From positions 20,896,001 through 20,960,000 of the forward strand of contig CM059432.1 in NCBI GenBank assembly GCA_030390025.1: DNA of 64,000 bases. The letters are read 5' to 3'. Shown here piece by piece: positions 1 to 64,000 of this stretch; positions within the stretch are counted from its first letter, which is position 1; each line of letters opens with the position of its first letter. This DNA comes from Squalus acanthias (taxonomy: Eukaryota). The notes beneath the pieces were generated by a model. That model made no database searches. It saw nothing but the letters and a program-made list of their open reading frames with translations, and was not told the origin of the DNA. The position numbers and the translations under genes were made by a program.

Positions 1-12
1 AGGAAAAAAAAG

Positions 13-438
13 AAAGACTTGCATTTATATCGTGCCTTTAACGACCACTCAAAGCACTTTACAGCCAATGAAGTACTTTTTGAAGTGTAGTCACTGCTGT
101 AATGTGGGAAACGCAGCAGCCAATTTGCACACAGCAAACTCCCACAAACAGCAATGTGATAATGACCAGATAATCTGTTTTTGTTATGTTGATTGAAGGA
201 TAAATATTGGCCAGGACACCGGGGATAACTCACCTGCTCTTCTTCGAAATAGTGCCATGGGATCTTTCACGTCCACCTGAGAGAGCAGACGGGGCCTCGG
301 ATTAACATCTCATCCAAAAGAGGGCACCTCCGACAGTGCAGCACTCCCTCAGCGCTGCACTGGAATGTCCGCCTAGATTTTTGTGCTCAAGTCCCTGGAG
401 TGGGACGTGAACCCACAACCTTGTGACTCAGGCAAGAG
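13..438 (-). mobile_element. tRNA-derived Deu-type SINE (SacSINE1-like)
   Basis: Body (gaaatagtgccatgggatc..., ggccaggacaccgggg) recurs at 8110, 24160 and 63230. On the minus strand it has a tRNA-like head with B-box and an L2-like tail (tataaatgcaag). Family name is from recollection. Confidence 0.75.
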
Positions 439-1149
439 GAGGCTTTTGAAGACAGGGAGAGAGGTAGCAAGGTGGAGTAACTTTGTGAGAGAATTCCAGA
501 ATGCAGAGGTATAATAGGGTACAATTAGGAACACTTTTATTTGTGCAGTGTTTTGGTGACAATTAACATTGAAAGCACTTCATATTCCTGTATATAAGTA
601 TTGTTCTCCTTCAAATAAAATGGCTGAATGATTAGATTATAGCCAACAAACAATGCAAGGCTCGGCTGCTCATTGTGAGATCTTTGATTAGTGTGTGATA
701 GATGTTTAAAATCTCTGTTTATAACAGAGATATTAAATAGCAAGTGTAGCCCACAAGGGGCATAGATTAATTCATATACATCCCACATTTATTCTACTTT
801 TATAACATGGTGAAGGTAGTGTTTGTGTTTGAAGAAATAAGAAAAGATTAAATTGAGGGGAAACAGTATTACACAATTAAATGCTTTAAAAATAAAGATG
901 AGCATTGCAAGTATGAAAAATATCCGTACTCACCTAACCACAACTTAATTCCATTGTTTACTGCCCATGTGATCAGATTGTCATGTAGTACTTCCTGATA
1001 TTTTCATGGATATTAGCGGCATCCCTTATTAATTCCATGAAGCATATAGGAAAAGGATATGTTGTGTATGAAATCAATTTATACTCCTAAGATTTTGCAT
1101 ATCTTCGCCCAGTCTTGTGCATTATGCAGAATGTTGCTTTAACCTGCAG

Positions 1150-1344
1150 ACAAGAGAACACCTGTCGAAGGCCCAGCGAGGGTTAATAGGAGAAGGAGTG
1201 TCAGCAATCATAAGAAAGCTGGCAGACACGTCTGAGGGAGGGACCAGCTACAGTGGAGACATCTTAGCCTTAATTGACATTTTGAAGAACATGACAGAAA
1301 TATTCCGCAGAACTTATTACACTCCTGTCTCTGGAGATATCCAG
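1150..1344 (+). CDS. ADGRB1: ADGRB1 coding exon (195 nt, phase 0/0): [65 protein letters not shown]
   Basis: ctgcag acceptor, gttagt donor; translation resembles BAI1 GAIN subdomain A. Confidence 0.93.
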
Positions 1345-2057
1345 GTTAGTAAAATGTGATAGTTGATTGATGGAAAAGGTGTGGGATGGAAGTTCCCCAC
1401 TCACTCCCATTTACAGCCTATCGAGTATATAATCCAACTCTGTACCTTTATAAATTGATTATGTGCTTTTCAAACCATACTTGTGAGAAAGGGGTTACAG
1501 TCGCACTTCCGGCGAAGTTGCAGAGGTGGAGAGTGAGCAGGTCCAAGGAAATTCCCGACCTTTGACTCACTTTAGCTATTGTAGTCTAACAGCCAATAGA
1601 TTGAGGAGACCTTTGTGCCAAGAATTGAGATGATGATGCTCTAACTCACTGTTGTACTTAATGCATATAAAACTGTTTTGAATGAGTTTGGACCTAGTCC
1701 CTAGTGGGTATGGGTCCACAGTACGAAACCGTCTCTAATTTGGACTTAGTGAACATTCAATTGACAGTTTCACTCAGACAAACCCACAAGGATGACTTGT
1801 GCGAGTGAAACAGAAATGCCATGTTGGTGCTCTGGGGACAGCTCTTGTGAGGTTGTGTTTGAGGCACATAATTGACAGACTTTTACCCTGCGCCTAACCT
1901 GACATTTGAATGCTGGATGCTGACATTGGGTGCAAGAAAGTGTTTCACTCCCCAGTCCTCACCTGGAAGAACAGACTAAAGTTACCAGCAAATATATATT
2001 GTTCTTCAGAGGTGCTCTTATATCATTAATCTTACAATCCCTCCTTCTGTGTTGCAG

Positions 2058-2126
2058 AATTTTGTTCAGATAGTGAGCAATTTATTATCAGAAGAAAATA
2101 GACCAAGATGGAAAGAAGCCCAGCTG
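2058..2126 (+). CDS. ADGRB1: ADGRB1 coding exon (69 nt): [23 protein letters not shown]
   Basis: ttgcag acceptor, gtaaga donor; phase 0/0; matches BAI1 [23 protein letters not shown]. Confidence 0.93.
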
Positions 2127-2614
2127 GTAAGAATTGACAATTTTAAAGCAAAAAAGCTATGTTAAAACAATTATCTATTGCTTCACTGAACTGACCACGC
2201 AGGGTCAGTCCTCTGTAGTTGCTCAAGATGGCACCCATGTTGTGATTGGGCTGTTCGCATTACAGCAATGGATCTAATGTTGAAAAACAGAAACTGATTT
2301 CTCTGACTAAAACGTAACTGCTGCACACACAAACATTGTGTAGAGACTGAGTCAAAAATCTGACAAATTACTTTTGGAGTCTGCATTTGACCTTTCCTTA
2401 GTCAATATTTTGCCCGATCCAAGTTTTGAAAACTGGTTGGTAGATGGCAAAAAGCATAGCCATTAGTGAATGCAGGTTCACCGCCTGTATAGTGCAGACA
2501 GAAAACGCTTCTCATAAATACCTCACTCTCGGGAAGGTTTTTGATGTTCACTATTTTATAGTTTGTCAACATAACACTGACTGCACTTCAAAAATAATTC
2601 ATTGATGTGAAGTC

Positions 2615-2757
2615 ACAGTGGGAGTACCTTCACCACACGGACTGCAGCGGTTGAAGAAGGCGGCTCACCACCACCTTCTCAAGTCTAATTAGGGATGGGC
2701 AATAAATGCTGGCCTTGCCAGCGATGCCCACATCCCAAAAAAATGAATTAAAAAATA
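2615..2757 (+). mobile_element. 3' tail fragment of the tRNA-headed LINE family (see 43219)
   Basis: gtgggagtaccttcaccacacggactgcagcggtt...gggcaataaatgctggcc...A-rich end; same tail at 14530, 23840, 42240 (-) and 62630. Confidence 0.75.
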
Positions 2758-2949
2758 AATACTTTGGGATATCCTGAGAGATGTGATAAGATGCTATTAA
2801 ATTCAAGGGAGTTTGTTCTTTCTTTTCTTTCCATCTGCTTCTTTCTTCCTTTAAAATCATAAATGTAACGCTGTATACATATTTACAATTTTTCTGTAAC
2901 TAGGCAATACTGGAAATCTTGCCCCTTTGAGGTATTGCCTAAACACAAA

Positions 2950-4625
2950 GGCTGCGATTTTCCCTACCGTGGCGGGTCCTGGCCCCGCTCCTGTCTCCAT
3001 CCCGGCCTCCAACATGATTTTCCCCTGATTGGGCTTGTTAAGCCCGCCCAGCGAGTTCCTGGCCAATTGAAGGAAGCGGGTCTGATGACATAATTTGATG
3101 ACGTGTCATCAGCCAGTTTCCTTAAAGAGACCATGGCCAACTTTAATTTGACAGTTGTGCTGTCAGTGTTCTATAGCATTGAGGTGCTGCAAGCACTGAC
3201 AATCACTGCACAGAGGTGCAGGGCTGCACCCAGGCTCTCCCATGACTCCCTCCATATGATTATAGAGGAAGTCACAGCATGTAGGGAGGTCCTCTTCCCT
3301 TCCCATGTGCGGAAGAGACCTCCCCAGGAGACCAACGCAGCCTGGTTGCACATTGCACAGGAGGACACAAGCAGGGATGTCGTCAGGAGGACCAGGCTGC
3401 AGTGGCGCAAACCTTTCAATGATCTCAGTAGATCACAAAATGTTACTGCCAATCCACACTCAACCTCATCCTGCTGTGCCACTCATCACATCCCCATCAC
3501 TCTGCCTTCCCTACCCTACTCCTGCACATCCTTATTCACACCAAATTACCTTGCACCTCCACCCATCCCTCTCTATCTACATTATCACTTCCTCATCTCA
3601 CTAGCCACCCCTCACACTCAACCTCATCCTTGTCCAATCATACCAACTAACAACACACAAGGGTAGGCACTTGTGTGTTTTAGCCAATGTTCATGTGAAG
3701 TTTCTGTTAATGGGCTGTCAAACATTGAAACCTTTATTTTCAACACTTTGCATTCTTGAACAGATTTGTGCACACCTTTGGAAGTGGCTTAGTGAGTTGC
3801 AGTGAATGGTGAGACATAACGGTACCCCCCGCAATGCTGATGAGTGTGAATGGAATGGCTTGGGCAATGCTGGGATGCTTTATGGTGTTGGTGTGTGGTG
3901 GTGCCAACCTGGCACATCATATGGCAGCCAGGGTGTGCAGCGTCAAGTGAAGTAAATGTGGCCATGGTGAGGCCATCCCTGGCTTCCCGGGCAGCAATGT
4001 GGTCGGGTGCTGATGCCCTATGTCCTGTGCAGCATCAAGTGATTACGGAGAAGGTTGGTGTAGTTGTTGGTGCTGCTGGTATGCCTGGTGGTGCTGGTGT
4101 TGGGGCTGATTGTGGTGGGATTCTGAGGACCAAGGTGAGATAGTATAAAGTGCACCCATGCTGATAGAATAGATGGCAGGTGAAGTAGAGATGACAGAAG
4201 TGATCTGTTAATGGTGGGAGAGGTAATGAGGTCAGACTGCATGGAAACTTGTGTAAAGACTTGCAGCATTCTGAATCTGTAGTGGAAATGCAGTTTAGAG
4301 AAGCTAATGGTTAAGGGAACATTTCTCAATCAGCTGGGGGCTTTGACTTGATATTTGAAGCTGTCAACTCATCAGCTGATTCAATGTCCAGTGACCTCCC
4401 ACCTCAGCTTCACAGACGAGGTCTAGGCACAGCGGGAAACCGGTTGGCGACCTGTCAAATTCAAAAAAACTGGGGGAAAAATCCATTGTTAAGTGGCTGT
4501 AAACAAGCCACTAATGATTTGAACTGGGTCCCCCGCCGCTGCTTGTCGGGTCTGCTCAGCGCTGGCAGACCCGACATCGGGAAATGCAGGTGTGCGCGTT
4601 TTGACAGCGGGTTCCCGACCAAATA
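2950..4625 (+). mobile_element. Non-autonomous PIF/Harbinger element with Myb/SANT-like exon (about 3200-3440); right end approximate
   Basis: Starts ggctgcgattttcc (TIR-like). Translation RAAPRLSHDSLHMIIEEV...AWLHIAQE...QWRKPFNDL is a Harbinger/NAIF1-type Myb domain. About 1.2 kb is homologous to the inverted copy at 26009-28536. Confidence 0.75.
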
Positions 4626-6305
4626 CTTCATAAAATATAATAGGGGAGCAACGAACACAGATGTGGATTTTAAAGTACGTCTGAATTGAACTCAAACTTA
4701 AGTAGCCTCAATACTAAAGACAAAAGGCCCTGAATTTCCTCGGGGCCTGGACATAATGGGAGGGTAACACTGGCACAACAAACTTGGTGGGGGAGGAAAA
4801 TCAGATGGGACCCGACAACAGCGGATTGCCACCAAGTAGAAGAGCAGTCAAGATTTGTCATCTGCCCCACACGTCCCTTATGTCACAAGGAGGCGGGGTC
4901 GGTGGAACAATTTTCCTCACTGGAATTCCTGTGGTTCTCACCTCCTGTCAGTAATCTGGATGACAGAAAGAAATCAATTCCCAGGTCATTTTTGGGACCG
5001 AAGTGGGGCCAAACAGGCTCTCCAGGCAGGGGTCATGGCCCACGGTCAAATCTCCGGAATTAATTCCTATCACTTTTTCCGATTGGTTCTCTTTATAAAG
5101 GGTGCCGATAAGCTGGAGGGTTTCAACTTTTGGTGGGGCTCACTGGCTGCATTACCAAGCAACTGGATGGTGTCCCATCATCCTATCCCATCTCATTAAG
5201 CTTCCAAGGTGCATCCTTATTAGCACGGATGCCCACCCAAAATATGTTAAAGAGATGACCCTGCCCTGACCCCAGATAGTTTGGTGGAACCTGGAGCAGA
5301 GGTAGGAGACATTCCCACACTGCTGCACCTGCAGAGGCACATGGATTCTGAGGAGAAAACAAACATTTCAGGCAAGGAATGTTAAAGAGATGCTAATGAT
5401 AACGCTCACTCTTTAAAACATGAATTGAATTTAAATTCAAGTTCAATTTAACAAATGTATTTTTTTTAGAAGCCGTGGGCTTTTGACTGAAAATGGCCTG
5501 GCAAAAGTTTCAGTAGGGACAAACAATGCTTTCATTTGTTTTTGTGGGAACAAAATGGTCAAAGTGCCGAGGCTTCTAGGATTGCACTATATTGGGTAAA
5601 AAGTGCCAAAGGAAGAAAATTGTTCACAGTTCTGATATATCCAGCCAAGTGTTCTGCTGCTATGGTTACTATCATGGATGAGGTAACTCAAAGTGAGAAT
5701 GGTTGGTAATGAGATTTTCTACTGTATCTGCTCTGTAATCACTGTTAAGTGTGTGTTGCCTGGTAACGAATCAAGAAAGAGCAGAGACTAACCAAGACAG
5801 CTTCATCGAAAGGAACCACTGACAAAAGTGATTGGGTTAGACGAGAACAAAAAACTGAGAGCCACAAAGGCCATTTTTACATGAACGCAGAATGACGCAG
5901 AGCGTTTCATATTGACGCTGTGTTATTTTATTTGTTCACAAGATGTGGGTGACATTTACTGTATAATTTTATTTCTAAATTCATTCAAACTATTTACGTG
6001 TGTTTTCTTATCACTGATTTGTCTTTTTTTCTTCTAGTTTTCTCCCGTTGTTTCTTGGGCATGTATGTCTTGCAGGGGTATGCCTCCAAGGGTAACCCTT
6101 CAGTAACTCCCGCAAGTGACCACCCTTCACTTTTGAGCCTAGACAATGTCAGTAAGCTACTCAACTCTGGGGGGCATTGTAGACAAGCCCAGCCCTATTT
6201 TATCGCACTTCTATGTGCATACAAAAAAATCATTGGCCTCAGTATCCTTGGGCTAGGTAGGGATATATTGGCCATGGTTCTTGCTTGATTACTATCCCTT
6301 CTAGA

Positions 6306-6307
<2 letters not shown>

Positions 6308-6346
<39 letters not shown>
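6308..6346. repeat. (GT)n microsatellite
   Basis: about 19 uninterrupted GT units. Confidence 0.97.
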
Positions 6347-6347
<1 letters not shown>

Positions 6348-7629
6348 TAATGGTTGAGACTCGGCTGTGATGCCCCTGAAGTTGAATAGTCTGTCAAAAT
6401 TCATTGTCTAGGCTCACTCATGAAGAATGACTATTTGGGATAGATACTGAAGAACTGATGCCCATGGAACCATACCCCAGCATGAGTCCGCATTTTCAAG
6501 TGGGGGGGGTGGGGAATATGGGAAGAAAATTGGGGAAAGCTGGGCAGGAGAGGGACAGAAGGAAGTGTATGAGGTGAGGAAAACGTAATTCTTTTATTCC
6601 ATCGATTGATATAGATAACGGCTGAAGCTTCAAATCTGACTTTCTGTGGAAGAGCACAGGCACATGGCCACCGACAAAACCTAAAACAATCTAATTCAAT
6701 GCTTCTTAAATCAACTCCCGCAAAAAAACTCTTTCACCCTGTAAGGATACGGATACCAGTAAGCCTGACAAAAATGGTTTGCCTTTCGCCTTTGTGAGTT
6801 CCTATCCCACTTTTCTGTGTCAGTTCTTTTTCTTTTCCTCTCTCTCTGCCGTGGCGCAGTTGGTAGCACTCTCGCCTGTGAGTCAGAAGGTTCTGGGTTC
6901 AAGCCAAAGGAGAAGATATTAAGAGAGGGGACCAAAAATTTGGTCATAGGGGTGGGTTTTAAGGAAGAAAGGTGGAAGGGTTTAGGCAGGGAGATCCAGC
7001 GCCTGGGGCTTAGGTGGTTGGAGGCACGGTCGCTAATTATGGCGCGAAGGGCGGGAAAAGCGAGAATGCAAATATATTACAGAATGCCCACCTCTGCTGC
7101 TCATTCCAATATTATGCACTACTTGGAGTAGTACTCCATATAGACCAGGACGGTCCTATGTTTGCTTCTACTGAGTTAGTTCATCTTGGCCAGGGCAGTA
7201 GTAGGAGTGCCTCAGAACGAAGTAAAGTCAGACGGCGTTCCTGCTTTTGTAAAGTGTATACATGTGGACCTCTTGTAAGAACAGAATTAGGCTGGATACG
7301 GCGCCTTTCACAATAAATAGCCTGTAGACACTCGGAAGAATGATGACTTGAGTGTGCTACGGGAGAGCTGCTGGTAATATGTTGGAACCATACCTTAGCA
7401 GGAGGGAAGGAATGAAAATAGTAGGGGAAGGGAGAAGGCACATGGCACTGCTTGACTAATCATTGCCACAGATAAGGCAGCTGTAGGTGAGAGCTTCCAT
7501 TCTGTACTTCCAAAATGGACGCTGGTTGTCAATTAATTGAACTGTTTTTAAAGAGTGTTGTCTCTTGAAATATTACATTTTGAGTATGTGACTGCTATAA
7601 TTCATATAATGTTTCATTTTATATTACAG

Positions 7630-7738
7630 ACTGGGCCAAACACAAAGGAAGTGATGCAAACTGTTGAGAATTTTATTGATGTCATTGGCTTTCGAATGAG
7701 CGACTTCAGGGATTCCTACCTCGTTACAGAAAATCTAG
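7630..7738 (+). CDS. ADGRB1: ADGRB1 coding exon (109 nt): [36 protein letters not shown]
   Basis: ttacag acceptor, gtgtgc donor; phase 0/1. Confidence 0.92.
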
Positions 7739-8109
7739 GTGTGCCGAGATTTATTAATTTTATTTCTAAAATGTCCTCGAGATATATTACTTCAAATTGA
7801 TTTCAGCTTTCCACTTCATGCCTCTGCTCCCCAGCACTTTTGTCTCTTACTATGATGGAGATACCAGCCAATAAAGGTCATGCCAGATAGGCCTCACCAG
7901 AGCATCTAGTCCTGGTACAGAGTTCCAGTGCGCCCTATTGCTTTCTATTCATCTTTATACTATAGTTCATGTTCTGTGCTCTTTGATTGAAGCCCAGTAT
8001 TCATCAGTCCTGCATGACAACTCACCAGTGAAATCTAGAAAAAGCCTCAGAACTCTGCTCTTCTTGGAGATTTCAGCTTTTCTATTTTAAACATGTTGTT
8101 TTAAAAAAA

Positions 8110-8545
8110 GAAAGAATTTGCATTTATATAGCACCTTTCATGACCTCAGGATGCCCGAAAGCCGTTATAGCCAATGACTTATTTTTGTAGTGTAGTCACT
8201 GTAATACTGTAGAGAAACTCAGGAAGGTTCCGCAAGCAGGTCCCACAATGAAATGAATGACCAGATCATCTGCTTTTTGTGTTGGTTGAGGAATAAATAT
8301 TCGCCAGGTCATTGGGAGAACTCCATTCCCCGGTCTTCTTTGAATAGTGCCATGGGATTTTTATGTCCGCCCGAGAGATCAGACAGTTACACATCTGAAA
8401 AACGGCACCACAAACATTGCAGGACTCCCTCAGTACTGCACTGAAGTGCCAGCCTAGGTTATGTGCTGAAGCCTCCGAGTGGGGCTTGGACCCGTGATCT
8501 TCTAACTCAGGAGTGAGAGTGCTACCACTGAGCCAAGGCTGATAC
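8110..8545 (-). mobile_element. Deu-type tRNA SINE copy
   Basis: Homologous to 13-438 and 63230-63685. Confidence 0.72.
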
Positions 8546-9398
8546 CCACATAAGATGAACGGCCCTCTGGTACAGTTGGTAAATGCACTGTTTCGTGTGG
8601 TACTAAGCCATACAGACCAACAAAGTCCCAGAGTCCATTCACGTTCTGCGCTGTTAACTACTCTTACATAGGTCAGCAGCAGGGGTACTGCAGTTGACCT
8701 CCACTCCCCTAGGTTAGTATGGGAGAAAAAAAAATCAGCCATTGCTGAAAAGATATCCAGGGCCTCTGCTGAAAATTGTATGTACGTGCTCTGTTGGGAT
8801 AGAAAAGAGTAACTGGGAAGAGGTATGGCTATTCATGTAAAGGAGGACGTGATGATAATTCAGAGAAAATTGGGTGTAGATAAAGTGGAAACACTGTAGT
8901 AGATGCACTGTATTTATAGATTTGCAATATTAAAGGGAAAAAGAACTAACTGTTGGGATTTGTAATAGACTGCCAGGTTAAGAAGGTAAACAAAATCTGA
9001 AACATTATACTCCTAAGGAGACTGTGTGAGAGATTAAACATAATTGCAATGAATGAGTTCAGTTTATTAAGGATAAATAGGGAGGCATACAACAGGAATT
9101 GTATGCCTCCGGTTAAAATCGGCATGTCCTCATATTGCCGCAGACAGATGCGAAACTAACTGAAACTCATGGTTTTATCGCTAGAGTAAAATCAGGCAGT
9201 AAACCTCCTCACCCCCCCTCACCGCGCCCCCCCCCCCCCCCAAGTTGGGCATTCCCACAGTCAGGAGAGGTGCAAATGTAAGACAAATGAAGCAGGTGGA
9301 GGAGCAGGGAAGAGGCCAAAATATCCTCTGGTCTTGTAAGTGTCACTGTTCTGTAACGATCGTATCACAATTGCCTCTTGCTCTCTTATAGGGTCATA

Positions 9399-10094
9399 GG
9401 GGGAAAAATTAAGTCGCGCCAGCGCCCCGAAAAAATTAGCACCCTCACGGCCAGACGTCATCAGTAGTGCCCCAAGAGGGAATCGGGCCGCTACTGGAAG
9501 TGCCCCACCTTCCTCTCGGGGCGCTGCGAGGGAATATCGCGGCGCTACGTGCCGCGGTACTGCAGGCCTTCCTCCCCTTCTTAAAGGGGAAGGGCCTTGC
9601 GCAGCGCGACCCGGGGCCCAGCTGGGCCACCAGGGATCGGAGTGCCAGCAAAAGAGCCCGGCACTCAAGAGAAGTGCCGGGTTCACGGGAGCGCAGCCGA
9701 CACTCCGTGGGGGGGTGCTGCTCAAGAGGCCGGGGACGGCAGAAGGGGCAGGTGCTGGCATGTGGCCAGCAACAAAAATCACCGCCCGGCACCTCACCTT
9801 TAATTAGCGCCGCCCCGGCCGCAGGTAGGCCTCCCTGACCCCGTCGGACATAGCGTCCGGCGGTAAGTCAGGGGGCACTACCGAAGATCACGGCCGGAGC
9901 GCGAGCGGGGTGCTGCGCACAGCGATGATGTCATCGCTGGCGGCGCAGTGCCGCGGGGCGCTAACGGTTACCGCCGCTGCTAACCTCCCGCTGAATTTCG
10001 TGGGAGGTGTTGGCGGCGCTGTGCCCGGGCGCTAGTTGCTTTGTGCCCTCTTAGGGCGCTAACGGGAGGCGCAAAGCAACCGAATTTTTCCCCC
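9399..10094. mobile_element. GC-rich PIF/Harbinger-type MITE (family A)
   Basis: TIRs gggggaaaaatt / aatttttccccc; 3-bp TSD ATA (9396-98, 10095-97); inserted in a CR1 3' tail; homologous to 11588, 13910 and 26991. Confidence 0.88.
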
Positions 10095-11240
10095 ATAGAG
10101 TCATAACGGCACAGAAGGAGGCCATTCGGCCCATCGAGTCCGTGCCGGCTCTTCAGTCAGTGCAGTTTCGAAAAAGTTACGTGAATAATGCAACTATAAT
10201 TTAATCTCAAATGACTCAAATGATGCTCTGCTGTCTTGTTGAATGCGGTTGTACAACTGTTTTAATATAGTCGTTAACGCATTTAAGTGGTCCACAAATG
10301 AATTTTAGGCAAACACATTAAGGCATGTACCACCAGAGGAAATGAAACCCCCAAGAACTGAAGTGCCAATAATGTCAATACTCACTGAATTTGTGTCTAA
10401 CGCTCTGGATTCTATGAACATGAACTCAAATTCCCTGTTCTTCAAATCGTAGGTAGTAGATGTTTGTGCAAGAGCTGAATCTGCTCATTTATTACATAAC
10501 TTTCTGAAGCTATGATTCAAATGAGATTCATTCAAATGATTGAATTGAGAAATATAATAGGGTACATTACATAGGGTACATCGGGTCAGAGGAACCTTAA
10601 TGGGAAATATCACTGCACTGCAGTTAAATCATTTCTATATACTTTAGCTGCTTTATAATTGTATAATTGTTTATGCAGATTCCTGCTTTTTTCTATGATT
10701 CTTCTTATTCAATAATGCCGTGCTCATTACCTGTAAATGGATTGTGTTGAATAATTCAATGTGTTTGTATCAGCTGGTTTTAGTTACGAAGATGAAATGT
10801 TCCGAAGTACTGTAATTTTAAAGTGTTCACCACAATAAATTGAGGATGTCTGGGGAATACAATCCAGACAAAGAAAAGGCCACATTTTTCTAGCAATGCT
10901 TCTGTAAGAACGTGTGCAAAATGTACATGTTCTATAATTGAGTTCTGCAAAGGATTTTTGCTTGAGGGGATTATATTTATTGATTTCTCTCACTCTTTGT
11001 GAATGTCAAACATAACAATTTTCAAGAATAGGAAAGCTCTCGCCCTAATGTAACTTCACTTTGCCTCTTTGAATTAATTGCAAATTCAGAGCTGCGAGGC
11101 CACAAAAGAACTTCAATTCTTTTTTGTTAGAAGTGGAATAAGTTATTGGTTACTGTCTTGGTTGGTTTCCTGACACACGTGTGATGTTTCCTTCACAAAT
11201 CTCCCTGATCCTGTATGGAGTGTCACATGGCACAAATATT

Positions 11241-12698
11241 GGGCCGTATTTTGCGACCCCTACTGGTACATACGAGGTGTGTATGCACCCGTAGGGGTCG
11301 CGCAAGTTCCGGGTTTAGGCATGCGAAGCGCATGTGCTAAAACCTGGAACTTGTGATCTGTCAAGAATCTCCCTGTCAGATCACCTGCATCCCCGGGAAA
11401 TGGGCCTCCGCGGGTAGAGAGATGCGCTATTTGCCCAACTTCCGCCAGCTGAATGCCCGTGAAATTCTTACACCTGGTAAAAGCATAAGAGTTTTAAAAA
11501 ATAGAAAAATAAAAGTTTATCACTCATTTATACATTAAAAAACCTGTCCAATAAGGTAAGTTTATTTTCACCCTGTTAAAACATATAGGGGAAAAAATTT
11601 GGTTGCTTTGCGCCTCCCGTTATCGCCCTAAGAGGGCGCTAACGGGGCGCAAAGCAACTACCGCCCGGGCGCGGCGCCGCCAACACCTACCGCGAAATTC
11701 AGCGGGAGGTTAGCGACGGCGGTAACCCTTAGCGCCCCGCGGCGCTGCGCCGCCGGTGATGACGTCATCGTTGTGCACAGCGCCCCGCTTGCGCCCCGGC
11801 CGCGATCTTCGGTAGTGCCCCCTGACTTACTGCCGGAAGCTATGTCCGACGGGGTCAGGGGGGCCTACCTGCGGCCAGGGTGGCGCTAATTAAAGGCGAG
11901 GTGCCGGGCGGCCATTTTTGTTGCTGGACGCCTGCCAGCACCTGCCCCCGTTGCCATCCCCGGCCTTCTGAGAAGCCCCCCCGCGGAGTGCCGGCTGCGC
12001 TCCGTGAGCCCGGCACTTCTCTTCAGTGCTGGGCTCTTTTGCCGGCACTCCGATACCTAGTGGCCCAGCTGGGCGCCGGGATGTGCAGCGCCAGGCCCCT
12101 CCCCTTTAAGAAGGGGAGGAAGGCCTGCAGTACCGTGGCATATTCCCTCGCAGCGCCCCAAGAGGGAGGCGGGGCGCTTCCAGTAGCGCCCGCTTCCCTC
12201 TTGGGGCGCTACCATTCAATTTCGGCTGTGGGGGTGCTAATTTTTTCAGGCCGCTAAAGCAAGTTCGCACCCCAACGGGGGCGCGACTCAATTTTTTCCC
12301 CATATTATTTTTTTCAATTTTTTTTAAAAAAATTAAAAATATTTAATTAAATGGCATTTTAATTAATTTTAAATATGTAATTGTTTACATTTATTTCATG
12401 TTTTTGTGTACTTTTTAAGTGATGCCCATTCATACTTATGGAGATTCCGTACGTACGGACCTCCCATAAGTATGAATGAGGATTCCCCTTCTTTTATTGG
12501 TTGGGCCGGCCCACGTGATCCCAGAGGCGCTTGCGAACCGCCTGTGCCCCTGGGATTCGTGGGCCTCTGCCCACGGGTACCCGGAGAGGCCCAGGAGCAC
12601 GAGTCTCCGTACCTCCCGGGCCTCCAGGTAAATTCGAAGATTTTTTACAGGTCGGTGGCATCCGCCCGCGGGAAGCCTCCGACTGCAAATTTTGGGCC
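11241..12698. mobile_element. Harbinger-type MITE (family B), host of a nested family A MITE
   Basis: Imperfect TIRs gggccgtattttgc / gcaaattttgggcc; TSD ATT; shares internal blocks (ggcccacgtgatcccaga) with the inverted element at 46785. Confidence 0.75.
11588..12301. mobile_element. Family A MITE (inverted relative to 9399), nested in family B element
   Basis: TIRs ggggaaaaaatt / aattttttcccc; TSD ATA on both sides. Confidence 0.88.
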
Positions 12699-13909
12699 AT
12701 TATTTAATGTGTGGAGCAAACAGAAGGTAAAATACTTTACCTGCTCACCCTAATCCAGCGGCCGGTATCAGTGTTTAAGTACATGCTTTTTCAGAAATCT
12801 TGTTATCTCCTTTCCTGAAGATGCCGGGACATGGTTCAATAATTGCTGGAAGCCCTCTTGTACCTCAGTACAGTGGTCTTGGGAACATAGGAACAGGGGT
12901 CGGCCATTCAGCTCCTTGAGCCTGTTCCACCTTTCAATTCGATCTTTGCCGATCTGTACTTCAACTCCTTGTACCTGCCTTAGCTTCCTTGATGCCCTTA
13001 CCTAACAAAAATCTATTGCTCTCAGTCTTGAAAGCTCCTACTGACCCAGCATCCACAGCCTTTTGGGGGACAGAATTCCCGATTTCTACTACCCTATGGA
13101 GCTGATGTTTAATTTCTGGGTGCACGTGTCCATCTGTCCATTGTGTTCTGCCCTAGGGCAGGTCCTAACACAAGTCTCGCCCATGAGATTCTTCAGCCAT
13201 TTATTAGGGAAAAGTAGCTGAGGTGGATTCCCAGCACGGTTTTTATCTTTGGACCACCTTTTCCCAGGTGGGGTGCAAGCAAGGTGAAAGAGCCCCAGGC
13301 CCCACCTGTGCTTTATGATGGGGGACAGACCCGCACCCATCAGACGCATATGCATCCACCGGATGTCTATCCAGTACTCAGAGCTGGAGCGCCAGTCTCC
13401 TCTTCCTGGGGCTGTCAGGAGTGGTGCCTGAACCAAACCTTTCTGACTCAGAGGAGGGAATACTACCACTGAGGTAGTGATCACTCCGTCCGGACAGGAG
13501 TACCCCACTGGATGTCAACCCAGTATTTAGAGACAGTATTCTGGTCTCTACTCGTGGGGGCTGTCTGGAGCAAGACTCCAACTTTTCATCTTCTGCTTAA
13601 AGAGGCTGGAATGCTACCAGTAAGCTAAAGCCTTGCTCCAGAGTATGTGAATACATTTACAAGGAGTGCATGAAATGGTGGCACATCGTATTGCTTCCCC
13701 AGTCCACCGTGCTGCAATGTGATGAGGTTTGCGCCCCTGAGGCTAGTTCCTGATTTGGGCAGTGAAGGGAAAGGCTTTGAGTGGATCTTGGACACTTTCA
13801 CTCAGGAATGGAGGGAAACTCAGACTGTGGGTCACCTTGGGAGATTCTCAGTCATTTGGTTGAAGAGCTATGATACCAAAGGATTGAGTGCAGCAATGAA
13901 AGAGATATA

Positions 13910-14262
13910 GGGGGAAAAATTGGGTCGCGCCCCCTTTGGGGCGCTAACTTCGCCGGGGCGCTACTTCTAGCGCCCTGAAAAAGTTAGCACCCCCACACCC
14001 GAAATTGAATGGTAGCGCCCCAAGCAGGAAGTGGGGCACTACTGGAAGCGCTCCCTCTCCCTCTTGGGGCGCTCCTATTGAATATTGCGGCGCTACGTGC
14101 AACAGCGCCACGCGTGTCGGCATGTAGCACTGCGGTACTACAGGCCTCCCTCTCCAATTAAAGGGGAGGGGCCTAGCGCAGTGCGCACCGGGGCCTTGCT
14201 GGACCACCGGGGAGCGGGGTGCCGACAAAAGAGCCCGGCACTCAAGAGGAGTGCCGGGCTGA
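13910..14262. mobile_element. Truncated family A MITE
   Basis: ata|gggggaaaaattgggtcgcgcc start; homology ends near 14262 with no second TIR. Confidence 0.8.
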
Positions 14263-15903
14263 CCGATCGCAAATGGGAAAGTAGGTATTATTCAGAGATG
14301 TTGTGGAGCCAGGAGAAGCATTAATCAACAAGCCTGATGCCAGACCCTCCATGGCTTTCTCCTGTGACTGATCTCTTCCCCCCCACCACCACCCCCACCA
14401 CAAACAACTTAATTGAACTGCCTCAGCTCTGTTGGATATCCCACCCCGCCTCCCCGATCAGTGAGCTGCTCCGAACGTATGGCCAGCTTACCACAAATAT
14501 TGTCATGAGGCCTGACCTGCCAACATAACAGCACTGTGGCAGCACCTTCACCACACGGACTGCAACGGTTCAAGGCGAAGGCCCACCACCACCTTCTCAG
14601 GGCAAGGAGGGTTGGGCACACCTTGCCAGTGATGTCCACATCCTGAGAATGAATAAAAAATTATTTGGTGCTTCCGACTGCTTTCATTGGGCGGGTAGCT
14701 GGCTCGCTTTGTCGCCTCCTGCCTGATGAAAGGAGTCACATCAAAATTGGCTTCACAGTGCTAATCTTAGAAACAGTTATAATGAACTCGTTGTAAAGTT
14801 AAAAAATTCAAATTTAACCCAGCCCCACCCTCACATTTCTCCTTGAAACTTTATAGCTCACAAACTCCCTTTAATAGTCCAGTGAGTAAAGGCATTACCT
14901 GGTGTAATATTGAGCTGCACAGACTAGATTAGTAGGCCTCAGATTAATTTTTTCTTTTATGCTGAGGGCACCAACTGGAGCTCTACAGTTTGCCTCAGCA
15001 CCCCTAAATTAGGGAAAGCAAAATCAGCCATGATACCCATACCTGATTCATAATGATTCAAATAACCCTTGCTGAAGAATTTGTTTGTAGACATTGATTG
15101 ACAATAGGCTCTAACTTGGCCGTGATGTCCTTCATGGAGAGATGTTAGCATTTGTGGAATGATACCCCAGAAAAAGTCAGGCAAAGAGGGAAGAAAATGG
15201 GTGAGAATAAGAAAAGAGATGCATTGAGAAAGAAATTTCAACTGTCCATCAACAATTCTTACAAAAACTTTCCAAAGTACCATTCATCCATCTATCTCTC
15301 CGTAGCAATTTTCTTCTCACTTCCCTACTCCTTTAGTCCTAGCTATGGCAATAATGAACAGTCCCGAACTAAGAATCTTTTAATCTTCTAAATTGCTAGA
15401 AGCCAACACAAGCTTCTCCGTGTAACACTGTTTAAATTGAGAAACCTAACTGAAAGGCCAAGGTCCATAGTGCAGGACACTAAAAGTAGAAAAGAAAATG
15501 AGGCAAATCCAAGAAGGGTGATGCCAAACTTATGTTCCAAAAGCCTGTAGATTGTCAGAAGAAGGAAAGGCTGAGGCAGGTGAGGTGTTCCACAAAAAAA
15601 TGACAAAAGAATGAGTTGACACTGGAGATCGTTTGACTCATGATTTCATCACGGTGAAAATTCAGAGCGGAGAAAGATCATGTTGGAGGTTCGAAGGAAC
15701 AGGAGAGAGAAGTTCAGAGGAACATTGACATTTTATTTCTTGTTTCCCGTAAAGAGTTTGAGATGGTGTTAGACTTGCTCACTTTACTGCTGTGATAGTG
15801 AATGGTCAGAATTTACCAGCATCTCTGACAACATATCGGCCATCTTTCACCAATGTACGAGGTTCAGTCTACTGAAAACCTTAATCTTTGGTTTTTTTTT
15901 CAG

Positions 15904-16047
15904 TGATATGTATTTATAAACGCCCAGCCAACGGGGCTACAGACATCAACTTCCCAATGAAAGGATGGAGAGGAATGGTTGACTGGGCGAGGAATTCTGA
16001 AGATAAAGTTACTGTTCCAAAAAGCATCTTTTCAACAGGATCAACAG
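15904..16047 (+). CDS. ADGRB1: ADGRB1 coding exon (144 nt): (V)[47 protein letters not shown]
   Basis: poly-T + cag acceptor, gtaaga donor; phase 1/1; BAI-family FPMKG motif. Confidence 0.93.
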
Positions 16048-16495
16048 GTAAGATGGTGTCGTGCTCATTTCCTTTTTATTATTCGAGCTTCAGTCATTGC
16101 AGTGGAAAGTTTGGCCAATATATTGAAAATAAAACAACTGACATCTTGGGCTGATCAGAACTTTATTGAAAGGCAATTGCTTCACATTTGCAGAGCCACA
16201 CATAATTTACTGGGCTGAATTATTTTACTTGCCTACACAACAACAGCTACTGCACTTCAAAGGCAATTCACTGCATTAAATAAATTGAGACATTTCAACA
16301 ATATAAGGTATTATATAAATGCATGTATTATTCTAGGTTTACCAGTAAATCTGCCATGATGTTGCCCACACTGCCTTCGCCTGGAGTTAAGGGGCCGGTA
16401 ATGGCCTCAAAATGGGGTCAGTAGCCTGACAGCCTTGTTAACACCGGTGATGCATCTGGCTCCATTTTGAAAGGGCCCTGCTGCCTGGAGTCTAA

Positions 16496-17524
16496 GGGCT
16501 GGATTTTGAATGACCCATGGAGTCGGGTTGGGAGGCGTGTGGGGGGTTAAATTTGCGGGGTCGGGGTTTCCGACCCTATCCCGACTCCATCCCGCCTCCA
16601 CGCAATTTTGACATAATCAGTCGCGGGGTTCCCGATTCCGTCCCGCCTCCAAGAGGCGGGAGAGGCCATTAAAGCCCTTAACAATGTCCAAAAATGTGCG
16701 GGTTAGGTTGATTTGGCTATAATAAATTGACCCTTAGTGTTAGGGGGGGATTAAATATGTGGGGTTATGGGGATAGGATGGGATATGTTAGGGGGAATTA
16801 AATATGTGGGGTTACGGGGGTAGGGTGGGATATGTGTACTGTGGGGATTAAAGCAGGGACAGGGTACTGGACTTGGATGATCAGCCATGATCGTATTGAA
16901 TGGTGGAGCAGGCTCGACGGGCCGAATGGCCTACTCCTGCTCCTACATTCTATGTTTAACAAGCTCTAAATTGGCTCTGTAATGCCATTTTGAAACGCTG
17001 TAGCTAGTTTAACCCTCTTTTGACGTGAAGCACGCCTGGTGTGAAACACTCCAGTGAAACCTGGCGGGAGCACAAGTGGATAGATGACTATCGGCTGCAA
17101 GTCCACTACTACGACAGAGATGTGATGAAGGTGGTAGTAGTAGTATTAGGTCTGAACATTGCCTCTGATGCTGCTGCATTGAATGTCTTCAGAGACTGCA
17201 TGGGAGGATCTCTCTCTCTCTCTCTCTCTCTCCCTCTCTCTCCCTCTCCACCCCCCCCACCCATCCAGGTCCACTCACATCAAAAGCCAGGCAAGTCCTC
17301 TCTCACCAACAGTCTCTGAGACTAGGCAGTCAGTAATGATGACATCATCAGAGGTGACTTTCAGACTGAAAACACTAATTAGTTCATGGGTTCCCACATG
17401 CTCCAACTCAATTGCCCAATTAAGTGAAAATTGCATCAGGCACCCACATTAATCTGGAGTCGGGGGGGAAACACGAAATGCGGATTACACGACCCCAACC
17501 CGACCCCAAGACAAAATCCAGCCC
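16496..17524. mobile_element. Harbinger-type non-autonomous element (TIR gggctggattttg) with a nested retroposon 3' fragment (about 16690-16958)
   Basis: gggctggattttg ... caaaatccagccc; flanks taa/gaa; the insert ends in a CR1-like tail (gggccgaatggcctactcctgctcct...). Confidence 0.75.
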
Positions 17525-17944
17525 GAAATGTCCGTCTGTCTCAAGTGATGGGCCCCTTTTAATAGGGAATATGGAAATCGAGTTCCTATGATGTAAGTAG
17601 GACCCCGATTACCTTTTTTTAGGTTGGAATTGTTTATAGCCTGCGCTGTGCACACTCCAACCTGCTTCACAGGCGATGGAAATGAAGAGGCCCTCCAAAA
17701 GTAAGTGTCGAATTATTAAAGCCTGGTGATGACTGGTACTATTTGACAGTGGAGCCTGGGAAATTTCAGAATGAGACCTGGGCATGGGGCCAGTATAAAT
17801 TTCAAAGCAGGCAGGGAAATTCTGCATTTTATTTCCCATGAAGTAGTGGATATATATAAACAGTTCCTGTCTACAGTAGTTAATGTTGCAGCTCTTTTTT
17901 AAAAAAAAGAGCTGGTAAATATAAATAAATATAAATATAAATTA

Positions 17945-19963
17945 AAATCCAAGACTGGCAGTCAAAACTGTAATCGAACAATGGACTGCCTTTAAAGAGG
18001 AGATGGTTCGGGTACAGTCGAGGTACATTCCCACGAGGCGGAAAGGTAGGGCAACCAAAGCCAGAGCTCCCTGGATGATGAAAGAGATAGAGAGTAAGAT
18101 AAAGCAGAAAAAGGGGCGTATGACAGATGTCAGGTTGAGAATACAAGTGAGAACCAGGTTGAATATAGAAAGTTAAGAGGGGAAGGAAAAATGAAATAAG
18201 ATGGGCAAAGAGAGAGTATGAGAATAGACTGGCAGCTAACATAAAAGGGTAATTCAAAAGTCTTCAATAGGCATATAAATAATAAACGGGTAGTAAGAGG
18301 AGGGATAGGGCCGATTAGGGACCACAAAGGAGACCTACGCATGGAGGCAGAGGGCATGGCTGAGGTACTAGAAAGGCTGGCTGGACTTAAAAGTCACCAG
18401 GACCGGATGGGATGCATCCTAGGATGCTGAGGGAGGCAAGGGTGGAAATTGCGGAGGTACTGGCTATAATTTTCCAATCCTCCTTGGATACGGAGCTGGT
18501 GCCAGAGGACTGGAGAATTGCAAATGTTATACCCTTGTTCAAAAAAGGGTGCAAGGATAAACCCAGCAACTACAGGCCAGTCAGTTTAACCTCGGTAGTG
18601 GGGAAGCTTTTAGAAATGATAATCCGCGACAAAATTAACAGTCACTTGGAAAAGTGTGGATTAATTAAGGAAAGCCAGCACGGATTTGTTAAAGGCAAAT
18701 CGTGTTTAACTAACTTGATTGAGTTTTTTGATGAGGTAACAGAGAGGGTTGATGAGGGCAATGCGGTTGATGTGGTGTACATGGACTTCCAAAAGGCGTT
18801 TGATAAAGTGCCACATAATAGGCTTGCCAGCAAAATTGAAGCCCATGGAATAAAAGGGACAGTGGCAGCACGGATATGAAATTGGCTAAGTGACAGGAAA
18901 CAGAGAGTAGTGGAGAATGGTAGTTTTTCGGACTGGAGGAAGGTATACAGTGGTGTTCCCCAGGGGTCAGTACTAGGACCACTGCTTTTCTTGATATATA
19001 TTAATGACTTGGACTTGGGTGTACAGGGCACAATTTCAAAATTTGCAGCTGACACAAAACTTGGAAGTATAGTGAACAGTGAGGAGGATAGTGATAGACT
19101 TCAAGAGGACATAGACAGGCTGGTGGAATGGGCGGACACGTGGCAGATGAAATTTAACACCGAAAATTGCAAAGTGATACATTTTGGTAGGAAGAACGAG
19201 GAGAGGCAATAAAAACTAAAGGGTGCAATTCTAAAGGGGGTGCATGAACAGAGAGACCTGGGGCTATATGTGCACAAATCATTGAAGGTGGCAGGGCAGG
19301 TTGAGAACGCGGTTAAAAAAGCATACAGGATCCTGGGCTTCATAAATAGAAGCATAGAGTACAAAAGCAAGGAATTACGGTGAACCTTTATAAAACACTG
19401 GTCTGACCTCAACTGGAGTATTGTGTCCAGTTCTGGGCCCCGCACTTTAGGAAGGATGTGAAGGCCTTAGAGAGGTTGCAGAAAAGATTTACAAGAATAG
19501 TTCCAAGGATGAGGGACTTCAGTTACCTGGATAGACTAGAGAAGCTGGGGATGTTCTTCTTAGAGCAGAGAAGGTTGAGAGGAGATTTGATAGAGCTGTT
19601 TAAAATCATGAGGTGTCTAGACAGAGTAGATAGAGAGAAACTGTTCCCATTGGCGGAAGGGTTGAGAACCAGAAGACACAGATTTAAGGTGATTGGTAGA
19701 ACAATCAAAGGTGATATGAGGAAAACTTTTTTACGCAGCGAGTGTTTCTGATCTGGAATGCACTGCCTGAAAGGGTGGTGGAGGCAGATTCAATCGTGGC
19801 TTTCAAAAGGGAATTGGATAAGTACCTGAAGAAAAAAAAATTGAATGGCTACGGGGAAAGGGCGGGGGAGTGGGACTAGCTGAAATGCTCTTGCAGAGAG
19901 CCGGCACGGGCTCGACAGGCCAAATGACCTCCTTCTGTGCTGTAACCATTCTATGATTCTATG
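17945..19963 (+). mobile_element. 5'-truncated CR1 LINE; ORF2 reverse transcriptase disrupted by stops and frameshifts
   Basis: PEDWRIANVIPLFKKG, NYRPVSLTS, YMDFQKAFDKVPH, SGVPQGSVLGPLLFLIYINDL, SKFAADTK; 3' attctatgattctatgat tail. Confidence 0.93.
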
Positions 19964-19979
19964 ATAAATAAAAATAAAT

Positions 19980-20268
19980 CATAGATTCAATATCATTGAA
20001 AAAAATCTAGAGGGAAGATGAGGAGAAATTTTTTCACTCCAAGCATTGTCGGGATCTGGAATGCTCTACCTGAAAAGGTGGTGGAAGTTGATTCCATAAA
20101 TAATTTTAAAACAAAGTTGGACAGGTACTTGAGGATGAACAAGTTACAGGGTTACGGACAAAAAGCGGGGATTTGGGACTAAGCACGACTGCTCTTTCAA
20201 AGAGGCAGCACGGGCACGATGGGCCGAATGGCCTCCTTCTGTGCTGTAAGTTTCAATGATTCTATAAA
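19980..20268 (+). mobile_element. Older CR1 3' fragment
   Basis: Similar to 19680-19963 (ggatctggaatgc...gggccgaatggcctccttctgtgctgtaa). Confidence 0.75.
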
Positions 20269-22752
20269 TATGGGTTATCAGGAGAAGTACAATAAAGATC
20301 CTACATGGGACATGACGATTCCTGGGCTATGGAGATGTCATTGTCAATCAATGCCAATGATGAATATGGGTTGTAAAATTAATTCGATATTCTGGAGTTT
20401 TTGGAAGGATACAGCGAAAAAATGTATTGAATCTTTCCTTGGGAGATGAAACGGATTGGGTGCAGCCCATGATAGTTGATTGTACATAAAAATATACGAA
20501 AAATGACAGACAGGAAAGATACTGGTCCATCCAGCCTGTTCCATATAATTGTGCATCATAATACATAGAAACCTGGAAGGAACAGGCTTGGTGGGCTGCA
20601 TGTTTCCATGTCCTCTCATGTTCTTCAATGTAAACATAAAAAGAATGGAATAAAAAAAATATATTTGGTTCAGCAAACCAGCTCCTTCCACAGACCATTG
20701 TCAATCTACCATAGTATGGTCTCTACCCCACTAATTTGATTTATGGCATAATTACTCCTTAATCTTCAGACATAATCAAGGGGAAACTCCAGGATACTTA
20801 ACCATTCCCATACTTGAACAGTTCAATCTGACCTGTTGCCTTCCATCGACAACCCCAGCCCCATCAACGCAGGAGTTGCCGTGTACACTGCCGAGATTCC
20901 CAAGGCTGAAATCTCTACACACATGCTTTGGCAGTAAATAAGCCTGTCGCAAAAAGCTGTTCTGCTTTTTAAGACCTGTAATGTTGCTATGATTTGTCCC
21001 TTGTGGATCTCCTGTACAGAACTTACAACATTATATGGGACACAGGTAGACACTTCAGAACAACAGAAAACAACAGAAAAATACTATCCCCAAAAGGAAC
21101 ACTACTGCCAACAGTATAATACAATTTCACGGTGGTTCTCCATGTAATGCATTGATCAGTCTCTGGTGCTTCCCTGTGGAATGGACTGCTCAGTAGAGTT
21201 TGAAATCGAGTTGAGTCGTTGGAGTTGTTTGATTCTAGATTAAGATTCATAGTACTCACAGTTAGGATGGCATGAATTTCAACCTGATTTTTTTTTTTAA
21301 AGTCATGAGAAGGGCACCAGGACTTTTACAGTTTAGTGCCTCAATGTAGCCAACAGTCCTCAATTTCACCCTGAGTTTACTCTGCTATAGGCCTTTGAAG
21401 ACCTGAGCAGCACACAATTTCCTGGCCTCAATTTGGAGGGAGCACCAATTCCAACCCTACACTCACACAACATATTTAAAATAGCTGAATCTGGGGGGAA
21501 AAAACAGCCAGTTCAGTGAAGATCAAATCAGGCACTTGTGTGAAGCCTGACTTACCAGGAGCAAGCAGAGTGAGCTTCTGTTGAAGGATCTGAAATGTTA
21601 ACCTTTTATTTCTCCAATCTTAAGACACAGCACCATATTATTACAATGGAATATCTGTAGCTGATGTATTCTGTGCACTGGGAGAGGGTTCTTGTGCTAG
21701 TTTTTAATTCAAGTGCATGCAAAACAAATGTAAACTGGCAAACATGCTGTGTATTCCAGCATTTCCTTTGTTGGTTAGGTATTGCACAATACTATTTTTC
21801 AAAAGTCGACCATGATTGAAAGCTGTCATTTTTATCAGGCACCCTTTCGTAAATCGTCCTGCTTCCTTTTACCCTGTCGCCTGCAGTAATGGGGCTTTGT
21901 GCAGTGACATATGAGCTTGTCATGTCTCCTGTTATAAAGACCTGGCTGCCTTTTCTTATGTATTTCACATCTTATGATCTGGGGACAAAAGCCTTCTGCA
22001 GCTGTATCAGTTTCTTTTATCAAATTTGCTTGAAAGGCTCTTGTCTGATGCCGACCTGAGTTGAATGTTACTTGAAGCAGAAATTGGAGAGACATCTCCA
22101 ACATTTCCAATGACAGCCAACATGGCCCTTTTGTGAAGAGACATTTAAAATCTACACATGTACCCTGACCTTCAATAGTTCTGTTTCTGTTAGGGTCTAG
22201 ATCCCTTTGCAGTGAGGTTTCTGTGAAAATTGCATTTTTTTTTGTCATTTTAATTTTAATTAATTTTTGGGTGGGGCTTGACTTCTTTGTGCTTAAGTGT
22301 GAGGGAAGTTAGCACTAGGGAATGGAACTCTTCCTTTTTAGGCACTCAAGCCCCAATTTTAACCGAAGCCACCTGGTGGGAATAGGGCAAATTCAGGTCA
22401 GCAAACCCATTTTACACCCTGCCTGATGATACTCGCCATTGAAGTCAATGGAGTGTAAATCTGGGCGTGGTGTAAAACAGGCGTCTGTCCCGAAGCTGGG
22501 CGGTTAGGTTAAAATTGAAGCTCGAGTGGCAGTATCAAGCGTTATTAGGTCAGCCATCTGTCGAGCAACACCTCCTCTACTTAGCCCTAATCTTGGAAGA
22601 GTAGTCTTCACTGCATCAGTGAGCCATTCCATTCCTCAATATATTCATCTTTGTGAGATTGTAAGGCCAGGTTTTAAGGCAAAGTTTTGTGCTGCAAGCT
22701 AATATTATACGGAAACTAGCTTAACATTTCCCGAATACATATATTATAGAAT

Positions 22753-22961
22753 TCTGGGTTTCCTAGTTCTGACGAAAGGTCATCGACCTGAAAGGTTAGC
22801 TCTGTTTCTCTCTCCACAGATGCCTCAGTTCTGACGAAAGGGCATCGACTTGAAACGCTGACTCTTTTTCTCTCTCCACAGATGCTGCCTGACCTGCTGA
22901 GTATTTCCAGCATTTTCTGTTTTTATTTCAGATTTCCAGCATCCACAGTATTTTGCTTTTG
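22753..22961 (+). mobile_element. Short non-coding Penelope terminal-repeat element with two tandem hammerhead motifs (retrozyme-like)
   Basis: Flanked by 11-bp direct repeat tattatagaat (22742-52, 22962-72); nearly identical to the Penelope 3' end at 54565-54668; internal 62-nt duplication. Confidence 0.85.
22765..22863 (+). ncRNA. Tandem minimal type I hammerhead ribozyme motifs (degenerate)
   Basis: Copy 1: agtt-CTGACGA-a-aggtc/atc/gacct-GAAA-ggtt-agct. Copy 2: agtt-CTGACGA-a-agggc/atc/gactt-GAAA-cgct-gact. Each has substitutions around stem III or the cleavage site. Confidence 0.65.
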
Positions 22962-23562
22962 TATTATAGAATCCTTACAGCTATTATAATGAATAGACTT
23001 TCATCCCATCAGTTTGGGTTAGATTTGAACCCTGGACATAAAAGGCTGGTTGGTATACTAATTTCCCTTTTCCTAATTATTTATATTAGTTTTTCATTTC
23101 TCCACTGAATTTTAGGTGCAGGGAAGGGAGGGCGATAATTTAAACTACTGACCATAAACACTGTAGAGCAGCAATCAATAAAGCAATAGAATATTAACAG
23201 TAGTGCAAGTCAGAGGGTGTTGTGCTAATACTGTGAAGTGGTCTGGTCAGGCAGCACCTTGAGTACTGTTTGGGGCACTTAGACACAAGGGATATTCAAA
23301 TCCTGGAGATGGTGCCGTAACGCATTTGCAGAGGACTGAGTTATGAGGAAAGATTGGAAATACTTAGGCTATTCAGCTTGGAAGAATGTGGCTGAGAGGG
23401 ATCTTCACAGAAGCATCTAAGATAGTAAACGGCACAGGAAATATAAATCCAGAGGACTATTTCAAACTCAACTATGACAGTAGGAAAAGAGGGCACGAGT
23501 TCAACCTAGTAAAAAGTAAACTTAGGACCAATGTCAGGAAATTGTGACCAGCATGTGGAATG

Positions 23563-23962
23563 GGGTACGATAGCATAGTGGTTATGTTACTGGACTAGTA
23601 ATCCACTAATGATGCAGAGACATGAGTTCAAATCTCACCAGCTGGGGAATTTAAATTCAGTTAAATAAATAAATAAATAAATAGTATCAGTAATGGTGAC
23701 CATGAAACTACTGGATTGTTGTTAAAAACCCAAGTACTGTAGTTCACTAATGGCCGATACTGTGATTCTAGACCCACAGCAATGTGGTTGACTCTTAACT
23801 GGCCTCTGAAATGACCTCGCAAGCTGCTACAACAAAGTCAGCACTGTGGGAGTACCTTCAACACTGGTTCAAGAAGGTGGCTCACCACCACCTTCTCAAG
23901 GGCAATTAGAGAGGGGCACTAAATGCCAGTCTTGCCATATCTCGTGAACGAATAAAAAAAAA
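23563..23962 (+). mobile_element. tRNA-headed bipartite SINE (LINE 5' region fused to LINE 3' tail), inserted in a CR1 relic
   Basis: A-box tagcatagtgg, B-box gagttcaaatc; body matches 43219-43530; tail matches the LINE 3' end; poly-A end. Confidence 0.8.
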
Positions 23963-24159
23963 TTGACTTCTGAGTGGAGGAGGCAAAAACCCTGTAATCA
24001 TTTCATAAACAGTTGGGTGTTGTAACAAAGTGGGGTGGATCACTTGGCCTGCTTTATGCTTATCTATCCTGTGAGACCCATTCAGAAAATTGTTGGCAGG
24101 ACTGATTTATAGATACTACCAAAGGATCTCAGTTCCTATAATTCTGGGTCTTGAATTAA

Positions 24160-24800
24160 AGAAAGAACTTGAATTTATATAGTGCTTTTCACGACAACAG
24201 GAAATCCCAAAGTGCTTTACAGCCAATGAAGTACTTTTGAACTATAAACACTGTTGTAATGTAGGAAATGAGGCAGCCAAGTTGCACACAGCAAGGTCCC
24301 ACAAACAGCATAGGAACATTGGAACATAGGAACAGGAGTAGGCCATTTAGCCCCTCGAGCCTGTTCTGCCATTCAATGAGATGATGGCTGATCTGTGACC
24401 TAACTCCATGTGCCCGCCTTTGCCCTACATCCCTTAATACCTTTGGTTAACAAAAATCTATCAATCTCTGATTTAAAATTAACAATTGCTCTAGCATCAA
24501 TTGCCAGATAATCTGATTTAATGCTGTTGGTTCAGGGATAAATATTGGCCAGGTAACCGGGAGAACTCACCTGCTCTTCTTCGAATAGTGTCATGGAATC
24601 TTTTACATCCACCTGAGGGCAGACGGGACCTTGTTTTAACGTCTCACCCAAAAGGTGGCACCTCTGACAGTGCAGCGCTTAGTCAATACTGCACTGAAGT
24701 ATCAACCTACATTTGTGCTCAAGTCTCTGGAGTGGGATTTGAACCCCCAACCTACTGACTCAGAGGCGAGAGTGCTATTACTGAGCCGGGCTGACATCTT
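24160..24800 (-). mobile_element. Deu-type SINE interrupted by a CR1 3' fragment (about 24311-24500)
   Basis: Homology to 13-438 resumes after the insert, which starts with taggaacattggaacataggaacaggagtaggcc. Confidence 0.75.
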
Positions 24801-25389
24801 GGTTTTAACCACCTATGCAATTGTTCAATTCTACTGCCCTCCAATGAGGGCTTTTACATTTTCTAATGCAACAAATACAGATAAAATTGACATCATATGC
24901 TGTGGACAGTGATGCAAAAAAAAGGAGTATGGAACGAGACATAGATGGTTCCATTTCTCCCAATTCAAGCGTTTAATTCCAGTCAAACATTTTGCAATTA
25001 TTAAGACACTTTGCTTGGACTAGCCACTTGACAGTTATGGGGAGGTGGTGGGTGAGTGGGGTGGGGGGGGGGGGGGGTGGTTGCCTGGGAAACAGTCTCC
25101 AAGCTTCATTAAACTATCCAAAATCATAATTAAAAGGCATGACTAAAGCTGAAAATTGTCAGAGAAGATGAGGTGAATCAAGAAGTGCTGATTAGGTGAC
25201 TGTCTGTTGAGGGTCACAGATGAGGGGGAGATGCTGCAGCAATATTAACCAGTCTGCTTTATAACTTACCCATAAATGTATGTTTAATCACTTTATAATC
25301 GCTTTATAAGCTCTTCGTTAAGAACTTGTCTACACTTTCCAATGATTCTACTACATAAGTGAATGATAAATCTGTACTTGTATTTGCAG

Positions 25390-25465
25390 AGCCAGATGAT
25401 TCTTCGGTTTATGTGATAGGAACTGTCCTCTATAGAAACCTGGGGGCATTTCTGGATCTTCAAAG
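25390..25465 (+). CDS. ADGRB1: ADGRB1 coding exon (76 nt): (E)[24 protein letters not shown](R)
   Basis: ttgcag acceptor, gtaagt donor; phase 1/2; not in the ORF track, read directly from sequence. Confidence 0.92.
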
Positions 25466-26008
25466 GTAAGTTTGATTCAGTTCATGGCTGAGCTTATTTT
25501 AAATAGATAAAACTAACAGCTTCTATAGTAATGCTCAAGAGAGTCAAAAAGTTCTAATGTAGGGGATGGAAACTCTTGGGGTTAAGTGTTGCGAATGTTA
25601 AGTATTTGGCCCTTATTTACCCTGTATGTTTTTTTCTTGAAGTTGTGATGAGTAGTTTTCATATTGAAAATTTTCTTTTGTGGAATTCTATCATTTGCTC
25701 ATTCTATACATATTTGGGTGACTACAAGGGAGTCCCCTCAGACTGCAAATATTGCTCACCATTGATTAATGTTCCCTGTTTTTGGAATGATCAGGAGATC
25801 CTATCAGAGGATCTTATTTTGTTTACCCTGTTTCTGGTATGCTTCACCTCTGTCAGAAAAAAAATCACTTGAGACTGAAGTTTAAAAAAAGTTTCATAAA
25901 AGTAAAAATCATTATATAATTTTGTGTGTAAATATTATGTCCAAAATACTCTCTTTGAATTATAGCAATAATTACCTGTAAAGAATAACAAAGGGCAACA
26001 GACACTGA

Positions 26009-28536
26009 GGGCTGAATTTTGCCGGCGCTCAGAGGGTGGGTTCGGAGGCGGGTCTGCTGTCAAAATGGCAGTGATTGACAGCGGGGCGGAAGTCCGCTCT
26101 GAATCCGCCTCCGTGTCAGTTTCCCAAGTGCCGGCTCTGCCTGCGGTTTGCAGACCCGGCACTAAGCGGTGGTTCAGGCAATTGAGATACTTAAGAAGCT
26201 GCTTAAAGGTATTTAAGCAGCATTTTACCAGGTCCTAACGATTTTTCCATGTTTTTTACGAGGTTCCCGGTGCCCGGGGATCATGTCAGGTAAGTGTGTC
26301 GGGTTCTCAATGACTCTGTATTGCTGTGAATAGTTGACTGCTGCAAAAGTGGTATAAAAGCTATCATTTCACAGCTGTTCAATTTCCAATCTTAGAGGCT
26401 GGAGCCTTCAGGATTTGGAATACACTTTTCAGCTTTATGGAGGTTTGAAGTGTTTGGAGCAAACTCTCTATCCAGTGTCACCTTCTTGGAGCAACCTCTC
26501 TTACCACTGACAGATCACTTCTGTCATCTCAGGTTCAGCTGCCATCTATTCCAGCAGCATCGGTGTCCTTGAAAAAATCTCACCTTGGCCCTCAGAATCC
26601 CACCATGATCAGCCCCAACACCAACATCACCAGCATCACTAGGCACACCAGCAGCACCAACAACAGCACCAACCTTCTCCGCAATCATCTGATGCTGCAC
26701 AGGACACAGGGCATCAACACCCGACCACATTGCTGCCCAGGAGGCCAGGGATGGCCACACCATGGCCAGATTTACTTCAGTTGACGCTGTACACCCTGGC
26801 TGCCACATGATGCGCCGTATTGGCACCACCCCACACCAACACCATAAAGCATCCCTACAATGCCCAAGCCATTCCTTTCACACTCATTACCATTGGGCTG
26901 TGGGGGATGGGGTACCGTTATGTCTCACCATTCACTGCAACTCACTAAGCCACTTCCAATGGTGCGCACATATCTATCCAAGAAGGCAAAGGGGTAAAAA
27001 TTGAGTCGCGCCCCATTTGGGGCGCTAACCTCGCCGGGGCGCGACTTTTAGCGCCCCGAAAAAATTAGCGGCCCCGCGCCGGAACTTCAGTGGTTGCGCC
27101 CCAAGAGGGAAGCGGGGCGCAACTGGAAGCAGCCCGCATCCCTCTTGGGGCGCTGCGAGTGAATATCCTGGCGCTACGTGCCGCAGCGCCACGCGCTGTG
27201 GCACGTCGCGCCGCGGTATTGCAGGCCTTCCTCCCCTTCTTAAAGGGGAGGGACCCTGCGCAGCGCGAACCGGGGCCCAGCTGGGCCCCCAGGGATCGGG
27301 AGTGCCGGCAAAAGAGCCCGGCACTCAAGAGAAGTGCCGGGCTCTTGGAGCGCAGCCGGCACTTCACGGTGGGGGGGCTTCACGGGGGCCGGGGGCAGGT
27401 GCTGGCAGGCGGCCAGCAACAAAAATGGCCGCCTGCCACCTCCGCTTTAAATATCGCCGCCCCGGCCGCACGTACGCCTCCCTGAACCCGTCGGACATAG
27501 CGTCTGGCGGTAAATCAGGGGGCGCGACTGAAGATCACGGCCGGGGCGCGAGCGGGGTGCTGCGTACGGCGATGACGTCATCGCCGGCGGCGCAGCGCCA
27601 CAGGGCGCTACCGGCTGCCGCCGCCGCTAACCTCCCACTAAATTTTTCGGGAGGCGTGGGCGGCGCTGCGCCCGGGCGTTAGCTGCTTTACGCCTCATTA
27701 GCGCCCTCTTAAGGCGCTAACGGGAGGCGCAAGCAGCTGAATTTTTCCCCCAAAGTGTTGAAAATAAAGATTTTAATGTTTGACAATACATTAACAGAAA
27801 CTTTCCATGAACATTGGCAATAGCACCCAACTGCCTACCCTTGTGTCTTGTATGATTGGACAAGGATGAGGGTGAGTGTGAGAGGTGGCTAGTGAGATGA
27901 GGAAGTGATAATGTAGATAGAGAGGGATGGGTGGAGGTACAAGGTAAGTTGGTATGAGTAAGGATGTGCAGGAGTAGGGTAGGGAAGGCAGAGTGATGGG
28001 AATGTGATGAGTGGTACAGCAGGATGAGGTTGAGTGTGGCTTTGCAGTAACGTTTCGTGATCTACTGAGATCATTGAAAGGTTTGCGCCACTGCAGCCTG
28101 GTCCTCCTGAAGACATCCCTGCTTGTGCCCTCCTGTGCAATGTGCAACCAGGCTGCGTTGGTCTCCTGGGGAGGTCTCTTCCACCCATTGGAAGGGAAGC
28201 GAACCTCCCTGCGTGCTGTGACTTCCTCCATAAGCATATGGAGGGAGTCATGGGAGAGCCTGGGTGCAACCCTGCACCTTTGTGCAGTGCTTGTCAGTGT
28301 CTGCATCACCTCAATGCTGCAGAACACTGACGGCACAACTGTCAAAATGATTGTGGACATGGTCCCTTGAAGGAAACCCGCTTCCTATTAATTGGCCGGA
28401 AACCTCGCAGGGCAGGCTTAACAAGCCCAATCAACATAAAATCTTGTTGGAGGCCGGGATTGAGACAGATGTGAGGTCCCCACACGCCACGGACCGAGCC
28501 CGCCCCGGACCTGCCGAAGTTGGAAAAATCCAGCCC
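26009..28536 (-). mobile_element. Non-autonomous PIF/Harbinger element with both ends intact and a Myb/SANT-like exon (about 28040-28290, minus)
   Basis: TIRs gggctgaatttt / aaaatccagccc; TSD TGA (26006-08, 28537-39); ORF 27791-28360 contains RVAPRLSHDSLHMLMEEV...AWLHIAQE...WRKPFNDL; no transposase seen. Confidence 0.85.
26991..27751. mobile_element. Family A MITE nested in the Myb-bearing Harbinger
   Basis: TIRs ggggtaaaaattg / gaatttttccccc; TSD AAA, confirmed by the empty site (gcaaagtg) in the paralogous copy near 3745. Confidence 0.9.
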
Positions 28537-30169
28537 TGAGAATTTCCTCCGGGATTCTTCCAATTGGCCGCTATGACGCAAATCCTATTTACGCAGTGTA
28601 TCCAGGGATCTACAGAAGTTGTGGTAGTCAATCGGGAGAACCCCGAGGAAACTCCTGCTGCAGAGAGTATTTATTTCAGATTGTACATTCCCCATCCCTC
28701 TATTCACCTCTTTTCCTGAGGGCACTGACTCTTCCTGAGATACGACACCACAGGAATCTTCTGGACTCCAGTACCGTGTCAGAGTCGCCTTTCTTCTTAT
28801 GGGAGCCTATTCATCGCAGCTGTGCCTGATCTTCCCCTCATCCGGCCTTCACCCGTGAGCACTTTCCTGCTGGGGTCACCGGGGTGGTGATCCTGAGCGG
28901 GCGCCATGGCTGACTTTTTAATCCCTTTTTCTTGCTCATGAATGCTGAGGCCAGTGGTAGCAGCAACTGAGATCAGGCAACTCAGCACAGATTGGGAATG
29001 GGATCTGAGAGCTTCCCAGTCAGTACCACACCATACCATGCAATCATTTATTGAACCATTAGGACAACAATTATTTTTAAATAAAACAAATTACATGGAG
29101 AAATTTAGGGATAAATTCCGCTTTGTTCCTTTAAGTTCCTGTTCAGAGTCGTTACCCCTGAAGTGACCTTTCAAAGACTGTCACTTGTATGGTTGCTATA
29201 ATGCGTATATTCAGCAAAGCAGTAACAGTAGAAAAGGAATCCTGGCTGTCATTGCTGCTGTTATTTAACTGAGATGCATGAACATTGTACCTGCTCTATT
29301 ACGTGGCCGTCGCCATGGAGAAGCAACCTTACTGCAGTATTCTACCTTCAGCGAGGAAAACAACTTAGATGCTATGGATTTTATGGCGACAAATGGACAA
29401 TTAGTGAAATAAAACAATTGATTTAAAGTGCTCACTTTGGATCTGTAGCCGTCGGGTATTTTCTTTATACACTGAATATCAGATCCTGAACTAATCCATC
29501 CTAGAAGGTCACCTAGTTGTAGGTTTTTCATTAATCTAGTAATTCCTGTTGAATCATTTGTATGCAGAGCTTTCGTTGTTGCAGTGAAATGGTTGTTCAG
29601 CTCGAGTCCAAGCATACATTTATTGATCAAACGGCAGGTTGGAAGGATTTATATAGGGAGTTACTGGACTGGAGTGCATTAAAGGACAATGGGACAATTC
29701 AAGAATACTGATATCATACACTCTGAGAGCAAGATTATTTTACTTTTGGTAGTTTGCACCAGACCAGCTGTTATGTATGATGGCTACATTATTTTCAATA
29801 ATAATACATGCTGTAACGGTTAAATAGGCCACGAAGCGTGCCACTGACGACTGAGATCTGTCAGGGCTGTTGAGTGCACCATTATTGACTGTATGACACA
29901 AAGTCATGCACAGGAAATTAGGGGATACTATATGATGAAACCCTTGAGGTGACCAGGTAGGCCATTGCTACAGAAATATTTCTGTCGCGCCACTTTAATC
30001 CCTGTGAATAGGTTCTCAAAATGGACAATCTCTTCAAAAGACAGGTGAAAATGTCTTTATAAAAGAATGGGACATTATAACGTATAGCCCTTATAACTAA
30101 AATACAGTTTCGATATGGTTATAAATAAAACATCCACATTTTCTTCAACTTCTACACTTTGTACAGCAC

Positions 30170-30974
30170 TAAAAAAATTTGGCTGGTTAGCACCTCCCGT
30201 TAGCGCCTCCAGGGGGCGCTAATGGGGCGCTAGGAACTTCGCGCCCGAGTGCAGCGATTTTAATGCCGCTCGTGAAATTGACGTCGTTTTGCGGTGGCGC
30301 TAAGCACTCCTGTGCCCACAGATCGTGATGTCAGTCAAGTGTTCAACGCCCTGGTAGCGCCCCAGACTGGATATTGAGCGCCTGCCGCTAGGAATGACAG
30401 GTAGAGGGGAACGTTTTCAAGTCGGGAAGGGGCTGGGGAGTGCTATTTAAAGGCGGGTGCTTCCTGCCTTTTCTTGTCGGCAAAATTTTTGGTACACGCA
30501 GGATGAGAGGGAGAGAGACGTCTGGAGAGATTTAACACTGTCCTTAGGAGTTTTGGCCCTCAGCACTACTTTTGAGGTTACTAAGCGCTGAGCTCTTTCC
30601 CTGGGCCTATCCATTAGTGCTTCCAACATAATTGTTTTAGAGGTCTTTCCAGGCCGAGATTCAAGGCTGCAATGAGCAGGGAGTGGCTGGCCAGCAAGAT
30701 GACCCCTCCCCTTTAAGAACTGGATGGCGCCAGTCTGTCTGGCTTCCATGGTAACTCACATCGCCTGAGCTTCGGTAGCGTTCTGAGGTAGCGCCTCGCT
30801 CCCCGAGGTTAGCACCTTAAGAGAGGTGTGTAGTGCCTGATTTAGCACTCAAATCACCTCCAGGGGCGATAGAGGCGAATTTTGCAGTCGGAGGCGATAA
30901 TTAGCACCGGGCGCTAAACTTTGCGCCCGGCCGATATTAGCGCTCCAAAATGGCCGATACCCAATTTTTCCCCC
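30170..30974. mobile_element. Diverged MITE related to family A
   Basis: Right TIR aatttttccccc; degenerate left end; many ttagcgcc/ggcgctaa motifs. Confidence 0.7.
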
Positions 30975-32031
30975 TTAATAGTTTAAACAGACTACTCATT
31001 CGTAAGTTGCTGAATTACTTGAGGGGGAACCTACACAACTCAATCACAACTGCAGTGATTGTGGGTTATATGATTCCTCCCTCCCTTGCTGATGCATTCC
31101 ATGTTCAACAGCACATCATTGAGCTTCATAACGCCATAAGAGATTTGAGGAAGAGGAAAAAGCCATTATGCCTGACACGTACCCCATTTGGTAGATCAAC
31201 CCCATCCATCCAACTTCTCGACATAGAGTAAGTTTAGTGAGGCTACGTTTCCTCAGAGCCTCACAAGATGCAAGCACAGATTGGAAAATTGAGGTAGCAG
31301 TGTTATCGTTCTATCTACAGTACCATCCATCCAACAAGGCACCCAAAGTGCAACAATTGCTCCTCAATCTCTTCACTCTCCAGAAGTGCATAATTGCCTG
31401 TTGGGTCCATTTATAATGTCTGATTCAATGATCTTGACTGGCAGTTAATTCCACAATTACTCTTGCAATAAAAACCAGTTCCATCTGACTTCCCTCTTAC
31501 TCTCTATTTCTTACTGTTTAACTTCTGTCATGGCAAACAGTTTACTTGGATCGACTTTGTATTTAAATCACTTCATCTATTGTATGTAGTTTACAAAATA
31601 AGCTAACAAATAATGAGAGAGAACGATGATACAGCCACCTCGGTCAGCACTGAAATTGTTAACATTTGAAAAGCCTACAGGTCTTCCCACAATTCCCTGC
31701 AGCAGCTGCCGATAGCTTCCAGCAGTTAGTCATCTTTACTCAATTTCAGAAATACTGATTTGCAGAAAGGTTGCCCTTGGTTGCAAATTGTGGATTGCTG
31801 CTTTTGATTGATGATGCCTTGCCGATGATATAATGATGATGTGATACTGCACTGCATTTATCCACAAACAGCCAGGGGAGAGATGTAGAAACACAGTGGA
31901 TTGGGTGGAAAATAAATAAGCTTTCAGGAAGAATTGAATAGGAATAATGGATTTCTTGTGCATGGTCTTGCCAAACTAATGATAGGACATTATTTGCGGC
32001 AAATAAATACTTACAAGCTATTCTAGATTTG

Positions 32032-32651
32032 AGGGTGACCATAGATCCCCGTTTTCCGGGGACAGTCCCCGGATGAGGGACTGAGTCCCCGGGCAAAAAA
32101 TGTCCCCGGAAGAGTCCCTGGTTCAGGAGACTCATTCCCTAATACACTCAGGTTCAAATCAGGAAACACGTGACCCGGTCGGTCAATAAAGTGGGCGTGT
32201 CTGTGCAGCGGGGCAGGACTGTCAATCTCCTGTTTTCCACCAGTAAAAGGGGTGGACTCACTGAAGGACTTTGATTTGTGCAGAGATCGCGTGCTGTGGC
32301 CGCAATATGCTCCGCCGCCCCTTCCCTTCGACGCCACCCCCACCCCCACCCCCCAACCAAATCCCCCGGATAGTCCTGTGAAATTCGGTTGATGAGAAAT
32401 CGGCCCCAGAGCCAAAATGTCCGATTAACGGGGTTCCGCTGGTAATCGGACTAATGAACGGTGGCTGGAGCCGGGCTGTGTGGATGTCCCGGGAGCCGGC
32501 TCAGAGCTGCTTTTTACAGATTCAGTTTGCATCCAAATAACAAACATTTTTTGCCTTGCTACGCTGCGCAACCTACACTTTCCGTCCTGTACTTTGCTGT
32601 GCTCTCACCCTGTGAGTCCTTGGCATCGGTTTAAAAAATATGGTCACCCTA
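32032..32651. mobile_element. hAT (Blackjack-like) non-autonomous DNA transposon
   Basis: TIRs agggtgaccata / tatggtcaccct; repeated gtcccgg subterminal motifs; no clear TSD. Confidence 0.65.
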
Positions 32652-34061
32652 TATGTATAACAAGAAGGCACAAAAATATATATTATGGTATTGGTATACT
32701 GATTAGGTTCGATTTAGAAAGCGTTAACTCCCAAAGCCAACTGAAATGAAAATCAGACGGTTGCCATAGTAATTGGGAATGTTAATTAGGAATCAGTGGG
32801 AATCTTTGAGTGCCATCCTTAGCATTTCATGGCATGATGACAGAATGATTTCTATATTAAGATTTTAATATCATCACAAAAGGAATTAAAGTGGAAGATG
32901 GAAAATAATCTTACACAGAGAAAGGTTCGAATGTTGAAATCTCTGCCATGAACCATTATTGAATAAATTATTTTAAAAGAGAATTATATATGTATTTGAA
33001 AAATAGAAATGTTAAGAGTGTGGAGGACAAACAGGAGAGTGTGTTTAGACTAGGTGGCTCACGTGGAGAAAACCAGTGGCAGAGCCTTGGTGGGCCAAAT
33101 GGCCTGTTTCTGTGCTGTAACATTCAATGATTCCAGTCATTTTCTCCTTGAACAATGAAACTGATCCCTCAGTAACTCTGAACTTGCATCTTGTGAGATC
33201 TACAGTATCTTTGCAGAGCACCACTAACAATGATTTGCATTGGACCACATTCCCTGACTGTGTTGAGTATCTCCCTCCCTCTTTGGAGGAGAGGAGCCGT
33301 TCGGACTCTTCTCTGGGGATCTCTCGCACATGAGATTGCGATCTCCCACATAGGATTGTGCTCTCGTGTGTTGGCTCCTCTCAGCATTCATCTCAGGGAA
33401 GTGCGTGAAGAAGGTACAATGCAGATTCACTAGGATACTGTCTGATACAAGGAATTACAAATATGAAGAACAACTTGAAAAATTGGGTCTTGTTCATCAG
33501 AACAATGCAGATTACAGGGTGATGAAATAGAAGTGGTTATAATTCTGAAAAGATGGGACAAGGTAGGAAGAAGCAGACTGTCTCCAGTAGTGGGACTAGC
33601 TGAAGTGCTCTTGCAGAGAACTGGCACAGGCTTGATGGGCTGAATGATGGCCTCCTTCTGTGCTGTAACCATTCTATGATTCTAGTAAAAGGGAACAAGG
33701 GACCATAGGTAGATTAAATTTAAGAGATTTAGAACTGAGGGCTGGAGAAACCTACAGAATTGGGAGGCTGTGGCATTCAGTCCTACAATGAGTGGTTAAG
33801 GCAGAAACTATGTCAACATTCAAGATTAGATTGGATAGGTGGTTGAAGGAAAAGGGTTTGAAGGGATAGAGGAACAGAATGAGTAAATGGAGGGCAAACG
33901 CCGACACGGACTGTTTCTGTGTTGGAACTCGTTTGTATATCTATGTTTATTATAGAGGTGGGATTAATCCCAGCCCGGACAGTGGTAGTGAAATCCCTCT
34001 ATTAAAATTTTAACTACATATACTTCTGGTTTGAAGTGTTACCTTAGTGACTGAAAATAAC

Positions 34062-34171
34062 ATGAGAAGTCGCACAACACCAGGTTATAGTCCAACAGTT
34101 GGACTATAACCTGGTGTTGTGCGACTTCTCATTTTTGTCCACCCCAGTCCAACACCGGCATCTCCGCATCA
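34062..34171 (+). mobile_element. Short Penelope-type terminal fragment with a perfect 35-bp inverted repeat
   Basis: Arms 34062-34096 and 34098-34132; flanking direct repeat tgaaaataacatg (34052-64, 34172-84); same family as 37498. Confidence 0.85.
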
Positions 34172-34516
34172 TGAAAATAACATGGCTCGGTTGCTGTTCA
34201 GCATTCGCAGCTTTATCAACCAGTTGTCCTACTATGACTGGTTGAGTCTTCATTTCATTAAGAAAATAACCTAACTGTATTGTAGCACACAGTCAGTCAA
34301 AGCCACAATGTTACAGTAAGATTCTCTGCCCTGCTCATGATGGGTAACCAGCAACACCAACGTAATTAATTTAAGTCAGCAACTGACACAGAAGCTGTCA
34401 ATAACACAGCCACAGTAGTAAGACCCAGTTATTTTATGCTTTGACTTAAAACAATTAGTACTGCACAGTGTATTTTAAATCATTAACATATTGCTTGTCT
34501 TTTGATTCAATTTCAG

Positions 34517-34619
34517 GAACGCCACAGTGCTGAATTCCAAGATAATCTCGGTTATTGTGAAGCCTTCTCCAAAATCTTTATCCAGCCCTTTGGAAATTGA
34601 ATTTTCTCATCTATATAAT
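34517..34619 (+). CDS. ADGRB1: ADGRB1 coding exon (103 nt): [34 protein letters not shown]
   Basis: tttcag acceptor, gtaagt donor; phase 2/0; GAIN 'LNSxIIS' motif. Confidence 0.93.
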
Positions 34620-35411
34620 GTAAGTTAATGTATTCAAATATGTACAGTGCAACAGAAAATGCTTTCAGTCACAACACTTTGAATTAGGTTCATTTGGAAC
34701 TGTCGCCCTTAAGTGCACATTTTATTCCTAACTGAAAATAACTGTGCCGATGTGAAAATTAAAATATTATTTCATCAGTGAAATAATGCTTGAAAAACAG
34801 CCCTTGGTTAATAATGAGGAACTTGAGCAGACCTGCCTGTGTGTTCTGTGCACAAATGGTTACAAGTTATTTCGGTCTTGCCAAGGAAACCGTGGAAACA
34901 GCAATAGCCAGTGCAGTAAAACGGAACGTCTTTCATTAATTCCGGGAGTGCAGTGTTGCTTCCTGCACTTTCAAAAAAAAAATAACCAATTCAATTTCTC
35001 TATCTCACTGGGGTGGAATGTACATGTGAGAACTGAGAAGTCACATGGCGATCCCTTTAACTAGATTACTACAGCACGGTGAAATCTTCTGGACAACCAT
35101 TTAATATGCGAGTGCTTCGTTTAAATATTAACTGTACTCTAAATCATGTAAATATCCCCAGTGCAATGCCCCCATTAGTTTAGCGTGTGATCGTGTTGTG
35201 AATTCCGCTTATCTATCTGGAGTGAGTATTAACGGTAATGTCATGCATGAAGGAGCTTTTAAAGGGGAAAGCTTTTTGACTGATGTTTTTTCTTAATTTC
35301 CATTTTTTCAGTGCCTTGTTACTATTTTTTTCTGTTTTGTTACCCCCGGGAGCTAGGGGTCGTATTGTTATCGACATTAAAACATGTAGGGAGTGTTTCT
35401 GTAAAGGCAGA

Positions 35412-35732
35412 CGGGTACGGTAGCGTAGTAGTTATGTTACTGGAGTAGTAATCCTGGGGCCTGGAATCACAACATTGCAGTTTGTGAATTTTAATTCAGT
35501 TTAAAAAAAAACGACTGAATAAATCTGGAATAAAAAGCAGGTATCAATAAAAGTGACCTGGAAGCTTTCGGATTGTCGTAAAAGCCCAACTGGTTCACTG
35601 ATGTGATTCTATGATGTCCTTCAGGGAAAGGAAACCTGCCATCCTTACCTGGCCTGGCCTACACGGGACTCCAGGCCCACACCAACGTGGTTGACTCTTA
35701 ACTGGCCTCTGAAATGGTCGAGCAAGCCACTC
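35412..35732 (+). mobile_element. tRNA-headed SINE/LINE 5' region copy
   Basis: ggtacggtagcgtagtagttatgttactgg...gttgactcttaactggcctctgaaatg, homologous to 43219-43530. Confidence 0.75.
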
Positions 35733-36197
35733 AAAAACCGTGTCCAGAAATGGTTTATGACTTTATCCACCTACAGTCTCACTTTCAGGGAATTATGTAT
35801 TTGCATCCCTAGGTCTTTCAGATCCTTCAGAGTTTTGAGAGTGTCTTTGATGGCAGGAGATCTAACCAGACAGTTAGGTGCTGAGGTCAGTGCACCTGAT
35901 CTGGGAGCTCCTAATTTCTTGGTGATTAACGTGAATGATGGGAATATCTGATCATGGCTGACTGACCTCTGCCTCCAATTCTCCCATTTGTATTCCTGTT
36001 GAGCAAGGCATTTGCACCCAGAGCCTTACAAAATTTACCCTAGTGATACATCGAATCTGCATTGAGAAGGGATTGAATTAGTAACTCACAAAGGATTAGC
36101 AGGAATTTAGGCATGCGCGAGATTTATTGTTTAAATTTTAATATGCATCTTGGGTGGAATCAACTGTATTTTAACAAGTGTTCATTTTCTTTAACAG

Positions 36198-36241
36198 GGC
36201 ACTACAAATCAGTCGTGCATCGCATGGGATGAAACAGACAC
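36198..36241 (+). CDS. ADGRB1: ADGRB1 coding exon (44 nt): GTTNQSCIAWDETD(T), start of the GPS motif
   Basis: taacag acceptor, gtaagt donor; phase 0/2; CxxW of the GPS. Confidence 0.92.
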
Positions 36242-37497
36242 GTAAGTTTTTAAAAATGTAAAATTCAGTCTACTAACTAAAAATGGCCTCAAAGAACAAT
36301 GCGTTATGTCCAGTTGGAAGTTTAACGAGGAAATTCACTCATATTGCAAAAAGAGTCTTTTTGATTCAGTGTTGGTGAGATTTTCTTAACAGATCTATTA
36401 AATTCATTCATATTTTTATTTATCCAGAATTTCCTTTTTATTTTTGTCATTTGCTCCCCCTCCTTGTCTTCAGACACTGATTGATGTGTTGGGACTGGTA
36501 TCCATATGCCCGCAGTCCTCTGGTATCTCATCCAAGTAGCCATTCTTCCCGTGTGAGTCTAGGCAGTCAATGTCAGGTGGCTAATCATCACGAGGGGCAA
36601 CAAAGCCAAACCTGATCCTATCTTCAATCATATGCACTTTCCAGCAGGAACTTGAGCTGATTTCTTCCCTTTCCTAGCCTGAAATGCTGTGGCCAGTTCC
36701 AGCCCTAGCTGCTGCCTGCTGAGATCAGCTCCGTCAGCACAGATCAGCAATCAAACTTGAGACACTTCTGGTCTGACTGGCTCAGTGCCACATGGGGTAG
36801 TACATTTGCTCACAAATCTATCGGGTCACTTTTCTCATTCCAACTGGTGCTATTTTTTTTATGACAAACTGTTCTCTTTTATAGTATTGCATCTTTATGG
36901 GTGTTATTATTTTGTATGACTGCAAGTCACTCTCAAGCAAAGAGAATTAATCTTGATGGAAATTTTGAGCCCTAAATGTGTTTCGAGGAGTTTTAACTGA
37001 AGCGGTTGCTCAGTTGGCATGTGTACTGATCGTTTTCCAGTCGATTTTATCAGCATCAGTTGTGGCTTCCATTACTTATACATAATATTTAGACCAAGAA
37101 GCTCAGATGCCACAGGACTGCAAATGTCAAGGCTCATCAACCTCTATTGCTCGCTCAGTGCAGCCTCTGTCATCCTTTCTGTTAATGGGTGAAGGGGCCT
37201 GAGTTCAGCAGCTTGACTCAGTTGATGGCTTTATCTACCCGAGGGATTCAAATACATAATTCTCTGAAAGTGTGAGTGTAGGTAGATGAAGCCATAAAGT
37301 TGAGATCAAATTGACTGAAGTCTATCACATTCAGGAGAATGAATTGAACCTTAATTGACTTTGCCTTGCCTAATACACTGCGAAAAATGAAAGTCTAGAT
37401 TACACCCATTTGAAATGCTAACGTGTCAGGGCTAATGAACTCTGAAGTCCTGCCAGTAAATATTTGATTCACACTCAAATCCAATGCATATAATGAA

Positions 37498-37738
37498 ACA
37501 AAAATGAGAAGTCGCACAACACCAGGTTATAGTCCAACAGATTTATTTAAAATTACAAGCTTTCGGAGCTATCGATCGCCCCTTCTTCAGGTAAAGTTAC
37601 TGTCTCAGTAACTTTACCTGAAGAAGGGGCGATCGATAGCTTCGAAAGCTTGTAATTTTAAATAAATCTGTTGGACTATAACCTGGTGTTGTGCGACTTC
37701 TCATTTTTGTCCACCCCAGTCCAACGCCGGCATCTCCG
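37498..37738 (+). mobile_element. Palindromic Penelope-type terminal-repeat element with a hammerhead motif in each arm
   Basis: 105-bp arms 37498-37602 and 37606-37710, 3-nt loop, one mismatch; flanking direct repeat tataatgaaaca (37489-500, 37739-50). Confidence 0.88.
37614..37655 (+). ncRNA. Minimal type I hammerhead ribozyme motif (mirror copy on minus strand at about 37553-37594)
   Basis: ttac-CTGAAGA-a-ggggc/gatcgata/gcttc-GAAA-gc-TT-gtaa: core boxes present, stem I ttac/gtaa, stem II, palindromic AAGCTT stem III. Confidence 0.72.
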
Positions 37739-38555
37739 TATAATGAAACAGAGAGGCCACTGCTTTCTTGACCACTCTACACATTATACTTGAGCATCTT
37801 TTTTTCCTGATTATTTTTCCTCGCATCCATTTTATTCTTTCTAATTTTTCTCTTTCCTTCTGCTAAAGGCACGGCATGTTGGGGAATGGTTCCACGAGGT
37901 GCCCGCAGCCCTATGGTACCTCAACCTAGTGGCCATTCTTCATGTATGAACTGTTGGTATGCTATTTGACCCTGAAAGGTGCAGTTCTTCTGTACTCACC
38001 CAAAATCCATATGCACTGTTCAGCATAGGTCACGAGAGAGATCAGGAAACGACATTTATTCCAGATTACTTCAGCTGATCCTAAACAGCTGCAAAGTTAT
38101 TTAAGAGGTAAATAACTGCAAAGCAAGAAGAGATGTTGGGAGCAACGAGAGGCAGTCATTACCATTCTTACCTTACCTGCTGATTTATGAAACTACCTCC
38201 AGTATACATAGATGAGAGACAGTCGCTTACTTCTAACTACAACAAAGTATCACTTAATCTTTACCATAAGCTATATATCATGTATCAAACCAATAGAATG
38301 TCTCTGCCACTTTCAACAGCTTTGTTAACAATACAATTACCATCCCTCCCCCTTTTGCTGACCATATCTCCAACCTGTTGACTTCACCTCCTCAAATTAC
38401 TCAGTTCACCCTACTCAACTCGGCAATCACCGTTAGTGTCTAATGGGATGCAGCAGCGTCTCAATCAAAGATGCAGCCACATTTTAAATGCAATAAAACA
38501 AGAGGAATCTGACTTTATTTTCCATCTTTAAGAGTGTTAAGGCCTCAAACATAAT

Positions 38556-39400
38556 GGGCTGGATTTTCCAAGCTCCGAGGAGGCGGGCATGGAGGCGGGA
38601 CTGCCGGTAAAGTAGCAGAAAGTGGGGGTGGATGGCAAACCCGCCCCCATCCTGCCTCCGTGCCCTTTTGCCAGGAGGCGGGAAGATGTGCTGCTTTGGG
38701 TCCCGTCTCCTGGAGGCGGGAAAGGCATTAAATCCTTTTAACTGCCTGTTAACAGGTAGTTAACAGGCAGAAAAAAGGATTAGTGCCATTTTACCTTCAC
38801 AGGTGAAGGCTTCCCGACCTCGGAGAACCCCGCCGGGTTGGAGGAGACGTGAGGAGGTCTGCGGGGGTCGGACGCACCTGGAAGTAAGACGTAGAGGTGA
38901 GTGATGGGTGCAAGTGTGGAGTGGTAAGTATGTAAGGTGAGTGATAAGTGTTCAAAAATGTTCACTTACCTTGTTTTCTTCCTACAGCCTTCATCCACCC
39001 TGGATCGGGAGACCCGACATCCTCCTTGTCGATTTCACAGACTGGCTGTTGGATCCTCCAAACCAACAGCCATCTGAAATCGACAAAGTTGAAAGGTTTG
39101 ATGAGTCCTGAACACAAGGTCTCATCAAACTACAGAGAATGTCAGTGTTTGACAGATTCACAGAGCTGTCAAACGCTGACATTTCTTCTTTCAAGAAGTC
39201 TTGACAGATAGCACGTCAGATGTTGACGTGCTCTGTCAGTGACTTCCTCCCTAATTGACCTGCTGAGCCCGCAGGGCGGGCTTAACAAGGTCAATCAGGG
39301 GAAAATCCCTCTGGTTGGTCAGACGATGATGGAGGTGGGACATTGACACGACAAGCAGCGGTCCCGCCTCCAACTTGTCTCCATTGAGAAAATCCAGCCC
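38556..39400. mobile_element. Harbinger-type MITE
   Basis: Perfect 13-bp TIR gggctggattttc / gaaaatccagccc; TSD AAT; subterminal gggcgggcttaacaag motif shared with the Myb-bearing elements. Confidence 0.88.
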
Positions 39401-40199
39401 AATATCTAGCTCTGGTCCGATTCAGTTATACTGTCTGTGTTCAGGTTGGCTATGCGTTGTGATGTACTCTTGCCAAAACCTGTTATTGACTGTTGCTCTT
39501 GTAGTTTTAAAGTTCTTTGTATTTACTGTGTTAAATTCATAGTTCCTTCTTCTGTTCCCACCATCAATGCAGTGATTAGCAGATACCTTGATAACGAATT
39601 TCTGAAACTGACTTAAAATTGGCAGAGCCAATTGTAAAAGGCATAAACTGCATCCCATTGATGACACTTGTTTATTATTACCTCTAGGTTATAAAGTTTT
39701 ATTTGATTTCTACTTTTTTAAATGATGCTGGTAATGATTTTGCAATTTTGTTGGGATGTTTATTGAATTGTCTCTGCAGGAAGGACTTATCTGAATGTTA
39801 GAAACAAGCACAGGTTCAGCAGGTGCTCTCAGGGCTGCACTTGTGGTGTATCCAGGAATGCTGACTTTTTAATTTCCACAGTTAATTATTCATTATATTT
39901 TCTGACTTCAATGGAAATAAAAACCGGGAGTGATGTAAAAATGGGCTGCTGATTTCTCTATCACCCGTTTAACACTATTGCGCAACGTCAAAATCCACCG
40001 CTACAGCTGCTGCTCCAAGTAGATTAATCAAAGAAATAGCTGGAGTCTCGTCCCAATGCTCTGCTCTCGGTTGAATTGATAGTGATTATCTAGAACACCA
40101 CTGGGCTAAAGGGTGGGGAGAATTAGCCAGGGTTCCAACTCCTGAATGCATTCGAGTGACCTCTGTTGGAAGGTGCTGGTAGATGTCAGGTGAGAGCCC

Positions 40200-41150
40200 C
40201 ATTATTTTGAGTCTTTCTTCATATTTGTATTCCCTCATACCAGGCAGCATCTTATTGAAACTGTGCTTTACTGTCTCTCTTGCCTCAACATCCTTCCTAA
40301 AATGTGGAGCCCAAAATTGCACACTGTACTCTGTGCTCTTGTGATGGTTTTATATAGATTTACTTATATGTTAATCATGTCGATTTTCACAATATGGGCA
40401 TCCCTGCTGTAGGATACAGCATTTTTGGTTGCTGTAGATTGTATGCTATTCTCAAACTCATGGAATACAATTGCAAAGTATTTACAGCATAGAAACTGTC
40501 CATTCGGCCCAACAGGTCTATGTCGGTGTTTATGCTCCACACAAGCCTCCTCCCTCCCTACTTCATCTAAGCCTATCACCACATCCTTCCATTTCTCCCT
40601 CGTGTACTTATCTAGCTTGCCCTTAAATGCATCTATGTTATTTGCCTCAACTAATCCATAGGGTAGCAAGTTCCACATTCTAACCACTCTCTGGGTATAT
40701 CCATTTGATGCACTGGTCTATACCTCAATTATTCCCTGTAACAAAGCATTTCAAACTCAAACAACTAACTCTGCACTCTGTAAAGAAATTTACATAGAAT
40801 TTACAGCACAGAAACAGGCCATTCGGCCCATCAGGTCAATGTCAGTATTTATGTTCCACACGAGCCTCCTCCCACCCTACTTCATCTCAACCTATTAACA
40901 TATCCTTCTACCGCTTTCTCCCTCATGTACTTATCTAGTTTCCCCTTGAATGCATCTATGCTAGTCACCTCAATTAGTTCCACATTCTCACCATTTTCTG
41001 AGTAAAGAAGTTTCTCCTGAATTCCTTATTTGATTTACTAGTGATGATCTTATATTTATAGCCCCGAGTATTGGACACCCTCTCAAGTGGAAACATCTCT
41101 ACGTCTACTCCATCGAACCAGTTCATAATTTTAAAGAACTCTACAAGGTC
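40200..41150 (-). mobile_element. Cluster of CR1 3' fragments
   Basis: Minus-strand translations QFWAPHFRKDV and VRMWNLLPYGLVEANNIDAFKGKLDKY; two CR1 tails. Confidence 0.75.
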
Positions 41151-42024
41151 GGCACAATATCAGGTGGCCCAGATGCTGACCCGGTCAGCGGACAATTAGG
41201 TCTCAGGGGGCGGGGGGGGATGATCATGGATGATGGGGTGGGATGGAGGGTGGGAGCCTGGGGCAGCAGTGGCGCACATTATTCTTGTGGAGCCTGGAGG
41301 AACATTTCTGCTCCTTATGGCCTCACAGATAATTTTATACTTGCCCCTTTGGGGCCGCTTCTTCTTGCACATCAGGTTTTACTGAGCGGAGCATGCATGA
41401 CGCATGTTCTGCCCATTTGGCCCTCTAAATTGTATCGGGGTTTGAAGTACATCAGAGAACTCTGATTTGTATAAATTAACAAGGCTGGTGCTTGATTCGG
41501 GCAAAGACCTGGACATGAGTTCCAGCGGGACAGAAACAGGCCAGTGAGTCGACCACCTCGATTTTAAATCCACTACCGACCAATTTTTACCTGGCCAAGA
41601 GAGTTAAAATAGCCTCTTTTTACTTACTATTATCAAGCCTTCTATTAAACAAAAATTGTATGTGGGAGTGATCAGGTGCTGCATCATAATATTGCAGTGA
41701 TGCACTTTCATGGAGCAGTAGAAGGTAGCTTCTTGTCTACCAATTTCTGCACCATAAGTTTGGAAAAGGGGGCAGGAAGAGAGTTAGAAGTTGAGTCAAC
41801 CCATTCAGCTATTATGCACCTCCCAGTCAACTGTTCAGTGTAGGATTGCCATGGATCAAGCATTAGGTCTTCTTTAGTTCAAACATTGGTTTGTGCCACG
41901 AGGGCTCATAATACACAAAATTGAAGGAAGAGAATGTAAATAAATGGACTCTTGTGACAAGGAATGCTCCTGCAGTGCAGCCAGGTCTATCGGGCCCCAT
42001 GACAATTCATTAATTTGTTAATTC

Positions 42025-42240
42025 ATTTAAAAAAAAATAATTCTTGGGATGTGGGCATGGCTGGCAAGACCGGTATTTATTGCCCATCCTGAGTTGCCCT
42101 GGATACACTGAGTGACTTGCTATGATACTTCAGAGGGTAGAGTCAACCTCGCTGGTGAGTCACATATAGGCCAGACCGGGTAAAGACAACAGGTTTCCTT
42201 CCCTGAAGGACGTTAGTGAACCAGATGAGTTTTTATGAGA
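42025..42240 (-). mobile_element. Bipartite SINE copy (5' region joined directly to the 3' tail)
   Basis: Reverse complement joins the 43400-43530-like body to the gggcaataaat...gccagc...cccacatccc tail. Confidence 0.7.
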
Positions 42241-43218
42241 ATTTTTTTTTAAATTCATTCCTGGGATGTGGGCGTTGCTGGCAAAGCCAGCATTTATTGC
42301 CCATCCCTAATTGCCCTTGAGACAGTGGTGGTGAGCCGCCTTCTTGAACTGCTGCAGTCCATGTGGTGATGGTACTCCCACAGTGCTGTTATGGAGGGAG
42401 CACCAGGATTTTGACCCAGCGACCATGAAGGACCGGCGATATACTTCCAAGTCAGGATGGTGTGTAACTTCGAGGGGAACTTGCAGGTGATGGTGTTCCC
42501 ATGCATCTGTTGCCTAGGTGGTAGAGGTCGGGGGTTTGGGAGGTGCTGCCGAAGAAGTCTTGGCGAGTTGCTGCAGTGCATTTTGTAGATGGTACGCACT
42601 GCAGCCACGGTACGCCTGTGGTGGAGGGAGTGAATGTTTAAGGTGGTGGATGGGGTGCCAATCAAGCGGGCTGCTTTGTCCTGGATGGTGTCAAGCTTCT
42701 TGAGTGTTGTTGGAGCTGCGCTCATCCAGGCAAGTGGCGAGTATTCCATCACACTCCTGACTTCTGCCTTGTACATGGTGGAAAGGCTTTGGGGAGTCAG
42801 GAGGTGAGACACTCACCGCAGAATACCCAGCCTCTGACCTGCTCTTGTTGCCACAGTATTTATGTGTCCAGTTTGTGTGGTGAAGGTACTCCCACAGTGC
42901 TGTTATGGAGGGAGTTCCAGGATTTTGACCCAGCAACAATGAAGGAACGGCGATATACTTCCAGTTAAGTTTCTGGTCAATGGTGACCCCAGGATGTTGA
43001 TGGTGGGAATGGTAATGCTGTTGAATGTCAAGGGGCAATGGTTAGACTCTCGCTTGTTGGAGATAGTCATTGCCTTAGCACTTGTGTGGCGTGAATGTTA
43101 CTTGCCACTTGTCAGCCCAAGCCTGAATGTTGTCCAGGTCTTGCTGCATGCGGGCATGGGCTGCTTCATTATCTGAGGTGTTGCAAATGGCACTGAACAC
43201 TGCGCAGTCATCAGCGAA
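42241..43218 (-). mobile_element. 3' part of an APE-RT LINE (CR1-group), minus strand
   Basis: ORF ...LSTMYKAEVRSVMEYSPLAW...KKLDTIQDKAARLIG (RT C-terminal region); poly-T and tail at 42241. Confidence 0.85.
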
Positions 43219-45741
43219 CGGCAGCATAGTGGTTATGTTACTGGACTAGTAATCCAGAGGCCTGGACGAATAATCCAGAGACGTGAGTTCAAATCCCACC
43301 ATGGCAGCTGTGGAATTTAAATTAAGTTAATTAAATAAATCTGGAATAAAGAAAGCTAGCATCAGTAATGGTGACCATGAAACTATCGGATTGTCATAAA
43401 AACCCATGTGGTTCATTAATGTCCTTTAGGGTAGGAAATCTGCCATCCTTACCTGGTCTGGCCTATATGTGACACCAGACCTACAGCAATGTGGTTGACT
43501 CTTAACTGCCCTCTGAAATGACCTAGCAAGCCACCCAGTTGTACACAACCGTTACGAAAAACAATAATAAGAATGAAACCGGATGGACCACCCGGCATCG
43601 ACCTCGGCACCGGCTTCGGATATGACAACGGCACACCCAGCCCAGTCGAACTGGCAAAGTCCTCCTCACTAACATCTGGAGACTTGTGCCAAAATTGGGA
43701 GAGTTGTCCCACAGACTAGTCAAGCAACAGCCTGACATAGTCATACTCACAGAATCATACCTTTCAGCCAATGTCCCAGATTCCTCCATCACCATCCCTG
43801 GGTATGTCCTGTCCAACCGGCAGGACAGACCCACCAGGGGTGGCGGCACTGTGGTATCCAGTCAGGAGGGAGTGGCCATGGGAGTCCTCAACGTTGACTC
43901 CGGACTCCATGGCTTCAGGTCAAACATGGGCAAGGAAACCTCCTACTGATTACCACCTATCACCCTCCCTCAGCTGATGAATCAGTACTCCGCCATGTTG
44001 AACACCACTTGGAAGAAGCACTGAGGGAAGCAAGGGCACAGAATGTACTCTGGGTGGGGGACTTCAATGTCCATCACCAAGAGTGGCTTGGTAGCACCAC
44101 TACTGGCCAAGCTGGCTGAGTCCTGAAGGACATAGCTGCCAGACTGGGCCTGTGGCAGGTGGTGAGAGAACCAACACGAGGGAAAAACCTACTTGACCTC
44201 ATCCTCACTAATCTACCTGTCGCAGATGTATCTGTCCATGACAGCATTGGTAGAAGTGACCACCACATAGTCATTGTGGAGATGAAATCCTGTCTTCAGA
44301 CTGAGGACACCCTCCATTGTGTTGTGTGGCACTACCACCGTGCTAAATGGGACAGATTCAGAACAGATCTAGAAGTTCAAAACTGGGCATCCGTGAGGTG
44401 CTGTGGGCCATCAGCAGCAGCAGAATTGTATTCCACCACAATCTGTAACCTCATGGCCCGGCATATCCCTCACTCTACCATTACCATCAAGCCAGGGGAC
44501 CAACACTGGTTCAATGAGGAGTGCAGAAGAGCATGCCAGGAGCAGCACCAGGCATACCTACAAATGAGGTGCCAACCTGGGGAAGCTGCAACACAGGACT
44601 GCATGCATGCTAAACAGCAGAAGCAGCATGCTATAGACAGAGCTAGGCAATCCCACAATCAATGGATCAGATCAAAGCTCTGCAGTCATGCCACATCCAG
44701 TCGTGAATGGTGGTGGACAACTAAACAACTAACGGGAGGAGGCTCCATGAATATACCCATCCTCAATGATGACGGAGCCTAGCACGTGAGTGCAAAAGAC
44801 AAGGCTGAAGCGTTTGCAACCATCTTGAGCCAGAAGTGCCAAGTGGATGATCTATATCGGCCTCCTCTTGAGTGCCCCAGCATCACAGAAGCCAGTCTTC
44901 AGCCAATTCGATTCACTCCACGTGATATCAAGAAACGGCTGAGTGCACTGGATACAGCAAAGGCTATGGGCCCTGACAACATCCCAGCTGTCGTGCTGAA
45001 GACTTGTGCTCCAAAACTAGCCGCACCTCTAGCCAAGCTGTTCCAGTACAGCTATAACACTGGCATCTACCCGACAATTTGGAAAACTGTCCAGATATGT
45101 CCTGTCCACAAAAAGCAGGACAAATCCAATCCAGCCAATTACCGCCCCATTAGCCTACTCTCAATCATCAGCAAAGTGATGGAAGGTGTCATCAACAGTG
45201 CTATCAACGGCACTTACTCACCAATTACCTGCTCATCGATGCTCAGTTTGGGTTCTGCCAGGACCACTCGGTTCAAGACCTCATTACAGTCTTGACCCAA
45301 AAATGGACAAAGGAGCTGAATTCCAGAGGTGAGGTGAGAGTGACTGCCCTTGACATCAAGGCAGCATTTGACCGAGTGTGGCATCAAAGAGCTCTAGTAA
45401 AATTGAACTCAGTGGGAATCAGGGGGAAAACTCTCCACTGGCTGGAGTCATACCTAGCACAAAGGAAGATGGTTGTAGTTGTTGGAGGTCAATCATCTCA
45501 GCCCCAGGACATCACTGCAGGAGTTTCTCAGGGCAGTGTCCTAGGCCCAACCATCTTTAGCTGCTTCATCAATGGCCTTCCTTCCATCATAAGGACAGAA
45601 GTGGGGATGTTCGCTGATGTCTGCACAGTGTTCAATTCCATTCGCAACTCCTCAGATAATGAAGCAGTCCATGCCCGAATGCAACAAGACCTGGATGACA
45701 TTCAGGCTTGGGCTGATAAGTGGCAAGTAACATTCGCGCCA
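43219..45741 (+). mobile_element. tRNA-headed LINE: Pol III-like head, short leader, then a decayed APE endonuclease-RT reading frame (from about 43656); 3' end absent
   Basis: KVLLTNIW...PDIVILTESYL...RQDRPTRGGG, GDFN, PTRGKNLLDLILTN, SDH (APE); KAMGPDNIP, NYRPISLLS, ALDIKAAFDRVWH, GVSQGSVLGPTIF, MFAD (RT). Confidence 0.88.
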
Positions 45742-46115
45742 CATCACTTTGCTGATGATTCAGAGTAGGCTGATGATTGAGAGTAGACTGATGGGGCGGT
45801 AATTGGACAGATTTGCCCTGCTTTTTCTGGACAGGACAGACCTGGGCAGTTTTCCACATTGTCGGGTTATAGCTGTACTGGAACAGTTTGGCTAGAGGTA
45901 CGGCAGCTGGGATGTTGTCGGAGCCCATAGCCTTTGCTGTATCTGACAACTTCATGGCCACATTTACTAATACCAGCTTTTTGTTCCAGATTTTTTTTAA
46001 TCCAAATTCAAATTCTCAAATTGTCGTGGTGGGATTTGAATTTGCGTTCTCATGGTTATTAGTCCAGGCCTCTGGATTACTCGTCCAGTAACATAACTAC
46101 TGCACTACTGTATCC
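45742..46115 (-). mobile_element. Minus-strand, internally deleted 5' remainder of the same LINE family, including the tRNA head
   Basis: Reverse complement gives DTAKAMGSDNIP...LAKLFQYSYN and the head gtagttatgttactggacgagtaatccagaggcctggac...ttcaaatcccacc. Confidence 0.75.
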
Positions 46116-46784
46116 GTTACTGAGCTAAAGGCCAGACGCAAATCTATGTAACAAATTACCTTTCTAATTTGTTACATTTAAGTATTATTCTCCGTTGCTC
46201 TTAAAAAAAAAATGAGTGATAAAATGAGTGTGCTAAGAATGTTATTATTGGAACTTGTTATTTGACACCTACTGGAAAACTGAAAAACTGTAGGATTGAA
46301 AAGCAACATTATTATTTACACGTTAAAATGAATTTAATTATCACAGATACAGTGCAAATTATTCTGGGAAATAAAAGTGCTTGAGATTCTATGCTCACTT
46401 GATAACAGACCGTTGAGAGTTTGTAATCCCGCTCGCGTTAAATGGCCTTGGTAGCTTTCAACAATATTGTCAATTCTGTATTATAACAGCCGATTATATT
46501 CTCCCGGACGGTCATTGTGCTATCCATATTATTTATAGCCGACACAGTCTGTCTCGCTTATTATTTTCTGTGGAAGATCATTGTGGCATGAGGATTGTGC
46601 AGGAATACTGAAATCTGAAGGTAGTCCATGTCACCCAACCCTTCTACTTTGAAACAATCCTCAATGTTATGTTTCCTTTCAATCACCATATTACTAATCC
46701 TTTAGTCCATGAACCAGAGTATTGAATTTGGAGAAATATTTTGCACTGCTAACAGTCCTGTAGCAAATTGCCATAGGAAACTAT

Positions 46785-47547
46785 GGCCCAGAAATTTGAC
46801 TCGGAGGCTTGCCGCGGGGGTAAGGATCCCCCGCGATATCACACTCCGCGCCGGCCGTTGTGTTTTGGGCCCACAGGAACTTCGGGTCCTGGGCCTCTCC
46901 CTAGTGCCGGCGTGCAGTGTGTGCGTGTCCCAGGGGCGCAGTTAATGCGATGCGACTTCTGGGATCACGTGGGCCATGGAGAGCCAATGGCAGCCCACCA
47001 TCTTTCATTCATAGATTTGACAGGGACCTGTCAAATCTGTGAATTGAAAGAGACCCCAAAAGAACAGCTAAACCTCAAATAAATTAAAAAAAAAACCATC
47101 ACATTAATAAAATAACTATAGTTAAATAAATTAACCACTTTAAACAAAAATTTAAATTTTTGAAAAAATAATTTTTTTTAAAAAAAGTTATAAAAATAAA
47201 CTTACCTTTCTTTAAAGTCTCTAAAAAAGATAAACCTGTTGAAAAAAATTAAAAATTATACTTAATTAACTACTTACCTTGTTCAAAAGGGGTCTTACGC
47301 CTCCTTTTTTCATGTGTAAAATCTTCCATACTTACCCTCGCGTTGCAACCTGAAAAAAAACCTAAGTGTGCTGCGTGCGCGCAGCCTGTAGCGCGCACGC
47401 GGTTCACTTAGGAACCGCCCCCTTCGCAATATCGGAAGTGCCGGTTTCCCGCGCATGCGCAGTGCATGCAGGAAACCGGCACTTTGGGACCGAATACGGG
47501 TGAGTACGCAGCGGGTACTCTCCCGTATTCGGCCGAATTTTTGGGCC
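46785..47547. mobile_element. Harbinger-type MITE related to family B
   Basis: TIRs ggcccagaaatt / aatttttgggcc; TSD TAT; AT-rich core; subterminal hairpins. Confidence 0.85.
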
Positions 47548-47679
47548 TATGTTTTGCTAATCCTCTCTAAAGTTATGTAATCAAATGATCAGGGCCAAAA
47601 ACTACTAATAACTATTTTCCTTGATTTTAAAAAGGAAGGTCTCCATAGCCAAGCAAGGATGGTACAAGGTATAAACACA

Positions 47680-48620
47680 ACAACAATTTGCATTTATAAA
47701 GCACAGTTAACGTACCAAAATTTCTCAAGGCGCTTCACAGCAGCGTTAAGACAGAATTTGATAACGGGCCACAGAAGGAGATATTAGGACAGGTGACCAA
47801 AAGTTTGGTCAAAGAGGTCGGCTTTAAGGAGCGTCTTAAAACAGGAGACAGATAGAGAGGTCGAGAGGTGTAGGGAGGGAATTCCAGAGCTTAGGGCCAA
47901 GATAGCTGAAGGCACGGCCGCCACTAGTGGAACGAAGGACGGAAAGCGGGAATGCACACAAGACCAGAATTGCAGCGTTCTCGGAGGGTTGTAGTTCTGG
48001 GGGGGCGGGGGGGGGGACCGGGAGCTAATGTGGGTCAGTGAGCCCAGGGGTGATGGGCAATGTTCCCTTTAAGCTGTGTGGCCATGCTGCACAGCCGGCT
48101 CACCAGCTCACCGGCTTTTAGATGGAAAAAACCATGCATGCACGGTATTTGGAATGGCCCGCGCAGCCCCTTAAAGGAGTCGTGCCCCCCTCCCCCCCAA
48201 AAAAAATTAAAGGGAACATTGGCGATGGGTGATCGGTACTTGGTGCGAGTTAGGATACGGGCAGCAGAGTTTTGGATGATCTGAAGTTTACTGAGGGTGG
48301 AAGATGGGGGGCGAGTGGCAGGAGTGTATTGAAATAATCGAGTCTGGAGGTAATAAGAGCATGGATGAGGGTTTCAGCAGCAGATGGGCTGAGGCAGGGG
48401 CGGAGACGGATGAAAATACAGTAGTGGAAGTAGGCAATCTTGGTGATGAAGAGGATAGGTCAGGGTCAAATAGGACACCGAGGTTGTCTGGTTCAGCCTC
48501 AGACACTGGCCAGGCAGGGGAATAGAATGGAGTTTGTGGCGGGGGGGGGGGCGAAGATAATTGTTTTGGTCTTCACAATATTTAATTGGAGGAAATCTCT
48601 GCTCATCCAATCCTGTGACA
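47680..48620 (-). mobile_element. L2-type LINE 3' fragments
   Basis: Minus-strand WMSRDFLQLNIVKTK and NLGVLFDPDLS; tail tataaatgcaaattgttgttg. Confidence 0.72.
48058..48221. mobile_element. 164-bp hAT MITE inserted in the L2 fragment
   Basis: TIR caatgttccctttaa / ttaaagggaacattg; 8-bp TSD gtgatggg / gcgatggg. Confidence 0.85.
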
Positions 48621-49669
48621 ATGCAGTAAGGACCAGACGCACAAAGAACTCTGCCCACGTTGCCCTGCCAATCTGACTAAACCCCAACATCAGAACAATA
48701 GGTTGCCCGATGGTCATATTTCTATTTCCAATTTAATCTATCTCATGACGTTAAAGGCGCTATATAAATATAAGTTGTTGTTTCAATGTGAGAGTGTTGA
48801 ATCTCAGTCCTGCTCTTCCGATATGACTGGATTACAAATACCTGCCAAAGTTGTTTGCAGTTCTTATCCATTAGCATCATAGAATGATGCAGCACAGAAG
48901 GAGGCCATTTGGCCCACCGTGCCTGTGCTGGTACAATTACGGCATTGTTACTTTTTGAGATACACGTAACACTGGTGATATCTGAGCTGAGAGTAGCATA
49001 AATACAGAGCATGATTAGTGTTGTTTATCCAGAATTTATGTGTAGTTTTGGGTTGTGGAATTTTGTTTCTGTCCATTTTTTGACATTAGGAGTATTTGAG
49101 CATGGTTTTCAAAGTGATTTTCGTGAAGACTTTCTAGAGGTTATACTTGAAACAGAATAGAAGATTAGCCACAGACAGACACAGTGAACATTAACAGAAT
49201 TTTTAATGTACACAAGCAGAATAGAGTGAGTACCGCTGATTTAAGTGTCATTACACCAGACTCATAGCAGAAAGAAAACATTGCATTTCCAAGTACTGTA
49301 GGTAGAAGTATATTTTCAGTCTCAATGTAGAAAGGGGTTGCCTTTGGGCATTATCTGTGAGCTTGGGAGTTATACAAGTTACACCTTATAGTGCAGAGGG
49401 CACAGCATAGCTCCTGATGAATTATAAGATAATGATCTAATTGAGGGTTTGATTGAGATCCTGAACTGAGAGAATCGTGCTGTTGTGTGATGAAGAGTCT
49501 CACAGGCTGTGAATCTCACAGCATTCAATTTTACCTTTGAGCAGGGAATTGCACTAAAATTTAATTCTTTACATCTCCTTTGAGTTGCTCTTGTCTCACT
49601 GAAAAAAAAACCCAAATGAATACATATATGAATCTAATATTTGGCGATGCGCTGCATCATTTTATTGTA

Positions 49670-50240
49670 TTGCTGAAACCCTCATCCATGCCTTTGTTAC
49701 CTCTAGACTTGACTATTCCAATGCTCTCCTGGCCGACCTCTCATCTTCCATCCTCCATAAACGAGTGTTCATCCAAAACTCCGCTGCCCATATCTTGCCC
49801 TGTGCTTGCACTGGCTCCCGCTCTAACAACGCCTCAATTTTAACATCGGTCATCCTTGTTTTCAAATCCCCCCATGACCTCGCCCCTCCCTAGCTCTGTA
49901 ACCTCCTCCAGCCGTATAAGCCTTCGAGATCTCTGCGCTCCTCCAATTCCGGCAGCTTGAGCATCCCCGATTTTAATCGCTCAACCATTGGCGGCCGTGC
50001 TTTCAGCTGCCTTGGCACTGAGCTCTGGAATTCCCTCCCTAAACCTTTCCATCTCTCTGCCTCACTTTCCTACTTTAAGATGCTCCTAAAAACCTACGTC
50101 TTTGACCAAGCTTTTGGTCATCTGTCATAATAGCTCCTACTGTGGCTTAGTATCGACATTTTTTTTATTAATAACGCTCTTGTTAAGCGGCTTGGGACAT
50201 TTTGCTACTTTAAAGGCACTATATAAATGCAAGTTGTTGA
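49670..50240 (+). mobile_element. L2 LINE 3' end
   Basis: ctcatccatgcctttgttacctctagacttgactattccaatgc (LIHAFVTSRLDYSN); tail ctatataaatgcaagttgttg. Confidence 0.82.
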
Positions 50241-50254
50241 TCAAGAGTGTTGGG

Positions 50255-51790
50255 GGGGGTGGAATTGGGCTCGGTATTGCCCGTTTTTTGGGCGCTACGA
50301 CTGCCCTTAGGGTTTCAAAATGGTGTCAGCGGCACGTGCGCACACTTCTGATGCGAAGTGCGCCAGACGCCATCTTGGTAAAGGGGTTAGCACACACACA
50401 CTTAATGTTCGCCAGAAGTATGCAGAGCAGGCAGATCATGATGTCAATCAGCGTGCAATGCTGAGTTGTCGCCAGTGCTGCTACTTATGAGCGCCACGCT
50501 CCAGCCGACGCCCTTTCTTAACCACACACAGCAGAACACGTGTTAAGCAGCATGAAGGAACCCCCCACCAGCACTATTTAAAGGGATCATCAACTGCTTA
50601 CAGGTTAGTTGCTGGATGATTTCTTCTGGCTGTTGCTACAATTCTATAAGCTTTTTGCTGTTTTCCATAGTTATTTAAAGTTTCAAAAGTGTACAAGGAG
50701 TGGGTGTGGCAGGTGCTGAAGTACTTTTTGCTGACTTCAAGGCTTCTGCACAAACCAGTTGCTCCCAGACATGGGTGCACTATTACGGCCTTCCTCTTGG
50801 AATCGAGAATGACTGGGAGAATGACAGAGGCCACGCAGAGCAGGACAAGCTGCTAGAAGAGGGAGGAGGAGGAGAGGGAGAAGGGCTCTCAGCAGGAGGC
50901 CATATCTGCCCAGGGTGTTCAGGGAGCAATTCTCCGACCTGAACTTCAGCGACGACCAATGTTTGAGACATCTGCGCTTCACTAAAGAAGTTGTCACTGA
51001 AATTTGCCAACTGCTGCAGCCACAACTCCAACCTCAGAGCAGGGCAAGGACCACATTGCCAGTGGCTATGAAGGTGACCGTGGCGATGAACTTTTATGCG
51101 TCTGGCTCCTTGCAGGCTGGTGCTGGAGATATTAGCAGCATGTCGCAGTTTGTAGTGCACTGTTGCATAAGGGAGGTCACTGAGGCTCTCTATTCAAAGA
51201 GTAATAACTTTCTTTCATTCCCTCTTGCCAGAAAGAAGCAGGCGGAGCGAGCACGAGGGTTTGCTAGGATTGCAGGCTTCCCCATGGTGTAGGGTGCCAT
51301 TGAGTGTGTGCACATTGCTTTGCATGCGCCTCGTGTCAACTCTGACATGTACCAGAACCGAAAGGGATTCCACTCCCTCAACGTGCAGCTGGTGTGTGAC
51401 CATAGGCAGCGCATCATGCAGGTCAATGCCCGGTATACTGGCAGCAGTCATGATGCTTTCATTCTGCGCCAGTCCAATATGCCAGCTGTATCTCAGCCAT
51501 CATGCCAAACCAAAGATTGGCTACTGGGTGATGCGGGCTATCCACTGATGACATGGCCCTTCCCGTAAAGGCCAGCACCATCTCCTCCATAGGGGTTAGA
51601 ACAGGCACACCTCTCCCCCTCCTGTTAGTTCCTCCTGCCACCGGTTGTGCGCCACCTTCTCCTGCAAGAGAGAGGGAAGTGTGACAATGAGTGTCGTGCA
51701 ATATATTTGGTGACATGGTTTTCATGATTTAATAGCTGGCAGTGTGTACAAACTGTGAGATGTGGGTGTGAGGCTTGCAGCAGTGCTAAG
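50255..51790 (+). mobile_element. Decayed, formerly autonomous PIF/Harbinger transposon (transposase on +, convergent Myb-gene fragment on -)
   Basis: Probable TIR ggggtggaattggg near 50255; transposase homology followed abruptly by a minus-strand exon (cttgcag|EKVAHNR...TGGG...LTPMEEMVL). Confidence 0.8.
50770..51568 (+). pseudogene. Harbinger (HARBI1-like) DDE transposase pseudogene, 3'-deleted
   Basis: FSDDQCLRHLRFTKE, KVTVAMNFYASGSLQ, GFPMV*GAIECVHI, YQNRKGFHSLNVQLVCD, GSSHDAFIL, WLLGDAGYPL; in-frame stop at 51290. Confidence 0.88.
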
Positions 51791-51794
51791 AAAA

Positions 51795-52109
51795 GAAATA
51801 GGAGCAGGAGTCGGCTATTTGACCCCTCGAGCCTGCTCCGCCATTCAATGAGATCATGGCTGATCTTCTACCTCATCTCCACTTTCCTGCACTATCCCCA
51901 TATCCCTTGATTCCCTTAATATCCAAAAATCTATCGTTCTCTGTCTTGAATATACTCAACGACTGAGCCTCCACAGCTCTCTGGGGTAGAGAATTCCAAA
52001 GATTCACCACCCTCTGAGTGAAGAAATTGCTCCTCAGCTCAGTCCTAAATAACCGACCCCTTATTCTGAGACCCCTGGTTCTAGTCTCCCCAGCCAGGGG
52101 AAACATCCT
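51795..52109 (-). mobile_element. CR1 3' end (left half of a CR1 split by the Penelope insertion)
   Basis: Minus-strand MFPLAGETRTRG...NFFTQRVVNLWNSLPQRAVEA; continues at 54670. Confidence 0.85.
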
Positions 52110-54669
52110 TTCCCTCTCTGACCCCGAACGATCAGTCCTTAGCAAAGACCTGAGCTTCATCCCCTTACGCCCCCATCTCAATGAATTTCGAGCTCGGCAC
52201 GATGCTGAGCTCTTTTTCCGCCGCCTACGTCTCCATGCCCACTTCTTTGGCCAGGAGTCTTCCCCCCGCACAGCTGACCCTTTCTCCCATTTTCAGAACT
52301 CTTGTTCTACCTGGACCCCTCCCTCTGGCCTCTTAACCTCTCTAGATCTTTTCATTGCAAACTGCCAGCGTGACATCGGCCGTCTCAATTTCTCTGTTCC
52401 CCTCACCCACTCCAACCTACCTCCCTCTGAACTTGCAGCACTCCATTCTCTCAGATCCAATCCCAACATTGTCATTAAACCTGCCGACAAGGGTGGTGCT
52501 GTTGTTGTTTGGCGAACTGACCTCTACCTAGCGGAGGCTGAACGCCAACTCTCCGACACCTCCTCCTATCTCCGCCTGGACCATAACCCCACTACTGAAC
52601 ATCAAGCCACCGTTTCCAAGACCGTCACTGACCTCATCTCCTCTGGAGATCTTCCCTCCACGGCCGCCAACCTCATAATTCCCCAACCCCGCACAGCCTG
52701 CTTCTACCTCCTTCCCAAGATCCACAAGCAGGACTGCCCTGGCAGACCCATCGTTTCAGCCTGTTCTTGCCCCACAGAACTATCTCTTCCTATCTCGACT
52801 CTATTTTTTCTCCCCTTGTCCAGTGTCTTCCCACCTACATCCGCAACTCTTCCGACGCCCTCCGTCACTTTAACAGTTTCCAGTTTCCTGGCCCCAATCA
52901 TCTCCTTTTCACTATGGACGTCCAATCCCGCTACACCTCCATCCTCCACCAGGATGGCCTGAGGGCGCTCCGCTTCTTCCTTGAACAGAGGCCCAACCAG
53001 TCCCCATCCACCACCACCCTCCTCTGCCTGGCTGAACTTGTTCTCACATTGAACATCTTCTCCTCTGACTCCACTCACTTCCTCCAAATTAAAGGTGTTG
53101 CTATGGGAACCCGCATGGGTCCCAGCTATGCCTGTCTTTTCATGGGCTATGTGGAACATTCTTTGTTCCAGTCCTACTCAGGTCCCCTCCCTCACCTGTT
53201 TTTCCGGTACATTGATGACTGTATCGGTGCTGTTTCCTGCTCTCGCCCTGAACTAGAAAATTTAATTCACTTTGCTTCCAATTCCACCCTTCCCTCACCT
53301 TCACATGGTCCATCTCCGACTCTTCCCTTTCCTTCCTCGACTTCTCTGTCTCCATCTCTGGGGATAGGCTATTGACAAACATTCACTACAAGCCCACTGA
53401 CTCCCACAGCTACCTGGACTACACTTTCTCCCACCCCGCTTCCTGTAAGGACTCTATTCCATTCTCCGAGTTTCTCCATCTCCACCACATCTGCTCTGAC
53501 GATGCCACCTTCCACACCAGTGCTTCTGACATGTCTTCCTTTTTCCTCAACCGAGGATTCCCCTCTACTGTGGTTGACACAGCCCTTGACCATGTCCGTT
53601 CTATTTCCTGCACTTCTGCTCTCACCCCTTCCCCTCCCTCCTGGAACCTCGATAGGGTTCCCCTTGTCCTCACCTTTCACCCCACCAGCCTCCACATTCA
53701 ACGGATCATCCTCCGCCATTTCGGCCACCTCCAGCATTATCCCACCACCAAACACATCTTCCCCTCACCTCTCAGCATTCCGAAGGGACCGCTCCCTCAG
53801 CGACACCCTGGTCCACTCCTCTATCACCCCCAACACCCCTTCCCCTTCGCCTGGCACCTTCCCGTGCAAGCGCAGGAGATGCAACATATGCCCTTTTACC
53901 TCCACCCTTTCCACTGTCCAAGGCCCCAAACACTCCTTCCAGGTGAAACAGCGATTTACTTGTACTTCTTGAAATTTAGTATACTGTATTCGCTGCTCAT
54001 GATGCGGTCTCCTCCACATTGGGGAGACCAAACGCAGATTGGGTGACCGCTTTGCGGAACACCTCCGTTCAGTCCGTAAGCGTGACCCCGAGCTTCCAGT
54101 CGCCTGTCACTTTAATTCTCCGCTCCACTCCCACTCAGACCTCACCGTCCTCGGCCTCTTGCATTGTTCCAATGAAGCTCAATGTAAGCTCGAGGAACAG
54201 CACCTCTTCTTTCGATTAGGCACTTTGCAGCCTTCTGGACTCAACATAGAGTTCAACAATTTCAGACCATAACCTCTGCCCCTATCCTTTTTTTTCCATT
54301 TATTTTATTTATTTATTTTTTTTCTCTCTCCCACATGGCAGCTGTCTTTCATTCTGCCAGTGCCATTTACACTTCATCTAGAGCCATCTTTTGTTTCTTA
54401 ACTTGTCCCATTACCATCTCCTTTTGCCTTGCACCATCTCTTAATCTCCCTTAATCTTTCCTGCCTTCCATCCTATCACAGACCTTCCCTTTTGTTCTTT
54501 CCTCCCCTCCCACCTTTCCCTGTCCCTGCACTTGCTTAAAAACCTGTTCCATCTCCAGCTTTTTCCAGTTCTGACGAAGGGTCATCGACCTGAAACGTCA
54601 ACTCTGTTTCTCTCTCCACAGATGCTGCCTGACCTGCTGAGTATTTCCAAGCATTTTCTGTTTTTATTA
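52110..54669 (+). mobile_element. 5'-truncated Penelope-like element (Neptune-like): RT + GIY-YIG endonuclease, frameshifted
   Basis: KPADKGG, FYLLPKIHK..PGRPIVS, TMDVQS, GVAMGTRMGPSYA, FRYIDD, HYKPTD, Cys linker CKRRRCNIC, VYCIRC...IGETKR, RFAEH; 12-bp TSD gggaaacatcct (52098-109, 54670-81). Confidence 0.92.
54567..54603 (+). ncRNA. Minimal type I hammerhead ribozyme in the Penelope 3' terminal repeat
   Basis: agtt-CTGACGA-a-gggtc/atc/gacct-GAAA-cg-TC-aact: intact core, stem I agtt/aact, GUC cleavage triplet ending at 54599. Confidence 0.8.
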
Positions 54670-55030
54670 GGGAAACATCCTCCCTGCTTCTACCCTGTCA
54701 AGCCCTGTAAGAATTTTGCATGAGATCACCTCTCATTCTTCTAAACTAGAGAATATAGACCTAGTCTACTCAATCTCTCCTCCTAAAACAATCCCCCCAT
54801 CCCAGGAAATAGTCTGCTGAACCTTTGTTGCACTCCCTCTATGGCAAGTATATCCTTCCTTAGGTAAGGAGACCAAAACTGTACACAATACTCCAGGTGT
54901 GGTCTCACCAGGGCCCTATATAATTGCAGTAAGACGTTTTTACTCTTATACTCAAATCCTCTTGTAATAAAGGCCAACATACCATTTGCTTTCCTAATTG
55001 CTTGCTGTACCTGCATGTTAACTTTCGTGA
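54670..55030 (-). mobile_element. CR1 fragment (right half of the split CR1)
   Basis: Minus-strand KANGMLAFI...LYRALVRPHLEYCVQFWSPYLRKDI. Confidence 0.88.
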
Positions 55031-57699
55031 TTCGTTGGCGTGCTGCCTGCATTACATTGAATGCACATGGGGGATTCCCGTGCCCGTTTTCAGGGGCTAT
55101 CCAATTTATTCCCCCGCGTTTCAAATGAACAGCAATGCTGACAAGATAGCTGCAGTATGATTTTGAAAAAAGCCATATTATATAGCAATATAAATGGACA
55201 GCCAGGTAGTGCAGTGTTTCAGTCTTCTGGTTCAGATCACTAACAAATTACTCAAGCCTCATCCTTGTGGTTTACAATTCTGTCCAAACCCCTTGATTGG
55301 ATTGCTTCCTCGCAATGCATTGCTACCCATCCAAGAATTTTCTACTTTGCAGACTTCTTAGATATGCCACTTGGGAGAGGCTTTTCTGAGTGGAAGTAAT
55401 GAAAAACTTGGTTAACTGTTACATTTGCTCTTAAAAGGTTGGCACTTACACACACAGATCAGGCTGATGTAACCCTTCTAATTATACCACAGGCTCATAA
55501 CTGAAAAAGCTAATGTCTGTTTTCTGTATTCAGCATCTTAATTATTACTTGAAAATTCTGTAGCCATTCATTTGCATTTAGATAGATGTTTAAGCAAGAT
55601 GGACTAGTGTTTAGTAATATTGATGTTTCAGGTTGATACTAATGCCAAGAGGCTGCCATAAATGGTGCGTCTCAGTAAACTGCAACACAGATTGCCAAGT
55701 GGCCTTAAAGGGGATTTAAACTTAATGGTAAATTGGTCCAACGAACTATGATTTAAAGCGACATTGGTGTGTTTTATCAAACCATTCTGGATTTTAAAGA
55801 TTAGGAGGTTGCAGTCATGTAATGTGCAGCAACATCTTAATGGGATTAAAGATTTTTAAACACATTTTTCCATCCTTAAGGTAGGTATAATTTAATTTGA
55901 AGACCAGCATTTCTGCATTCCCAACAATGAGCTGTGCTTGACAGAAGCGTTGGTTAGAGAATTGGTGCGACAATGTTGTACCCCTATCTCGGACCCCTGC
56001 TCCATTTGAGTGTTTCTTCCACTGGGAGTGCAGAATCACTGAATTTACCCCAGCGTAAAGATTAAAGTGTGCGACACAGTCATCTATGAGAAGCTGCGCA
56101 TTCTCTTTTAGAATTACCTCAATATTTCTATTTTTTTTTTTAAATAGTGATTGCAGAAATAACAGTAAATATTTAGAGAATTAAAATCTGTCACCTTGGT
56201 CTCTTAAAATGAACTGAAGGACCATAGACAATTTTATACCACTTGCAGAAAGGTCCCTGCGGAGCATGCCAGATACTAAAAGTGACCAATAAAATTTTAC
56301 ACAATGCAGTAGAGCCAATGCACATCTGAAGCAGAACCTAGTGGACCTTAAAAGTAGTTTTCAACAAAACTGAACAATGTATGTTGCAGTTTCTAGAATC
56401 ATCCTGTTGAGTAGCTGTACACAAATACTGTAAATGGTCTTGCTGCTAAACAACGAGTACCCCTTTAATATTCTTCATAGATCTTATTTCTGAAGATATG
56501 GAGGATTCAAAAAAGCAAACAGTGAGAGTCGTGCTTTGCAGACGTGTTTAGAGGAAACTGAAAGATCTAGTGCAGGGATCCTGATCCTGGAAACTATTGT
56601 CTGATTAGTGCCTTGGGACAGTTTTCTACACTACAAGTGCTACATAAATCCAATTGTTGTTGTGCTTGAGAAAATAGGCTTTACTACAGTTTCACAATTG
56701 TTTTTGTGACTACCAGGATGGTAGAAGGTGAACCAGATGTACCTTGATCTTTTTCCGTCTCGCAATTCCTAGGTTTATCTGAACAGAACTGGACGTGTGG
56801 GAGTAGCAGAGTATAATTAAGGACAAGAGCTTGATTGAAGCTTGAAGAGATCACAGGTCTGTCCTTCAGTCAGACTTCTGTTCTTAATTCCATTCCGTCT
56901 TCTCAAAGCTAATTACTGTAACGTGATTAGGTTTACATAAAGATACGATTTGTAGGTTTCCCCATGTAAAATTTTGCTTGACGTCTCTCGGCTTTGGTTG
57001 GCTCGGAGATAAATTGGCAGGCTTTGACACAGTCGTGCACATCAAGAAATTGTTAATAACCCTGCCTGTGGTACTTGTTATGTTTTGGGGTCTTCTTACT
57101 CTGGATTGTTTGGGCTCTCATATCTTAGCGCACTCTCGTGGGTGAGTCCTACCCCCGCCCCCCCTTACCTTCAAAAGTATCTGTCCTTGCCTTCAGATCT
57201 AGGTAAGTCTTCAGTAACGTACACATGAAACAAGAAGCAAACCCTATCTGGTAATTGCTTTTAGCTACCGAACCTATCCTATGCCTCACTTCTGTCTTGA
57301 AAAGTGTTAGAGAATCAAATCAGACCATAAGTTTGAAATATCAAGCCAATTTATTCTACAAAATGTGAACATGCAAGTTAATAACTGTCAAATAATACGG
57401 TTATATATTTATAGTGGACATCCTCCACTACACTTATCCAGTGGACAAAATATTAACAGATTGCGGGGGAGAAGTTGGATCCAACTGCGTCCCTTTATTG
57501 GGCACAGATCAGGAGCAAAAAGCACCAATTGCCTGGTGCTGTCTCCCGCGCCAAGGGCACCTACAACTACGTCCAACGCCATATTGGTGACCAGTAGTCA
57601 CAGACATTCCACAGAGGTGAAACTGCCAGAGTGTGCTGAGTCAGCTCATTTAAGCATCCATTTGCAGTTCTCGAGCACAAATCCCATTTAAAATGGGAA

Positions 57700-57890
57700 T
57701 GCTGTACTGGGAGTGCTTGGAAATTAAAATGCAGTCTTTACAAAGCCAAGTTGTGCTGAAATTTGCAGCAGCAGGCTGAGGGAGCAACAAATAAGTAGAA
57801 AAGTGCTTGGCATAGAATGCCAAATCTCTCTCCCAGCACTGCAGACCAGTGCCACAAGAAGTTCAATGACCTGACAAGGGCGGGCAAGGT
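57700..57890 (+). pseudogene. Degenerate Harbinger Myb-like exon
   Basis: ...AW...QCHKKFNDLTRAGK followed by a gtaaca donor. Confidence 0.5.
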
Positions 57891-58659
57891 AACAGACTGT
57901 CAATCTTCCTTTTCTGCCGTGAGCATCAGCATATTCTTCACCCTCTAAAATTAAGAGCTGTACAACTTAACCCTTCACACTGTACTCTGATTAAGGGGGC
58001 ACTAACTTCAGCTCTGATAGTATGCGTCACCATCTCCCTCACAGCTAATTCCTTCTTCCACTTCAGCAGGGTAATACCACCACATCTTTTATACCAGGTC
58101 TTTTATGCTACGTGGAAGACGGGCCCCAAAATGTTAATGTTTACCTCATTCACTCAATTTTGTTGTATAAGGGCCTAGAAATTCGGATGCTATTCGGAAA
58201 GAGACCCAGGTTTAGTTGAACAAGTTAGTCAAAAGAAAAGGTATCATATAATAAAATTACTATTTTACATTACTGCCCCCAAGATAGAGCGACCACATAT
58301 AGCACACGCTGATGGTTTATCATGACCAGGTATTCTTGCTTTGCTGGCAATGGTGCTCAAGTGCACCTCCAAAAGCCAGATAGAAATCAGGAAGGGTACC
58401 CAATGATAACTGAATTGTGTCAATATATAGAGTATGTTACATATGCAAGCACTTTAATCAGTGAGCCAGACAAACTAAAAGCCCTTAGCATGGATTTTTC
58501 TGAGGGAGGCTTGAAGGCATTTCACGTTGATGAATATGTGACCTTTGTTTGAGACCAAATGGAGATGTGACTGTCAATCCATGGTAGCACTCTGACCAGC
58601 CATGAGAGTGAGATCAAAAAGAACTGGAATAGTCTTCTTTTCCCCCCACAGTTAGTGGG

Positions 58660-59295
58660 CAGGAGTTTCCACTCGGTTGTGCTGGTTTATTTCAGCGCAA
58701 TTCACCTGAAATCGGCCAAACCAGCTCAAGCGTTTGCGAAATTTTAAGCGCAAATTCCGTTCAGTGTAAATCGAGTTTCCGCCATCTTTTGCGCTAGTTT
58801 AAAAAAAATCACACTGGAAGTCGGCCCTGCCCAGAAAACTGGCCATGGCCCCAGATTGAATTAATCACCATTGCGAATTTCCGCTAATTGCACCCATTTG
58901 CGGGCCTTCAAGGAATCTCTTAAAATTAAGCTGTTTTAGGGACACAAATAGACACATTTTAAAAGCTTTTAAATATTACTTTAATTTACGAAGAAAATGA
59001 CTACTGTACACCGATGTAACTAGCAAATGGTTTTGTATAGTTTATTTAAGTAATTTTCAATTATTAAAATCAGGTTACTCACAGGTGGTGGACTAGACAC
59101 TGCTTATTTTTTGTGATAAACCCATTTTCAGCTGTGTTAATAAAGCTGCACCAGGTTACCACTCTTAAATATATCAAGGAATATTTTTGAAATGCAAAAA
59201 TCTTATTTAAAAAAATTACGTTATAAAACATTGCTCAATTGCGCGGGTTCATGGCAGATTGCATGTTCAGCAATATGCAAATGAGTGGAAACTTG
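58660..59295. mobile_element. Probable MITE
   Basis: Inverted termini agtttccactc / gagtggaaact; AT-rich core. Confidence 0.5.
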
Positions 59296-61312
59296 AGGGG
59301 GAAAAAAAATTCTCAAAACTAGCGCAATTTGTGCATGGTTCGTCGATTGTGCCCAAAGCAGAAACTCTTGTCTTTTGATGTGCAGCAGCCTCTAGTTCAT
59401 TTACAAAATGAAGAAAATTTGTGCTAGTAAGAGAAATCATTTTGCACAATATTTTCATTTTAATTAAATTGACCTTTAGGGCAAAATGTCATGATACAAT
59501 ATTCGAGAAACTTTCAGCAATAAAATTACTTCGTACTCAAAATTATAATCTTCAAGAACAAAGCAGTTTTCTGCTAACTGACCCAAACCCAAAAGAATTA
59601 GCTTTTCAAGAGTCACATGGTGAAATGCATCACAAGGTACATTACTGGGTTTATGCATTGAGGGGGTGGATCAGTGAAAGTCCTGCAATCATTAATTGTG
59701 CCTCCTACTACAAACTTTTCATATTTGATTAAAACTAACACTAAATGACAAAAAAAATAAAACTTTGCATTGTAGCACTTCCAGGGGTTGAAATTTCTCT
59801 TTTAATATTTGTTTTGGTCAGTTGGATGCCTGATGTGCATGGAACCCTATCATGATATTTAAGTCTTCAAACTAGGCAACTGAACAATCCCCACAGAAGA
59901 GTTTGTGTGTACACATTGTCCCCACTGGGACTTACCCAAGTTCAGAGAGTTTAGGCTCAAGTTGGCAAGAGCCAAAATTGAGTGATCCTCAACTGAGGAG
60001 GTTAACCATCTAAAATGACAAAGCTTACCAGAATAGAGCAAAGGTAAGCTTCCCACTGCTTGTCAAGCCTGGGCTACCATTAGGACACTGGCATGCAGGG
60101 TTATCCTGAGCAAAGTGGGAAGAATCTCAGTCCACAGTGACAGATCTACCCTTCTGGCTTCCCTTGATGAGCCAAGTTGGCTAGTTAACCACCTACAACG
60201 TCTTGACCTCATGAAGACTATTACTGACATAGCTTTCACCCTGTCAGCAACTTCATGCCAGGCACTTTGGCAATGCTCAAGCACTGCATCCACAAATCGC
60301 TTTCATTTGAGTCCATGCAGAGCCATTGTGCAACAAGGTCTCAATGTTCTGAAAGAGTTTGGGCCGCACCCATCAAGCAGCCTGCATGACATGGGTAAGG
60401 CAATCGCCAAAAGCAAATGCCAGAAGTTGTGGAAGGTGATGTAGTAGCCTCAGCAAGTGTCAGACATGGATACTTGTACCGCAGCTATGGAAGCCTTGGG
60501 TGACAATGGAGGAAACTGTTGTGATATCTGGCTTTGACTCATTATGCTCAAGAATGGAGATTGCTCTGAAGCAAGAGCTCCACATGAGCGCATCTTTCTA
60601 TGCTCCAGCAGACTAGTGCACATTGAGGTGTGGCAGCGGACAGAGCTCTAATTGGGATAAGTGAGCAGTCGTCAATAACATAATATTAGACATTAATGAC
60701 AATAAATTTTGTTTCTCGATAAGAAAATGTGGGATAAAGCTACAAACTAGAGCTGACGTGCTATCACCAAGTTTTCTGCCCCTCTTAACACCAATTTCTA
60801 TGGGCAGAGCAGTGGACAATATTTTTTATAAAATGTCATATCGCAACAATAACAAATGAGTTCAATGGAGAGTAAAATTGGGGACTGGATGTAAAACGAA
60901 CATCCGACTCGAACCTGCCACTCCCTGTGAGGCGCGTTAGCTTAAAATTACCCCGAAGGAGAAGGCAAGATGAAGAAACATTTTTCAATTGCTTTTACCA
61001 TTTGTTTCTGATAAATTTTACAGTAATACAGCTACTGCTGATGTTTAAGTAGCTTTATTACTGCAATGTTACTTTTGGGTTACCGTGTGAGCTGTAACAT
61101 CATTTCTTTTTTTAAATGGTTGGCTTTGGGCTCCAGAATCTTCCCTGGACCTGTCTAGTTTGAGGATTAGAGATGTGCAGTATCAAATATGCCAACCGTC
61201 TGTATTTCTCATAGAAGTTAACGTTGTGAACCTGGTGACCACTTGTCTGTGATTGCGGACGGTAATTGACACAGAATTTTGTTATCCAGTGCCATCACCA
61301 CAAGATGCTCGG

Positions 61313-62528
61313 CGGGGGGGGATTTTAACTCCAAAACACGGGTGGGTTGGGTTCGTGTGGGAATTTAAAGGGTTAGCAATCTGAATCCCACCCAGATCCC
61401 GCCTCCAACCCACCCACTTCCAGTTTTAACAGAGGCGGGACGGGGGTGGGCAGCCAATCCGCTGCCAGGAGGCAGGCCGTCTGTCCATTTCAATATTATA
61501 ATGAGGCTGGCATGCCTCAGATTTAACCTCCACTATAAATTTAACTGCAGCTGGTCGGGTTTTGCAGGCCTCGTGAAACCCGACAGCTAATGGAAGGCAA
61601 GGACTGCTGGATCCAGGAGGTAAGTACCTTTACACTTACGTCCCTGCCTAATCCACCCCCCCCGTGATCGGAGACCCCCCCTCCCCCCCCCATGAGGCCT
61701 TACCCCTCCCATGCTCCTCCGGCTCCCCAATCATGTTGCTGCTGGCCCCTGATCCCGTGCTGAGGATTTGATAGAGATGTTCAAAATCATGAGGGGTCTA
61801 GACAGAGTAGATAGAGAGAAACTGCTCCCATTGGTGGAAGGATCGAGAACCAGAGGGCACAGATTTAAGGTGATTGGCAGAAGAACCAAAGGCGACATGA
61901 GGAAAAACTTTTTTACGCAGCGAGTGGTTAGGATCTGGAATGCACTGGCTGGTGGAGGCAACTTCAATTGGGCTTTCAAAAGGGAATTGGATAAGTACCT
62001 GAAGGAAAAAAAATTGCAGGGCTACAGGGAAAGGGCAGGGGGAGTGGGACTATTTGAAGTGCTCTTGCAGAGAGCCGGGACGGGCCGAATGGCCTCCTTC
62101 TGTGCTGTAATCATTCTATGATTCTATGCTCCTGGTGCCGCTCCTGGCCCTCTGAATATCACCCCCCTGGCCCCCCCACCCTGCTCCTCCAGCCCTCTGA
62201 TGATCACCCCGGCCCCCAGGCAATCCTCCAGCCCTCCAATGATCACCCCCGGCAGCCCCCCCTGCTCTTCCTGCCCGCCCGCCGATCGTTCCCAACCGCC
62301 CCCCTGCTCTTCCAGCCAACCCTCCCTCCCCTCTGCGGCCTAGTGCTGCAGGCCTATTCGCCCGCAGCCAGCCAGCCTCTAAATCTGGCTGGCTGCGGGT
62401 GGGAAACAGAGGCTTCCCATGCAAATCAGGCCCTGACGTTAAATTTGTGTTTTCCCGGGTTTCCCGACCACCTGCGAGCCCCCCCCACACCCCACTCCCA
62501 ACCCTCCACCCGATTAAAATTCAAGCCG
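61313..62528. mobile_element. GC-rich non-autonomous DNA element with a nested CR1 3' fragment (about 61763-62128) and C-rich tandem repeats
   Basis: Termini gattttaa / ttaaaatt; CR1 translation LIEMFKIMRGLDRVDREKLLPL; attctatgattctatg tail. Confidence 0.6.
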
Positions 62529-63231
62529 ATGGCTCAGTTACAGTGCTCTGCTGTGATGCGTGGGTCTTGTACATACGGAAAGAGACTGAAGTGACGGTGG
62601 CGATTTTGGGAGCAGCATCACCACAAGGACTACAGCGGTTCGAGGATAACACCCACCACCATCTCCTGAGGGGTAGTATTTGCAGCCTTCCCAGTATCGC
62701 CCACCTCCTGAGAACAAATAATAAAGAGATTAAACTTGTCCTGCAGCGCAGCTTTTTATGGACTGCTACTGTATAATTAACACAGCTCTGGTGGGATTCA
62801 GCAAAGGCAGGTACTTATAATTAGATTCATTTGATGGGGCATGACGAGGAGTCGGAGACAAAAAGCAGAAGCTACGGAATGGGAAATGTTGCAAGTAGTT
62901 CACAGCAGGTGCGCATCGTGATATAAATTTCAAGTCAGCGTTGCTAGACAACAAAGTAACCATGTAGGTGGAAACTCTGGTGGGGAGCTGAAGGGAAGGT
63001 TCTGAGTAAGTGGTGTTTGCTGACAGTTTGGCACTTGATTCATTTCAGGTGACGCAGTCCAAACCTACTCTTCTCCCTGTAATGCGCGCAGGACTATGAA
63101 ACGCAGCTGCCAAGTATGATCGTAGCATGTACGTGATGAATATGTTTAATTGCCCTAGGTCAAATCATGTTTTCTGCTTGGGTGTTGTCAGCTGGATTGA
63201 ATCCAATATTTTTTATTCTTCAATGTGAATT

Positions 63232-63685
63232 AGAAAAGACTTGCATTTATATAGCGCCTTTCATGACCAACAGATGTCTCAAAGTGCTTTACAGCCAATG
63301 AAGTACTTTTGAAGTGTAGTCACTGTTGTAATGTAGGAAACACGGCAGCCAATTTGCTGACAGTTTGGATAGCTCCCACAAACAGCAATGTGAAAATGAC
63401 CAGATGATCTGTTTTTTTGTTATGTTGGTTGAGGGAGAAATATTGGCCAGGACATTGGCGATAACTCCCCTAATCTTCTTCGAAATAGTGCCATGGGATC
63501 TTTTACGTCCACCTCAGAGAGCAGACGGGGCCTCGGTTTAACATCTCATCCGAAAGACGGCACCTCCCTCAGCACTGCACTGGAGTGTCAGCCTAGCTTT
63601 ATGTGCTCAAGTCTCTGGAGCGGGGCTTGAACCCACAACCTTCTGACTCAGAGGCGAGTGTGCTACCCACTGAGCCACAGCTGAC
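63232..63685 (-). mobile_element. Near full-length Deu-type tRNA SINE
   Basis: Minus-strand head gtggctcagtgggtagcacactcgcctctgagtcagaaggttgtgggttcaagcccc (A and B boxes); homologous to 13-438. Confidence 0.8.
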
Positions 63686-64000
63686 AATGAGTCGATCTTC
63701 CTTGGTGTTGCACACAGGAAGTCAATGCCAAATATAGTCTTCAGAAGTCAAGACCAAATGCAGCCTTGAGGTGAAGCAGGGTTAGAGGGTGGGGGATAAT
63801 TGGACCAGAGCCTGCAGACATAATTCAGTAACTATTTTAAAGTCATATATTCCATCCTTATTTTTATATTTCCGTTTAAAAATTCCTGTATGCATATATA
63901 ATGAGGCTCCATATGTAAACTGAGAACCAACATTGAAAATAATGCAAACTATAACACCAGCGTTGATTAATTTAGGAACAAATTAGGAATTGGTAAAGAC

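Follow-up and report, generated by a model that had tools for sequence, protein, structure and literature searches.

Introduction

Penelope-like elements (PLEs) carry minimal hammerhead ribozymes which, as described by Cervera and De la Pena (2014, PMC4209133), have no loop 3, contain a palindrome at positions 15.2-16.2, an extra base between positions 9 and 10.1 and a stem I of 4 bp, and occur dispersed in thousands of copies that are associated with truncated PLEs. The same study predicts these motifs to act only as dimers, of which even intact versions cleave poorly, and the hosts named in its accessible text are fishes, coelacanth, Xenopus and reptiles, with sharks not among them. Tail-bearing PLE insertions are characterized by two alternative 3' termini, a preference for AT-rich targets, target-site duplications (TSDs) of about 8-14 bp and a hammerhead in the pLTR (PMC11167929, PMC8557442, PMC3846280). 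The optional tail of 30-40 bp that separates both termini (PMC11167929, PMC8557442) has been linked to two RT start sites in a study of PAc, a Poseidon-type element of Anolis, whose hammerhead was described to need protein, while insertion in vitro does not depend on it (Frangieh et al. 2024, PMC11167929). Finally, the non-LTR retrozymes of animals are described as non-coding, pLTR-derived sequences with tandem type I hammerheads and TSDs above 4 bp (PMC7229834; Li et al. 2026, bioRxiv 10.64898/2026.07.22.740005), with units of 150-450 nt and canonical motifs in case of the described families that produce circRNAs (PMC7229834).

In this study, we have characterized a 209-nt insert (22753-22961) located in a window of 64,000 nucleotides of shark DNA, to which all coordinates refer. 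With the minimal hammerheads of PLEs it has in common the missing loop 3, the palindromic 15.2-16.2 segment, the extra base and the short stem I, and its family likewise comprises thousands of copies that are dispersed and associated with truncated PLEs. In contrast to the motifs in the accessible text of PMC4209133, the shark family pairs A/G-U at positions 10.1-11.1 instead of the highly conserved G-C, and two motifs, both damaged, are found just 62 nt apart. The target, the TSD, the pLTR hammerhead and the two 3' termini, here separated by 33 nt, are those of tail-bearing PLEs, whereas the doubled segment ends short of the natural termini, unlike in the canonical partial tandem described for these elements, and the partner of the insert carries the CX2-5CxxC linker of Neptune and Nematis rather than belonging to the Poseidon type as PAc. 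The insert also resembles the described animal retrozymes in its non-coding nature, its derivation from a pLTR, its tandem type I hammerheads and the length of its TSD, but its motifs are minimal rather than canonical, neither unit is complete, 76 nt of the PLE end are located outside of the repeat and, compared to retrozymes producing circRNAs, its unit is only 62 nt long. Among the titles listed in the literature searched on shark PLE hammerheads, none concerns this family, although the chondrichthyan list of Li et al. (2026) may include the unit described here.

The insert is an ordinary fossil of a PLE terminus and not a new kind of mobile RNA. An initial annotation had described it as a retrozyme-like unit mobilised by the Penelope family. 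Its non-coding and PLE-derived character, two properties that it shares with retrozymes, withstands closer inspection, whereas the likeness to retrozymes gives way to the description of a single 5'-truncated PLE end with tail, which resembles very many other copies.

Results

Boundaries and organization of the insert

The insert is bracketed by an exact direct repeat of 11 bp, TATTATAGAAT, which was identified in a repeat search at 22742-22752 and 22962-22972 and which has no further occurrence on the + strand of the window, in agreement with the TSD that had been proposed. An extension of this repeat to 14 bp (to 22755) introduces one mismatch. At the composition of the window, the probability of a given 11-mer is 5.6e-7, or about 6e-5 if 100 registers are allowed. 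The AT content at 22720-22752 amounts to 76%, compared to 55% for the whole window, and an exact TSD in AT-rich DNA is a property expected of a truncated PLE copy. Among the 15 joints listed of 636 in the contig runs, none corresponds to an empty target site, and the TSD is therefore assigned from the sequence itself.

All segments of the insert are read on the + strand. It starts with six nucleotides outside of the family (22753..22758), reduced to GGG (22756-58) in case of a 14-bp TSD, which are probably untemplated or derived from the junction. The blastn match to a coding PLE copy in the same window begins at 22759 with unit 1 (22759..22823), a pLTR fragment that is cut short at both ends and that is 92% identical to 54562-54625 over 65 columns. 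In the alignment of the repeats, a junction of 3 nt (22824..22826) leads into unit 2, whose hammerhead (22827..22863) is followed by the remainder of the unit and the 3' part of the pLTR up to the first family terminus (22864..22928). The optional PLE tail of 33 nt (22929..22961), delimited by loose 3' ends in the contig runs, extends to the second family terminus and borders the right TSD (22962..22972). The insert is composed of pLTR and tail sequence.

A related Penelope-like element in the same window

Unit 2 and the part downstream of it are 92% identical to 54566-54668 over 103 columns. The annotated match to the 3' terminus of a coding Penelope at 54565-54668 was confirmed at this level of identity, except for the last 33 nt (22929-22961), which have no counterpart there. 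The related copy (52110..54669, + strand) encodes an RT and a GIY-YIG-type endonuclease, is flanked by a 12-bp TSD and stops at the first family terminus without a tail, and the homology of the insert to the pLTR of such an element is a second property expected of a truncated PLE copy. While the end of a PLE is thus present as annotated, the copy that had been termed coding is dead, since it is 5'-truncated and contains three frame changes and two stops in the endonuclease frame, which rules it out as mobiliser of the insert. Its RT finds its best matches in sharks, with relatives that contain GIY-YIG domains (PF01541) aligning up to 54245, and the alignment to three relatives of 905-957 amino acids begins no earlier than their residue 189-238, at the left TSD of the copy. 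The linker CKRRRCNIC (CX4CX2C) conforms to the CX2-5CxxC pattern preceding the GIY-YIG domain, which is described to define Neptune and Nematis alike (PMC8557442). Judged from its sequence, the partner element is classified as Neptune-type, by a mark that is common to Neptune and Nematis.

The pLTR of this copy contains an intact minimal hammerhead (54567..54603, + strand) with an ACGU palindrome and a GUC cleavage triplet, which, paired with a copy of its own as a double hammerhead, forms 22 of 22 pairs. The element splits a further repeat fragment on the − strand, with open frames at both sides that presumably read like the end of a LINE RT.

Two damaged hammerheads

The CTGACGA cores begin at 22769 and 22831 within a direct repeat of 59 nt that is 88% identical and spaced by 62 nt, which bears out the two CUGACGA...GAAA motifs described at this distance. 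Hammerhead 1 (22765..22801, + strand), a minimal type I motif, consists of stem I (22765-68), CUGACGA (22769-75), stem II (22777-89, with 5/5 pairs) and GAAA (22790-93), and its would-be cut is located after 22797. It carries a G at position 15.2 (22794) and another at 22799. In hammerhead 2 (22827..22863, + strand), whose core boxes are intact, stem II contains a G.A mismatch at 22842 and a G-U pair at 22850, U16.1 is replaced by C (22858) and a G is found at 22860. The substitutions at 15.2 and 16.1 are the ones quoted previously (GAAAgGTT; GcT). Both units have kept the CUGANGA and GAAA boxes and stems I and II, with one mismatch in stem II of unit 2. In contrast, the palindromic 15.1-16.1 tetramer with a UH site, which is found in the coding copy and in the majority bases of the family, reads AGGU in unit 1 and ACGC in unit 2, and two of the four pairs of helix III are lost at the locus. 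The Rfam scan of the window has provided six matches at E<=1 but no hammerhead at the insert, and the assignment is therefore based on the motif and on published minimal descriptors. At seven positions the units differ with the coding copy siding with the other unit (two changes in unit 1 and five in unit 2), and in both of them an A takes the place of the G of the coding copy at 22777/22839.

The two palindromes of a double hammerhead form a helix of four pairs, across which the core of one unit cuts the site of the other and vice versa. Of its 22 pairs, 19 are kept at the locus. At 15.1-16.1, the core of unit 1 facing the site of unit 2 has an A.C mismatch, which blocks cleavage according to the established rules for hammerheads. 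The core of unit 2 formally keeps the conserved bases when facing the site of unit 1, with damage in stem II, so that both hammerheads are damaged as proposed, whereas the suggestion that both may be inactivated is to be refined. Because the second cleavage site is broken and at most one site is left, no 62-nt unit would be releasable, and the locus is probably inert today. Folding is a weak guide in this respect, as even the intact motif disfavors the active dimer, with a predicted energy of −9.9 kcal/mol for the double-hammerhead fold compared to −32.5 kcal/mol for the minimum-energy fold, and the whole tandem is predicted to fold no better than shuffled sequences (z −0.57).

Abundance and termini of the family

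Public contigs of four runs (24 listed) were matched to 22450-23250 at 80% likeness, which yielded 41,619 contigs in organism A, the organism of the window, where about 55% of the run was covered, 4,088 in B, 83,990 in D and 91,003 in E. Depth, which is not equivalent to copy number, is concentrated on the insert, where its sum reaches millions compared to 8-20 on single flank contigs. The PLE family of the insert is very abundant. In all four runs, loose 3' ends heap at 22927-22929 and 22960-22962, as expected for two alternative termini separated by a tail of 30-40 bp, with the coding copy ending at the first and the insert at the second. Family contigs carry other upstream pLTR sequence beyond 22765, which identifies the 5' end of the insert as a truncation, and at 22767 one joint among those listed changes to the opposite strand, as would be expected of inverted pLTRs. 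In the X5 run, the majority base at 22794 is C (82%), at 22799 it is A (97%) and at 22858 it is T (74% of the depth there), and it is thus the locus of the insert that deviates while the family core is intact. At 22860, G makes up 53% of the depth in organism D and 39% in organism E. In diverged copies, the consensus before 22871 (loose ends of X5 and X8) reads GAAA followed by TATT, with an agreement of only about 0.5. It is possible that this variant reflects an AUAU palindrome replacing ACGU, which would be compensatory for the dimer helix, or else a mixture.

A 30-nt family pattern had 0 matches in metagenome contigs, and phage records contained no match to the family pattern. Three matches of a 19-nt pattern in metagenome contigs, together with four matches in genome contigs and one in viral contigs, were dismissed as chance, with only 19-25 nt alike around the pattern. 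The window contains 0 tRNA genes and the insert thus no tRNA-type SINE head.

Recurrence of the tandem

The depth on the hammerhead of unit 2 (22828-22854) amounts to 0.83, 1.92, 1.16 and 0.68% of its combined depth with 22774-22800 in the four runs, which is an upper bound on tandem copies, as single-unit copies with a better fit to unit 2 contribute to it. With a share of at most about 1-2% of the hammerhead depth, the tandem is not among the main forms of the family. Among the 32 pieces listed of about 226,000 in the four runs, none crosses 22823-22827, the junction of the insert itself being absent there too, and the longest repeat pieces begin at 22825-26. De Bruijn contigs break in near-consensus repeat sequence, and a ceiling of about 1% is still compatible with many copies.

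Unit 1 ends at 22823, which in the register of unit 2 is 43 nt short of the first natural terminus, and since it stops before either terminus, the doubling does not correspond to a canonical partial tandem. Both units start within a few bases of stem I, and their junction offers no microhomology that would single out a mechanism. The finding that none of the seven changes is shared would favor an early duplication if the A at 22777/22839 is ancestral (P 0.06 for a duplication halfway, 0.26 at 30%). Five of the six CpGs in the units survive, with a deamination-type change in none, compared to such changes in at least five of nine CpGs of the left flank in organism E. Although based on small numbers, this pattern and the G at 22860 hint at two RNA templates that might have been joined in reverse transcription. 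A 62-nt circle was dismissed as sole source of the insert, as it cannot supply the 76 nt beyond unit 2 (22886-22961). An assembly artefact is unlikely in light of the differences at 7/59 positions, although the junction is absent from the listed contigs.

Host gene and age of the insertion

The GAIN domains of ADGRB3 or ADGRB2 are matched, in the correct order on the + strand, by exons located at 2058-2126, 15904-16047, about 25380-25464 and about 34515-34617. The exon upstream of the insert (15904..16047) matches ADGRB3 with an E value of 3.5e-14. For the downstream exon (25380..25464, with approximate bounds), the values are 0.0011 to ADGRB2 and 0.042 to ADGRB3, and its residues are consecutive after those of the upstream exon. 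Because exons of the ADGRB family flank it in order on the same strand, the insert is intronic and in sense orientation to its host gene, as had been proposed. While the PDB matches are those of ADGRB3 and ADGRB2, the paralogue is presumably ADGRB1 and the segment at 36199-36241 presumably a further exon of this gene. A motif scan downstream of 36241 did not detect the exon expected next, for which reason the coding PLE is probably located, also in sense orientation, in one of the later introns of this gene.

In organisms D and E, orthologous contigs enter the insert from the left flank and extend to 22787, which corresponds to 35 nt of the insert. Over 338 nt, they contain 8 substitutions in D and 22 in E. 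Since both carry the boundary between flank and insert, the insertion predates the splits from these organisms; it is old and present in at least three organisms, with the contigs of D and E covering the insert only to 22787, before the altered positions. The seven changes in about 160 comparable nt of the insert are of the same order as the divergence of the flank. In X5 (about 55% read), a flank contig ceases to match at 22647, beyond which it continues for 22 letters, and cover is absent at 22666-22746, a break that possibly reflects a polymorphism in the sample or contigs that were not read.

Discussion

The described properties are most readily understood if the insert is a truncated PLE end, consisting of pLTR and tail, with a segment that was doubled in a single event and that is now decaying, an explanation that we regard as likely. 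The insert is non-coding and originates from the PLE family of the window, and its insertion must have been carried out in trans by proteins of this family, with the RT and the GIY-YIG endonuclease generating a 5'-truncated retro-copy of a non-coding PLE end. In this process, the endonuclease would have nicked AT-rich DNA, reverse transcription would have started at the end of the tail (22961) and stopped few bases upstream of stem I of the hammerhead, and a staggered second nick would have led to the TSD of 11-14 bp. The doubling of 62 nt might either result from re-priming or a template jump at insertion, which we slightly favor, or from an early local tandem duplication, and the locus would later have become fixed before it decayed. 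While the homology, the family termini, the majority bases, the presence in relatives and the broken pairs are observed, these steps are inferred. They are in general agreement with the description of PLE insertions as mostly 5'-truncated and capable of seeding local tandems (Li et al. 2026), and the insert can be viewed as first step on the route from PLE ends to tandem retrozymes proposed in that work, which has apparently stalled at two units.

As an alternative, the insert might belong to a minor non-autonomous retrozyme-like subfamily, mobilised by PLE proteins, whose master RNA carried both hammerheads and the tail and whose intact form could adopt a double hammerhead and release a 62-nt RNA. 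The spacing of 62 nt would permit a double-hammerhead geometry (with an inner stem I and a 25-nt loop), vertebrate pLTR-derived retrozyme families are reported to span 51-972 bp and to include one from a chondrichthyan (Li et al. 2026), and a small subfamily could be accommodated below the depth ceiling of about 1-2%. However, the junction is not crossed by any of the listed pieces, neither unit contains the complete motif that Li et al. (2026) require of a retrozyme, and the retrozymes described to produce circRNAs have canonical hammerheads in units of 150-450 bp (PMC7229834). Minimal dimers, besides their poor cleavage (PMC4209133), have also performed badly in Xenopus, where one of nine predicted dimers was cleaved and eight were not (Li et al. 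2026), and the predicted energies quoted above disfavor the double hammerhead even for the intact motif. We thus consider such a subfamily unlikely. Its more elaborate version, in which a small shark subfamily would contain a doubled 62-nt pLTR segment ahead of the tail, intact members would form a double hammerhead releasing a 62-nt RNA, and intronic sense copies would be preferentially disabled, the studied locus being one of them, appears yet more doubtful, although its 62-nt unit would, if true, be among the shortest of any retrozyme.

The preferential loss of sense copies touches on the proposal that the hammerheads were inactivated because of their orientation. Accordingly, a doubled hammerhead that was once competent for cleavage would have harmed the host pre-mRNA, and selection would have fixed the substitutions in the palindromes. 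The insert is indeed sense to its host gene, both ACGU palindromes are altered (with a chance of 0.039 given two and five substitutions), six of the seven substitutions fall inside the hammerheads (6/74 nt compared to 1/87 nt, Fisher p 0.049), and retrozymes are reported to be fewer than expected in introns of Xenopus (Li et al. 2026). Still, both statistics are post hoc and borderline (p 0.04-0.05), and a third cut, which considers the 13 critical positions per unit, finds two of seven changes compared to 1.5 expected (P 0.48). Moreover, the CUGANGA and GAAA boxes are unaltered, some of the seemingly private bases, such as the G at 22860 in organisms D and E, are common family variants, an intact core in the same window is also in sense orientation (54567-54603), and a harmful allele would be unlikely to reach fixation in at least three organisms. 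Selective inactivation is thus at best weakly supported and the described scenario very improbable. Even less credible is a working single-site intronic ribozyme, where a type III-like composite fold would enable the core of unit 2 to cut the site of unit 1 after 22797. Such a composite would keep the conserved core bases, A15.1-U16.1, C15.2-G16.2 and a stem I of four pairs, and a bulged helix III of four pairs can be drawn, but its stem II contains a mismatch, the predicted pairing probability is 0.0 for all composite helices, the best predicted fold containing it reaches −6.2 compared to −32.6 kcal/mol, and the folding of the tandem does not exceed that of shuffled sequences, as noted above.

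As found, the locus of this decaying PLE end matters little, and it is the family as a whole that is more useful, since its many copies would allow a comparison of sense and antisense intronic insertions that could probe the cleavage by minimal PLE hammerheads in vivo.

Other elements in the window

A second hammerhead-bearing family is represented by a palindromic mini-insertion at 37489-37750, which is flanked by a TSD of 12 bp (37489-37500 and 37739-37750) and whose arms of 105 nt each (37498-37602 and 37606-37710) are 99% complementary. Each arm contains a minimal hammerhead with an AGCU instead of an ACGU palindrome in stem III, resulting in one core per strand, and the insertion looks young and intact. 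A perfect palindrome of 53 nt at 34071-34123, where an Rfam microRNA match occurs by chance, has arms that are identical to part of those of the larger insertion (37514-37539 and 37670-37695) and, by this identity, is probably a shorter insertion of the same family. Myb/SANT-like DNA-binding domains, as carried by Harbinger-type transposons, are encoded in two frames (3094-3663 on the + strand and 27794-28384 on the − strand), and RT fragments of other retroelements are found at 18391-18876 and 45154-45765, both on the + strand.

Follow-up and report, generated by a model that had tools for sequence, protein, structure and literature searches.

Host gene and structure of the insertion

The DNA analysed here (hereafter the window) is a stretch of 64,000 nucleotides of the Squalus acanthias genome (NCBI GenBank assembly GCA_030390025.1, contig CM059432.1, positions 20,896,001 to 20,960,000 of the forward strand), and positions are numbered from its first letter. 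The window covers part of ADGRB1. In a homolog search, the 47-aa exon at 15906-16046 had shark ADGRB1 as its best matches (96% identity), and tblastn with two shark ADGRB1 proteins located seven exons on the plus strand, the last of them at 36198-36241. BAI3 and ADGRB2 are the nearest solved relatives in the PDB, but the homolog search settled the identity of the host gene as ADGRB1. The exon following 36198-36241 was not found within the window. A hairpin-forming insertion starts 1,248 bp downstream of 36198-36241, inside an intron of at least 27 kb. A first-pass annotation of this DNA had placed the hairpin in the ADGRB1 pre-mRNA about 1.3 kb downstream of an exon, in agreement with the exon map. 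The features of the locus are as follows (the sequencing runs and organisms are described in the next section).

36198-36241, plus strand: ADGRB1 exon nearest upstream of the hairpin (tblastn)
37489-37500, plus strand: left copy of the target-site duplication (TSD), 12 bp, its last 3 nt also forming the first 3 nt of the inverted arm (organisms C and D have the empty site)
37498-37602, minus strand: left arm, inverted 5'-truncated copy of the element end, 105 nt (repeat search and blastn)
37553-37594, minus strand: minimal type I hammerhead motif, C3 at 37590, predicted cut after 37557 (descriptor match and folding)
37603-37605, no strand: 3-nt loop at the head-to-head junction (arm coordinates)
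37606-37710, plus strand: right arm, forward 5'-truncated copy of the element end, 105 nt (repeat search and blastn)
37614-37655, plus strand: minimal type I hammerhead motif on the strand of the ADGRB1 pre-mRNA, C3 at 37618, predicted cut after 37651 (descriptor match and folding)
37711-37738, plus strand: one-sided 28-nt tail (tail-flank junction in runs X1 and X5)
37739-37750, plus strand: right TSD copy, 12 bp (direct repeat and empty site)

The two arms were recovered by a repeat search of the window and are 99% complementary, the lone mismatch being 37566/37642. They begin 12 nt upstream of the hammerhead C3. The 28 nt to the right of the right arm have no pairing partner. An exact 12-nt direct repeat (83% A+T) bounds the hairpin, and the insertion between its two copies is 238 bp long. 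As RNA, the hairpin folds at -199.5 kcal/mol (z = -30.1), and none of 200 shuffled sequences was equally stable. The near-perfect 105-bp hairpin with a 3-nt loop, one mismatch, a short tail and a 12-bp direct repeat, as first described, was thus recovered in all its parts. An exon scan marked 37591-37651 as splice-bounded.

A sister insertion, empty sites and age

When the right arm and tail were used as a blastn query, a second copy of the family was found in the window.

34052-34184, no strand: independent sister insertion of the same family as the 37489 hairpin (blastn; site unoccupied in organisms C and D; X1 contains both junctions)

The sister copy lies 3.4 kb upstream of the 37489 hairpin, with the same orientation of tail and TSD and a different tip. 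Its TSD is 13 bp long (34052-34064 and 34172-34184; 77% A+T), a 1-nt loop separates its arms of 35-38 nt, and its tail measures 36-39 nt. The sister copy is truncated downstream of the ribozyme and carries no hammerhead. Hairpin anatomy is therefore present in both family copies of the window and the hammerhead in one of the two. The head-to-head arrangement of both copies bears out the earlier suggestion of an inverted 5' copy.

Contigs of four public runs were compared with positions 33600-38200. Runs X1 and X5 represent the best-matching organism (organism A; two samples from two studies), X7 represents organism C and X9 organism D. At the 37489 site, in one contig each from organism C (X7) and organism D (X9), 37488 is immediately followed by 37739; the 12-mer is present once, and 250 nt (12 + 238) are absent. 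Empty sites with a single TSD copy were found for both insertions (37489 and 34052) in both related organisms compared. Because organisms C and D carry an empty site with one repeat copy, the 12-bp direct repeat is a true target-site duplication. The 37489 insertion is real, and it is also young, being absent in two related organisms and having only one difference between its arms. In organism A, one contig in X1 and one in X5 start at 37713, within the tail, and extend across the right junction into the flank. None of the contigs listed from the four runs spans the left junction or the tip of the 37489 hairpin; short-read contigs break at perfect palindromes.

The unique flanks just upstream (36834-37141) had a depth of 6-28. 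Over the arms, summed depth, which is not a copy number, came to about 1e6 in each of X1 and X5 and to about 1e5 in each of X7 and X9, as befits an abundant repeat with a larger presence in organism A.

Probable assignment to Penelope-like elements

Judged by its anatomy and its motif, the family most likely belongs to the Penelope-like elements (PLEs). Its copies display an inverted 5'-truncated head-to-head copy, a one-sided tail, an A+T-rich TSD and a hammerhead in the terminal repeat. This combination corresponds to the published PLE insertion pattern and supports the Penelope-like origin proposed in the first-pass annotation. No RT/GIY-YIG ORF of the hairpin family was found beside either copy or elsewhere in the window, and a search by sequence patterns for a coding partner gave no match in viral, metagenome and prokaryotic contigs. 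A 5'-truncated PLE copy is not expected to keep such an ORF.

An inverted 5'-truncated copy and a tail of 30-40 bp are common features of PLE insertions, and the formation of tandem and inverted PLE ends has been described as unresolved (PMC8557442). In rotifer PLEs, an inverted pLTR lies inside an 8-10-bp TSD with a 31-bp tail, and head-to-head palindromes have been read as self-priming (PMC3846280). The EN+ PLEs described in these reports (Arkhipova et al. 2013, PMC3846280; Craig et al. 2021, PMC8557442) resemble the hairpin in the head-to-head inverted 5'-truncated copy and the junction palindrome. Their tails measure about 30-40 bp and their TSDs about 10 bp, compared with 28 nt and 12 bp at 37489; the tail there is slightly shorter than the published range. 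The hairpin differs from them in that only the terminal repeat is left, the arms are equal, the host is a shark and no ORF linked to the family was found. PAc, the Poseidon element of Anolis carolinensis (Frangieh et al. 2024, PMC11167929), has a two-ended 3' boundary, an A+T-rich target and a hammerhead in its terminal repeat, like the hairpin family. In the PAc experiments, both target strands were cut and extended with a preference for A+T-rich targets, two adjacent RT start sites bounded the tail, and hammerhead mutants inserted normally (PMC11167929). However, PAc is coding and full-length and has been characterised in vitro, in work that leaves the origin of the inverted arm unresolved, whereas the hairpin is a non-coding stump. 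An earlier description of this shark family, or of palindromic turtle or shark copies, was not found in the literature searched, a scope that leaves out most subscription papers as well as Repbase and Dfam, so that its absence is not evidence of novelty.

Minimal hammerhead motifs

Minimal hammerhead (min-HHR) motifs were defined by a published descriptor: a stem I of 3-7 bp, the first core box, a stem II of 3-7 bp, and the second core box ending in NNUH (PMC4209133, Fig. S7). Four matches were found in the window (37618, 22769 and 54571 on the plus strand and 37590 on the minus strand), whereas 200 dinucleotide shuffles gave 0.01 matches on average. The plus motif of the hairpin has a stem I of 4 bp, a stem II of 5 bp with a loop of 8 nt, and N17 at 37651; in the minus motif, N17 is at 37557. 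The first-pass annotation had assigned a full hammerhead core to each arm. A descriptor-matching motif does occur on each strand, but its core is of the minimal type lacking a real helix III and is not the full canonical one. Nor did Rfam recover it: no model matched at the gathering score anywhere in the window, and no hammerhead model was among the 17 matches at E <= 10 over 37400-37850. These 17 weak matches were to miRNA, sRNA and lncRNA models below threshold that mostly respond to the hairpin, and they were not taken to indicate a miRNA gene.

The hairpin motif has an extra nucleotide after A9 (between 9 and 10.1), a G10.1-C11.1 pair and a palindromic 15.2-16.2, all of which are found outside the descriptor in the same report. 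In matching the descriptor, the extra nucleotide and the G10.1-C11.1 pair, it resembles the min-HHRs of metazoan PLE terminal repeats (Cervera and de la Pena 2014, PMC4209133), with which it also has an AT-rich 3' flank in common. The closest entry listed in Fig. S3 of that report is from Chrysemys picta bellii, with both core boxes and U17 identical; the figure has no cartilaginous fish entry, and the hairpin host is a shark. The loop II of 8 nt, which is self-complementary, is a difference from the min-HHRs described there. A second motif on the opposite strand also occurs in a bracovirus PLE (PMC4209133). In Schistosoma, dual min-HHRs on opposite strands are about 100-700 bp apart, whereas the two motifs here share one perfect hairpin and are separated by only 28 bp. 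According to the same source, single min-HHRs showed no detectable cleavage, and dimers and trimers cleaved at a low level.

The two arm sequences are near-identical, so that no covariation is available between them. A family variant in X1 (loose-end consensus of 15 contigs, agreement 0.71) has N7 changed and loop II shortened to 4 nt, both of which are free positions, and no compensatory pair change was seen in this one consensus. Compared with this variant, loop II of the 37489 copy (37631-37638) is 4 nt longer, and its self-complementarity favours non-ribozyme dimers in folding. The sequence immediately upstream of the hammerhead (37606-37608; loose-end consensus) and the start of the tail (37712-37720) resemble 3' splice acceptors. 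In Drosophila Penelope, an intron ends at hammerhead helix I (PMC4209133).

Predicted folding and fate in the pre-mRNA

Equilibrium folds of the growing plus-strand transcript were computed at nine lengths. Arm-arm pairs were predicted with mean probabilities of 0.966-0.998, and pairs of ribozyme stems I and II with probabilities below 1e-22. It had been argued that a transcript from either strand makes the antisense arm first and that the ribozyme would consequently be sequestered in a long duplex. The geometry is as claimed, and sequestration is what the growing-transcript folds predict. For isolated arms, stems I and II of the minus motif reached a probability of 0.79-0.97 and those of the plus motif about 0.01. 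The plus motif carries the single arm difference (37642) and is predicted to misfold even alone. Sequestration, as modelled, would be redundant, because each transcript contains one sense motif, and this is of the type reported not to cut as a monomer. With one sense motif per transcript, no dimer can therefore form in cis. Double-hammerhead dimers were also predicted to lie above other dimers in energy (-13.1 vs -27.1 and -18.7 vs -30.5 kcal/mol), in values that count secondary structure only and not the tertiary contacts of the core. Cleavage by hammerhead dimers was reportedly described by Lunse et al. in 2016.

The 105-bp duplex contains 64 adenosines and, by analogy, is a plausible ADAR or Dicer substrate. 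Penelope is heavily A-to-I edited in a lizard, and palindromic repeats are hyper-edited without a partner in a frog (PMC5625713). In Drosophila, inverted Penelope copies yield siRNAs (PMC3681739). Such ADAR targeting would be a consequence of the hairpin and not evidence of design.

Origin of the hairpin and alternative explanations

We conclude, with a probability of about 0.88, that the insertion at 37489 is the 5'-truncated terminal repeat of a Penelope-like retroelement, whose mirror arm was likely made during integration and whose hammerheads are likely functionless passengers. In the proposed course of events, the GIY-YIG nuclease of the element would nick each strand of an A+T-rich target, the two nicks lying 12 nt from one another. 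Two closely spaced positions on the element RNA would then serve as start sites for reverse transcription, and the sequence bounded by them would become the one-sided tail. Copying would halt 12 nt before the hammerhead core, on its upstream side. By folding back and priming itself, the cDNA would next be copied into symmetric arms with a loop of 1-3 nt, and some 3 nt of microhomology would serve to join the inverted arm to the second target end. Should the intron be transcribed, the hairpin is predicted to zip up during synthesis, leaving the ribozyme unfolded and the duplex an incidental ADAR substrate.

A 3-nt microhomology between the TSD end and the arm start was observed in both copies, and the start of the 37489 TSD matches the continuation of the element, as seen in the sister copy, at 5 of 7 nt. 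Fold-back copying is favoured over the joining of two independently truncated cDNAs because the arms are equal and the loops are 1-3 nt. L1 twin priming gives non-overlapping parts (PMC11702581). The tip bases do not fix which strand folded, and a simple first-cDNA snap-back is not matched in every detail.

Other junctions of the family were collected as joints whose shorter side comprised only 20-29 letters, matched at 85% likeness, and 15 of 460 were considered. Among these 15, six fell within the 37489 copy: three symmetric fold-backs elsewhere in it, two joints offset by 29 nt, and an unequal one with a short left arm and a core-bearing right arm. The symmetric fold-backs had offsets of 0, 1, and 0 after allowing six ambiguous letters, and none of the three contained the hammerhead core; none of the six joints had the core in both arms. 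Given such short matches, these joints are supporting rather than decisive evidence. In X1, single-copy flanks had a depth of about 13, but an asymmetric inverted junction (37551 to 37608, with five other letters between) reached 2026, a sign that one inverted form or more may have been amplified as a ready-made unit.

This recurrent junction also bears on the possibility that the insertion is a non-autonomous hairpin element that resembles MITEs or retrozymes and moves as a preformed palindrome. Such an element would be short, non-coding, TSD-flanked and very abundant, as the hairpin family is (bin depth of about 1e6 in X1, compared with 11-20 in the flanks, again summed depth and not copy number). 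However, MITEs and cut-and-paste DNA elements have terminal inverted repeats at both ends and a constant structure, whereas the ends here are not terminal inverted repeats, a tail being present on one side, and the arm lengths (105 vs 35-38 nt), tips and outer arm ends of the two neighbouring copies are not the same. Animal non-LTR retrozymes (bioRxiv 10.64898/2026.07.22.740005) resemble the hairpin in being non-coding and PLE-derived with a type I hammerhead, but they consist of at least two head-to-tail tandem units, each with its own hammerhead, and the hairpin is a single head-to-head pair. We therefore consider a mobile hairpin very unlikely. An assembly fold-back artefact is scarcely credible. 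Chimeric reads can give near-perfect hairpins, and the tip and left junction are the parts that the listed contigs leave unspanned. Nevertheless, the whole structure lies inside one TSD with an empty site in two other organisms, the arms differ at one base, the tail is one-sided, the tail-flank junction recurs in runs of two samples from two studies, and both junctions of the sister hairpin are present in X1.

The first-pass annotation had favoured a self-silencing design. Spelled out as a rival explanation, the double-ribozyme palindrome would have been selected to shut off the ribozyme or to feed ADAR or Dicer, regulating ADGRB1 or the element family. The predicted sequestration in the growing transcript and the editing and siRNAs known from other Penelope copies would fit such a design. 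Against it, the same fold-back occurs without a ribozyme in the sister copy and at other junctions of the family, where the tips vary, and the insertion is young. Each transcript has one sense motif, and a lone motif is not expected to cut; the plus motif is predicted to misfold without the help of the opposite arm. We regard selection for self-silencing as highly improbable, and the two ribozyme motifs are likely a by-product of the known insertion pattern rather than a self-silencing device.

The tip of the 37489 hairpin is 12 nt upstream of C3, the junction of depth 2026 is 10 nt upstream, and two units of a second family begin about 5 and 10 nt upstream. It is conceivable, though we think it rather unlikely, that copying of the hairpin family stops preferentially at the 5' edge of the hammerhead, and that integration would thus make ribozyme-spanning hairpins, an intronic source of dsRNA that edits or silences the family in trans. 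If the preferential stop were true, thousands of junctions would read out how PLEs build the inverted arm. A genome-wide tally of junctions, and not a single copy, would bear on how PLEs form inverted ends. The locus itself is one of very many truncated copies and is likely inert. Its modest value is that of a clean specimen: both insertions have known empty sites, and therefore TSDs, microhomologies and tips are exactly readable.

A second hammerhead-bearing family and other elements in the window

The motifs at 22.7 and 54.6 kb belong to a different family, as previously noted, since neither gave a blastn match to the right arm and tail of the 37489 hairpin. They lie in the following elements.

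22742-22972, plus strand: second-family partial-tandem stump inside an 11-bp TSD, with two hammerhead-like units (22769 and 22831)
52098-54681, plus strand: second-family RT-coding element, 5'-truncated and broken, with the min-HHR at 54571 in its 3' repeat and a 12-bp TSD (52098-52109 and 54670-54681)

Both units of the stump have altered second core boxes; they are the units that begin about 10 nt (22769) and 5 nt (22831) upstream of C3. The 52098-54681 element ends without the tail seen in the copy at 22.9 kb. In Pfam searches, it matched RVT_1 only below the cut-off, and no GIY-YIG model was matched in the element. We take it to be PLE-like from motifs (DKG, a cysteine linker and a GIY-YIG-like end) that Pfam did not confirm. 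It was rejected as the coding partner of the hairpin family, its terminal repeat being that of another family. The second family links a min-HHR to an RT-coding, TSD-flanked element in the same window, which speaks for the Penelope-like reading of the hairpin.

Several further repeats were noted. RVT_1 fragments at 18391-19209 and 45154-45765 on the plus strand are probably LINEs. Myb/SANT-like ORFs occur at 3094-3663 and 27794-28384, and a GC-rich hairpin family recurs at 12152-12210, 14004-14083 and 27081-27168; together we presume these ORFs and hairpins to be remnants of Harbinger-type transposons.
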